Shown piece by piece: positions 1 to 64,000 of a stretch of DNA of 64,000 bases; position 1 is the first letter of the stretch, and every line of letters begins with the position of its first letter. The notes under the pieces are model-generated. The model saw only the letters and a program-made list of their open reading frames with translations. It was not told the origin of the DNA and searched no databases. The stretch comes from Blasia pusilla (lineage: Eukaryota), in assembly GCA_050084515.1 (NCBI GenBank), contig CM114271.1, positions 682,001-746,000 on the forward strand, written 5' to 3'. The position numbers and the translations under genes were made by a program.

Positions 1-328
1 TCTTAACTCAAACATTCTTCACATCTTGTGAACCTACGATTGATTAGGTAATCCCCAAGACAACTTGGAGGAGTCTCATGGCAAATTCTGCCCATCATGA
101 CTTCCCTAAATTCACCTTGATATTTTTTTCCCATATTTTGCAATTCTCATGACTAATGCCAATCTTGTCTCTAGCCATATTGTGTCCAACCGTTGTCTTA
201 TTGACCCTCATCTTTCAAAGTCTATCTCAACTACATCTAAGGTTCGTTGTCCATTCTAGTCTTAGGATTAGCTAGTCTAGGATTTGTGACTACTCTCATG
301 GTATCTCGGCCATCTCGACTATTTCTAA

Positions 329-3132
329 TGTCATGACTCTCATTACCAGACATGCACCAACATGAAAAAGTAGAATTCTTGTGGATTCACACAAGAACAT
401 AAATATGTCAATTCCAATGCATCAAAGATGCAAGTGAACACAAAGCAAAAGTCCTACATCAAGCCTAGACCTAACCTAGGAATGATGGTTTGGGTTGAGC
501 GCCACAAGGAGTCCCCCAAGATAAATTCTTCACATAATAGCATTAGTCTTCTCAGTATAGATATTCCTAATCTCCTTTATCTATTCATAATCAACTGGTA
601 GATGACCAAGAGGTCAGTTGAAGTGACATAACATTCCCCCAAAGAGATTTTTAGTTCAACTCTCCCCTTAGACAGTCTGAGGCGGTCTCAACCCCAAGGT
701 AGTGACATCCGCTACCTAGGGCATGGATGATCCATATTTGAGAGAGTATGCCTTGTGTGCCTTTAAAAAAGTATATGACTTGACTATCTCTCGAGTCCAA
801 AATTCAAGGAAATTTTCTAACCCTTCATTGAAAAAACAAATTTCCTCCATTGAAATCCCAAACATAAATGTTTGGAATGTGTATGTGAAGGTGTCTGTTA
901 GATGTGATGTCAATATCACGTGTCTAGGAGTCGCATGTGCAAAGTAGGCTTCGCGTGGCCTAGAAATCAAATTCTTAATTCAATTCTCTTGAATCTATGC
1001 TCATCCAATATAGTTTCGACTTCAAATTCTTCTTGGTCCTCAACTATGCCTTCTCCAAGATGGATCTTGATTGACCCCAAGTGTGTTTAGTTCACTCACA
1101 TGGAAAGCATCATGAACTCTCCTCATTTACAACAGAAACCTTCACTAGTATGATGTATCCTTAGCTCTTTCATTTACTTTGAAGAGTTCGGCATACCTTG
1201 GCATCATCTTACCAGAAAAACTTAAAGGTATCTTGTGGGGCGTTAGTCTTAGTTAGACACGATCCATAACTTCAAAGCTCACATCTCGCCTATGAACATC
1301 AGCTTGTCACTCATAGCGACATCGATCGTGCACGTTCTAATTGAGGACCTTGAAGCCTGTGTATAGTCCTACAACCACTTTGCCAAGAAGTCTTCCACGG
1401 CTTGCATAGTAATCCTCACTTAAGATATTCTTCGTTCTTCTAACCATGTTGGATTCTTTGGATTGAACCCAATCACCCAAAAAATATTTGGATCCTATCG
1501 TCAAATATATGAAGTTATTATACTTGAACTCTACGATGGAAAAGTGAGTTCCCTAATCCATTTGATCTATTGAAACATAATTTGTAGATAATCCTCGCAC
1601 GCTAAGTTTGCACATTTCGCTTGAACCACTGGCATGTTTGTGGAGATCTCCGGACATGTCTATTTCCGTGCAACCTTGGACTGAGGGTTTAGGGTTTATG
1701 GCATTATGTTCAAATGCATGGTTACCCAAACGTAGGAGCAAATCCGCTCCCAACATCTAAAACTTGGAGACAAATTTGGTATCTTGGTCGAAAACTAACT
1801 CACTTGGTAAGCCCCAATATCTAAGACATCCTTAAAGAAAATATGAGCCATTTCCAATACCTTAAACCGTGTTTCGAGTTGGAAGAAAAATACCCATCTT
1901 ATAAAATTGATCTATCACCATCATGATTGAATTCAATCCCTTTGTCTCACAAAAAAAGACAATGAAATCCATAGCAAAACTTTTATATGGTTCACGAGAA
2001 ATCAACAAAGGTTGAAGGAGTCTTAGCATCTTATTGTAGTCCGTTCGATTCCTTTGGCAAACCAAACTTGATTGGACATATTTTATAGTATCCTTGTCTT
2101 GAGATGGCCAAGAGTAATACTTCTTGACAATCTCCATAGTCAATATTCAACTTAAATGTCCAAACCAAAGTGCATCATGGTGGACCTCGGAAACCTTAGT
2201 CTTGAAACTCTCAAGAACATAGATCCTTCTTTGCTTCCATTTCAATCTATGCCTTTAAGTGTGACATGCCACACACTTGCTCTCGTCTTTAAAGCTCTAA
2301 CTATCCTTGGTTTGTTTCATTATCTTGGTAGGTTGCTCTCACCAAGTCTCTCCAATCCGTTTCCAACACCCAAGTTCCTCTTAAGTATAGTTCCCGCTTA
2401 CTCAAGGTATCCACTACCATATTCTCCTTTCCTAGCCTATAAATGATTTCTATATTTAATCTTGCTAAGTTATCTTGCCAATAGAGTTTTTTTCAATGAT
2501 AACTTGTTTAGACTTACAAAATATTAGCAAATGATGCTTTCACTGTGAACTTTGAAATACGGACTATGTAGCAAGCATAATTCCCACTTCTTGATGTAAT
2601 GAATCTTTGCATACATCTCCCTCTATGAATCGTTGCATACATTGCCAATTGTTCTCCAACTTGCCAAACTCATAAGAGACCGGTCCATTTTTTTTGGTTC
2701 AGTACTCCCCCTATCGCAAAGTCTAATTAAAGTCTTAAGTTCTCCCCCTTCTGGAATTCAGATTTTGGTAATAACCTTACCTTAGATCTATCTTGGAGAA
2801 ATACTTGGATCTCACCACCACATGAAACAAACCATCTACCAATGGCAACGGATATTTGTTCTTGATGGTCTTTTTGTTCAATGCCTTATAATCATTCGCA
2901 ATCGTAGAAGCCCCTTTCTTTCAAGATACGAAGGAAGGGGTCCCAAAAGCTAACTTATTTATATGAATGAACTTGCTTTTTCCAATTCCTTGATATGCTC
3001 GTACATGAGATGTCTTTGTTGGGGAATCACTCTCCATGAGTTTCTTGCAATTGGGACCATTTTGGGTTTGAGTTCAATCTTGTAATCAATAATATCTCTC
3101 CTCAATGGTAATCCTTTCAGAAGCTCCTTGGT
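329..3132 (-). mobile_element. Decayed Ty3/gypsy chromovirus-type LTR retrotransposon, 3' part (RT-RNaseH-integrase-chromodomain, probable 3' LTR 329-707)
   Basis: Minus-strand translation gives RT start TKELLKGLPLRRDIIDYKIEL...DYKALNKKTIKNKYPLP (3132-2840). Integrase zinc/core fragment YSWP..KYVQSSLVCQRN..MDFI..MVIDQFYK (ORF 1862-2143). Integrase C-terminus ADVHRRDVSFEV...VHDAFHVSEL (~1300-1090) and chromodomain start EEFEVETILD (~1030-1000). Segment 707->329 is bounded by TGTCA...TGACA. Many stops and frameshifts. Confidence 0.8.
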
Positions 3133-6100
3133 TATACAAAAAGATGCACTTCGATAAAAACGAGTGATGGAAAACCCATCGGAAGTACAAAAGAGGGGGA
3201 CTCAAAGAGTCAAAACCTGAAGGCCACAACAAGACCGAGAGAAAAGGAAGAAGGGGCATTCCCCCTAACGATTTAAACTCACCAACAAAGCAGAGACAAT
3301 ATCAGCAACAACAAGAGAGCTATGACTACTACTAAGTGGGCCTCTAGGGCGGCGTCTCCCACACCTGAGCCGCCGCAAAATCCCATTAGCCTGGGCACGT
3401 TTGCAACGCTATGGAGACCCGCGCTACAATCAGAATCGCGAGCTAAGGACAACCCATTTTCGAGTGGAGATGATGGGGCGCGATCCGTAATGAACGCAGT
3501 CGAACCTCTCCCCCATAGCCCCATACATCTCTATGGCGGGGGATGAAGATGTGTCCCTCGTGTAGCCGAATGTAGATATGTGTCTTCTTCGCCGCCGCTC
3601 CTTATAGCATTCGCCCTTGGGCCATCACTTGGGCTCATGACCGCCTCCCGCGTAGGGATCTGTGACTACCACGTCCGCCACCACCACCTCAGCCTCACGT
3701 GTCATGTAGAGATCGGCACGAATGAGGGAATCCCGCATGGAGTAGTGCCTCTCTCTGCACATGGAAGCCACTCTCCCGAGCAATCTGAACATGATATCCC
3801 GCCTTTGCATCGTGAGTGGCTATCCTCTCACCCCAATCGACAGCGTGCCAAATGCACACCAAGTGGATCCAGGCTCGGCGACACTCGCGGTGTGTCGAAC
3901 CAACCACCGATGGTTGGGGAGGCCCAAGCGGAACCGCATCATTGTGGTATAGGTAAGTGGTGCGATCACGGAAAGCTGGAGAAGGGGCCCCTACCCATGA
4001 GCCTGCCCCTTTCCGAGCAAGAGCGAACACGGGCCCTAACCTCCATGGGGATATTCCCGTCGGACATAGTGCCTCTAAAACTGCCTCAAAGTGGGCTTCC
4101 ATCAAGGAAGATTGGAGCCAGGATCCGACCGGAGGTAACTAAGGAGGAGAAAGTGGGGAGAACGGCTCGGCCTCAACTCGAGGGGAATCTCTACAAGTGT
4201 GAGTGAAGACTGAAGTGGGAAAGAGCCATCCTCGACACTGGGAGGCGTAGTGTAGAAGGAGTGGTCTATCTCTAACCAAAAATCGGGAGCAAAGGAGGGG
4301 TGCCACTTTGTGGCCCAACTCCCTAAAAAAGCGGAGGGCGCCACTAACTCGGTCGAGAAAAGACCTACTCCACCAAAAGAAATTGGCCAAGAGGCCTGTC
4401 TACGAGCTAACTCCCCCATGGGGCACTCTAAGGAGCCGGGTCCTAGAAGATCCCCAAACACCTGCATGAGCTTCCTATCAAAGGATCTATATAGGGAAGA
4501 AAGGTGACTAGATGTCCAGACAGTTCTAGTGAGGTAACCAGGTCTACGAGCAAAACAAGAAGAGAGAATGCCGAAGGCGACTTGAGGGTCACCAATCCTC
4601 GTAAGATCATCCACGTGGAGAAGATCCTCGGTAAGAGCCGTTGCCACGAAACTCGATACAAAGTCCTGGCTCCCGAGCGGGACTCCCAAGACTCGAAGCC
4701 CTCCGACAGGTCGCAAGAAGCCGTCGGGTAAATGTAGATCATCACGTTGGCCTGATGGAGACCAAGCCTTGCACTTCCCCACCTTCACCGCCAGGCCGAC
4801 ACGTGCCAGTTGTGCTGAAAAGTGCTCGAATGCAGGGACAACCAGATCTCCAGGACCAAAAATATGAGTATCATCTGCCAGCGAAGGGAACATGCAACCC
4901 GGGAAAGCCTCCACCATAGAAAGAACCGCTCGGTAATGAGCCACAGCAAACAACGCGCCACCCAGAGGGTCACCCTGACGAGTCTCGGTAGCAGACTCCA
5001 AGACCATGACCTCCTCCTCGAATCGACCATGGTGGAAATAGAGGGCCGAAGGGGCCCCATAGAAAGCCTGCACAAAGGGAATGAGGCTCGCCATGGGGCC
5101 ACCCGCGTCCCTCAACTCTGTGAATATAGTAGCCCGAGATACTGAGTTGAAGGTGTTCTCCACGTCCACTTGGAGAACCACCCACTCTGGATGTACATCT
5201 AGACAAGCCCTCAAACCTAAGGCAACCGTCTCACATCCGGCTGGCGTGGCAACTCCAAACTGATGCGGACTCAGATGTGACTAGAAAGCCTCACGGAATT
5301 GCAAAGCGAGAGTACGACTCACCAACCGCAAGAGCACCTCACCTATGGCAATCGGACGGATACCACCACCCTCCTTCGACAACGCCAAAAGTCATCCGGC
5401 CCCTAAAACTTGGGCCACTGCTATTGGCACTCTCCCCTGAGCTAGGTGAGAGGCAACCTGAAGCAACTCGGAGAAGCCGCTAGCGGTGTCCTCGGAAGGA
5501 AAGCAATCACGAAGGTGTTCGTACATCATACCAGACAAACCTCCGGCCGCAATCCTCGGAGAAACCCAGTGCCCGTGCAAAGAGGGACGGGTCAAGGCAT
5601 ATAGCCGTGTCGAGGATGGAAGTCACGTGCAAAAGCTGGAATGTCAACATTTGGGCGAGGATGTAGCCTCGGAGGGCATCGATGGTAACGGTGAAGAAGG
5701 AGCCATGTCCATCGGGCGAAGAGCACGTGCAGCTCGCGAGTACTCACAGGCTCGCCCCAGTGTCCTACATTGTCGCAACCTGGCTGCTCCAAGATCGTCC
5801 ACCGGGAAACCAGGTGAACTACTACCTCTGGCGAATGCCACAAACTCACTCTGCAGAGACTCCCAATCACCTCCTTGAAAGCGTCTCAGACGTGCCATAA
5901 CCTCTCTATGATCGGCCTTCCCTCCCCGAGTGTAACGAAGACACCATCATGGAAGGAGAAGTAGTAGGTACCAAGAGAGCTCGTCCATAGGATCAAGAGT
6001 GATCCTAGCTAGGGGAAGGAGGAATGCGTGGCGGAGGTCGTCCCGAATGGCATGGGGGATCCTACGAAACAACCTCGGGCAGGGAAAACGAGTCTCGAAG

Positions 6101-7045
6101 AGACCTATAATGCTGCCCTGATGGGACCTCAACCACTCCCATGCCTCAGGAGGGGGCGATGATGCGGGAAGCACCGGAGAGCATCCATGGTCGACAGGAG
6201 GGACCACCCATCCAAATCTATCAAAGTCAGGATGTTTAGCCGCTAAGTGGTTCCGAATTCCTGAACGAGTGAAGAATTCGGGACAACATGGGCATTTAGT
6301 ATCCCGACTAGACGACCCACGGGTCCCCACACGGGGAGCCGATGCGGGTCGAGGCATGGATACAACTCACCAAGAAGAGGACATGGCCCCCTCCAATAAA
6401 ATCGTGCGACAATCCCCCGTCAATAACAGTCCTATCATACCCATTCAAACAAGCGGTCTTGGCAAACAACTCTCGTCCCGTCCACGGTAATGCTCCCTCT
6501 AACATAAACTCTCACCTACTGACATCACCTAGGACTTCTAGTCCCAACCCCCTCCCAAAAATAAACTCATGAATACGTAGAGTTGCTAAGAGTGTGAAAA
6601 GATCATGGGCCCTTCGAGATAAAATAGATGAGAAGAAAAGTGTATGTACGGGAGGGGTAACAAATACAAAAGTGAATCGAACCACAATGAGAAGCACATA
6701 CGACAAATACGACAAACAAGAAAGGACTTGGGAAAGGAGGGGAAGGGTGGGTGAATAGGGGACGTTACCTTGGGAAATTTCTCCAAATGACAATAAGCAA
6801 AACCCTATTACTCACATTTGGAACCCTAATATGAACCGAAATCTAAAAAGATGAAAAAAAAATAAAAATACTTCACGCCATGCAGCAAGGTCCAGATCAA
6901 AACGAAGCCCTCGTCACGCTCTCCGTTTCGACATGTAGCACGTCCATTTTTGTCCCCGACACGCTCCGTCCGTCCTCCCACCGTCCCCGTCCATGCCTCC
7001 CGCCGTCCCCGCCCAAAATCGCGTCAAAGTTCCGTCACTCCAAAA
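3133..7045 (-). mobile_element. Near full-length CRE-clade non-LTR retrotransposon (single ORF: C2H2 zinc finger - RT - CCHC-like knuckle - restriction-like endonuclease), disrupted
   Basis: ORF from ATG 6357 to ~3265, broken by a few stops and 1-bp shifts. Motifs: CPCCPEFFTRSGIRNHLAAKH zinc finger; AAGGLSGMMYEHLRD; RPIAIGE; QFGVA; VLQVDVENTFNSVSR; RQGDPLG; SLADDTHI; GGVGL; GAGSW; ERIATHD; RADLY..VADVVVTDP (RLE). Removing 3133-7045 rejoins the flanking gypsy in frame (GDVM|TKEL). Confidence 0.85.
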
Positions 7046-7270
7046 CATGACATCCCCAAAACTTTCCAAGACTTCCTTATGCTAGGCATGAGATTCCCAT
7101 TTATTTCTTCCACTAGTGGTACTCCATCTAATTCAAAATCCAACGTTTTCAATGTAACTCCCAACAATAGTAACCTCCTTTGAGATCCTTCTTGAGTTTT
7201 TTTAGCAATCAAGTGAGAAATATATTTAACTTCAATCACCTTTAAAATTTGAGTCTTAGGTGGGAACATA
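7046..7270 (-). mobile_element. Continuation of the chromovirus-type gypsy pol (protease-RT linker) split by the CRE insertion
   Basis: Minus strand reads HKEVLESFGDVM and continues in frame with TKELLKGLPLRR at 3132. Confidence 0.7.
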
Positions 7271-7274
7271 TCAC

Positions 7275-8650
7275 CAATAGGTTAGTGATGTAGGCCAAGA
7301 TGATACTAATCGATGTCGAGTCCTGCATATGGCATCTTGGTTGGTGAACGAGTGTTGTATCCAATGGGACTTACCTTGGATTACAGGGAGAAGATAACCT
7401 CCTAACTATATGTTAAGACAACATTCCATCAATGGAAGAGTTAGCTTGTTGCCAAAATGATTCAATAGTGGAGAGATCGAGTAATGATCAATGTAGGAGG
7501 GCCAAGGAGGCACTTTTATTAGTATTCGGTAGTGTCATCGTCTAACAAGGAGAAGGTCATGTCCATGCGAGGGACGCACTCATGACCAATACCCCTATGG
7601 AAAGAAGTGTCAAAACAAACTCATCATTCTATGGAGGAGAGGTGCTTTTTTGGGAATTGAGTCAAACTTTTGGATGTTTAGTCGATGAGCATAAACGAAT
7701 GGTGTGGAGTCAGACCTTTATGCTAGGTTGAGATAGATTATATGACTCTTAGGTAGGAGAAAATGTTGCATTGCCATCCTTAGACACCACATTGATTATG
7801 TGGCATATTCTTAAGAAGGATATGAAAGTGTTCAATCTCTACAAGGGAATGAACATTTGGTTGGTTGTGATGTTCGCACCATTATTTCTTACTATGTCTT
7901 CATACTATATATAATTTAGGTAAAGTGATGGACTTAAACTTCTTGACATGGATTATCCATTAAGAAATAGTTGAACAACGTCAGATACAGTTGAGACAAG
8001 TCATCTCTAAGCCACTTGTAAGCCCCTTGCATACCAAGGTAGAAAATGAAGTGGTTGGAGGCAAGACCAAAGGAGATTGGGAGAGACATCCATGGACTTC
8101 TTATGATGTGATACAAGTATACGGAGAGATGGCAGCCACTACAGTTGGCATGGTGCGGCTCTATGCACCAAAGAGCACCTGCCAAGACTAGTGAAAATGT
8201 CGCATGGAAAGTATGCATTTTCCATAATTATGTGAGCCAAGAAGGATGTGCATGGTATTTGGATGGATAGGGAGACATACGGAGAATACAGACCTATCAA
8301 TTGGTAGACAAACTCTGATAGGCATGTATTACCCACTCTTGAAGAGATCTTTGATCTCAATATTATTGGAGATGCAAAGGTCTTTAGTTGAATAAATCTC
8401 CAAGCCAGATATCATTACAATCAACTATATATCAAAATAAAGCATGAGATTTTGGGGTATCAACCATCACAAGAAAGATTTTTGCACTAATAGAGAATCT
8501 TACCATTTGGGTCAAAGAATGCTCTATAGAGTTTAAAAGAGTCATGGATATGATCTTTTCACGCTTGGAATTTTCTAGGTATTACATCGATAACATCATA
8601 GGCTTCAAGATCATGGTTAAAAAGCCTAAATAATATCTTGTAGAGATGTT
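7275..8650 (+). mobile_element. Old, internally deleted copy of the DNMT-carrying gypsy family (protease end, DNMT motif I and X remnants, RT N-terminal half)
   Basis: Collinear similarity to 49050-51720: protease tail, MKVFNLYKGMNIW (vs IRVLDLFGGINIG), LGKVMDLNFLTWI (vs LGQAMDLNSLTWI), linker VVGGKTKGD..HPWTSYDV (vs MAGGETQGD..HYWTPWDV), RT AKKDVHG..LPTLEEIFD. Confidence 0.75.
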
Positions 8651-8671
8651 TCGTATATTACATACTTAGTT

Positions 8672-9170
8672 GATGATCATAGTTATTTGGTCATTTTTAT
8701 AAGTTATATTACCAAATTAGTTATTAATGTTTGACATAGATAGTCAAAAGTATGTCTTAATGAGTAACAAGTCATTTCTCATGACTTTTCAAGTATTCCT
8801 TATGATTCGTTATTATATATGTGTAAAAATTAAAAAGTTGGAACATTTGTTCTAGAGACAAAGGCTCCAATTTCCATCTATAGATCTTAAATGATTTCCA
8901 CACCATATATGGCCTTTAGATTGATCATAGCTTTTTGGTCATTTTTATGAGTTATACAACCAAATTAGTTATCAATGTTTGTCATAGATAGTCAAAAATA
9001 TGTCTTAATCATTAACAAGTTATATCTTGTGACTTTTCAAGTAGTCCCTGTAACTTGTTATTATATATGTAGAAAACTTAAACACCTTGAACATTTAGTG
9101 TTTACATAAAGGCGCTCGAATTTCCATCTATATATCTCAAATGATTTCCACACTATATCTCGCCCTTAGA
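8672..9170. repeat. Diverged tandem duplication, ~249 bp x2, AT-rich
   Basis: gatcatag..ttggtcatttttat..ccaaattagttat..gatttccacac..ttaga occurs at 8672-8920 and again at 8921-9170. Confidence 0.8.
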
Positions 9171-10233
9171 TAAGTATGTTATTTTTTTTTTAAATTAAAG
9201 TCAAATGATGCCCTAGAAGGGAGTTAAAATTGGAAACCCTAATAGTGGAGCAAAAGTTTTACCTCACAGTCTTTTCACTTGCCATATGACATAATCTAAT
9301 TCTTCCAAATTGTAATGCACTTCATACCCTTCCTCTAAGTTCCTAGAGCCATTCGACGATACAAAGATGGAACGTCTTGGTAAGTTTGTGGATTGGTTGG
9401 GCTTATAGAGAAGATCCTACAACATTTACACATTTCGTTAGATCTTCCAAGGATGATAAACTTTTTTCAAGTTTCCTTGAAGCGGAGAGGTTCTCTAATT
9501 TTTTTAGAGCATTTCGTTTTCAAGATGTGGCTTTAAAATCCAAACTTCTCATTTTAGCATTGGTTTCTAGCCCAAAGAAGTTAGTTGATGTTGTTGAAGT
9601 TAATCCAAGTTTCATGGTGGACATCTCCATAAGGTTACCAAAAACACCAAACTCAGAGTAAGTTTTAAATATGCTCTACTTGAAAATACCCTTAGTGTTT
9701 ATAGGCATATTGCACCATTCGTGCTTATTAGGAAGGATGAGACACCATCCACCCTCAATCATCCTTCCACACCCATAAAATATATGTCCTCTCCGATCTA
9801 AACCTTCAAACTCTCGATAGGATATGATCTTGCTAGCTCCCTAGTACTCATTTTGCTCGCTATAATGACAATACATAGGTACTCCACAACCTCCTCATCA
9901 TCATGGACATCACAAATAAATATCTTAGTCTCATTAGGCTCTACATTTGAGGACTCATTGTGTGGCTTATCTATTAATATTGATGGATCATATTGACTTG
10001 ACACAATCAATAGACACAATAAGGAAAATGCAAGCTAACTTGGTACTATCTCCTTGTCGCTCTCTTGATGCCATCAAGTTCTTATCTCAACTCTCTAGCT
10101 AATGAATGGGTTTTGACTCAACCCATTTGTATGCTCATTCAAACAATTTGGCCTATGAATAAGAAGAACTCGTACTTGTAAGAGTTTTACTTCAACTATG
10201 TAGTGTGTCTAGATTAACTAAAAAATCCATAAT

Positions 10234-10700
10234 AAACTCACATCCCTTGTCATATTCTAATTAAGCACCACTCCTAGAACAAACTATACCCCAATCTATA
10301 AATAGTTGGAATAGAAACCTTTGGACACGTCTTCGTAAAATAGGCGAGAAAGTCAACATATCCTTAAGCTCCTAAATTGGATGAAAGAAGTCACAATGAA
10401 CTCCCATCCCTCATCATTTCCTAAGTAAGCACCACTCCTAGGACTAACAATCTCCAATCTATCTGTAGATGGAAAGGGAAATTTTGCATCGATCTTTGTC
10501 GAATAGGAAAGAAAGTCATCATATCCTTAACCTTCTAAATTAGAGTAAATAAGCCACGAAAAACTCCTATCCATTGTCATTTCCTAAGTAAGCGCCACTA
10601 CAAGGCCCAATATACTCCCATTTGTATGTAACTAGAATGGAAAACCTTTGAAAAGTCTTTGTAAACTTGGAAAGGAAGTTAATATATCATTGAGCTCTAG
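10234..10700 (-). repeat. Triplicated ~163 bp segment encoding the RT-connection/RNase H start of the decayed gypsy
   Basis: Three tandem units share aactc..atcc..tcat..cctaagtaagc.ccact. One unit translates on minus to ELNDILTSFPSLQRLFKGFPF*LHTNGSILGLVVALT, like LKDRLTSAPILRRSIRGRLFQMHTDWSMLGLGAVLT at 52085. Confidence 0.7.
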
Positions 10701-11030
10701 GAATGCTCTCTCCTAATTTTCTCCTCAATACCATATCAAATCAAACCTCATTAGCAAGGTTCTAGACTTTGCATTTATACTGAACCCCTTGACATATGGT
10801 TGATACAAATTTTCTAATCTTAGAAATATTCACAATTGACTCATATCTATAGGGGCTAGTATACGCATAATTGTCTCACATTTACTTGCTACACACCTAA
10901 CCTCTTAACTATATGATATGACGCCAAATACTTTATCTTACTGAGGTAAAACCTACAATTTCCTAGATCTAACTTCAATATATGTAATTGCAATTTCCAA
11001 AGATCCTCTTCCAAATATTGTTAACCTTCA

Positions 11031-14000
11031 TGTTGGATTCTCAACATCCACTTCTCTGAATACCATTAATCCGATCGGCCCCCTTCTATGAGGAGAAGCC
11101 TAGATTGATGGTTCCCACCTAAACGTCAAAGGAGTTATAATAATATGACGTAGGTGGTTTATGGAGTAGCGTTACTAGGATTATCTAACCCTATGTTGCA
11201 TCAAGATGCAGGGCACTCTAATGTAAAATGTTTCTATAAATCGAAACGAAGAAAAATAGGTAAAAAAACCCTAGTTTCCCATGTAGTGAAATAGTCACGA
11301 TTCGCATCGGTAGCATATTCTCCTATGTCCAGTTATCTCCATGTTCAGATTCCACCGAAGCTCTTATATGAGCGCACGGACGGACGAGGCCACTTTGTAT
11401 CTCCAAATTTTATAAAAGATTTCACTGATTTCGTCACTTTCTTTTTTCTCACATGGTATCAGAGTAGTAGGTTTTCCAGTATTTTGTATTTGGCGATCTA
11501 GTGTGTTTGCACAAAATCTTGAGAGATGGCTACTTCTTCGTCAGTTCGTGCTCGCCCTCCTCAGTTGGGTGAAAAGAAGTTAGATGGGTCTAACTATATA
11601 TTGTGGAAGTTCAAAATGAGAACTGTCCTCGAATCATTTGAGATCTGGGAGATGACCATAGGGGTTGATTCGAATCCACAAGCTACTTTGAATTCTGCAT
11701 GTTCATCTTCATCCCGTGATATCAATCACGTTATATTTCTAGCATGAAAACGCATAAACGTTGATGCTCTATATGCAATTGTCATGAATATAATTAAGTA
11801 TGTCATGACTCTCATTCAACATACGACCACTGTTGCTCGTGGAACATTCTAAAGAATCAGTGTGAAACGAGGAATGAGACTCAGATTCAGAATCTGGAGA
11901 ATCAATTTAAGTCCAAGAAATTTTCACAAGGAGAAAGCGCGGAGCAATTTTTGACAAGGATCAAGAATCTTCAAGATCATATGGCATTCGTAGGAAATTC
12001 AAAGTGTTCAAAGATTTGGCACGTCGATGCATAAGGGTTTCTCTGAGGTATGACAATTTGGTCACTACATTGAATACTCAAGTAAGACCCACGCCGCTTA
12101 CTTTTGAACAATTTAGTGCAATGTTGGTAGAAGAGGAAATGCGCTTCAAAGCAAGAGAGTGAAGTGATGCAACAATTACCAGCTAATATACAGAGAGGGA
12201 GAAATCAGGATTACAGTTCAAATGTCAAGAAGAAATTTCCAAGGAAAGCCTTCACATGATTTTATTGTGGTAAGCTAGGTCATCTTATCAAAGATTGTAG
12301 AAAGAGGAGTCAGGATGAGAAGAATGGTTGTTTAAGACCTAAGAAGGAGTCTGGAAATTCTTTAGAACTAGGAGAACATGAGGTAGATGCTTGGGTAGCA
12401 ATCAAAGAGTTTTGTACATAGGAAAAACATTCCACTAAGTCAAAAAGTGAAGATGCATGGGTGATCGATAGTGGAGCATCTAGACATATGACCAATCATA
12501 AGGATTAGTATAGCTCCTTACAACCTCTATAGAAGCCCGTTGTTGTTACTGTTGGGAATAATTCAAAGTGCCTTGTAGAAGGGAAAGACATAATTTCTTT
12601 AGTCTCACAAAAAGGAGATGAAAATAATTTAAATGATGTATTGTATGTACTAGAGTTGAAGCGCAATTTGATTTCAGTCGCAATACTATGTGATCGTGAC
12701 TTAGAACTTCGTTTCAAGAAAACTGGAGCAGTCATCGAGGATGCCAATGGAAAAGTAGTGGGTGAAGGTATACAATATGGAAATATCTACAAGTTGTATG
12801 CTTTCATGACGATTTTAGGTACAGATCTTAGTAGCAATAAGTTGTGGCATGAAAGATTTGGTCACCTAAGCTTTCCCTTACTAAGTCACATGCAAAAATC
12901 TGGCATGGTTTTTGATTTACCAACAATTTGTGGAGTGTCGAAAACATATGAAGCTTGTATGATGGGCAAGCAACACTGACAACCATTTCCACAAGAGTCC
13001 AACAATAGAGCAAAGGCTCCTCTAGAGCTAATACATGCCGACCTCTGTGGTAAAATGAGAACATTGGCATTAGATGGTTATTCCTACTTCTTTTTAGTTG
13101 TCGACGATTATAGTGGGAAGATGTGGGTGTATTTCCTTCGTGATAAGGCAAGTGCTTTTGGAAAATTTAAAGTATGGCACAAGTTGGTTGAGAATGAGAC
13201 AAAAAAGAAGGTAAAGAAGCTTCGCACTGATCGAGGAGAAGAATTCTTATCAACAGAATTCAACAAATATTTGGGGGAGCATGGAATCAAGCGACAATTA
13301 ACCACGACACATACACCACAACAAAATGGAGTTTTTGAGCGTCGAAACCATACAGTGGTGGAGATGGCAAGATGTATGATGAAAGCAAAAGGTTTGATAG
13401 AAAGATATTGGGCTGAAGTTGTTAATACTTCCGTTTACATTCTAAATAGAAGTGCTACCAACTCAATGCAATGCATGACTCCTCATCAATCATAATCAGG
13501 TAAGGTACCATCAGTCCAACATTTCAGGACTTTTGGTAGTGAGTGCTTTGTACATATTCCTAGAGCATCCAGAACCAAGCTGGAGTCCAAGAGCGGGAAG
13601 TGCATCTTTATGGGATATAGTGATGAGTCTAAAGCTTATCGCCTATGGTTTCTTGAGGCAAAGAAGATGCTTGTGAGTCATGATGTGGTGTTCTAGGCAC
13701 AGCCTCGTCAAGTGGCGGATATCAATGGTCCGTCCACATTATCATCAAACGAAGAGATAACCCCATCAGAGCACCCCATCAATGTTTATACCAGATCATC
13801 AAGAAGAAGAATTTGGTGATGATTACAAAAAGCAGTCTGCTCTTCCACTACGGTCGTCATACCCTAAGTGGATAAAGCAGCTTTTGGATGGTAAGGATAC
13901 ACTAGCAACAGATGAAGTTGTTACACATCCAAGGAGATCCAAGAGACTAGATGAGCAAACTAGAGCTTCCGCACATCTCGTCAACATAGCCTTGATGACA

Positions 14001-15972
14001 GAGGTCTTGAAGGTGGAAGAGCTATCATGCTTGGATGAGGCCCTTGCTAATCCTCAATGGAGAGAGGCCATGTAGATGGAGATGGACGCTATTCAAAGAA
14101 ATGAAACTTGGACTTTGGTTGAGAAGCCAAAGGACATGAAGATAATACGCACAAAGTGGGTGTACAAGACCAAGTACAAGTCGGATGGTACATTGGATAA
14201 AGTCAAAGCGAGGTTGGTTGCACGAGGATGTTCACAAATTGAAGGTTTTTATTATTATGAGACTTTTGCTCCTACCGCAAGGATGACAACCATTCGAATT
14301 GTTCTACCGGTGGCAAAAACAAGACATTGGCATGAATACCAATACGATGTGAAGTTTGCCATTCTGAACGGGAGTCTCAAGGAGGAGGTGTATGTATTTA
14401 AACCACCAGGTTTTGAGACACCCGGATCTGAAGAGAAAGTGTGTTTTCTTCATCGAGCATTGTATGGGTTGAAGCAAGCCCCAAGGATATGGTATCAACG
14501 AATAGATACATTCTTTCGAGAGAAGGGTCTCATCAAGAGTCCGTCTGAAGCATATTTGTATGTGTTTTGCGAAGATGGGTGTATATGTTGATAGTCTTGT
14601 ATGTGAGACCATAGTAAGAAAATAGAGGAAATTAAGGAAGTGTTGAAATCTGAGTTTGAAATGTGAGATTTAGGTCTTTTGCATTACTTTATAGGGCTCC
14701 AGATTTTGCAACGGTAAGATTCTTTTTTTCTCTCCCAGCAAAATTATGCTAGAGAAATTATGAAGGCATTCGGGATGACCAAGTGTAAGGCAATGGTCTC
14801 GCCAATGGAGATAGAGTTGAAATTCTCAATGGAGGATGTTTCACCATTGGTAGATGAAAAGTTGTACAGAAAGCTTGTGGGCAGTTTGATATTTTTGTGC
14901 AATACTAAACCAGACATTAGCTTCGTTGTGGGAATGTTGAGTAGCTTCTCAACTAAGCCTCGTGAGAGCCATTGGAAGGCGGGGATGCATGTGTTATAGT
15001 AGGTCAAAGGCACTATCGAGTACGACACCACCTATGGAGTAGGGACGAAAATGACAGCCTTTTGTGACTCGGATTGGGCAGAAGATTCACATTCTCAAAG
15101 ATCAGTTTTGGGTTATTGCTTCTTGGTACGATCAGGTGTGGTATCATGGATCAGCAAGAAGCAACCTATGGTGGCTCTTTCTTCTACCGAGGCAAAGTAG
15201 AAGGCGGCTTGTTATGCCTCTTGTGAAGCAATATGGTTGAGATGGATATTGGAGGACATAGGAGAAACACCAGAAAGTGCTACTGTAATGTGGTGTAACA
15301 ACCAGATTTGCATTGCCATAGCACATAATCATGTGTTTCATGCTCGTACAAAGCACATAGAGATCCAATATCATTTTGTTCGTGAGTTGATCGAGATAGA
15401 GGTTTTGAAGTTAATCTATTGTCCAACAGAGGATAACCGTGCAGACATCTTCACAAAAGCTTTGAGCGAAGATGAGCTTCATTGACTTCTGAAGGGTCTT
15501 GGCATCGGTCCAAGACAATAGTCCACGTGAGAGTGGATATTGAGGAGGGGTGTTGGATTCTTAACATCCACTTCTTTTAGTATCATTAATCCGATCGCCC
15601 CCCTTGTATGAGGAGAAGCCTAGATTGATGGATCCCACTTAGACATCGAAGGAGTCATAGTAATATGATGTAGGTGGTTTATGGAGTAGAGTTACTAGGA
15701 TTATCTCACCCTACATTGCATCAGGACACCTTGAAGATATGTCCAAAAAAAATCTATTAATAGAAATGAAGAAAAATAGGTAAAAAACCCTAGTTTTTCG
15801 AGTAGTGAATTAGTCGAGAGCCGCAACGGTAGCGTATTCTCGTATATTGAGTTATCTCCATGTTCATGTTCCATCGAAGCTCTTATGTGATCGCATGGAT
15901 GGACTAGGCAACTTTGTATCTCCAAGTTTTATAAAAGATTTCAGTAATTTCGTCACTTTCTGTTTTCTCACT
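11031..15972 (+). mobile_element. Full-length but inactivated Ty1/copia LTR retrotransposon
   Basis: LTRs 11031-11453 and 15551-15972 (TGTTGGATTC...TTCTCAC). PBS TGGTATCAGAG (tRNA-iMet) 11454-11464 and PPT GAGGAGGGG 15542-15550. Domains: gag KKLDGSNYILWKFKM, zinc knuckle xFYCGKLGHLIKDC, protease WVIDSGASRHM, integrase VDDYS/LRTDRG/QQNGVFER, RT KARLVARG/LYGLKQAPR, RNase H FCDSDWA/TKHIEIQYHFVRE. Many stops; TSD not recoverable. Confidence 0.95.
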
Positions 15973-17304
15973 GTTTCTTAACCATAGAATTAAAGCTGAT
16001 AATATCATGTATGGAATACCATAATATTCCAAACTTATTAGAATCCTATTGAGCATTATATAAAATACTTTACATATGGGTGTTATTCAATCCAAATGGC
16101 AAGAATTCCTACTTGTACGAATAATCTTTCCTAAACCAATCTAAAATATTATCTTCTTACTATCCTCCACTCTATGATAAGAAGGTTATGTCAACACTTA
16201 GATTTAATGTGCTAAAGACCTTTCTATGCCTAATTGCGTTAAAGATCTCCTCAAGAGTAGGCATAACATACCAATATGATCTCGTTTATCTCTTGATAGG
16301 ATGGTTATCTCCATACATTCGCATATTGGTCCCATTTCTATCCGTCTTTGTTAGAATGATTATGGTAGATGCATATTTCCAATGCAATAAATCCATTATT
16401 CTTACCTTCCATAAGTCTTGATTCATACTTTGAATTAAGGCTTCCTCTATGTTGGAAGATATGTAGGATCATCAAAATACCAACATATAGCGAACCATAT
16501 TTATCTCTCTCCTCTTGTTAACTCCATGCCTACCATATGCTCCCAAGACTCTATCATGAACTCACTTGAAGAAAAAGAAGGCATGGTTTATCATTACTAC
16601 TCAATAATCCTAGTCATAGACCTCTAGTCTAGAAACCCTAATTTGATCTCCAACATCATGATTCACATCGAACATCTTTGCACTCTTCACTCAAAGGACG
16701 TCTCAAAAAGATCATGGGCATTTATCTCTCCTTGTCTTTCCCCCAACTAATGCATCAAATAGCTTTGTAAATAATGTCGTATGATATGGACATGATGAAA
16801 TGGATGTCACTCAAATCCATCACTACTCAACCAATTATACCTTGATCATCCATGGAAAATACATCATGTTGATCCCAACTACTAAATTATTTTATCTAGT
16901 ATTAGCTTCAAACTACTCTTGCACACAAATCCAATTATAATGAATACATAATCCTCATATACATCCCAATCTACTCTCATCATTATCCTCTTCTTGCTCT
17001 AGATTAGGTTCAAAATATGTCTTCTTATTCCTGATGCTTTGAGTTATTTAGAATCTACTTACAATCTAAACCATTACATCATAATACGGGAGTTGAGAAT
17101 TTTTAGAAGGCAAAAGAATTCATGTAAATAGGGTTAAGATTTACAAATATACTTATCATTCAATGATGGTGCGCAAAGAAGCTGTAAAAAAGGATGTATC
17201 AAAATTCAAGGAAAGTTCCAAGATTCATTTCCTACTATTAGCATGCCAAAACTTGTGGTTTGTAGAAATAAGCACACAAAAAGAAAGTTCCTCCAAAAAT
17301 AGAA

Positions 17305-17602
17305 TGTCGTGTACATATATATCGCTACATAACATATATTATTATCACAAAATACACACACAAACACACAAGATACCATACTAACTCATGGCATCTAAAC
17401 ATCGAGATGATCGAGTACCAAAATATCTCCAGTAAATCAAAATCCCTCCAATGTTTCTCACAATGTGCACACAACTACATCTCTCTCCCATATCAAACCT
17501 AACCCACTCTCATAAAAGAGGCTTGGATTACTCACAAGGCAAGGAAGATCATAATTCCGCCGCCTCATGCCAAGAGGTTCAATAAAGAGAGAATGAGCAT
17601 CA

Positions 17603-17665
<63 letters not shown>

Positions 17666-17979
17666 ATATCCCCCTTCCCTCTCCCAAACTTCCTCCAAAA
17701 TAGCCTATGCTCATAGGTCTCCTCCTTGGCTCTTGACTGATTGGAGCGGGATCAGGGGTCATTTCCATAAGTGGAAATTCAACTCTACTCATAATGGTAA
17801 CTTACTCGAAATAACAATTTTCTCTATATAGCTCCAAATGAGTCGAAACAAATGGGAAAATTGCTCTCTCAAGTTACCCGAGGCCTCAACAAATCAACCT
17901 TGACCTATTAAGGATATCCTCCAATATTCCCAAAGGTGCTCTACTATAAACTAATCAATCCATCATAACATACATGACA
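17305..17979 (-). mobile_element. LTR of the DNMT/PHD gypsy family (solo LTR, or 5' LTR of the decayed element), containing a (TC)n microsatellite at 17606-17662
   Basis: TGTCATGTA...TACACGACA on minus strand. Collinear with LTR 55737-56532 (e.g. gaacctcttggcatgaggcggcgga). Flanks agaa/acaa. Confidence 0.8.
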
Positions 17980-20900
17980 ACAATCACCTCATCCTTGGAT
18001 TAAGCATAGCCTAAATACGTCCTTTGCCCCTTCACATAAAATGACAATCTTGGGTTCAAAACTACATTACCCATATGATCATTTTGATGAAAGTATTTAT
18101 CCACCTAACCCAACCCATATGAGTACTTTATGTGATTATAAGCACTAGCATAATATTACTAAGAATAAGATACATGGAAATTATTATGTATCAATGACAT
18201 GCATGAGATAAATTTTATGTGCAAGAAGTCTTGGAAGTTAAATCTAGCAAACTCTTTGAAAAATTTCTTATATATGAAAATGATCACAATTAAATACAAT
18301 AGACGAGCCTCTCACCATTAACTCGAGAATAGCCATTGAACCACGAACTTCATCCAAATCATAAAGGAAGTTATACTAGAATTCAAGTCCTAATGTATAT
18401 CCATATCAAATACAATATGAGTACTTTTAGGAGTCAATCCAAGCATATCACATTTTCCATTTGCAGATTTTTCTTGCAAATCTCCTTAGAAGTGAGTATA
18501 ATTCCATCCAGGAAATTTGGTATGTCAACTTCTAAACTTCCTCCCAAAATATTCCTCCCCTATATCCCATTCCTCAATATTTATATTATTGCAATTCAAC
18601 TACAAGCACTTTCTATATACGCATAATAACAATACCCCACAATTTTTAATAGTCTATCTCCCCATGTATCCTTGGAGAAAACCAACTAAAATTAGGATAG
18701 AGATTTTCTCCACTAACTAACTAACCAACAACACAAATCTTGTGGCATATTATCATCTATATTATTATTTGCGGAGTGCTCCTGACATGACGACACCGGT
18801 TGAACACGACACGTGTCATCATAAACCCTACAGGTATTTCAAGAAGAGGGAATGTCTATGCATGGGTGCATATATAGGAGGGGGTGTATATGCATATGTT
18901 CGCGCATCGCACGGTCCGTCATGGGCATTAACTAGTAATGGATATCAACAAACCAAGGTCAAATGGATCATGTACAACCCTACCCAAGAAATGGTTTACT
19001 TCCAATTAAACAACCCTAAATATGGTCATATTCGTAATACTTATGGAAAACAAATGACATGGAAAATAATATTTTATGAATCTAATAACTAGGTTGGTGA
19101 CGAGAAAATATATATCTCACTTGAATGAAGAACGAATTTTGGAATAAGATCATTCATTATTAATAAAAACTTCTCAATTAGTATTTTCGGTGATATTAAG
19201 ACATTTTGAATGAAAAGAATTTTCATTTTTAACTTGAAATGCAAGATGTTGAAGTTCTTAATAATGAATCGTGGCTATTTTTAACTTCTAATTTAATATA
19301 ATATTTATGTCACCTTATCCGGTTGAATGCTCAACATAGACATTCAAAAAAATCCTCAAACAATATATGTTTCTTGAATTATTGACAATTAAATTTTCTT
19401 TTACCATTCCTTTCAAAGACCACTCATCTAAAGAACTAAGTATTGTGCCTCATCTTTAAATATATATTATTATTATTTCCCTTATTTCTAGACTTCTGCT
19501 TTTCCAAACATAATGTTTTGTAGTGTCCATTGGTTGAACCTCCTTCTTTGATTAAATTGACTTCTTCCCATTCTTCTTGAATAATTTGCAGTGCAACATG
19601 ATCAAAAATAAATAAGTCTAACATGCATACGCTTGTGGGGACGTGAGAAGAGAGTTATGATTGTGAATCAAAGGAGGACCTACCTCAATGGAATCATTAA
19701 GGTAGAACCAAGAGTAGTGACTCGGTTATGAATCAAGTCTCGTTGATAGAAGAAAAGGAGAAGAGATCCAAAGGAAGAGGGGTGGGATAAGTCTCCCTCC
19801 TTACACGATCATAATTTGGAAAAGGGATTTAACCATGTTTCATGAAGATTGGCCATATTGCACGTTAAGAGCTAGAATATTGTTCAAAATGTACCTTGAG
19901 GATAACTGCCCCACTTTGGATTAGATGAGGAGGAGAAGGAGATAGGTCAAGGCTCAAGGATATGGCTCCTTAGGGGGACATTATGCCCTTTGCATGACTC
20001 CGTACAATAACTTGAGACACGTGATTACTTCTTCGATTCCACCCCACGAGATGCACTAAGAATTTGGTCTCGTGACCTAATCAAAGTCTCACTACTTTGG
20101 GGTTGAGGTGTTGACATGGCTTTATTTGGAGCCAATTCCTGCCAAGAGCGGCTACTCTATGAGTCCATTACAATTTCTAATTTTCAAGTCCACTTTGTTT
20201 GAATTCATTGCGGCTCCATGCAACTTCACAAGTTAGCGTTGATTTGTGAATCTTGATACCCATTCTACGGTTCTACCAATGCGATTGCAGTGATTTGCAT
20301 TTTATTTGCAAACATAATTTTGATCCCATAAATAGAAACTTCAAGGACTCACGCCTAGCAACCATCAAGACTAGCATTATGTCTTGAGAGACTTGTAACT
20401 TGCGAGTGGTTTGCAAGTGTTAGAACTTGCAAGTAGTCATTTGTAAGTCCTAACACTAAATTCTTAGCCATTCATTCCCCTTTTAACTCTAAATTGCTCC
20501 ATTTTTTTGCTTTTCCTCCTCATTTTCTAAGACTCCTCTCCTCACTTTGTAACTTGTTTCTTTTTACAGTAGAACTAATTCTTGAGAGATTTTTTGTATG
20601 TTGAAGGACACATAGATGAGTGAAGTTCATTATGTAACTTTTTTCCCAAAAGTCTTTATTCCAAACTAGAAGAAATAAAGGAGAAGAAAAAAGGAAAAGC
20701 CATCCATGAGAAAAAAAAATAGATGGAGTCAAATCCTTACTTGAAATTATGTTTTATAGACCCAAAAATGAATCCAAACAAAGCAAAAAAGAAGCGGGAA
20801 ACAACTACATTACAACTACACAAAACAAATATTCTGCGAGACCTTTAAAATTCCAAAACCAATACTTTGCAAGTGCAAAAAACCAAATGTATATGGGCAT

Positions 20901-21424
20901 CAAAGTTATTTATAGAGAAAGAAAGTTTTACTATCTAAGATTTTATCAAGTGATTAAACTCTCAAAAATATGTTACACCAATAGAGAGAACCCTAGTAGA
21001 ATCTAAACCATGACATATGAGGATTGTTCAAATGTCATATTCAAATGGTTTACTAAATTAAAGCATTGCATTTTTAATGTGTTAGAGCATGCCCACGCCC
21101 ATGAGCTTTTGAGGTGCACTTGGGTCATAAGAAATGCTACTATTAACCACTAATGTTTACTATCTTAGTGTTATGCACAAGTAACAACTGATTGGTAAAA
21201 GTAACAATTATTATCCAAGTTATTTTTTGCAAGCTCGGAGGATATGTGTCACTCATTGCTAGTCCCAAAATGTGTTGAGGAACAAGAGATGCTTCTCTTT
21301 TAATAGTATATCTAGATTAGAGATTCAATTTCCATTATGTATATCTATATTATTTTTGGCGACCTTACATGTATAATAAGACAAAATAGTAGCATGAATC
21401 CAATTTGATACTATGATTCATACT

Positions 21425-21898
21425 TGTCGTGCAAATCCACACCGTCATATAACATACATAGTTGACATATCATACTCACCTACATACATAACATAGACGA
21501 GAGCATCCACAAACACAAGTGTACCACAACAGAAATCCGTGAAAGACCTACTGTCATAAAACACGTATAGAATCATATTCAATCTAGCCAAACCCACTCC
21601 ACGATGGGAGAATCCAGGTCGAAGCTTGCGAAAATCATCATAGCCAAGAGCTCTACTCACTACCAAGGCTAACTCCCAACGCAACAGGCTCAACTCAAAG
21701 AACTAACTATTCTTTGAGTGCACTCCACACTATATCCTCCAACCTAAGAGCGGGCCCTACTGGAAAAGTCACCCTCAACGGAGTAACCCCCAACCCTATG
21801 TATGAAACCGCATGTCTACCTAGACATTACGGCCCTACATAAGGTACGACCTCTACTAGCATTCTATACTCTATGACATAATCCGTATGGTCATGACA
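21425..21898 (-). mobile_element. Probable solo LTR (gypsy-type)
   Basis: TGTCGTG...CATGACA inverted termini; 4-bp flanks tact/cact; 3' end GCACGACA like the other LTRs in the window. Confidence 0.6.
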
Positions 21899-23207
21899 CA
21901 CTTGATATTTTGGGAAGGGAAAATGAATTTGAATGTAAGAGGGAAATGCTTTAATTAAGTAAGATTAACCAATGATTTAGTGGGTGTTATTTTGATGGAG
22001 AAGTGGAAGGGAAGGATTACATATTATTTAAACTTTCAGGGAGGGATGGAAATATTTAGGGAAGTAGGATACTATTTAAACTTCAATTGAGAAGTGGAGT
22101 TACTTAGGGCAATGGAGTATTATTAATTATCTAAGAAAGTGGAGGTTATATTTTAATTTTGAAATGAAAAAAATATTTCTAGATTGCTGAAACAAAATCA
22201 TTTTTTGTGCTCATACATATGCTTACTCGTCTACACTATGGACAAAGGATGTGTTCTTCATTTGTCAAAATCCCCCATGTTTGACAAACAGAGCAACAAG
22301 AAAAGATTCCCTTTTTTTTGTCTTTACGACTAGTTATTTAAGCAATATGATTATTATATGGAATCATTTCTCACCTAACATGAGTTTTTTTTATGTACAA
22401 AATTGGTTTAGAGCCAAAAGGGTGGCCTTGGTTCTTATTATGGCCTCTATTACTAGGAGATATTAATCACTTTTCTCTCTCCTCTCTCCTTATGCCATGT
22501 ATGCTTTTGGTGGCATATGTATGTTAAGTCGATTCGTAATGCAAATGCTACACAATTATGTAAGTTCTCAACCATAGATGTGAGTGGAGATGAGAGCCAT
22601 TTAAAAATGACGTCTCGATTTACTCCACAATGTGTTAATACTTGTCTACTTACCCTTTGTATTCTCCCTTGGTATTAAGATTTACTTCACTAGTAGTCAT
22701 TTTTTTCCATTTACTCTCCTATCCATTTCCTTATGCTTTCCATGCTAGTCTTTTTTTATACTCTCTCCACTCCGTATTAACTATTTTTCCTCTCACTCTC
22801 TTATCCTCTCAATACAATAAAATTTAATTGTTTTCTTTTATCTTCTTTCCAATTTCATACGTAATTTTATTTTCCTCCTCATCTATACCAAAAAAATTCC
22901 AAAACCAAGGTTAATCTTTTTTTAATTATGAATCAAGGGAAATCCCCTAATTTTTTAATTATGAATTCTCCATCCATGGCTTTCAACCCCCTTCTAATTA
23001 GATTGTCTCCGGAGCGTCTTATTTCATGGCATATTATTGGATCATATTTAAAAATCTCACATCATGAAAACACAAAACTGGAACTCCTACAACGAAAAGA
23101 AAGAAAATTTAAATGCATAATGTCTGAAAAAGTTAAATTATTAATTATAATTGTAAACACAAATAGAACGAACACTCTCCTTCCCGGGAAGGCGAACGGG
23201 AACGTCC

Positions 23208-23286
23208 TCGGACGGACGGACGGACGGACGGTAATATGCTACGTTGCCGTCCACAGGTGCTCGCCGTCCCTCACAGGGTTAGGGTT
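23208..23286 (+). promoter_or_regulatory. RPL36 proximal promoter: (GGAC)n repeat and telo-box-like AGGGTTAGGGTT
   Basis: cggacggacggacggacggacgg at 23208-23231 and agggttagggtt at 23275-23286, about 120-200 bp upstream of the ATG. Telo-boxes are established elements of plant ribosomal protein promoters. Confidence 0.55.
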
Positions 23287-23408
23287 CCGTCACCGGAGAA
23301 GAAGATTGTTGGGAAGAGTATAGAGCGGCGGAGGATGTATGAGACGTCTCTTTTGGAGGTTCGCAATTTGGTGCTGTGTTTCGTGGTTCGGAGCAGAGGA
23401 AGTGAGCG

Positions 23409-24690
23409 ATGGCGCCTTCAGTGGCAAGTAGCGGGATCGCAGTGGGATTGAACAAGGGGCACATCGTGACCAAGCGGGAGCTGGCGCCTCGCCCATCTGC
23501 CAACAAAGGGGTGAGTGCCTATGATGTCCTCGCCTTCCTGTTGGAATATGGTTGTGTGAGGGTCTTGTTTTGGGGAGAGATTGTGGTGCGTGTCCGCATT
23601 GGTGTCGGGGTTCCAAATTCGAGTTGGTGGTCTTGGTGGGGCTTTTCCCGTACTCAAAATTGGGATGTTATCCGCCACTCTTTTTGCTGTCTGCGATTGT
23701 GTCTTAGGTCGGAATTTTTTCCGTTTTGTGCACACGTTAAAGAAAACTTGCGGGGATCGGTGTGGGAGTCGTGGATGGGAGTAGTCTGCTCGTTCGTTTG
23801 TTCTTGCATTTGGAGCTTGTCCTGTTCTCTGAATTGAGATGTTTACCGTCTTTTTCCTGTCTTTGAAAGTTTTCGGGGCCGGCGTTGTGTCCATTCGGTT
23901 GTTCACAACCGACGTGCTTGTGGTGGAGTGTAATGCGCTTTCGCACCTGTTTTGGAGTTCGGAACATGGGTTTCTTGTTTGTTTGTGGTTTTAGATGTAG
24001 CCTAGCATGTCCACCTTCCCCTGTTTTCGAAATTGAGACGTGCACCTCCACTCCTCTGGCGTCTGTAAGGGTTTCTAAGGTCGGGATTGAGCTCGAAAAA
24101 CTTGGGTCTTTCCATGCTGCGGCCATTTGCTGGAGTCTTGAATGCTCAATGCTCCATGGGTGATCACTTGATCCCCATTATACTCTGTCGAGGTCAAGCG
24201 GAAGTGTATGAGCGAAATGGCCGCCTTAAAGAAATTGAACGATATATGTGAACTTACTGTCTCTGGGTATTGAACCTTCGCTTTGCGTTGCAGAAATTGG
24301 GCAAGAGAACTTCATTTGTGAGGAAGCTGATCCGCGAGGTTGTCGGCTTTGCCCCCTACGAGAAGAGAATTACCGAGTTGTTGAAGGTCGGTAAGGACAA
24401 GAGGGCCCTGAAGGTGGCCAAGAAGAAATTGGGCACCCACTTACGTGCCAAGAGGAAGAGAGAGGAGATGACGACCGTTCTCCGCAAACAAAGGTACTAT
24501 CTCTACCTTCCGACTTCTAATGCCGCAACAACAGGCGAATATCAAACATGTTAGGTGTCATTAAACCTAATCTTAGATAATGGTTTGAGCAGGGGTCTGA
24601 ATATTCTTGCTGTCGAATTTTGTCTCCAGTTTCTGACTTCTCTGAGTGATGTTCAGGGCTACCGGAGGTACTGAGAAGAAGAAGACTTAA
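23409..24690 (+). CDS. RPL36: 60S ribosomal protein L36 (eL36), 3 coding exons, 111 aa
   Basis: Exons 23409-23510, 24294-24493, 24657-24690 with GT-AG introns. Spliced protein [111 protein letters not shown]. Confidence 0.97.
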
Positions 24691-26359
24691 GCTGCAAAGA
24701 AAGCTCTAGAAATCAGAGAATCAAAAAACTGTGATTGCAAGAGTTACGAACATGCATTGGAGGTTGCAGAATGTGGGTCTAGATCGGCGGACTTCACCTA
24801 TCTTGTAAACACCCGGCACGTGGTGAGGTTTTGAGGTTTTGAAGGCATCGCGCTGCGGGTGTCGACCATGCCGACGAAGAGTACGGCCTTGACCATATGG
24901 CATAGTATTCTCGGACTGCTACAGTTCAGACCATGGCCCGTTGTGTGACGTTGATCTACCTTCTACTGCAATATATACAGAGATTTTTTGTGTCAATCAA
25001 ATCAGTCTTGACATTGGATTTTCCTGTGTCTCATGAACTTCCATCGATTCTGATGAAAGCTTCCCAACATCAGTCTAGATGTTCGGATTCTCGTGTTGAT
25101 GTCAGCTCTCTGCCTTGATTGCCTTGTTTCTCAGAGGTTAAAACTGGGAAGCTGGGAAGTAAAACGCTGGGATCTGATATGTTGGCAAAACCATTATTGG
25201 GAAAGGCATGAATGGTCTGGCTCATTTTTTTATGGTCACAGCTACAATCCTGACTTTGGTTTACACAGGCACCGATTGGTTGGATGCTCCACTGAGGGTT
25301 TCTTCTGGCACCACTTGCTGACCTTTCTCTCAAGGTTATCCATGGCTTCCTGTGCCTCATCATCCAGGGCAAAGACTAGCCTGTTTGCAAAAGGCAAAGT
25401 GAAAGTCCTATGCAAGTTGTGAACGTTGTTACCAGATCGCTGTTGGCTAGCATATCTCGTAGCAAGTCTTTAGCTCAATGTAGCTCTCAAACCTTGTACA
25501 ACCTTTTTGCACTCGGCATAGGGGACTGGCATTTTTGCAAACCGATTCTGAATGGTACTGTATGAAGTGCAGACCACTTGATGTGTGCTGGTACGCCAGG
25601 GCACAGAACCTCTAACTAATGAAAAAGCACTGCCAATTAGTGACTAACCTGTAGTAGTGCACATAGTATAACATTCACTCCTGAATAGACACACTGAATC
25701 CTGATGGAAGGAAGGTGGGCCATTTATCCTCCCGAGAAAATGATGAGTCATATACTTAGTTTGGGAGTAAACCTCTTGGGAGCGAAGCTTGGAAGGTTGG
25801 TGAGACTGACAAACATCATCAAGGTATGGAGGAGCTAGATACGGTGAATCCGTTCGATCTGTACGTTGGTCAGAAGGGGAAATATCCTGGGTAAGTTTAC
25901 CGCAAGCTAAAACCACGAAAATTTAGAAGTTGAGTTTGGAAGTTGGACATGATTTATAGTGATCGTGATGCAGATAAAATGATTATAATGCAGAAAATTT
26001 TCGGTGAAATGATATATGAATGGAAGTTCGAAATTGTAAACTAAGAGTGCCGACTTTCCATGGTCCTTTTCGGCAGACGTGAAGCTTAAGCATGTGGAAA
26101 GTAACCGATGTGATAAACCCCAAACTCCTACCCAAAAGCTTTGTACAGCTCTTGTGAACCAGAAAGTGATTACTAGGAAGCGGCCGTGGCTAATCCCTAG
26201 TTAATAACTAGATGAACTAGTAAACCGACGTGGAACAACATGATGGCAAAACACCATTGAAATGAAAGTTAATTACATGCAACGAATATCTCACCTTCAT
26301 AGTAGAAAACTTCATGCATATGTCATACAATTAAACAATGAACTTCAACGGAAACCTTG

Positions 26360-26995
26360 TCAAAAACCACAAGGACATACATAATCAACCAAATTCAAGA
26401 AAGAAGGGGGATACACCAAATTCACTAATAGCAAAGACAATATTGACCAATACCTAGAGAACTATGATTACTAATAAGTGGGCCTCTAGTAGTGCTCTCT
26501 CCGATCATCTAGGCCCCACCATAAAAATCCATTTTTCTAGGCACGTTGCAAAGCCATGGAGATCCGTTGTCTACAATAAGAAATCGTAGTGGTTAAGGAC
26601 AATCCATTTCTCAATTGGAGAAGACGGACGCAACACATAAGGAACAAGTCAAATCTGTCCCCCATAGCCCCGTACATCTCAATGATTAGGGGGACAAATC
26701 GATGTCCATCATGAAGTCGACTATAAATATGGGTCGTCTTTATCGCCGCCGCTCCTTGTAGCAATCTCCCTTGTGCCACCACTTGGGCTCGCACCGCCTC
26801 CCGCGTAGGATCCATCATTACAACATCCGTCATCACCACCTTAGACTCCCGCGCCATGTAAAGATCAGCACGGATAAGGGAATCCCACATGGAGTAGTGC
26901 CTCGCTCTCTCTCTCTGCACATGAAAGCCACTCTCGCGAATAATTCAGAATATGATATCCCGCATTGCATCGTGAATGACTATCCTCTCACCCCC
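26360..26995 (-). mobile_element. 5'-truncated, more diverged copy of the CRE-clade element (RLE region and 3' end)
   Basis: ORF 26537-26920 (HYSMWDSLIRADLYMARESKVVMTDVVMMDP...EMYGAMG...QRISMALQRA) is homologous to 3400-3830 and 58910-59367. The 3' boundary is approximate. Confidence 0.85.
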
Positions 26996-27196
26996 AGAAA
27001 GCCATCATAAGTATCTTTCATGATGAAATTTGTGGACAATCGGGCATGTCAAACATTTCAGATTACTCATATTAAAAAACTATCCATATTACTATTGGAG
27101 TGTCATTATTCAGACATCTTTCATGATGAAATCTGGCAATTATAATTGTTTGGGATTTGACCTATCAAGTTTACCAGTTAAGTTGGTTCATTTAAA

Positions 27197-27681
27197 ATTT
27201 CCCGTCTTGAATAATTAGATGAAAAGTCTTAAACTTTTCAATGTTTCCAAAGAAGATTGGCCCAATCGTTTGGAACTGTTATCAAAGACTCGTAGGTTTA
27301 GGCAGGAATGCTATTAAAATCTGCACTTCAATTGTAAGTGTCAAATCTGTTAAAAAGATTTCCGTCTTAAATAATTAGATGAAAACAGTCTTAAACCTTT
27401 CAATGTTTCCAAAGATGATTGGCCCAATCGTTTGAAACTGTTGTCAAAGACTCGTAGGTTTAGGCAGGAATGCTCTTAAATTCTGCACTTCGATTGTAAG
27501 TGTCAAATCTGTTAAAAAGATTTCCCGTCTTGAATAATTAGATGAAAACAGTCTTAAAACTTTTCAATGTTTCCAAAGATGATTGACCCAATCGTTTAGA
27601 ACTGTCGTCAAAGACTCGTAGGTTTAGGCAGGAATGCTCTTAAAATCTGCACTTCAATTGTAAGTGTCAAATCTGTTAAAA
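27197..27681. repeat. Tandem repeat ~162 bp x3 downstream of PEX4
   Basis: Units start near 27197, 27358 and 27520 (ttccgtctt.aataattagatgaaaa...gtgtcaaatctgttaaaa), highly similar. Confidence 0.9.
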
Positions 27682-28191
27682 ATCATTGCATGAGATATAC
27701 AGACGTCACAATTCATCCCGTGCAGTGAACATGTGAAAGGATCATACACATTTCCATCAAAGAGTGGATAACTTTTGGGTGATAAATGACACCAATCAAT
27801 TGATCTCATGTGTGCACTAGAAGTCACTGATCAATCTTTTTCTTTGTTGAGATAAATAGAGAAGTTAACAATCTCCTTTCACTCTTTCCAATACATCCCA
27901 TCACTCTCATCTCCTACCCATAGATGTGATTTCAGGTGCTTTACCAACTCGTGAAATCTTCCCACTCCATTTCAATCCTGTTCATATTTGAGCAAAGTAG
28001 CTCCCCCCTTCGAAATCAAGACATCCCATGCTCACAGGTGAAATCACATTATCTGGAGAACTGCCCATCAAATTTTGGCCTTTTAACAGTGTTCCAACAT
28101 ACGTTGATCTGCAATAATACCACTGGCATTCATAGGTTCCCTATGAACGTCAGTGGTACAAACTAATGACTTGAGCTAATTATCATCTTGC

Positions 28192-30455
28192 TTAAGTTGT
28201 GCCATTAGTTGACATGGCTGCTAGCCTTGTGTACATGAGAGCCATCGATTGGTACCCTCGATTGTCGCCTGATCGCAATAAGTTCCCTGTCAGATTTCAC
28301 AACACACAGGGTTGTCAAGCAAGGCGACATATTGCAATAATCCAACAGTACAGTGCAATTTAAACAGGTGACGATGAAGTTCAATACATTTTATCACTTC
28401 GTTTAGATATTTATATTTACTAGTAAGAAATGCTTCTGCTTTCCAATAGCTATAAATGATTCTTAGAAGCCTATTTCCAAATTTCAGATCTGCCTGCATG
28501 ATCTACTCATCAAGACAGACATTTAAAGACTTGACAAATCAAGAACCTATTGTCCCTTTTTGACCCAGCAATGATCCCTTGCTGCATCAAAAAAGCATGC
28601 AGATTGGACAAGAAGTTGTTACTCTGCGTGCACGTACCACAGTCACAATTAAGAGGGCTATCTGCCTCTGGATGTGCTAAGAGTGCAATGACAGCTCGGC
28701 ATACTGACTGCAGAGTCCAAGCAGGACTCCATGCTGTCTTCAAGATATCCAGACAAATCTCGCCTGTCTGCAAGCAGTCTCCAGTCAGCTCCCTTCCAAA
28801 GCGGTACTTCAACACCATGCTTTCCATCGTACATGGAATGCAAGTCTCTCAGTGACAAAGCTATTTCCCTTGCTCCTGATAAAACTCGGAGCAAGGGGCT
28901 ACCAACTAATTGAGTTTGCCTATTCACATGATTCTAGTCATGCTGCTGCTTGAGTGCGCCAAGACCAGACCAGAATCAAGATTCTGGATTCCATTGCGTC
29001 GATGCCCTTGCGTCAACAATGAGGCTCCGACACCATGCCTGCCACCAGGAATGGACTGGGAGCCCTTCAATCACTTCCAGGCATCTGCAAAGGCCATTGC
29101 CTCACTGCTGATAAATTCTGGGCAGGGACCTACTGACTAGTTCAGTTTGACTACACAAATAATTGTGGTCATGCTGCATGAGTTTGCCAAGACCAGACAA
29201 GATTTTGGACTCCAGTGTAAAGGTGCGAACTTGCCCAGCGAGGACCTACTTCTGGCAGCTGTGGGAGAATCCTGCACCAAAAACACAGGTCCCTCTCCAA
29301 CCCTTGTAGACCACCAAATTCTAGGAAGAAGACACAAGCAAACCCAATGTGATGGAATGACAACAATCTAGTCAAGGTGTAGCCTCCCCTGCATATACTT
29401 CTGCATATTAAGAAGAACAAGTCCTCACTATCCTCCACTGGAGAGGAATGATGGGTGAAAATCGACCTGACCAGACTGTAAACCCCACTGAAGTGGAAGC
29501 GATGACCAAAGTTCTGATAAAGATAGTCCCGCGAGAGAGAACTAACCTTGAAGTGAACATTGGGATGAAAGATCTTCGTCACAAAACGAACTTGTGGTGG
29601 CACCAAAGGATACTGCTCTGGAACATTGATAGCAAGCTGGAACAATCCTTCTTGGTACGGAGTATCGGTTGGTCCCTATCCCACAGACCATGAATGGAGT
29701 CAGATAGGCGTGCTTCAAGCGGGTAGATAAAGTGCAACCCTGGGCATTAGAGTTTAGGTTCTCACATTACTTACATTGTATACTATTTTCTACGCTGTGG
29801 TGTATGAGAATGTAAAGAGAGATTTTCAATCTGAGCTGAATTCTGGACCAAGTAGATTCCCAGTCACTAACTCTAGGAGTACCTGAAAAGCGAAACAGCT
29901 TGACCAACTACGCAGCTCTTGGAGAGAAGGAATCGCCCATTTAAGCCATTAGTTTGTTGAAAGCTTCGTGATCTACCTTTATGTATCCAGTCCAACGGTA
30001 TATGTTGTTTTCATCACATAACAGCTGAATATCTGAATCCTGCCCTCGATCCCTTTGTACTTCTTTGTACTCCTTAAAAAGTCTAGCTCTTGATGCCTGT
30101 GGTTCCATTAGATGTTCAGAATTACAAAAAGTTGGTAGGAGGCAGATGACTGGATATATCATAGCACAACTGACCCAAAAGCCAGAAATCTTTCTTCCAG
30201 AGAAGAGGTCTTCCAAATTCCCCCACCTCCAGACTCACTATTAAAGACGAACCAACCGATAATTGAGTGTACCTATGATTTCCTTGACCAAAGCTTCAAA
30301 TCGCCATATTGAAACTACTCATTGCAGGAGACATTTTCAAAAATCTGCAGTTTCATGGCACTCAATAGTGGACACTCTTCGAGAATTCCCATGATTCCCC
30401 AACACAACCACGGAAAGTCGGAACTTCCAATTTGTGTAGGGGGGTATCTTACCAT
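28192..30455 (-). CDS. PEX4: Ubiquitin-conjugating enzyme E2, peroxin-4 (PEX4/UBC21 type), 5 coding exons, ~158 aa
   Basis: Exons (minus) 30455-30453 (ATG|gtaag, inferred), 30096-29977, 29675-29547, 28767-28638, 28286-28192, all GT-AG and in phase. Protein MASRARLFKEYKEVQRD...KIFHPNVHFKTGEICLDILKTAWSPAWTLQSVCRAVIALLAHPEADSPLNCDCGNLLRSGDNRGYQSMALMYTRLAAM, with HPN motif and catalytic Cys. Confidence 0.93.
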
Positions 30456-30606
30456 CTTCCCTCACGGGGTTCAATAGGATTCTTCAAGGATCCTGTTCGT
30501 AGAAGAAAACTCTCCAATTGCTAACTGAAAACCACATTAAACTTCACTTAGACAGAGGAGAATGTCGATCCTTAGGGCACCAACCACACTCTGTGTACTA
30601 TTGCAA

Positions 30607-30918
30607 ACTAGGAGAGCAAGAGCGACAGAGAGCGGAGATCCGCCATGAGCCCAATCATGCGAAGGTCAAGTGACGAATCCGCAAACCCTGCAAAGCAAAT
30701 CACATCCCGCGGCCGAAGCACACACCTGACTGCTCACAATCAACGGCCCACACACAAGTTGACTAGGAGAGCAAGAGCGACACAGAGAGCGGAGGCCCCC
30801 GATGAGCCCAACCATGCGAAGGTCAAGAGACGGATCCGCAAACCCTGCAAAGCAATTCACATCCCGCGACCGAAGCACACACCTGACTGCTCACAATCAA
30901 CGGCCCACACACAAGTTG
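30607..30918. repeat. Tandem duplication ~155 bp x2 in the probable PEX4 5'-UTR intron
   Basis: actaggagagcaagagcgac...cggcccacacacaagttg at 30607-30761 and 30762-30918. Confidence 0.9.
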
Positions 30919-31256
30919 TATCCCGCGAGCTTGCACCCTACAGACAAAGGCAGGCACTATCCACCCGGATAGGAATGTGTTCGATACGATATTTCGCTTT
31001 GACGACAGAACGAGAGATCCACGAGCGAAGAGAGAAGGAGAAAGAATTCCAATGAGACGCCAACAAGAGAAGTGAAGGAACGCCACTAGCGACGAAGGAA
31101 GATCGCAGTGACAGAATTGTGAAGGAACGCCAGAAACAAGCTAGAACCTGCAAGAAACCGAAGAAACAAAAGCGAAAGAAGTGAACAAAGCAAGAGCGTA
31201 GAAAGATCAGGAACCGGAGCATGAATCCCTGGGAGCGCGAAACCGGAGAGCCACCG

Positions 31257-31380
31257 CCCTAAACCCGATGGACGGAACGGATATGAACCGTCCGTCCATC
31301 AGATTCAGGCTAACCCGATACCTTAACACGAATGTGAAAGTGGCAGAGCCGGAATGCGAAAGCAAATTCCGTCCGTCCTC
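31257..31380 (-). promoter_or_regulatory. Probable PEX4 promoter: telo-box-like motif and GGACGG motifs in an inverted repeat
   Basis: ccctaaaccc at 31257-31266; gatggacgg..ccgtccatc inverted repeat at 31267-31300; ccgtccgtcc at ~31369. Confidence 0.4.
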
Positions 31381-31384
31381 CCAA

Positions 31385-31556
31385 GTCCAGCTTTGTGTCC
31401 GCCCTATAGGACCCCGGCCCCACCCCTATGGGGCCAGCTCCCTACAAGTCACAATAGGGCAATCATCGTTAGTCAGCTTTGTGTCCGCCCCATAGGACCC
31501 CGGCCCCACCCCCATGGGGCCAGCTCCATGCAAGTCACAATAGGGTAATCATCGTT
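31385..31556. repeat. GC-rich tandem duplication ~87 bp x2
   Basis: cagctttgtgtccgccc.ataggaccccggccccaccc..atggggccagctcc...caagtcacaataggg.aatcatcgtta occurs twice. Confidence 0.85.
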
Positions 31557-34500
31557 ATTTTTTTCGCACATATTTACGCGTGCCAATTTATATCGTAAGG
31601 GCGCAAATTCTGTTGGAGTCCCATGAATTTCATCCATCGGATCGACCAAGATTCGGAACAATGAGACGGGTCCTCGCGACGTCCTGATGACCTCGGCCGC
31701 ATGGGACCGGGTCCTTAAGGGCAGGTCCCCATGGCACAAGTTCGAGGTCGCGGGGTTCCAATTTTGACGAATTTAAGGATTAAATACTGGTCTATGGTCC
31801 GTCCACGGCGCAGAAATTCCAAGGACGATCCTTAGATTGTTAAAGTGTATCACATACATGCCTAAACCGGTTTCGTAACCGAAATTGCTTGACCGCCACT
31901 GACATGGCCCAAAATTGTAATCAGAACTAGGCTAGAATCCCAATGCGAGGACCCGGAGGAGGTTTCCATGGAGACATGCCCTAAGAGCCGGGTCCCACGG
32001 GCAAGAAGTCACCACTTTTTATGCGTCCAGAACTTTGGGAGCATAAACTCTCCGGAATCCTTACGACCCTGAGTATTATCTGTCTGGAGGTTATTACAAA
32101 CATTTGATCTATTTTCTTAAATTGTCCGTTGGAAAATCAATTTGGTCGTAGAAATGAGGTTGTCGCGATCTCTATGGTCGTCCATGAGACCCGACCCTTA
32201 TCCTATGGGCCTTTTCTTGGGATCGCGTGCAACCCCAAGTAAAGGCTTTCACGGTGGAATCATCAACTAGCCATCAATACTTAGCTGGTTTATTCTACCT
32301 GCCAATCTACCTGCCAAACTCCATAAAAAAAAGTGAGAACAACAGGTTTTATCAAATTTCTTACCGGTTGGGGAGGGCGCAAGGACGAAGCTCCTTTCTT
32401 TCGCTCAAAATTTCTGGACGCAAGAAATGTGATGACTCCGTGAAAACCATGGTCTTTGCATGATACCAAAAACTTTGAAAATCACCATAATAATTATATA
32501 AAATAATCCCTTTTTATAATTTTTCCGGATTAGTTAAAACTGTTGGGCATTGACTGATTCCAGCGAAAGAAGTTGTTCCGCCTTTGGAGTCGAAAGGCCC
32601 AACCTTTCGCAAGGGAAGGCAAACACTTTCTCTCTGGTTGTCCCAAGTTCAAAGGTCGGACTTTTCGCAAAGGAAGGAACAACAACAAAGGAAGAACTAT
32701 CAGTGACGTAACCCAAGTTCTTTGTTGATACTTCAAAGGATTCTTTTCTGATTCCTTTCTTCCATATTTCTTCCCCTTTCTTCCTTATCCAAAATGCGAC
32801 GTGGCCCAGTTCCCATGTGATTTGTTTCCAATTCTATTCCCCTTTCTTTCTTTCTTTCTTTCTTGTCTAAACTCCAAACTCCAAAAGCCATACCTTTCAC
32901 GAAGGAGGAAGCGATGGCAGAAAGAAGAAGTATCAATGACGTGGCCCAATTTTCAGTAGATGATTTGATTCTTCTCTCGTTTTCCCTCTTCTCTCTCTGT
33001 CACTCTCTCTTCCAAAGGCCAAACCTTTCGCGGAGGAAGCAACAACGACGGACGAAAATACTAATAGTGACATGGCGCTTTCTCTATTTGATTTGATTTT
33101 TCTCCTCCTCCTCCTCCTCCTCTCTCTCTTGCTTGTGATTCCCATGTCTTTGGTGGTTCGATTGAGGCGTTGGGTCCGTTTGGGGATGCGAGCTTGATCT
33201 ACTGGTGAGTCGGAGCATTGAGTGAAGGCAAATTGTGGTACTTAGGAAGAAGCGTGGGCGGAAAGATTTAGGGTTTGGAGATTGAGTTGCTACTACGGAT
33301 GGGAAGGAAGGAAGGAAGGGGCAATGTTTTGGGTATGAGGCAGTCAAGTTGTTGTGCGATTTTGGTGAATTGGAGGTAGAGGATTTGTTTGTAATTAACT
33401 TGAGAAATGGAGGTGGTTGGAAGAAGTGTTTCCTGAATCGGTAGTTGGGTGGATACTTTCAACAACACCATTGCCGAGAGCACTAGTTTTGTTGAACTTA
33501 GGGGGAAGCTATGGGTGATTTCGTGTTAGTTTTGAGGGTGTGGTGTGGATATCTGTGTCGTGCTTGGAAAAGATGATTTCAGATTTGGTGGCGTTGTGAA
33601 TGGTTTCAATAGATTGGCACTAGTATTGTGAAGCTATGGTTAATTTCATGATGATTTCAAGGTTAAGATAGTGTCTGTGCCATTTGAATGATGAATAGGG
33701 TTTGTTTGTTCTCTGCTAAATTGGTGGACTTATGGCTGATTTCAATGGATGGGCATCCATGGTGTTGTTGTGAAACTTTGTTGGAAGTTGTGGTTAATTT
33801 TGTGATGATCTTAAGGTTGAGAAATGCTTCCGTCATGTGGATTATTAGTAGGGTTTGTGGGGTCTACTACGTGGCTCTCTTAAATGGAAGGGTATCATAC
33901 CATCTTCCCTCATTAGGTTCAATAAGATTCTTCAAGGATCTTGTTCGTAGAAGAAAAATCTCCAATTGCTATGTGAAAACAACATTAAACTTTACTTAGA
34001 CATATATGAATGTTGATCCTTAGGCACCAACCACACTATGTCAAACCTCTCAAAGCGCTGATTGTAAAAATGAGACTGCCTTAGAAAAACATCATGTCCA
34101 GTACCAAATTACCTCTCCAAGCGGTGATTGTAAAAATAAGACTGCCTTAGAAAAACATCATGTCCAGTACCAAATCCACTAGATCCCATAAACACCATTC
34201 ATCGCAACATCACAAAAGCAATCCTCGACCTCAAAAACATCACGAAATTTACCACAACTTCTATCAGAGTTTCACTCTTTTTACTCACAACACTACGACC
34301 CTTCCTTTTAAAATATCCACCGAGCAGAGCCCACAAACCCTACTAATCATTCATATGACGTCACAATTCATCTCGCATCAAATTTGACATCTTTAGAATC
34401 CACAATTTACAATCACATCACTCATTCATTGTATGGGGTAGAATGCAAACCCTTCATATGTAATTGAGTCTACAATGTACCAGAAAAGAAACACTTGGTT

Positions 34501-35666
34501 AGTATTGAAGCGAAAGAGAGTCTTACCAAACATAGAATACATATCATTGGGTTTCCAGACATTCAAACACGGATGAAAAGATGTTCATACTATGAACACT
34601 TTAGATTTGGTGTTCATCCACATATTGGTAACCATGATAACCAAAGGCTAATAGAGCAATTTTTGAATCGAAAAATTGCATGATGTTTTTTCTAGTACGA
34701 AATTTATCAATGAATGTAGCTATAACTAAAATATAGAGAATACATGACTGTAAGAAGGGTGTAAATAACTTTTATTAAGTTGTAACTTTCCTCTCTAGTC
34801 ATAACTAGTTTGGAGGTCAGAGGGATATGCTTCACTTGGATAGCTACTATTCAAATGTACGATACTTACTACCCTCCAATACGCGGTTATGGAAGGAAAC
34901 ATGATTATGCTCACATGGAAGGAAATAATTGCGTAAAAATGCAATAGAGGATATTAGAATGCGACCAAGTTGGTGTTCCATGTCTGGGGCACAACTACGT
35001 GAATATTTTGATTATCTCTCGTTGCCCTAAACGCCATACAAACTAACATAAAACATAGAGGGATCGTTCCTCCATATTGGAATAATCCCCTAAATGCATA
35101 ATTAACATGGGAATGGAGATCAAAATTTGATGAACAACTTTCATGTGTTCCGCTTAAATTTTCATGATAACATTAGAGGAAGCTTGAAAGCTCGTAAGTA
35201 AATTCTTGAGAGTCTACAACTATAAAAGAGTCAGGTCTATCAATAATCAATTCAAACCCTCCTTGTAATCCTCAACCTTGGAGGATTTCATCTTTGTTAT
35301 AATTCTTGAGCCCCATTATTGATAAGGTTGTCCAAGAGGGCATCGACTTTCATTTGTTTTGTAAGGTTCTTAGTTTTGTAATGTTGATGAGGCATTGAAT
35401 TGTCCAAAGGCCAACATGAATCTACATTCTCTTGTTACGTTATGACGTTCTTGAGTTGGTTCACAAGAGTAGCCAAATCCAAATTAGTACATGCCAATGA
35501 CTTCCATTTCTACCTCCATATTCATAAACCATTTTTGTCCACTCTTAGGAAGGACTCCACTATTGAAGATTGAGTTACAATCAAGCTCATGAGACACCTG
35601 GACTGCTACATTTGGCACTCACACGAAGTATGGAAGTTTAATCTTGGTTAGTCAATTTTGTTTGTT

Positions 35667-35821
<155 letters not shown>

Positions 35822-35899
35822 AGCCGTTTTTCCACACGATTATTTTAACTAGGGTTAGTTAATCACAGTTAGACTAACTCGAGATTATGGTTAGGGGTA

Positions 35900-38330
35900 G
35901 GGTGAGGGTTGCTTGTACATACCCTATATAATTGAGAAGAGGACCAGCCTCTTCTCAACCTTTCTACAAGGAAATTTTGATGTGGGAAAACACAAAGTTG
36001 GTATTTACAAGTGAATCCTTCATTGGCATGGGCACATATGTAGGCTGCATCTTTTGTATCGTAGTCCACTTCATCATGACATATGTTTGGCTTCAAGGTG
36101 CTCTTGAGCACATCTTCTCCCTTTCAGCAAATCGATTATGACATAATTTTCAAGTATATCATTTGCCCTCCCAATAACCATGAGTATGACTTTGCGTATT
36201 GCCTTGTTTCTTACAAGGCAATACCTTCTCATTTATGAAAACCTATGTACCAAAAGAAATCTTCAATTTCACCAGTGATCATTTGCACAATCCATTTGTG
36301 GGCATCCTAGATGTAGGATGCATCTTAAAAGTGTGATGCCACCTCTCTATGGCAACATTAGTATCTTGGTTGGAACTTGCATGCTTACAATATTTCTCCG
36401 ACCAGATGACGAATTTTGGATGTCAATAGTTCACATAATACTTCATAAAGTGATTCTATCCCAATCTACTTGCGCATTAAACAATAAGAGGCATCGATTA
36501 GATGTGCAACAACACAAATAAAAGGTTAAAATTTGGAAATGTCAAACCACAAATTGTTGTAAAAGCATTGTATGAAAATTATACGAGTGATAGGCAATAA
36601 CATACCTTCATTATGGCAGTATATGATACCACCCAAGTTTTTATTCATGTCAGCCTTTGTGATTGGACAACGCTTTCATTGATGTGAATTCTTCAACTAA
36701 TTCTTCCTCACATACCATAGGCAATGGTCTACAAGAATGGTAGGAAATACTTCTTTGATAGCAGATTGCTCCTCGAGTCCTCTTCAGAGTCAGCGACAAT
36801 AAAGCAAGATGGCTTCCACTTAGGTGTATTACCTCCTTTGTCATCTGTCTATATATATCTATCTACCCAATCCTTGATATGAAACGATAAGGGGAATCAA
36901 CAGAATGTGCAACAACATAAATACAAGGTTACAACTTGGAAATGTCAAACCACAAATTACTGTAAAAGTATTATATAAAAATGATACGAGTGATAGGGAA
37001 TAACATACCTTTATTATGGCAGTATATGACACCACCCAAGTCTTTATTCATGTTAGCCTTTATAATTGGACAACGCACTCATTGATGTGAATTTTTCCAC
37101 CAATTCTTCCTCACATGTCATAGGCAACGGCCTATGGGAATCTTGGGAAATACTTCTTTGATAGTAGATTGCTCCTCTTTCGAGTCAACGACAATAAAGC
37201 AAGATGGCTTCCACTTGTGTGTGTTACCTTCTTTGTCAACTCTCTATATATCTCTATCTATCCAATCCTTGATATGAGACAAGGTCTCCACCAAATCATA
37301 ATGTTGATGTCATTTAAGGATAGCCCAAACTAGAGGCAATCCATTTTGGAACTTATCCAAACCCAACAATATGGATAGTTGGTAATGTGAACACAGAAAC
37401 AGTTGTGTTCAAAATACACAATATCCCTTAAGTGGATTTAAGGTGAAAAGATCCTCTATTCAATAAAGATGGGCTAAAAATCATATTGAAAAACATTATG
37501 AACTAACCTTGTATGTGTTTGTGTCATGGATGGCATCCATGGAGAGAGCCCCACCGTTTTGTAGCTCCAAAAGATTTTGAAGCATCAAAGGTGTTAAAAA
37601 TACAATAAAAAAAAGGTTGGCCCAACTTGGAGATAGCCTCCCTATAATATATGACATTCTTGGGATGCACTTACACCTAATGTTGAATTATTGTAGCATT
37701 ATTGGTTCCATCATAGCCCCCTTCTTGCCTTCGCATTGAATGTTGATAATATATTGAGGCTTGAGCATGGCTTCTCTATCCGGCACATGTTCTTAATTAG
37801 TTGGGCTTTTTGCAAACATATTTGCGAATCCACCTCCTAAGCTCCTTCATTATATTTAAAAGGCTTACATTTACTTGCAACAAGTGCTCAATAAGGTCCC
37901 TTCAATATGAACTCACTTTTGGGGCTACGATTTCCAATATTAGTCGTCATGTTTAAGTCACAATGGCATATTTGGCCCTGTTTTCTACATGCTTAGAATA
38001 CAAATATTTCAACATAAAAAACTAGGATTATCTAATGACATTAAAATAGCAAAGTGGAATTGATATCAACGCCCTTGAGAAAGCCCAAGGCATCTGCTAT
38101 CTCTTTTTGGATGACCATCTTTGACTCCTTTGTGACAAAGGTTAGAATCATAAACCTTGTTCGGCAAAGAACTCCAAATAGTCATCTTGTAATCTTGAGT
38201 CCCATATGCGCACCAATACCGAATGATAAAATTTCTATATCCACATATATTAGTCTTAATTTTGCAAAAATTAGTCTCAAAATGTGGTCGATCATTCTCA
38301 CTTTAGATGAAGTCATCTAGCCTATCTAAA
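35900..38330 (-). pseudogene. Mutator-like (MULE) DDE transposase relic with SWIM zinc finger, intron-containing
   Basis: Minus-strand translation: YWCAYGTQDY (~38220); GALSMDAIHDTN (~37530, first D); LDKFQNGLPLVWAI; WKPSCFIVVDSKEEQSTIKEVFP..RCL*HVRKNW (CxxH, ~37120); NQDTNVAIERWHHTFK (~36350); WIVQMITGEIEDFFWY; GRANDI; CPCQ/GFTCKY SWIM-like (~36020). The CxxH exon is tandemly duplicated (36500-36885 / 36905-37280). TIRs not identified. Confidence 0.75.
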
Positions 38331-38704
38331 AGAATATATTCACACCTCTTTTTTGTGACCATACCATGTCATGTGTTCACTTAAGAAAGAACCAAGCACA
38401 AGATTTGTATGGTCACCTCTAGGACTGTACCTGAGGATATTAGCATTTCATGTTAGTATGACGAAGGGGGTTTTTTAATTTAAAAAAGAGGCAAAAGGGC
38501 TTTTTTTAGGTCCCATTATAATATAGGATCCAAACAATTGGTAGGCTGGTACAAATAATTAAAAATATACTACATAGAGATCACTATCCCATGTTACAAT
38601 ATGTCATTTTCCTATTGGTCATAATAAATAAATAAATTATTAGGTATGCAATAACATCATTCATAAATAATTTTTTTAATATATAATTAATGGTAGTATA
38701 TAGA

Positions 38705-39110
38705 TGTGAGAAAACAGAAAGTGACGAAATCACTGAAATCTTTACAAAACTTAGAGATACAAAGTGGCCTAGTCCGTAAAATGCGCTCACGAGAAGAGCT
38801 TGATGGAACTGAATCGGGAGATAACTCGACGTACGAGAATCCGCTACCGTTGCGGCTCCCGACTATTTGACTACTCGGAAAAACTAGGGTTTTTACCTAT
38901 TTTTCTTTGTTTCTATTAATAAAAAAATTTTGCACCTTGATGCAATATAGGATTAGATAAACCTAGTAACTCTACTCTGTAAACCACCTATGTCATATTA
39001 CTATGACTCTTTCGACGTCTAAGTCGGAACCATCAATCTAGGCTTCTCCTCATACAAGGAGGCCTATCAGATTAATGGTGCTCAAAGGAGTGGATGTTGA
39101 GAATCCAACA
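38705..39110 (-). mobile_element. Solo LTR of the copia family at 11031-15972
   Basis: Reverse complement of the copia LTR, TG...CA termini, perfect 5-bp TSD ATAGA (38700-38704 / 39111-39115). Confidence 0.95.
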
Positions 39111-39279
39111 ATAGATACTTGAAGTTGGAAAACTTGTGAGTCCAATTTCTCTCATAATTATTTAAAAAACTATGAATCTTTGTCAAGTCGTGCATTCAAA
39201 CTTTAGGAATTGGTTTAACTTTTTTCATGGGAAAATATTGTTCCAAAGTGAAGCTAACAATAAATATTGGGAAATACCA

Positions 39280-40330
39280 AGTTTAAATCATAACTTGCAA
39301 TTTGAGCGACTTTCACAAGATCTAAATCATTCATTAAATTTAAATACAAACAAGAATATTCCTCTAAAACTTTCAAATCCATCTAATGGCGCAATGTGAT
39401 GTTACAAGTACATCCCTACTAGCAAATGGACTCAAGCAAATCAAAGGATGTTCCATGCGGGTTGAACCTCCAAAGCCCTCCAAAATTTTCTAGCACATGT
39501 ATGGGATGGTACTCAATATGTATGAGTTATTTCAGACCCATTAGATCTCCCATAAATGAAAAATGGATTGAATTTGATGATTTGTTTCTCCACCCCTAAA
39601 ATTCCAAAAGAAGGTATGAACTATTGAATTACCTAATAATGCAAACATACACAAATCATAAGGTTTCAACATAATCCAAGGATTAATTCTAAGGTGGTAC
39701 TAAAACTAAAAGAAATAAAATAACGATGCAATGCCCATTCTCAAGGTAAATCTTGGATACTTGAAGTTGAAAATCTGGTGAGTATCTAACTTCACTTCTA
39801 CTAAGTAAAAAGTTGTGAAATCCGGTCAAATTATGCATAGATGCATGGAGAGCCAGCTTATGTTTTTCATAGGAAAATATTACCCCGGAGTAAAGCCAAA
39901 AATCAGCAATGAGAAATGAAAATTTAAAATCATAACTTATATTTTGATCGACTTTCACAAGATTTAAACCATTCACTAAATTTAAACACAAGCAAGAAAA
40001 AAAAATCCTCTATAACTTTCAAATCAATCCAATGGTGGAATATGATGTTACAAGTACATCAAGGTAAAAAAATAGACTTAAGCAAGGGGAAGAATGTTCT
40101 ATTAGGGTTGAACCTCCAAAAGCCTCCAAACTTTTATAGCACATGTATTGGAGGATGTTTGACATGCATGAATTATTTAAGACACATTGGACCTCACGTT
40201 AATGAATTAAAAATAAAGGATAGATTTTTTTGATGATTTGTTTCTCCACCCTTAAAATTCTAAGAGAAGATCTGAAATGTTGAATGCCCTAATAATGCAA
40301 ATATTCAAAACTCCTCAAGGTCTTAGGGCA
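39280..40330. repeat. Diverged direct duplication (~39280-39660 vs ~39920-40330) upstream of the MULE transposase; an inverted partial copy lies at 44894-45010
   Basis: Shared blocks gactttcacaagat.taaa.cattca.taaatttaaa, gatgttacaagtacatc, gggttgaacctccaaagcc, tttgatgatttgtttctccacc. Confidence 0.7.
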
Positions 40331-43300
40331 ATCCAATGGTGAAATATTAGATGATGCTCAAAGGAAAATACATAAAGCCCTCTAAGAGAAGTATCACTTA
40401 ATTTCACTTATCTATCTCAATGCGAGATCGATGAGTGAAACCATTTTTAAGACCATTAGATTAATAAGAGCAACAGATTGTCTCGCCCAAGGTGATGTAA
40501 CAATTTGATTAAGGGCCAATTGCACAACAACTCGAGGTTAAGGGTTTGCAAGGATCACCGCGAGGGACAATTTTAACGGCAGACAAAAGTGTTGTAATTT
40601 TGAGAGAGCCATGTGTGATTCTGAAACTCATTAGAGAGAAAAAGAGAAATCTGGCGAAGCCCTTGAGAACAACAGTGTGAGTGTGCTTACTTTGTCACTT
40701 AGCGTCGAAAGGTAGGAAATTGTCACATCCCATTTTTTCGCACATTTCACTTTATACTATTTTGTTTTTTTCTTTATTCACTTTTGCTGATTTTTTTATG
40801 GATTTTATTTTTCCATGGTAGATGCATCAGGTTGAGAGTTGAAAGCAAGCCACTATTGCATTGCGCAACTAAGTGATTATAATAGTGAAAGGGTTATTAA
40901 AATCCATAATTGAAAAAACTATAATAATTATGCCTTAATAAAAGATTGCAAAAAAACTAAATATGATCTGATTAATTAAATAACAATAATAGCAAAGGGT
41001 CACTTTAAAGGCCTATGGTCGCACATGATGTATTATACCCTCTAGATGACATCCTTGAGCTTTCTTCTCCCTAGAAATTCTAACATGATCTCTTTCCCTT
41101 CCCTAATTTTTACACTCATCAAAGTGTCAAACTACACGTGTATAACTATTTTATCTTCTCGATTTACTATTTTGTCTTATTTCACTTGCCATGTTCAGAG
41201 AAATATTATGGTATTATGATTTATATTTTCTTAATTGAGACTTTGGAATGTAGTCTTTGATGTTTGGTACACATACTTTTTTCTATAAAAATCTACCATA
41301 ATACAAAAATGTTGCAAGTAATCAAAGATTAGAAAATATCTTGTCATCTAAAGTAAGTGTTAAACTGACTACGCATCCATAAACACAAGTTTTCAATATA
41401 ATCTTCATTTTGATTACATTAGACTCAAGACTATCTTTATGTGTATGTCAATTTTATGTTTTTCTCACTCTCAAAATTTTACAATAATTTGGCATATACT
41501 TGCCTACTCTCGTGTTTTCTCATGGAAAACTATTTGTCACTCTATTAAGAGTAGGAATGAGATGTTTGACTCATACCATAGTTGGAAATGAAAAACATCC
41601 AAAAAAAAATTGGTATACTTACAATGTTGTACAAAAGGAAATAAGTTAAGTTTTTTTTCAAAATTCCTTTTTATCCAATTTCTAACCATAATGATCAAAC
41701 GTAGAAAATGATATGATTCATAAAAAGATCTATAATTAATAAAAATATATGTAGTCAATTTTGATTTCCACAAGCAAGATAATTTGATAATTGATTGATT
41801 GATTAAAGGAAATGTTTCATCAATCATTCCATTGGCTTTCTGACTCAAAATAGGCTAAGAGAATCCAAAGGTTAATTCAATGGAACAATGAAACTTTCAA
41901 CGTTAAAAGTTCCATTATTCCTTGTTTGAGAATATTAAATAAAATATTAAAGAAGAAAAATCCCACATGCTTTCTTAAGAATGAGGCGTGGGATGCACCA
42001 GCTAAAATATATGAGTCTAGAAAATTATGAAATACACTCTATGTGTGTCAATAACTTATAACGAGGCAAGTTTTATATGTCTTCTTTTGTATGAATAAAT
42101 CATTGAATTGAATGGTTGGTTTTATCTTATTTGATTAAAAAAAACAAGGTTGTAATTCCTTTACATCTTCCTATACTCGTAATTTTTGTATCATAATCGC
42201 TATACTCACAGTTTGCCAGTAGCTAGCAAGTATTTTGCAAGTGTTCTATAAGTGTCCAAAAAATTGATCCGATAACTCGCGATTCATTCTCTTTTTTTTG
42301 AATAAGAAACTCAAATTTATGAGTTTTATACTTGCAACTTTGCAAGTTGTCCACATATGTATTATAAATGTACTACAAATATATTATGGCTCTCCACACT
42401 AAAAAAATTGCATCAAATTTTGTTATAAACCATATTACATCTATAATTGGTCTATAAATAGAGTTATATTGTATAAAAAATATAGGGAGCCAATGAATTA
42501 TTTAGACAGAACTGTGTCCTAAGGATTTGATGAGGTTGGATATAGCTACATTGTGTTGAGATTGATGTTTAAAAAGACATACATTTAAATAAATGGGCTT
42601 ATTTGCGAAAACTTCAAGTATTTAGAACTCATTAGTCACCATAAAATTGATAATGTCACTAACCTATTCACCTTCCATAAACTCCAAGAAAACATTAATA
42701 TGTTGGATGCATAGGTCCAAAGCAATACTATGATGATTTCCCTTTCGCAAGTTTGGGAGTTTATGAGTTATTCAAGCTTGAAACTTGACGTGCTAAGTGG
42801 AATATTTTTATTAGACTCACATCCACATGATGAAGTATCTAACATAGAGTCTCTAAAGAAAGATACAACCTTCTAGATATTGCAAGCTTTCAGTGTGGAT
42901 AAGTAGGCACCCTCACTTGATTTATCACAAGAATCGACACATCTAAAAAAATCACAAAGATCATGTACTTATAATTCTTGTAGGAAAATTTAGATTATTG
43001 CTTAATAGAGAACACAGTAGCTCATCAAAAATCTTCTCTGATAACCCTAGTGGCTTCTTTACAGAAGCAACGTGATCATCTTGTAGTCGATGATACCTAC
43101 TTTGTGTGGACTTTCCCTTGCAATGTGGGTCTTGTCATTTGTCTCAAACTACGCTTCCAACTTGGATCCATGATTAAAAATTGACTACTAAAGGAATATC
43201 CCTATGTAAGACCAGAGAATATATCTTACTGCTAATAGTTATCTAGAAAAAGTCCACATTAAAAAATATGTGATTAAGTTGAGTAAAGTACTTGGAAAGA

Positions 43301-43479
43301 CAAGATCCATATACACAAAAGAACTTAGAAACTAAGAGTCAATGTAATGCATGTCATGATTTAAACACGAAGATAGTGAAAAAGTCTAAGCTACTACTCC
43401 GCTCTCTATCCTTATCATATATGAAATCATGGTATGTTCCTTAAACTATCTCCTCTTCCTTTTTCACATTGTAATCCCT

Positions 43480-44100
43480 ATTTGCTATTACTATTTGTGT
43501 CTCCCATAGTTGAATTGCCCAACCAAAGTTCTAGCAAATATTACATCAATAAGTTGAGTAGGGCGATATTCACATTGATTCCTCTAGGTTCAATGTGATC
43601 ATTTATTCATTGTTCGTAACATTCCCCCATCACCTTTCTTGATCTAGCATGTTTTTTCATGGCAACTTTCCATCCAAGTTTCTCTTATGCGTCTGCGTAA
43701 AAAAAACAAGACTCGTATGGGGAAAACAAACGGATGTGAGTTCAAGGGTAGGCATCTCTGAAAATTAGCTAATATGAATCCTTTCTCATTATAAATCATG
43801 GTTGGTTCTCAAGAGCTCCATCTTAATTGAAGCCCTTTTCCTCTCATAGAGACAATGGTTGTTTTAAGATCTTATAATCCAATACTAATGTCAGAAAACT
43901 ATTGAGTTGGTATCATACATAGTTTGGAATAGAAAGATGAAGGCAACTCATGATTCAAATGTGGTGTAAGAACTTCCATCTTCAACCTTAAAAAGTGATT
44001 ACCATATGGTCTCATCTTCTGTTACAAGGTGTAAGATCGTGAATGTCATGGAGTTTTACCTCTATCCATCCTTGCTTCATCCCAAATCCATTCTAAACTT
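43480..44100 (-). mobile_element. Very degraded gypsy RT remnant
   Basis: Minus strand near 43640-43500 gives KKGDGGMLR...QLIDVIFARTLVG, resembling the start of gypsy RT. Weak. Confidence 0.3.
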
Positions 44101-44379
44101 GAGCACTGCAATCAAAATTCCTGAATCAAGTCTCAAAGACTCAATTGGGTACATTTGAAAGGTAGTCAAGAAGCCATCAAGCGATAATCTAGTAAAGTCT
44201 CCCAAAGTGCACATCCTCTTCCTAGGAATATTCTTCCTCAATCTCCAAAAGTCTCATGTATAATTTCTTGGAAAAACTTGATCTGATAATATCTTTTTAC
44301 GATTATCCAGTCAAAATACAAAACAAAATCCATTCAATTATCAATGGCCTCACTTATACTAGATTGCATCAATTATTTC

Positions 44380-44890
44380 TTTAGGATGTGTCTCAAACGA
44401 TGTTTTAGCTCAAACCTGAAACACAACCAAACATACATCACAGTTAATCCATTATTCATGGATTTGAGCAAGTAGGGAGGGAGATTGTCCCCCCTATGGA
44501 TTCTTCTAGGGTTCTCCATAAGAACCCCATCTCCTCCATTCTCCATCTTGGACCTATTATTTTGGCCCCCTACCCAAATGTGATTCACGACCCCTTTCCC
44601 AAGCTCTCTTCTCTGTAATCTATGCTCGTAGGTCACCTCCTTAGTTCTTGACCTGTTGTAGGAGGTCAAAGGCCACTTCCCAAAGTGGAAAGTCAATTAT
44701 ACCAAAAAAGACATTTACCAAAAATAGTAAGTTACTCAATATTGTTCCAAATGAGCCGAAATGAAAGGCAACCTCATCTCTGAAGTTTCCCGTGATCTGA
44801 ACAGATCATCCTCGATCTCCTAATCATGTCCTCCACGATCCTCGAAGGCGCTCTTCTAGATCTCGTCGATCTATTCTAAAATACATGACA
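44380..44890 (-). mobile_element. Partial LTR related to the DNMT/PHD gypsy LTR
   Basis: Starts TGTCATGTATTTTAGAATAGATCGACGAGATCTAGAAGAGCG, matching 55737 (tgacacgtcttttaggatagatcggtgagatctagaagagcg) and 17979. The 3' boundary is approximate. Confidence 0.7.
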
Positions 44891-45839
44891 GCTTGTAACA
44901 TCACATTGCACCATTAGATGGATTTGAAAGTTGTAGAAGAATATTCTTGTTTGTATTTCAATTTAATGAATGATTTTTTTCGTATCCACATGAAATGCTA
45001 ATATCCTCATGTGAATTATTTGTAACTTCTCAAGAATTGGAACGGAGATTATATTTAGTGACGAGTTGTATATTTATTAAATGGATGCTACTTCTCCTTA
45101 AGAAAAGAGAAGTGGAATTGTTACAAAGACCAAGAAGTTGTTTGGGAGGAAGGGATAACTATATTTACTAAAGGATTGCAACCCAAAGAAATAACTTTCA
45201 TGCATAGCTATGATAACTATACTATAATATGGGGGGGGTGTTATTTTTTTCCTTTTACTTATTCCCTCAAAGAAATGACACCTTTCCTGAAAGTGAAGAC
45301 CCTTTGAAAATAACAAGATTTGAGTGAATTTTGCATGACTTAAAAAAAAAGGGATTACTATAATGATATTTTTATGGATTTAAAATCTGAGTAAATGAGG
45401 TTATAAAATAAAAAACATGAACTTAATAATAATGGCGTCCAAAGTTCCTATCGAAACTTAGGACACCCTTATTGGGAGAATAGGGTGTCTCATAAACGTA
45501 TCTTTGGCTCGGACGTACAAAGCAATAATTCGGTAAATGGCCAAATTCCGTGCTTAGGTACGGGTACCGTCGGAGGTGGACGCTCACCTCCTACGGTCGG
45601 ACGTTGAAGACATATTTGCGTGTGCTTAAGTAGGAGGCCCTCCAAGTTACGGAATCTATCAATAAGAGGTTCCTCATACATAAATGGAAACCATCTTTAT
45701 TTTATGGTAAAGAGATTTAAGGACGTCCAAAAGTTTACGTACTCCAAATGAGAATAAAAATATTCATAACACCCTTTTCAATGAAAGGGGAGGCCAATAT
45801 CGTCTTTTAGTGCTAAGGAGTCACAACTCACGTGACAGT

Positions 45840-46445
45840 CGGCCTCTGTCCGAGATTCTGTCGCTCTTTCCGTCTGTCTGCTACGGGCGGTTTCACGCCC
45901 AACCACAACAAAGAGTGCGCCTTTGTTGTGGTTTGGTGATATCTCAGCCTTTAGATGCGAGGAATGCCGCTTTGCGTACTCGCCGCTTTGGCCGGGACCG
46001 TGTCGGTGTTCCCGTCCGTCTAAGACCACGCCTCTACCATGGTTTCGAATGAAGGACGTGTCACTGTGGATGAGATCCCGCTTTGCGTACACAGTAGTGC
46101 CCCTTTGTCCGGGACTGCGTCGGTGTTTCCGTCCCTCTAAGACTAGCGTGTGCCATAGACCACGCCTTTGTCGTGGTTTCGTACAATGGAAGAGTGACTT
46201 TGGATGGGATACCACTTTGCGTACTCGGTGGAAATTGTAGTGCCCCTTTGTCTGGGATTCTGTCGGTGTTTCCGTCGCGCTAATGCGAGCGGTGTTCCAA
46301 AGATGACAGCTTTAGAGTAGTTCCGTGTGACAGGAGGCAGAGTTGAATCGCTTCTTTGGATGCCAATGCCGAAGGTGTAGGTAGTACTGTAGTAGCTCCG
46401 TTCCCCTTTGTACGGGATTCGGTCGGTCTTCCCGTCTCTTTTCCA
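45840..46445. repeat. Degenerate GC-rich tandem array, ~110-160 bp x5
   Basis: Recurring core cccctttgtccgggact..gtcggtgtttccgtc with gctttgcgtact and gaccacgcct..tggtttcg, at about 45850, 45990, 46100, 46245 and 46405. Confidence 0.7.
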
Positions 46446-49400
46446 CGAGCATCCCGCCGTGAAGATTTGCCGTGGGATATCTCGTTTGAGCTTTCCCGAC
46501 GAGAATTTTCACTTCTAATTAATTCACGAAAATTAGTAAAATTTTATTTACTTTAATTTGTACAAGTTTGGATTGATGTGAGATTTAAGAGGATTTTTAT
46601 TTTCTTTACATTCATTTTCTGTTTTTATTTTCTATTGTTTTCCACTCATGTAACCTATCCATGTGTATTCCATTCTTCCTTTTTCGGGGTAAGTGTGATT
46701 TTGCAAGATTTTTTTTTTTTCTTTCCTTTTAGCACAAGGGGCCGAAAGGTTTTGTCATATTGGGAAAACGATATTGATAAAACAAGAGCCCTCCCATTTT
46801 ACATCTCCTTGAGTTTATATTTCCCTTACTACTTATGCTCATCTAGTGCCAACATTCTTTGTAAGGTAAGTCCATAAAACAATTTGAAGTAGGCATTTCT
46901 ATTTCCAAAAGGTTTTTTGAAAGTAAAACGAGGGTTATTTGTGATCAGTAAATATATCCCAAAGAAAATCTTCACGACGGTTTGTCGATGAGATCGGTTG
47001 ATTTGTTGCACCACGATACTTGTTGCTGCACAGCACACGTCTCAGTGAGAGAGTGTAGATTGAGTGCCGCATGTTTAGTTTGAGTGATTGAGGGATTACT
47101 TGCGAGATTGAGAGTGATCGTGTGAGAGGGGCACGAGGGTCATCACGGCGTCCTTTCACGATTTTAAGAGGCGAGACCCGAGAGTAGCTCTAGAGGGTTT
47201 ACCCGGAGTGGTGCGAGGTTTTTGAGGGTCTCCACGTGAGAGGCCACCTCGATCTCCTTCCGTGTCATCTTTAGACGAGGGGGAGAGTGTAGAGGAGTGT
47301 GTTAGTGATCCATCGTACACATTGAGTGGTCCTATCAATTTGGGCGTACGAGATGGACGACCGGGGTAGAGGATCGCGTAGGTTTTCGGATGCTGTAGGC
47401 ACCATAGAGCTACACGACTTCATTGCGGAGCTTAGGAGTTGGTGTGACTCACAACAAGCTAGGAACTCTAGAGAGTTAAACCCATTTACAACATGGAACG
47501 GCATGTTCCAGCATTTAGAGGGGGCGCCCATGGACGATTACCATGAGTTCTCCCACAGATATACCCAGGAGATTGAGGCATGACGACTCTACTATGACCC
47601 ACACTATGTATCATGGACGAAGCCGTTCCCAGATGAGGAGGAGGAGTCAGGAGAGGCTACTTCCTCTTCCACTAGTGATTTTTTAGGAGGGGCCACTCGC
47701 ATTGGAGCAGTTGCACCGTCTAGTCGGGTTCGTCCCACGTTCAATCCCGTGGTTGAGTTCTTTGTTGAGTTGAGGGCGAGCTACCAAGGGGTACGGACGG
47801 AGAAGTTGCGGAGGAGCCTCAGCATGGCGGAGGAGATGGTACTGCACCAGGAGGTTATCAGTGTGACTATTGTCAGAGGTATGGTCACACACTCGCCAGG
47901 TGTTTCAGTTTACATCTTGAGTTACGTCGGGACCGAGGGCCAGATAGGGCACCAGAGCGAGTAGCCTCTCCGAGTGGGCTAGAGATCGTGCACCAGGTGG
48001 TCCCGTTGGGGGACGAGGAGCTAGAGTTGATTGACAAGGTGGTAGAGCTGCATGTGGAGGACGTAGAGTCCCACCACCTAGACGCATCGAGGGAGACGCC
48101 GGGCGTGAGGCTGGGATGGTTGCTCAGATACAACAGCTACATGAGCAGATTGCTGCTATGGCATTGGGGTTACCCAATGTCGAATCCGTGGCATTGACAT
48201 CATATGGAGCAGGCAGAGATATGGAGGATCCTGGTTGGATGTGCAGGGTTGCCCACATGGAGGCCGCCGCAGTTGTGACGCGTGGAGCAGCCGCAGAGTT
48301 GGATCCACAGCGAGGGGAAGCCAGGACACAGACTAGGCTTCCTCAGTCTTTCACGTTGTCCAAGGCGATGAGGACCCCATCGATGGCTCCTGATAAGAGT
48401 TCTTGGAGAGTTGGTGAAGTTGTTGGTGTGCAGGCACGGAGAAGCAAATGCGACGACTCCTATTGCTGATGCTCAGGAGGGGCATGTATCGAGCACGTTA
48501 TTGGGGGTGGCCACCATTGTGTACCGCGTTCCTTTATTTTCCGCTTTCGATGTTATGACGTTGGGAGGTACACTCGTCGAGGTTTTTTGGCTGGCCGCTA
48601 CGCTATGTGAGCATAGAGTTGGAGTTCCTACATCACATTCAAAGGTGATTGCAGAGGAGGTGATGGACCTGCCCTTGGAGCGGATGCTCGGGCCATCCAC
48701 GTCAGATTCATGGCAGGCTGCGGCCGCTAGGATGGCAAAGATGCCCGCTAGACCCGAAATAGAGTGTGCCATGGCTTCTCCTAGTGTTGTGTTGCTGGAT
48801 AACCGAGGAGAGGTCTTCCAGTTGGTGAGTCCCGGAGGTAGAGCTTTTAGTCCACATCGCGTCTTGTTGGATTCAAGAGCGCAACCCCTGATGTTGGGGA
48901 AAGCGTTCTTCTAAGGATAAGGCTTGAAGAGAGCCGATGTGGAGCGTTGTCCATTCCACATACAGACATCCTTGGGTGGATCGAGTACCACACAGTATAT
49001 CACATGACAGGAGATCATAGTGAGGATTCGCCTAGGCATCCTACAGATAAATCCATGGTACGAGCCAAGGCGATAGTGACTGATGCAGAGTCCTATGACG
49101 TCTTGGTTGGTGGAGCAATGTTATACTCGATGGGGTTTTCCTTGGATTACTGGGAGGAGTCAGCGTCCTACAGACCAGGATGGAAATCAAGTGATGGGCG
49201 CCTTAGCTCATTACCCGTTCGATTCACAGGTGCAGTGATCGAGCGACGGCTAGGAGAGATGGCAAACTTAGCAGCATTTAGCAGTGCCATCACTTGGCCT
49301 AGTGATTTGATTGAGGGACATGTTCATGCAGAGGGTACTCCTGTTCGTGCCATTTCTATGGAGAGGAGTGTTATGGTAGCCGCATCAATCCGTGGAGGAG

Positions 49401-49582
49401 AGGTGCCGCTTTGGGGCTCGATTGAGGAGCTTTGACGCTTAGCCATTGAGCATGTGCGGACCGCGTGGATCGAGACGCTTGCACTAGAGTGTGACGGGTC
49501 AGAGGAAACCCAAGTAGGCAGGAGTGCTGCTATGACCCCTTTGGACACCACCCCGATTGTGTGGTGCATCCCAGAGGAGGGT

Positions 49583-50520
49583 ATTCGGGTGTTGGATCTC
49601 TTTGGAGGGATCAACATTGGGTTAGCTGCTGTTTTGCACGCTGGAGTGTGCGTGCAACACTACCTATATGTTGAGATTGATGATTTTGCGAGGCACGCTT
49701 CACTTCACCATGTGGAGCTTTTACGCCTCCGTTTTCATGGCTTGTTGTCTACGTACGCCATTCAGGGTTACTAGAGTTCTTACCAAGGGACATTTCATTG
49801 TTGGGGGCGTAGGACTTGGAGCGAGTAGGGACCATAGACTTGGTCATTGTTGGTTGGCCGTGTGAGGGCCAATCGAGTGATGGACGAGGTAGCGGGTTAG
49901 TTGACACTCGGTCCAAGTTTTTTTGGGAGATGATGCGAATCTTGCGACATTTACAGGAGCATCAGACTCGTTCTCCAACATACATTTTGGAGAATGTGCC
50001 AATTTTGGACGATCCGAGGTCCTGCGTGGTGACGAGTGCACATCAAGTGCGCGCATGGACCGGCTCGGCAGTGTTGTTAGGTGCGAAGAGTGTAGGTTCT
50101 AGAGCACACCGCCCGCATCTTTGGTGGACCAACTTGGTACCACATGAGGTGTTGCGGAGGGCTTATGCGGGAGTGGAGCGTCCCTCCAATTTGTTGGGGG
50201 ATTCTATATTGGATCCGGGCCGTCAATCATAGGCAGTGAGGCACGATGATCGACTGCCATTGATTGTGGTCAACAGGATTGGCATGCCACGAGCAACCTT
50301 TCCCACATTGGTAAGTTTTCCCTCTTCCTATCCATTCAAGGAGGCCGGACCAGGCTTGGTTTGGGATGACCAAGTACAGAGGTTGGTGGAGCCCAACGCC
50401 GATGAGCGAGGGCGAGCGATGGGATTCTCCATAGGAGTGATGACAGTATCATCACTATCGGAGGCATCACAACGTCATATCTTGGGTCAAGCGATGGACC
50501 TGAACTCTTTGACATGGATT
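49583..50520 (+). pseudogene. C5 cytosine DNA methyltransferase domain (DNMT3-like) embedded in gypsy pol
   Basis: Motifs in canonical order: I IRVLDLFGGINIG; II YVEIDD; III PRDIS; IV IDLVIVGWPCEGQS (PC at 49858-49863); V GLVDTRSKFF; VI YILENV (49981-49998); VIII SRAHRPHLWWTN; IX EPNADERGRAMGF; X RHILGQAMD. One frameshift (~49775) and three TAG stops. Confidence 0.9.
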
Positions 50521-50804
50521 TTCAGCTTAGGAGTAGATTAGCAGCGTCGTTTGAGGATGCGACAAATCACAATTGTTGCGTTGGTGAGCCCCATGCCTAC
50601 CAAGACAGTTGAGGCAATGGCTGGAGGCGAGACCCAAGGAGATGGACACACCAGGGATGATCGGAAGAGGCACTATTGGACTCCTTGGGATGTTGAGCAA
50701 GTACACCAGGAGATGATAGCCACATCATTGAGTGTGGTTTTGGGTACTACACATTGAGATGAGAGTTATATTTTGTGAGACGGGGTTGCACTGACATCCA
50801 TGCC

Positions 50805-51153
50805 GGAGAGTCCTACCGTAGTCACGATGGAGACTTGGGAGCCAGATATGAGCCCTAAGTTGACAAGAGGTGAGCGGCGTCGGATACACTAGTTCCTTAG
50901 GAGTTATAGGAGTTGTTTTGCATTTAGTATGTATGATTTGGGTATGCTGAAGGGTCCAGAGATCACCACCTAGCAACCACCGACATCCGCCTTGGAGAGT
51001 CCTACCGTAGTCACGATGGAGACTTGGAAGCCATATATGGGCCCTAAGTTGACACGAGATGAGCGGCGTCGGATACACTAGTTCATTAGGAGTCATAGGA
51101 TTTGTTTTGCATTTAGCATGCATGATTTGGGTACGCTGAAGGGTCCAGAGATC
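50805..51153 (+). repeat. In-frame tandem duplication (~190 bp period) just upstream of RT
   Basis: ggagagtcctaccgtagtcacgatggagacttgg...gctgaagggtccagagatc occurs twice (50805-50964, 50994-51153). Confidence 0.9.
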
Positions 51154-53526
51154 CGCATTGAGTTGTTGAGTGACACGCCAATCTTTCGACGATCCTACAG
51201 GAACATTGACATGGAGAGGGCTCTGATTTAGAGTAGGATCCATGACTTGTTTGGAGCAGGACTAGTGGAGATGTCACATGGAGAGTATGCATCTGCCACT
51301 GTCATGCCCGCCAAGAAGGATGTGCATGGCAACTGGACGGATAGGCGGATGTGTGGAGATTACTGACATATCAATCGGCAAACGAAGTCCAATAGGTATG
51401 CCATGCCCATCCTTGAGGAGATCTTTGATGCGATTGGGCATGCAAAGGTCTTTAGTTCATTGGATTTGCAAGCCAAATATCATCACTTGCCTATCAAATT
51501 GGAGGACAGGCAGAAGACGGCATTTTGGGACATCAATCCTCACAAGAAGGATTGTTTGTATCAGTGGCGGTTCTTACCATTCAGGTTAAAGAACGCTCCG
51601 GCTGAGTTTAAGAGGGTCATGGATAGGATCTTGGTAGGTGTGGATTTTGCTAGGTGTTATATTGATGACATCGTAGTCTTTAGCGCCACGGTTGAAGAAC
51701 ATGAGTGACATCTAGAGGAGGTGTTTCAATGATTGCACTTACATGGGCTAAAGCTACATCCAGGAAAGTGCAAGTTCTTCTACGACCAAATTGAGTACTT
51801 GGGTCATACGATATACCCTGGGATCTTTGGTGTGCAACACCAAAGATCCCTACATGAAATAGCCTCTACCTTTGTCCCAGGGCGTGGAATGCATGAAATA
51901 GCTTCTACCTATTTAATGCATTCCATGCCCTACTGATGTGAGTTGAGTTCGTACATTCATGGGATTGGAAAATTTCTATCGACGATACGTCAAGGGTTTC
52001 GGTTCGATTGTGAAGCCACTAGCCTTGATGACCAAGGTGGATCAAGAGTGAAACTGGGGGGATGAGCAAGAGAGAACATTTTAGATGCTCAAGGATAGAT
52101 TAACTTCCGCGCCCATATTGAGGAGATCGATAAGGGGGCGTCTTTTCCAGATGCATACCGATTGGAGCATGTTGGGGCTTGGAGCCGTGCTCACCCAGCA
52201 TGACGATGATGGTAGAGAGTTCATGGTGGCTTATACTAGTTGCTCAAACAACGTTGTAGAGGCGAAGTATAGCTTGTATGAGGGTGAGTGCTTGGATACA
52301 GTATGGGCTGTCACACATTTCAGATGTTATCTATTCGGCTATCCCTTAACCATCATTACTGATCATCAGCCACTTAAGTGGTTGATGGAGTCCGACAAGC
52401 TTACATGGAAGCTTGCAAGGTGGGCTCTTTTGTTGCAAGAGTATGACTTCTATGTGGTGCTTAGACATGGGACGCTCAATGAGGATGCAGATGGTTTGAG
52501 CCGTAACCCATGCCCGAGTCAGCGAGATGCAATTGGAGCTCGTTGGCATGGTGAGAGTGATGAGGAGTTGGTGCCAGGATGGCATGCGTCAGCCTATTTG
52601 GGCTTGTTGGCTATGGAGAGCGAGATTGCTGAGACTTCGATGGCGAGGTCTGATGGAGAGTCTTTAGATCGAGAGGACGGTGAGGAGACGACATGTGGCC
52701 GAGACATTCATGACGATGGAGTGGTCTTGGAGTACCCACATATTGGCAACGTCGCGAGCACAATGGATGCTAGAGAGGGGGATCGGATCCTATAGCGAGC
52801 CAAAGGGTCCCGGTGGGAGGGCATACATGTGTTAGGAGTGTGGGAGGATGGTAGAGTGTGTGTAGTGCCTCATCCTTTGCAGAGAACATGTTTCGTGCGT
52901 CATGCCCACGAGGAGTTGGGTCATTTTGGAGTGAAGTGGACGTACAACTTGCTCCAGATTCAGTATTGATGGCGAGGCATGCAGATTGACGTTCAGCTAT
53001 TTGTTGCCAGATGTATGGTGTGTGATCGAGTCTGAGCATGGTTCAATGCTCCAACTTCACAGTTTCATCCACTTATGATTATGAGTTTAGGTTATAGATA
53101 GAGTTTGGATTTTGGAGGATCTTTGCCTTTGACGGAGCGCCATAGTCATTATGTGTTGGTGATGGTCGAGCACTTCTCGAAGTGGAAAGAGTTGGTTGCA
53201 TTGCCTGACAAAGCAAGCGAGGGAGTAGCGTATGCCTTCCTAGATCGAGTGCTGAGTCATTACGGCGCATCAGTTGAGGTGTTGACAGACTAGGGTACAA
53301 AGTTCTGCGGGGAGTTTTAGGCCTTGTGTGATCAGACAGTGATCGATCACCGCACTACTTCGCGAGATCAATCCTGAGGCAGATGGACTAGCGGAGCGGG
53401 TTGTGCAGACGGTAAAGAGAGGATTACGCAAGTATGGCTTGCAGAGAGGTCACCTGGGAGATTGGGACCTTCAGTTGCCGTGGTTGGCGAAGGGATATAG
53501 ATTCAGCATGCATGCATCCTTAGCAT

Positions 53527-54802
53527 TGTCATGTCAAGAGCCTTTCTTCGAGTAAGGGCAGGCCTTATAGCTACGGTAGACGTGGTCGATGCAAGGTGAA
53601 CTCTCTAAGAAGTTCTCTTCTTTTAATACAAGATTATTATGTATACTCTTCATTCTCTCACAACAGGTATCACAAATTGAAGTGCCGAGGCGATCACTTC
53701 TTCATAACATCAGACCCCAAAATTCATAACTATAAACTCCCTATAAATTACTTTACGCTTGTACAAGAGGAAGATAGCATAACTAGTGTTAAATCCTACT
53801 TGAGCAGGCCTATTGACGTCCATGGATCACTATATAAGGACATACAAAGTACAATCCCATGTCCTTCCATATGTGATAATAGGAAGGATCACGTGAGTTG
53901 GAGATTGAATGACTTGGTTCATGAACGACTCCCCAAAGTGATTAACTAAATAGCGAGTGAACCAGTGCCTATCTACAAAGAGTATCTTGACATGGTATGG
54001 ATTGAGGAAAGGAAAATCGGGCACAACTCGTGCTCCATCCCTATCCATGTTTGATAGACATGCTCTACTCTCCTCAAGAATGGGTTTTGGCGGAGTTATT
54101 CTCCCAAGAGGGTAATCCACTCTCATTGGGAAAGTAATAAGCCAAAAAATTCACTACTTTAGTATGACTATCCACCTCTAAGGTGACAAACCTCTCATCT
54201 CCACACACACACCACACTATAGAAATCTCTCGAAGAATAGACCATGGTCAAGCTACTCTCCCAAGAGGGGTGATCCACTCTCATTGGAAGAGCAAGCAAT
54301 CCCAAAGCCATACACTCAAGAGTGACACGAAAGACTCAAGATGTGGAATAGAAGGTGATGAACCCTCGAAGGTCCCTCCTCTTTATATACTCACAAGAGA
54401 CCCACAAGAATACGAAATAGTGCTAATCTTATCTTGTGTCACATGGCTTCCTCTCAAGGCTTAGCCAATCATATTTTGACACAAGTAGATTTCCTCTTAT
54501 CTCTTCCAAAATATCCTCTTTTACCCAGTTGATATTTTCCAAATTACCTCAACTAACCTAGCCACCAACCAAGTTTACTTTTGCTTTTCATTAAAGCACC
54601 AACCTCACTGCTTTACTTTTATAAAGTCATCTTTTATTTATTACCTCTTTTCTTAAAGTTGGGCCCGCATAAAAGAGGCACCATAAAGAGGTTTAAACAT
54701 GGAATTTCCTTTCCCTAAGCTAATTTACTTAATACTAATAAAACTCTATCTAAAACTTAACGAGGAAAGAGTTTACACACTGGCTCATTTTACTATACGA
54801 GA
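53527..54802 (-). mobile_element. ~1.28 kb solo LTR nested in the integrase of the DNMT/PHD gypsy
   Basis: TGTCATG...TACGAGA termini, 4-bp TSD gcat/gcgt. Removal restores integrase RFSMHASLA|SFSLYLLLYGREP. TATAAA-like box on minus (~54385). Confidence 0.75.
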
Positions 54803-55736
54803 GCGTCTTTCTCACTATACTTGTTGCTTTATGGCCGAGAGCCATATTTACTTGCGGCCATTCGTCAAGATACTGGTGAGGTGTTGAACCTTGATGACCC
54901 TGATGTATGGATGCGAGCATGTTCTCAGAGGGTTGAGTTATTTCGGAGAGTGATGCCCATGGTGTTTGAAAACTTGATGATTGCGCAACATCGGGATACG
55001 TTGAGGTATGCGACTATTCGGGGAGGTGGTTATCGACCTACTATTCGGAGGTTTCATCAGGAAGACTATGTCTACTTGCAGCAGACGGCACCCACGACGT
55101 TGGATGTGATTATAGGACGCACCATCTTGAGAGTGCGTGAGGTTTTGCCATCTGGTGTTTTCTTATTGGAGGGACGCGATGGTATGGTTTGGAAGGACCA
55201 CGTGCATAACTATGCGCCATGTCATCTTCCGAACATTGACGGTACAGTTCATCCAAGCTTAGCAATAGTTCCTACAGACTTGCGATATATGTTGTGTGGT
55301 TCTGTTCGTGGTGCAGCCACTATGCTAGTCTGTGATGAGTGTTCGAGAGGATGGCATATGGCATGTTTGACGCCACCTCTCACTAGGGTTCCTCAGGGAC
55401 GATGGATGTGTCCCATATGTACATAGAGTAGGTAGTTCTATATTCCGACTTGTGTGTGTGACATGGATGACAAGAAGGCAACTAACGATGGGGCCACATG
55501 AGCACCCGACCTTCTTGCTCTTAGCGTCTGAGAGATGTATGTCATGGTAGGTAGGGATAGATGGCTATCTGGGGTTAGAGGGATCTAACCACCAGCTAGG
55601 GGGGCCATTGGAGATATTTTGGTACTTCTTGTCTCGTTATTTTGATGCCTTGAGTTAGCATGGGATCGTGCGTGTTTGTGTGTGTGTTCAGTGACAACGA
55701 TGTATGTTGTGTAGCGATGTGTATGCGCACGATAAC

Positions 55737-56532
<796 letters not shown>

Positions 56533-58909
56533 CTTGCCTCCTTCCCTTCTTGGGATATTGTTGACTTTCCTTCTTCTCTTATGATATTTGCTTTTATAAT
56601 AAAGTGGGTTCTCTTCTTTACTCTAAAGGATGGAAGGAATAGATGTCCTTGGAGTCACTACAAGTAGCTGGGACATGGATGGTGTGGGGATAATTTTGAA
56701 TAGTGTGGAGGTTAGTTTTAGTTTATGACCAACTATTTATGGATACCAATCCTTAGTATGAAATTATATAAATATCTTAGATAATACATAAATTTTGTTG
56801 GATATGGTTAGTTTGTATGTGAGCATAATAATCTAAGAATGAACATTGATAGTTATCCTTTGTATGAGTCAATGAAAATGGGAAGAAAAAAATTTCAATT
56901 CTTAGGGCACCTTTGGTCATAAGTTCTTAAAGAGGAATTGATATCGTTTGAGGGTTTTAAAATGTGGCTTATAAATTTTTAAGCCATATTCCCTCTCAAA
57001 TCCGTAGGAAATCCTAAACATTGCAACCACAAGGAGAGAGGTAAATACACTTCAATTTATTCACGTGAGGACTTCATATGAGGATTTAATTCGAGGCCAC
57101 CATCTTAGGAAATTCAGTTTGTTTGAGAATCTTATTATGGGCCTCTACATGAATTTATCTTACACATGTTGACTAAGTTTCTCTCCATTTGGAAGAGCAA
57201 CACTAAGTGACCCCAATGTTGAAATCACCTTCCTTGTTCCTCCTTGGAAATGTCCAAGCCCTACTCATCTCCCAACCAACTAATCTTTGTATTTAACTAG
57301 CCTCGATCTTGTAGAGAGTTGTAATACAAAACTCAACTATTGAATAGAGTGACTCTACGTACCTCGTTTGTACAAATGGTGCAAGCTTGGGAGAAGGCGA
57401 CAAGCATATCCCTCCGTAAGAGTACAAACTCGTTGATCTTGTTTTGGATGTTGGTGAGATTAGCTTGTACGGGATTCACACTTTTTCTTTAGCTATGACT
57501 GGGTGCTGGGTGTAGCGTCGGTGTTCCAAACTCTTTGAAACCCCCTCCTTGTACTTTCAATGGGTTCTCCCATCTCCTTTTATTCATATCTTGTTTGCTC
57601 TCTCTCATTAAGGCATATCTACAAGAAGATACAAAATTTGAAAACTTTTATCCTTAATAAGCGCATTCTCCAATATGATCTTAGTTAAAGTGGGTGCCCC
57701 TCACCCACTTTCGCTAATGTGGAGCTCAACCCTACAATATTGCCAATGATTGAATGCAGCTTCATTTGCAATGCTTCATCATGTTTGCAATTAAAAAGTT
57801 GTAGGAGTCATTAGGGGAAAAAAGGGTGATTTCAACTTTCAAGGTGGGAGTGAGTCAAATTTTATGCCACATTAAATTTTTTTAAATACCACCGTAATAC
57901 AACCACTTGTATCATTTCATGTGACAATTTATTTAACTCCTCCAACTAACACTAGACATACCATACCCTCCTTTGCATAGAGATATGGAGATGCTATTGT
58001 ACTATGATGTCTTACAAATGCCCAACTTAAACAACAACTATTAGATGGAAAAGTACTACAGTACCAACTTAGAAAAAGTCACATTTTTCCGTTCCTTAAT
58101 AAATATGAAGCTCGTCATTCACTTTCATCCATTTGAATGTTTTCCTAATTTTTCATTTTAATATAAATTTAATACTTTTAATTACCAAAATTCAGGTGGA
58201 GGGGATGCAGCGTACCCAGATAGAGATCGAGGTGGGACCAGGAAAGGTGTCCCCTGATAGAGGACGAGTGGGACCGGCGAAAGGTCGAAGGAGGAGATGA
58301 CAGGCGACCGGCTTACGGATTTGGAGCAACTTTCTCTCGGTACTGTGATGGAGACTTCGGAGGTCGTTGGATTCATACTTATCACTGGCCCGAAGTTGAA
58401 GTAGATCCCTACCCAATTGGCTTAGAGCTAAAGAGACGATAAATCCAAGTTTTCTTTATTTTGGAATACTTTTCGCATTTGTAATATATTTCTTATTATT
58501 ATATGATTTAATAAATAATAGAAGAAAATGGTAATGCTGATTAGTGTCCGGACGGGAAACCGAGGAATGTGGACAGACGCTCTTCTCTCTGCAGAGTCTG
58601 CACCACAACTGAGCCTGGACTCTGTGGTGAGACGAGGAGGTGGGGTCCGGAAGGCATGACACGTGGTGCTCCCGTGGTCAATGGCGAGAAGGTGAGGGAG
58701 GACTTGATGAGACACGGAAGCATCTCGGCCCAACAAGGCGGATTCACAAACCGGGGTTACCGGACTTAACAGAACTGCGAGTCAGCCGGACAGTCCCTGT
58801 GGGCCTGGACCGCAATTATTGTGCGGGGAGGAAGCAGGTAAGGGCGCAGTTTTACGGTACTACGGGCAGCGGCAGCAACAACCCCTCTTCGCTTCTTCCT
58901 GCCTCCTGT

Positions 58910-59493
58910 TTACATGACACGTGAGGTTGAGGTGGTTGTGGCGGACGTGGTAGTCACAGATCTTACGCGGGAGGCAGTGCGAGCCCAAGTGGTGGCCCAA
59001 GGGCGAATGCTACAAGGAGCGGGCGGCGGCGGCGGCGAAGAAGACACATATCTACAGTCGACTACACGAGGGACACATCTTCATCCCCCTGGCCATAGAG
59101 ATGTATGGGGCTATGGGGGAGAGGTTCGACTCGTTCCTTACGGACTGCGCCCATCATCTCCACTCGAGAAATGGGTTGTCCTTAGCTACTGCGATTCTGT
59201 ATTGTACGCAGCGGGTCTCCATAGCGTTGCAGCGTGCCCAGGCCAATGGAATTTTGCGGCGGGCTCAGGCTGTGGGAGACGCCGGCGCTAGAGGCCCACT
59301 TAGTAGTAGTCATAGCTCTCTTGTTGTTGCTGATATTGTCTCTGCTGTTGGTGAGTTTCGTCGTTAGGGGGGGGAATGCCCCCTTCTTCCTTTTCTGGTC
59401 GTGTTGTGGCCTTCAGGTTTTGACTCTTTGAGTCCCCCTCTTTTGTACTTCCGATGGGTTTTCCATCACTCGTTTTTATCGAAGTGCATCTTT
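58910..59493 (+). mobile_element. Recent 5'-truncated CRE-clade insertion with 8-bp target-site duplication
   Basis: Highly similar to the reverse complement of 3138-3710. TSD CCTCCTGT at 58902-58909 and 59494-59501. Ends ...GAAGTGCATCTTT. Confidence 0.92.
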
Positions 59494-60365
59494 CCTCCTG
59501 TGACCGAGGACAGGACGGTTGGGGAAGTGCCAACCAACCTGTTCCGTCTGAGTTCACGTCATCGGCTCTTCTCAATTTGCGGGCCCCGTGAAAGAGCATT
59601 GCGGCAAACGGAGGCCGTCAGCCGGTGATCCGTCTGTGCTTGCCGATTTCTCGCATCGCCCGTTAAGTCAAGATGGTAGGATCCTCCGCCACGTGTTCTC
59701 AGGACGTCGGATAGGGTCGGCATTTGGCCGGAAAATTCTTTAATGAGTAATAGTCGTTATTTTTATTATGCATTTCGTGTCATTAGTATTTGCCGAGCTC
59801 ACAGAATGTGTTCCCCCGTCTTCCGCTTCGTGCGGCAGGGTCGTCGTCTGCCGGTTTTCTCCACCGGTAGAATTCATCAGCGGTCGTCCTTAGCGCATAT
59901 GCAGGGCGGAATGGGACGGACCGATAGTTTCCTTTCTTGTGCTTTCCTTTCCAACCGGCGGCGGCGGCCGCCACCCGCGATCCTTGACAGGGGCCGGTGG
60001 CCTGAGCTGGGCATGCCATCATACAGCGAGGTCCGTTGAATTACTACATCTGACGGTCCGAAGGGGACACGCTACAAAGCATGACGCTGTCACGGGAGCC
60101 TGCATGGGCAGTGTGCAATGCTGTCCTTCCTTCAGACAACGCATGTCACCAGTACAGCAGCCCTGTCTCTCGCCTATCTATTATTGTTCTTAATTTCGTC
60201 CTTGTTCTTATAGTAAAGTGCTTATTTTCTCCTGGGGGTTATTTTGGTTATATATATACATAACCAAAATTAGTAAAATAGAAAGGGTGTATAAAAGTCC
60301 TAAGATAATGTAAACTAGTGGACGTTATATATTGTACCAGTATACTTTCACGGTGCTATGGGTGA

Positions 60366-60548
60366 AAGGGCACACCTGTAAAATCTGCATGTATGTTATA
60401 TTAAATCATCCGTAAAAAATTACACGTGTCAGCATCAGAGATGATTTTTCATAACAGACGTACAGATTTTACACGCGTGCCCTTGTTTTGTTGGAATGAT
60501 GAGACCTTGGTGGTCTCATCATGGCCCATTCCAACAAAACAAGGGCAC
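60366..60548. repeat. Two overlapping inverted repeats (foldback/MITE-like)
   Basis: 60366-60410 vs 60440-60484 (imperfect, 45 nt). Perfect 22-bp stem 60477-60498 / 60527-60548 with inner stem atgatgagacc/ggtctcatcat. Confidence 0.85.
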
Positions 60549-61359
60549 AACATACATCGGAGGGTAAGGAGCGCTTTCGCGTATCTTGGCGCAACCGCTA
60601 AACTAGGAACTCTCAACTCTCACTCCTAGCTCAATTCATTTTGGCTAGCCTGAAAAACGAGCGTATTATGATCCAAAACACAAACCCTCAAGATGCACTT
60701 TGTCTCACCTCTCTCGAACTCAAAAACCTTGCTCACCACCACTCAACTGGCCATCATCCCATTCCACTCTCCTATAGTCGTAATCTCAAAACCCCCCTCT
60801 TCTTCTCAATCAAACCGTGAATGATATACTCAATTTATCATTGCGTGCAACAACTCAAAAGAAGCGTCTCCTTCCAAGATTTCCAATGACACCAGCTTCG
60901 CCCAAAATGCCCCACTTGGAGTGCTCTATTTTATGCCCACACCCCATGCTCAACTTGAGGAACGCTACGTGGCCATTTAGTTCTTCATGGTTCCCGATCG
61001 GAACGTACACCTCGTACCTGACTCATGTTCGTATTCGAGTACAACTTTTACCCATGGTTGTCCACTTGCTTGAGTCATGTTTCTTATGGCTGCGTGGTGA
61101 TCACAACTCTTGTGACTTGGTTTCGGACTAGGGCATCGCCACCCCGACACCACTTTTGGTGGTCATACGAGTTAGCTCCTCACTAACTTGTTTTGGTCCT
61201 CAGTTAACTCAAGTTAGTGGAGTTTTGTGCGTAAAACACACATGGGTCTAAGATCATGGTTCTCCATGTCTCACTTCTCGAATCTCATTCACTTGAACCT
61301 AAACCTAGACCCGGACCTAGACTCCTAAACCTAGACCTAGTCCCAACCTAGAAATGGCT

Positions 61360-63165
61360 TTGACACCTTTTAGGTAGTGTTTGATCATTTCAACAAGCAA
61401 GCTCACTTTGTGACTTTGTACCTTGATAAGAAACCACTGTAACTTGCAAGAATCGCAAAATCATTCCTAACCCATATGTTTCAATTGCATGAAATCCCAA
61501 GAGACATTGTGAGTGAAAGATGTCACATCTGAGTAGCCGATAGGCCGAGATCTATCGTGGATAGGGCGTAGGAGCCAGCGGACTATCTTGAGTGTAACTT
61601 TGTCCCACGGTGTCGGATGAGGTTGAAGATAGGTCCATTGTGTCAAGAACGTCGTTTCTGACAACTTTCATGTTGAGGTCTTTTACAGTCGGGTGACTTG
61701 TTGACCAGGTCACTTGCCCTTGGTAACCTGTGCGCGCAGGTTACCAAGGGGAGGGCTATTTTTAGGGGAAGATCCTTTTGGCTCTTCCCAACCCTATATA
61801 AGAGAGGAAGATGGCTTTCCTAAGCCATCTTTCTCATGTTGGGCCGTTGGAGCACCTCCCTTGTATGTGTGTGAGCTAAGACTAGGGTGCTAGCGTCCGG
61901 ATTCCTTGATAGCACATGGTGGACGAGGCTCGATATGCCGATGTAGATTGAGGAGTGGAGTTTTAGGCAGGGTGTACCATTTTTACTACTCTTTATTTTT
62001 GTTGTGTGATCTCCATGTATATGTATGAGTTGATTTTTGTACATGTGTGGATCGACCCGTGTGTGGGGAAGATCGGTGTTGTGTGGTGTAGATGTGACGA
62101 GCGATGTATGTTGTGTAGCGATATGTATGCGCACGACAAAGAGATGCAAAGTTCACCTTTGAGTTTTGGACTTTACTAATCACGCATCTTGGAACCAATC
62201 TCTGTAACCTGCAAGAAGTGCAAAATTATTCCTAACCCATGTGTTTTGATTGCATGAACTCCCAAGAGACATTGTGAGTGAAAGAGATGAAACGTTCATC
62301 TTTGAGCTTTGGAATTATCTATTTAAGTTTAGTGCTGCCTATCAGTCGCAAACGGACGGCTAAAATGAACGAGTGAACCATGTTCTAGAATAAGGCCTGT
62401 GCAACTACATTGTGGGTGATCAAAGAGATTAGGTATACCATCTAGCCTTTCAGGAATTTGCATATAACTCCACTTGCCATTTGAGATGATCTATCGAGAA
62501 CGCCACCTACTACTCACACCCTTATCCTTGTCCATGTGGAATGAGGCACACCGGCCTAGGGCTTTAGCCATGCCCAAAGTTGATTTTTTTCTGAATATGA
62601 ACGAGTTTGTGTTGGATCTCGTCACCAAAGCTAACATGGCGAGCACTCAAAAACAGTGCGCCAAACACGCCAACTAGCATCCACGCGATGTGGAGTATTA
62701 GGTGGGGAACAAGGTTTGGTTGAAAATGAGGAATTTTTATTTCCCGGCAAGCCATATGTGGAAGCTAGTACCCCATAGGGTGGGACCTTACAATATTATC
62801 AGACTAGCTGCCAAGGTGGCTTATAAATTTCAGTTGTTCGCCACTGTGAAGAGTTGTCATCAGATCTTCCCTGTTTCATTGCTAAAAAAGGTTGTCGAGG
62901 ATTTGGACCAATTCTCGTCTCAAGAACCAAATTGGCACCATTTTTTAGAGGCTTTACTAGAGTTGCAAGGCATGCGAGTGGAGGAAATACTGAAGGGGAG
63001 AATGATCGCGAATTGCGAAGGTCACTTTCATGGTGCGTTTCTATGGACATGGGCCGGCCCCGAGGGGTGGAGGCTACTTGGGAACCATTGAAGGCGCTTC
63101 CTAGGCAACAGATAAGCATCCCACTCAAACGATGGTTGGAAACCCAACTTAAGCAAACGTGAAGA
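61360..63165 (+). mobile_element. Decayed chromovirus-type gypsy integrase + chromodomain, with an internal tandem duplication and nested solo LTR
   Basis: VVFDHFNKQAHFV, PRDIVSERD..F..EFW, QTDG, KVWLK..VGPYNII..VAYKFQL..FPVSLLKK (GPY/F), VEEILKGR..EATWEPL (chromodomain). Confidence 0.8.
61521..62138 (+). mobile_element. Solo LTR with 4-bp TSD
   Basis: TGTCACA...GCACGACA, TSD AAGA (61517-61520 / 62139-62142). The duplicated empty site gtgaaagagatg is visible at ~62278-62290. 3' end nearly identical to the LTR end at 55699-55734. Confidence 0.85.
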
Positions 63166-64000
63166 GACTGATTCCAAGAATCAATTAATTGGTGTGCTAT
63201 GCTCTTGGAATCAAGCTCTCATGGTCCACAAGTACGTCCCAATTGTGGAAAATAAACTCTCTAATCATATAAAAAAATGAAAAACCGTCTCATATCAATT
63301 TTCTTCATGTGAAATTAGTTTGAAAATTAAACCAAACATGAAGAAATGCAGAGGAGAACCCTAAAGATTTTTTTCAGGAAGCCAATAAATTTGAAGATGA
63401 CAATCAAGGAAGAGAAAGAAAATCATCCGGAAAGTCACCTTAGTCAAAAATAAAAACATTATATACAAGGAATCTCAACAACACTAACATAGGAGTTGGT
63501 GGATGATTCTTTATGTCTCATGATTCCGAGACATGAAGAAACGATGTTATCGTGGATTCAGTTAGCATATTTTTATTTTCTTTCTAAATAAAAATTTTAA
63601 TTCAACCTTCCCAGACGCTTTTGTTCCAGTTCTATTTTCCCCCACACCCTACAGTAGCAGCTCATAGAAGAGGGTGGAAGCAGTTCACCGCAGTCCTGAC
63701 GTTCCGACTACGCTGTAACTGAAAGTTCATGTTTAAGGAATCGCAGTTTGAGGCTAATTCGCCTTAATGACAATTCCACTAGACTCGTGTTCTCGTAAAC
63801 TGGACTTAGTGCTTGTCTGTCCAAATCCAGCTATGACTATAGTTGGAGGGATCCGATGCCTAACTTACGACTTGATGGAGGCTGGAGTTTCGTGCCACTA
63901 GTTTCGAGGAGGCCAAGGGATAGTAAGTACTAAGTAAGTGCCAGTGCTGCACACACGCGTGATTAAAGTGGGACCCTGAGGGTTAGTGGACGTTGCGGTT

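Follow-up and report, generated by a model that had tools for sequence, protein, structure and literature searches.

Retrotransposons with a DNMT3-type methyltransferase domain in the polyprotein have been described from two quite different hosts. KnitGypsy-Dnmt3 of the alga Klebsormidium nitens (de Mendoza et al., 2018; PMC5890265) has, in its published description, a gypsy domain set with an unpermuted DNMT3-type domain in the polyprotein, like the element considered here; streptophyte elements of this kind have been named 'Gypsy-DNMT3' (bioRxiv 10.64898/2026.05.21.726589). The K. nitens domain produced no methylation when expressed in yeast, a result that its authors grade as inconclusive (PMC5890265). 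SymbioDIRS-Dnmt3 of Symbiodinium is likewise a retrotransposon polyprotein with a DNMT3-type domain, but its backbone is of the DIRS type, with a tyrosine recombinase, and its host belongs to a different kingdom; it methylates CG in yeast and is read by its authors as an independent acquisition (PMC5890265). A further group of algal elements, with the order RT-RH-DNMT-IN-PHD (Scenedesmus sp. PABB004 'pol', P0016, and many metagenome proteins), has reverse transcriptase (RT), RNase H and integrase sequences related to those studied here, a PHD finger at the integrase C-terminus as in our element, and a DNMT 31-37% identical to it. In these elements, however, the DNMT lies between RNase H and integrase, rather than between protease and RT.

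Chromoviruses also carry a chromatin-reader module at the integrase C-terminus, but theirs is a chromodomain and the one described below is a PHD finger (PF00628). A survey of gypsy lineages (PMC6317226) makes no mention of PHD, methyltransferase, Marchantia or Klebsormidium, and no land-plant Gypsy-DNMT3 case is named in the text of the literature that we searched.

Anatomy of the window copy

The window, a 64,000-nucleotide stretch of Blasia pusilla DNA, contains what we read, with a probability of about 0.85, as a dead, 5'-truncated Ty3/gypsy copy from a family in which a DNMT3-type cytosine-5 methyltransferase is part of the normal gene set. Its features are collected in Table 1. Matches to Marchantia, Sphagnum and L018 (an intact metagenome relative) ORF proteins span 47350-55423, and nucleotide identity to the metagenome loci is 63-74%. 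The 5' edge is visible in host DNA reads, whose depth climbs from below 1 to several hundred in the bin 46751-47225, with the first variant rows at 46996.

Table 1. Features of the element and of related sequences in the window.
Feature	Position	Strand	Basis or remark
Whole remnant Gypsy-DNMT3 element	46990..56532	+	5' truncated; lacks upstream direct repeat A1
Gag remnant	47350..47924	+	tblastn of P0003 residues 9-158 and 334-354; CCHC knuckle CDYCQRYGHTLARC at 47862-47903
Aspartic protease, frames 3 and 2	48447..49114	+	YDVLVGG 49094-49114; Asp_protease_2 at the corresponding position of L018 ORF1
DNMT N-terminal part, frame 2	49436..49774	+	tblastn; motif I aligned to relatives
Motif I, LDLFGGINIG	49592-49621	+	frame 2; aligns with relatives' motif I
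Frameshift within DNMT (frame 2 to 1)	49765..49812	+	tblastn segments switch frame; TAG 49772 (frame 2), TAG 49810 (frame 1)
DNMT C-terminal part, frame 1	49813..50541	+	PF00145; relatives' alignment; in-frame TAG 50230 and 50539
Motif IV, GWPCEGQS (PC)	49852-49875	+	frame 1
Motif VI, ILENVP (ENV)	49984-50001	+	frame 1
SRAHRPHLWWTNL (HRPHLWWTNL)	50098-50136	+	frame 1
ERGRAMGF	50404-50427	+	frame 1
RHILGQAMDLN	50473-50505	+	frame 1
ORF1 tail and ORF1/ORF2 boundary	50542..50793	+	MAFFT: relatives' in-frame TAG/TAA = 50791-50793; CTG here
Tandem duplication of ORF2 start	50789..51153	+	189-nt unit, 1.8 copies; L018 ORF2 residues 22-66 match twice
Reverse transcriptase, frame 1	50830..51846	+	PF00078 E 8.5e-13; YIDD 51658-51681
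RNase H and integrase, frames 2 and 3	51920..53521	+	PF17917 E 3.3e-30; 57-79% identity to L018 ORF2
Insertion (1280 nt) of another, unclassified repeat inside integrase	53522..54801		no counterpart in related loci
Integrase C-terminal region and PHD finger (~55292-55420)	54802..55426	+	PF00628 E 2.5e-10; 62% identity to L018 ORF2 830-1035
3' repeat block: B1 55607-55735, A2 55736-56238, B2 56239-56532	55607..56532	+	direct repeats; B homologous to L012 B1/B2
(GT)93 run inside B2	56300-56485
Second, fragmentary family copy: DNMT end (motif X), linker, RT start	7916..8523	+	tblastn P0003 1181-1258, P0020, P0014, P0005, P0024
Inverted, diverged copy of repeat A	44591..44891	-	74.5% identical to 55736-56041

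The 5' truncation, frameshifts, many stops and 1.28 kb insertion mark this copy as dead. Gag has an internal deletion near 47813-47816, positions at which ~1299 and ~1229 DNA reads, respectively, diverge from the window. The protease active-site motif at 48864-48887 reads LLDSRAQP in a third frame, where relatives have LLDSGAQP. As originally predicted, the protease C-terminus and the N-terminal part of the DNMT share frame 2, separated by TGA 49433, with a TAG at 49772 further on, and the C-terminal part shares frame 1 with RT as far as YIDD, although 11 stops fall between 49741 and 51708. The frameshift in the DNMT, its in-frame stops at 49810, 50230 and 50539 and the displaced protease motif together mean that the enzyme of this copy cannot be made. 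The best solved relative of the RT is Ty3 RT (E 3.5e-21). Nine in-frame stops lie within RNase H and integrase (51920-53368), and the integrase rve match (E 9.2e-5, 23.1 bits) is under its cut-off of 32.6. Reads that skip from 53521 to 54802 number 600 for DNA and 31-40 per run for RNA. The 1280-nt insert is a repeat in its own right, and its transcripts come from the opposite strand.

The B1-A2-B2 block is also present in L012 and L026, and 240 DNA reads join 56238 to 55607; the terminal repeats of the family have the form A1 ... B1-A2-B2. The repeats of KnitGypsy-Dnmt3 are described as DIRS-like in a figure legend (figure 4c, PMC5890265). No typical primer-binding site or polypurine tract adjoins repeat A in L012. 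We considered the repeat A copy at 44591..44891 as the 5' repeat of the element and rejected it, as it is inverted, diverged and covered at a depth of ~264, versus ~3750 for A2.

A DNMT3-like domain and its conservation

Positions 49436-50541 of the plus strand encode an unpermuted C5 cytosine methyltransferase between the protease and RT of the Ty3/gypsy-like element, and every motif named in the original prediction, the catalytic PC and ENV included, is present and in unpermuted order. The segment 49813-50232 matches Pfam PF00145 with E 1e-8, scoring 35.5 bits where the cut-off is 22, and the read-through translation matches Marchantia proteins at E 3e-92 with 62% identity, which places the identification far beyond chance. 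The resemblance to DNMT3 that had been suggested from motifs alone is backed by profile and fold. A profile of the domain finds DNMT3A/B/C at 8e-19 to 1e-14 (DNMT3A at 8e-19), DRM at 1.8e-8 and HaeIII at 3e-7, and up to E 1 it returns no DNMT1 match. An AF2 model of an intact Sphagnum-like domain (pLDDT 95.3) was compared by Foldseek; every listed match was DNMT3A/B/C, the best at E 7e-20, with TM 0.80-0.84 on DNMT3 catalytic-domain chains at just 20-23% sequence identity. The enzyme is thus DNMT3-like by profile and modelled fold, with a predicted activity; the comparison set behind this placement consists of animal enzymes of solved structure plus a single sequence from a fish.

The animal DNMT3A/3B/3C enzymes share catalytic fold and motif order with the family and are its best profile and fold matches, but the transposon domain lacks their PWWP and ADD reader domains and is instead fused to Gag-PR. 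The motif VIII-IX region is short, at 88 profile positions in the transposon domains versus 64 residues in DNMT3A. DRM, a distant DNMT3 relative, has permuted motifs (PMC5890265), whereas in the window domain motif I precedes IV, VI, VIII, IX and X.

Among intact relatives the dN/dS of the domain is 0.12-0.14 (0.143 for L018 versus L029, at dS 0.25; 0.120 for L018 versus L028), as compared with 0.11-0.14 for the protease and 0.03-0.04 for RT of the same relatives. The catalytic motifs are invariant in 14 ORF1s that are only 32-36% identical overall. These values indicate that the DNMT of intact relatives is under purifying selection with its motifs kept. For the domain of KnitGypsy-Dnmt3 the published Ka/Ks is below 0.2, likewise a sign of purifying selection (PMC5890265).

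Selection on the domain could conceivably serve some purpose other than DNA methylation, such as action on RNA, a DNA-binding or oligomerising module of Gag-PR-DNMT, or titration of host methylation factors. The inconclusive yeast result for K. nitens, the GWECQG that one sublineage (L032) has in place of GWPCQG, and the location of the domain in the structural ORF1, apart from the ORF2 enzymes, are all in keeping with such a role. We nonetheless consider it unlikely, since motifs I, IV (Cys), VI (ENV), VIII, IX and X are invariant or almost so over deep divergence, the fold can be superposed on that of the DNMT3A/B catalytic domains bound to DNA, and the DIRS-borne DNMT3 domains do methylate CG in yeast.

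Distribution and origin of the family

Fifteen of the 74 proteins found are Marchantia polymorpha gene models, 13 of which, with coverage of 73% or more of the 341-residue query, are 82-100% identical to it (coverage is 54% and 24% in the other two); Calypogeia (77% identity) and Sphagnum (51%) are also represented. The Pfam order in these relatives is PR-DNMT or DNMT-RT-RH, and the order gag-PR-DNMT / RT-RH-IN-PHD recurs in the 15 M. polymorpha models, in Calypogeia, Sphagnum, Closterium (where both halves are present) and K. nitens proteins, and in 80 metagenome loci. Among 599 candidate stretches of metagenome sequence, 303 have coding sequence for relatives. The K. nitens protein GAQ93235.1 is CCHC-PR-DNMT and colinear with Marchantia ORF1 (29% identity over 569 aa, E 1e-54); it was matched by layout, which does not imply identity with the copies of de Mendoza et al. 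Judged from these sequences, the element is of the same kind as the K. nitens Gypsy-DNMT3, with relatives in Closterium, liverworts (Marchantia, Calypogeia) and a moss (Sphagnum). Within the literature searched a land-plant host is new, but the kind is already described, so that the novelty lies in host range and detail. The main text of de Mendoza et al. (PMC5890265) mentions neither an in-frame stop before RT nor a PHD finger ('phd' occurs 0 times).

A quick tree of DNMT domains, which includes no plant DNMT3 or DRM sequences and has an unreliable root, places the window in a clade with Marchantia, Calypogeia and Sphagnum at support 100*. Its nearest branch is not the K. nitens domain, which falls outside the bryophyte clade and groups, at support 88, with a set holding the algal type B. 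All 116 RT-RH-DNMT-IN-PHD rows come together in a single clade (support 98 and 99*) with no PR-DNMT type inside. That position of K. nitens, the different places of the DNMT in types A and B, and the view of de Mendoza et al. (PMC5890265) that the K. nitens case is lineage-specific might suggest that acquisition of the DNMT by the land-plant elements was separate from that by the Klebsormidium and algal RT-RH-DNMT-IN-PHD elements, and that the likeness is convergence. We regard this as improbable. The K. nitens, Closterium, liverwort and moss elements all have a colinear CCHC-PR-DNMT layout, the transposon-borne domains are 30-50% identical to one another but match the single cellular DNMT3 recovered at only ~25% identity (E 1e-3), both types have a PHD-bearing integrase backbone, and the split-repeat layout in the K. 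nitens figure legend is also present here.

Host read depth over the DNMT (1697-2265) is like that over gag (1870-2147) and RT (2219-2961), against 0-0.9 in the flanks, and none of the 15 best-supported read joints skips the DNMT. The fragment at 7916..8523 has the same DNMT-RT junction as the main copy. Together with the order shared by relatives from five named genera and by 80 metagenome loci, these observations uphold the original view that the DNMT is not a nested insertion, show that it is not confined to one copy, and mark it as an integral, ancestral component of the family. A host DNMT fragment or other element nested in one copy, or an assembly chimera, would fit the strongly rearranged state of the window copy (frameshifts, foreign insertion, tandem duplication), its sole point in favour, and is next to impossible given the same domain at the same place in relatives, in the second fragment and at gag-like depth. 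Nor do we give any real credence to a domesticated host gene of transposon origin, for which the window offers no supporting point, and which would have to contend with the frameshifts and 11 stops, the flanking gag, PR, RT, IN and terminal repeats, and the thousands of copies.

The host carries thousands of copies of the family, a number estimated roughly by setting the depth in ~1% of one run, at 80% likeness, against flank depths <1; transcription of the family is in sense. In K. nitens the copies are said to be few (PMC5890265). Three RNA runs cover the element at depths of 30-260, and the first mate favours the minus strand over the plus strand by a factor of ~4 to 100, which is ~10 or more in most bins. 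This RNA may come from dead copies or readthrough transcription.

The stop codon before reverse transcriptase

The layout of the family is gag(CCHC)-PR-DNMT followed by RT-RNaseH-IN-PHD. A single in-frame stop separates these halves in the lineages nearest to the window element, namely the Sphagnum-like loci, the L018/L028 group of intact loci and the host-genome sister copies. L018 has an ORF1 of 1369 aa, followed by TAG CAG TTA and, without a change of frame, by an ORF2 of 1047 aa; L028 reads TAG CAA TCA. The stop is at one site in 22 of 23 Sphagnum-like loci (TAG in 14, TAA in 8), which are 86-100% alike at the junction and for that reason are not independent witnesses. In sister copies of the host, an extra base after 50792 creates a TAG (325 of 628 DNA reads; 28/33, 17/18 and 21/24 RNA reads). 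One frame runs across the junction in 41 of the 62 loci that have both sides, with exactly one stop in 18 and none in 11; the no-stop subgroup, 11 L032-like loci, has a continuous ORF. The CAR-YYA context after the stop, which we take to be of the TMV type, is exact only in L018 and L028, the Sphagnum-like loci having CAA CCC and the host sister copies ACA TCC. The original placement of the DNMT inside pol thus applies to a readthrough product or to the continuous-ORF subgroup, but in the nearest lineages ORF1 has the DNMT as its C-terminal domain.

A conserved in-frame stop before RT, with the DNMT ending ORF1, suggests readthrough. Gag-PR-DNMT would then be the main translation product, with RT-RH-IN-PHD made by occasional readthrough of the stop, and the methyltransferase, as part of the main product, would reach Gag-like amounts and could be packaged in the particle. 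We infer that a packaged enzyme might methylate new copies, acting on the element's own new cDNA or on its integration site, and the PHD finger of the integrase may read histone tails and so influence site choice. Within the literature searched, the window element represents the land-plant branch of a family hitherto described only from the alga Klebsormidium.

Coding domains, decay and ends of the main copy

The stop-to-stop open reading frames of the plus strand between 47.3 and 55.4 kb of the window encode the parts of a gypsy-type retrotransposon. The main copy has the order protease (PR), reverse transcriptase (RT), RNase H (RH) and integrase (IN), which is that of Ty3/gypsy (Metaviridae-like) elements, and the nearest RT is that of Ty3 itself (E 3.5e-21; Ty3 Gag-Pol, 2.1e-20). 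Pfam recognizes the RT (E 8.5e-13), the RNase H (3.3e-30) and a C-terminal PHD finger (2.5e-10), together with an integrase core whose weak match of 23.1 bits lies under its own cut-off. The original prediction placed an unpermuted C5 DNA methyltransferase (DNMT) between protease and RT, and motifs I, IV, VI, VIII, IX and X could all be located in canonical order, broken in the main copy by one frameshift and by stops (see table). In agreement with this, the C5 DNA methylase profile PF00145 matches the piece 49813-50232 significantly (E 1e-8, 35.5 bits against a cut-off of 22), and relatives score 31-58 bits. The window frames also bear out the proposal that the N-terminal part of the domain shares its frame with the protease and the C-terminal part with the RT.

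The main copy is dead, and the enzyme cannot be translated from it. Frame 1 contains 11 stops within 49741-51708, the protease active-site motif in the third frame reads DSR instead of the DSG of relatives, gag is partly missing, a 189-nt unit is duplicated at the start of the RT, and the integrase is interrupted by a foreign repeat of 1280 nt. The ratio of observed to expected CpG (0.66-0.70 in the element, 0.69 in the flank) carries no signal either way, and Rfam has no match over 44000-57000.

Reads of the host species, from one DNA run and three RNA runs, were placed on window 42001-56250 at 80% likeness. Summed over both orientations in about 1% of one run, DNA reads reach a depth of 0 to 0.9 in the two flanks, 42001-43900 and 45801-46750. 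Within the element, depth is 1870-2147 for gag, 1697-2265 for the DNMT, 2219-2961 for the RT and 3300-3800 for the integrase and 3' end. The ratio of element to flanks therefore indicates a family in the order of thousands of copies, which is a rough figure. Because depth sets in near 46990, behind single-copy sequence, the main copy is 5' truncated. In 600 DNA reads, and in 31-40 reads of each RNA run, sequence jumps from 53521 to 54802, which identifies the intervening 1280-nt insert as foreign. This insert (53522-54801) is AT-rich, has a host read depth of about 1000-1700, is transcribed from the opposite strand and shows no clear terminal repeats.

Across the three runs, the element is covered by RNA to a depth of 30-260. 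The first RNA mates fall on the minus strand in roughly 4- to 100-fold excess over the plus strand, and in about 10-fold excess or more in most bins; assuming the usual stranded libraries, the transcripts are therefore sense. Most of the mapped RNA reads are less than 90% like the window, which points to sister copies as their source.

Two direct LTRs are not found in the main copy, which keeps only its 3' repeat, A2. No 5' direct repeat lies upstream in the window, where the sole match to repeat A is inverted; more copies of that match occur elsewhere in the window. At the 3' end, 240 reads run from the end of A2 straight into the start of B. In a related metagenome locus, L012, direct repeat A occurs at 8501-8844 and 17259-17601 (A1 and A2, 91% identical) and an extra repeat, B, surrounds the 3' A copy at 17147-17261 and 17601-17715 (B1 and B2, 93%). 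Two other relatives, L001, which is Sphagnum-like, and L026 (6513-7080), share parts of this layout; in L001, A1 and A2 are 94% identical and a B1/B2 pair again surrounds A2. By eye, no obvious tRNA primer-binding site or polypurine tract stands beside A1 or A2 of L012. We take the layout A1 ... B1-A2-B2 to be the one known from PAT and Ngaro elements, whose direct repeats are split. The repeats of the Klebsormidium nitens element are arranged as in DIRS elements according to the figure 4c legend of de Mendoza et al. (2018; PMC5890265), and the same B1-A2-B2 series is present in the window, L012 and L026. In an element whose integrase is of the DDE type, it is unusual for B (115-130 nt) to stand on both sides of A2 and to be absent at A1.

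Several observations concern the repeats more generally. Long (GT)n microsatellites lie at 56300-56485 and 35659-35820; the former is inside B2, and the B2 of relatives has a short GT-rich core in the same place. Pieces of the family's A and B repeats are scattered over the window at 17305-17979, 44591-44891, 62080-62138 and, on the minus strand, 21425-21795. The last of these shares 71-77% likeness with A and B of L012, whereas A2 of the main copy has no likeness to A of L012, so the host may hold more than one subfamily.

Features of the element family and other coding remnants in the window
Feature	Position	Strand	Remark
DNMT motif I	49592-49621	+	frame 2
Frameshift splitting the methyltransferase	~49765-49812	+	
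DNMT Pro-Cys motif (IV)	49852-49875	+	frame 1
DNMT ENV motif (VI)	49984-50001	+	frame 1
HRPHLWWTNL	50098-50136	+	frame 1
ERGRAMGF	50404-50427	+	frame 1
RHILGQAMDLN	50473-50505	+	frame 1
B1	55607-55735		3' end
A2	55736-56238		3' end
B2	56239-56532		3' end; (GT)93 run inside
Second family fragment	7916-8523		DNMT end, linker, RT start
LINE-like RT ORF	4102-5280	minus	392 aa; by eye; best database match 44%; Closterium among matches
RNase H and RT fragments, related gypsy	10587-10996; 16079-16504	minus	32-42% identical to Marchantia/Sphagnum proteins
Copia-type integrase/RT	12533-14591	+	by eye
Exon resembling ribosomal protein L36	23406-23837	+	by eye
Exon resembling ubiquitin-conjugating enzyme	29169-29675	minus	by eye

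The methyltransferase in the element family

In the element family, the DNMT domain is integral and under selection. It is as frequent as gag in the host DNA reads, and none of the 15 best-supported joints in these reads removes it. Relatives, moreover, have the same order, with the DNMT behind the protease or ahead of RT and RNase H in Pfam scans. The original reading of an integral polyprotein domain rather than a nested insertion thus holds, and the domain is far from private to this copy: Marchantia, Calypogeia, Sphagnum, Closterium, K. nitens and metagenome relatives all carry it.

Searched as a read-through translation, the window element matches proteins of Marchantia polymorpha (E 3e-92, 62% identity). 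A search with the intact M. polymorpha DNMT domain (341 residues) returned 74 proteins, of which 15 are M. polymorpha gene models; 13 of these models cover at least 73% of the query at 82-100% identity, and the other two cover 54% and 24%. Proteins of Calypogeia fissa and Sphagnum fallax are 77% and 51% identical to the query, many ORFs of 1230-1450 aa are 47-53% identical, and a set at about 40% also bears RT, integrase and PHD finger. Marchantia polymorpha itself has an intact gag-PR-DNMT ORF of 1278 aa (ORF1). Among ten representatives traced by name, the layout recurs in streptophyte algae: the K. nitens protein GAQ93235.1 (CCHC-PR-DNMT) is colinear with the Marchantia ORF1 (29% identity over 569 aa, E 1e-54), and Closterium proteins have the orders CCHC-PR-DNMT and DNMT-RT-RH-IN. 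In a scan of metagenome contigs, 303 of 599 candidate stretches were confirmed as relatives and 80 loci kept, several of them 63-74% identical to the window in nucleotides from the DNMT through the PHD finger.

Uninterrupted DNMT domains occur in five of the 80 loci, and the proposed measurement of selection could be made on intact members. Between L018, an intact relative with two ORFs, and L029, dN/dS is 0.143 for the DNMT (dS 0.25), 0.108 for the protease and 0.044 for the RT; between L018 and L028, the corresponding values are 0.120 (dS 1.35, near saturation), 0.140 and 0.030. These values describe metagenome relatives, not the host's own family. Among 14 ORF1 proteins with an overall identity of 32-36%, the motif residues vary little or not at all.

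At E up to 1e-3, a profile search across 1.84 billion representatives matched 11082 proteins, of which 1940 remained at a limit of 1e-10 and 428 at 1e-30. We scanned 225 sequences for domains (the protein-search matches, the top 150 profile matches and L018, minus three window read-throughs) and found two orders. Type A, (gag)-PR-DNMT-(RT...), is that of the window; type B, RT-RH-DNMT-IN-PHD, is exemplified by a Scenedesmus 'pol' (P0016) and a Monoraphidium protein, with P0039-P0072 and others mostly without names. Related gypsy elements that bear a PHD finger therefore have the same domain in two different positions. In a FastTree phylogeny of 200 rows, a single clade of 144 rows (support 98) takes in every one of the 116 type-B rows but none of the 36 type-A rows and none of the four loci. 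A quick IQ-TREE run on 56 rows likewise recovers type B as a single clade (support 99) and places the window in a clade of 11 rows (support 100) with Marchantia, Calypogeia, Sphagnum and three other proteins; its root is unreliable, being a single long-branched sequence from a fish. The best identity of the window DNMT is 66%, to Calypogeia. K. nitens and Closterium are among the type-A rows, K. nitens being nearer to type B (support 88, IQ-TREE); GAQ93235.1, possibly one of the published copies, lies outside the type-B clade.

Two further observations concern the bryophyte rows. In the DNMT tree, P0014 of Sphagnum fallax and locus L001 are nearly identical. Between moss and liverwort the DNMT domains share 72-77% identity, and branches within the bryophyte clade are short; for an old split this is close, and it could reflect strong constraint or transfer between bryophytes.

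Class of the enzyme and the stop ahead of the reverse transcriptase

The predicted resemblance to DNMT3-type enzymes is favored by profile and by fold alike. With phmmer, Marchantia ORF1 finds DNMT3A first among solved structures (1.7e-8). A class profile built from six DNMT-only sequences matches DNMT3A/B/C best (8e-19 to 1e-14, 57-71 bits), followed by tobacco DRM (1.8e-8, 37 bits), HaeIII (3e-7), HhaI (1e-6) and DNMT2 (4e-5 to 2e-3), and has no match to DNMT1 at E up to 1. Like DNMT3, the domain has only a short stretch separating motifs VIII and IX. We modelled the intact Sphagnum-like domain of L001, not the window copy, from a 52-row alignment and obtained a pLDDT of 95.3, compared with an unusable 46.9 from an earlier six-row alignment. 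In Foldseek, the matches listed for this model are all DNMT3A, 3B or 3C (best E 7e-20), with TM scores of 0.80-0.84 on DNMT3 catalytic-domain chains. The sole cellular protein matched by sequence is a fish DNMT3-like protein (P0080, E 1e-3), which is the one cellular DNMT3 of the tree and sits there on a long branch. Placement in the DNMT3 clade is suggested by the profile, the fold matches and the published K. nitens tree.

Cellular DNMT3 enzymes carry N-terminal PWWP and ADD reader domains. In element ORF1, by contrast, Pfam detects CCHC, protease and DNMT only, without PWWP or ADD, and a PHD finger is found on the integrase instead. In the paper on K. nitens, whose copies are placed with Dnmt3, expression of the domain in yeast is given as inconclusive (PMC5890265).

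The position of the DNMT "inside pol" calls for qualification. The domain does lie between protease and RT, but in L018, L028 and the Sphagnum-like loci it ends ORF1 and a stop precedes the RT. ORF1 of L018 (976-5082, 1369 aa) comprises CCHC, protease and DNMT and leads through TAG CAG TTA, in the same frame, into ORF2 (5086-8226, 1047 aa) with RT, RNase H, integrase and PHD finger. L028 has the same layout with the junction TAG CAA TCA. Twenty-two of 23 Sphagnum-like loci, which are close kin and not independent, have a stop at one site (TAG in 14, TAA in eight) followed by CAA CCC; the remaining locus has TAC. The end of the DNMT and the start of the RT share a frame in 41 of the 62 loci that hold both, with exactly one intervening stop in 18 and none in 11. 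These 11 are mostly L032-like loci, 29-34% identical to the query, with a continuous ORF. ORF1 proteins of Marchantia and others in the databases terminate about 80-150 residues past the DNMT. In the sublineage of L032 (10751-11695), in which the DNMT-RT frame is continuous without a stop, GWECQG replaces the Pro-Cys motif GWPCQG.

In a MAFFT alignment, the stop of the relatives corresponds to CTG 50791-50793 of the window, and sister copies in the host have one extra base there that creates a TAG in frame with the RT. This extra-base TAG is present in 325 of 628 DNA reads and, among the reads of the RNA runs, in 28 of 33, 17 of 18 and 21 of 24. An assignment by eye to TGA 50776 was ruled out, as both the alignment and the reads give 50791-50793.

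A stop followed by CAR-YYA is the leaky stop of the tobacco mosaic virus type, a context that is exact in L018 and L028 only. As read from the sequence, the in-frame stop suggests translational readthrough. An enzyme at the end of ORF1, ahead of such a leaky stop, would be made in Gag-like amounts.

Relation to described elements and possible role

The kind of element is already known from a charophyte: KnitGypsy-Dnmt3 of K. nitens was described by de Mendoza et al. (2018; PMC5890265), and a 2026 preprint (bioRxiv 10.64898/2026.05.21.726589) speaks of 'streptophytes (Gypsy-DNMT3)'. As in these streptophyte elements, a DNMT3-type domain lies in the gypsy coding region of the window element. The words 'Marchantia' and 'liverwort' are absent from the text of PMC5890265, the element names were found in the full-text literature only in these two sources, and literature combining Marchantia or bryophytes with DNMT and retrotransposons yielded nothing relevant among the matches listed; further papers checked by term name no such element, although supplements may list bryophyte copies. 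Four points appear not to be in print: that the element occurs in land plants, a model liverwort among them; that it is abundant and transcribed in the host; that the enzyme lies in ORF1 ahead of a conserved stop; and that a second, algal architecture exists.

Methylation by the element enzyme is an inference. On a wider reading, Gypsy-DNMT3 would be an old lineage of green plants and no oddity of Klebsormidium, with PR-DNMT-RT elements in streptophyte algae, liverworts and mosses, RH-DNMT-IN elements in chlorophytes, and thousands of transcribed copies in some land plants. The family could supply de novo cytosine methylation in bryophyte cells. Its enzyme might mark the element's own cDNA or its insertion sites, shaping host methylomes, and such self-marking would perhaps let the element pass as methylated self DNA or damp its own expression. 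Taken jointly, an old green-plant lineage with Gag-like amounts of enzyme, acting as a source of de novo methylation in bryophytes and shaping the methylomes of its hosts, is a speculative reading that we hold to have about one chance in five.

The only gypsy case tested for the role of a transposon-encoded DNA methyltransferase, that of Klebsormidium, gave no answer. Land-plant hosts, including Marchantia polymorpha, would offer concrete constructs and hosts for tests of self and host methylation, and near-intact copies in M. polymorpha would open the joint reading to genetics. The picture of these elements would shift from a capture in one lineage to a long-lived partnership.
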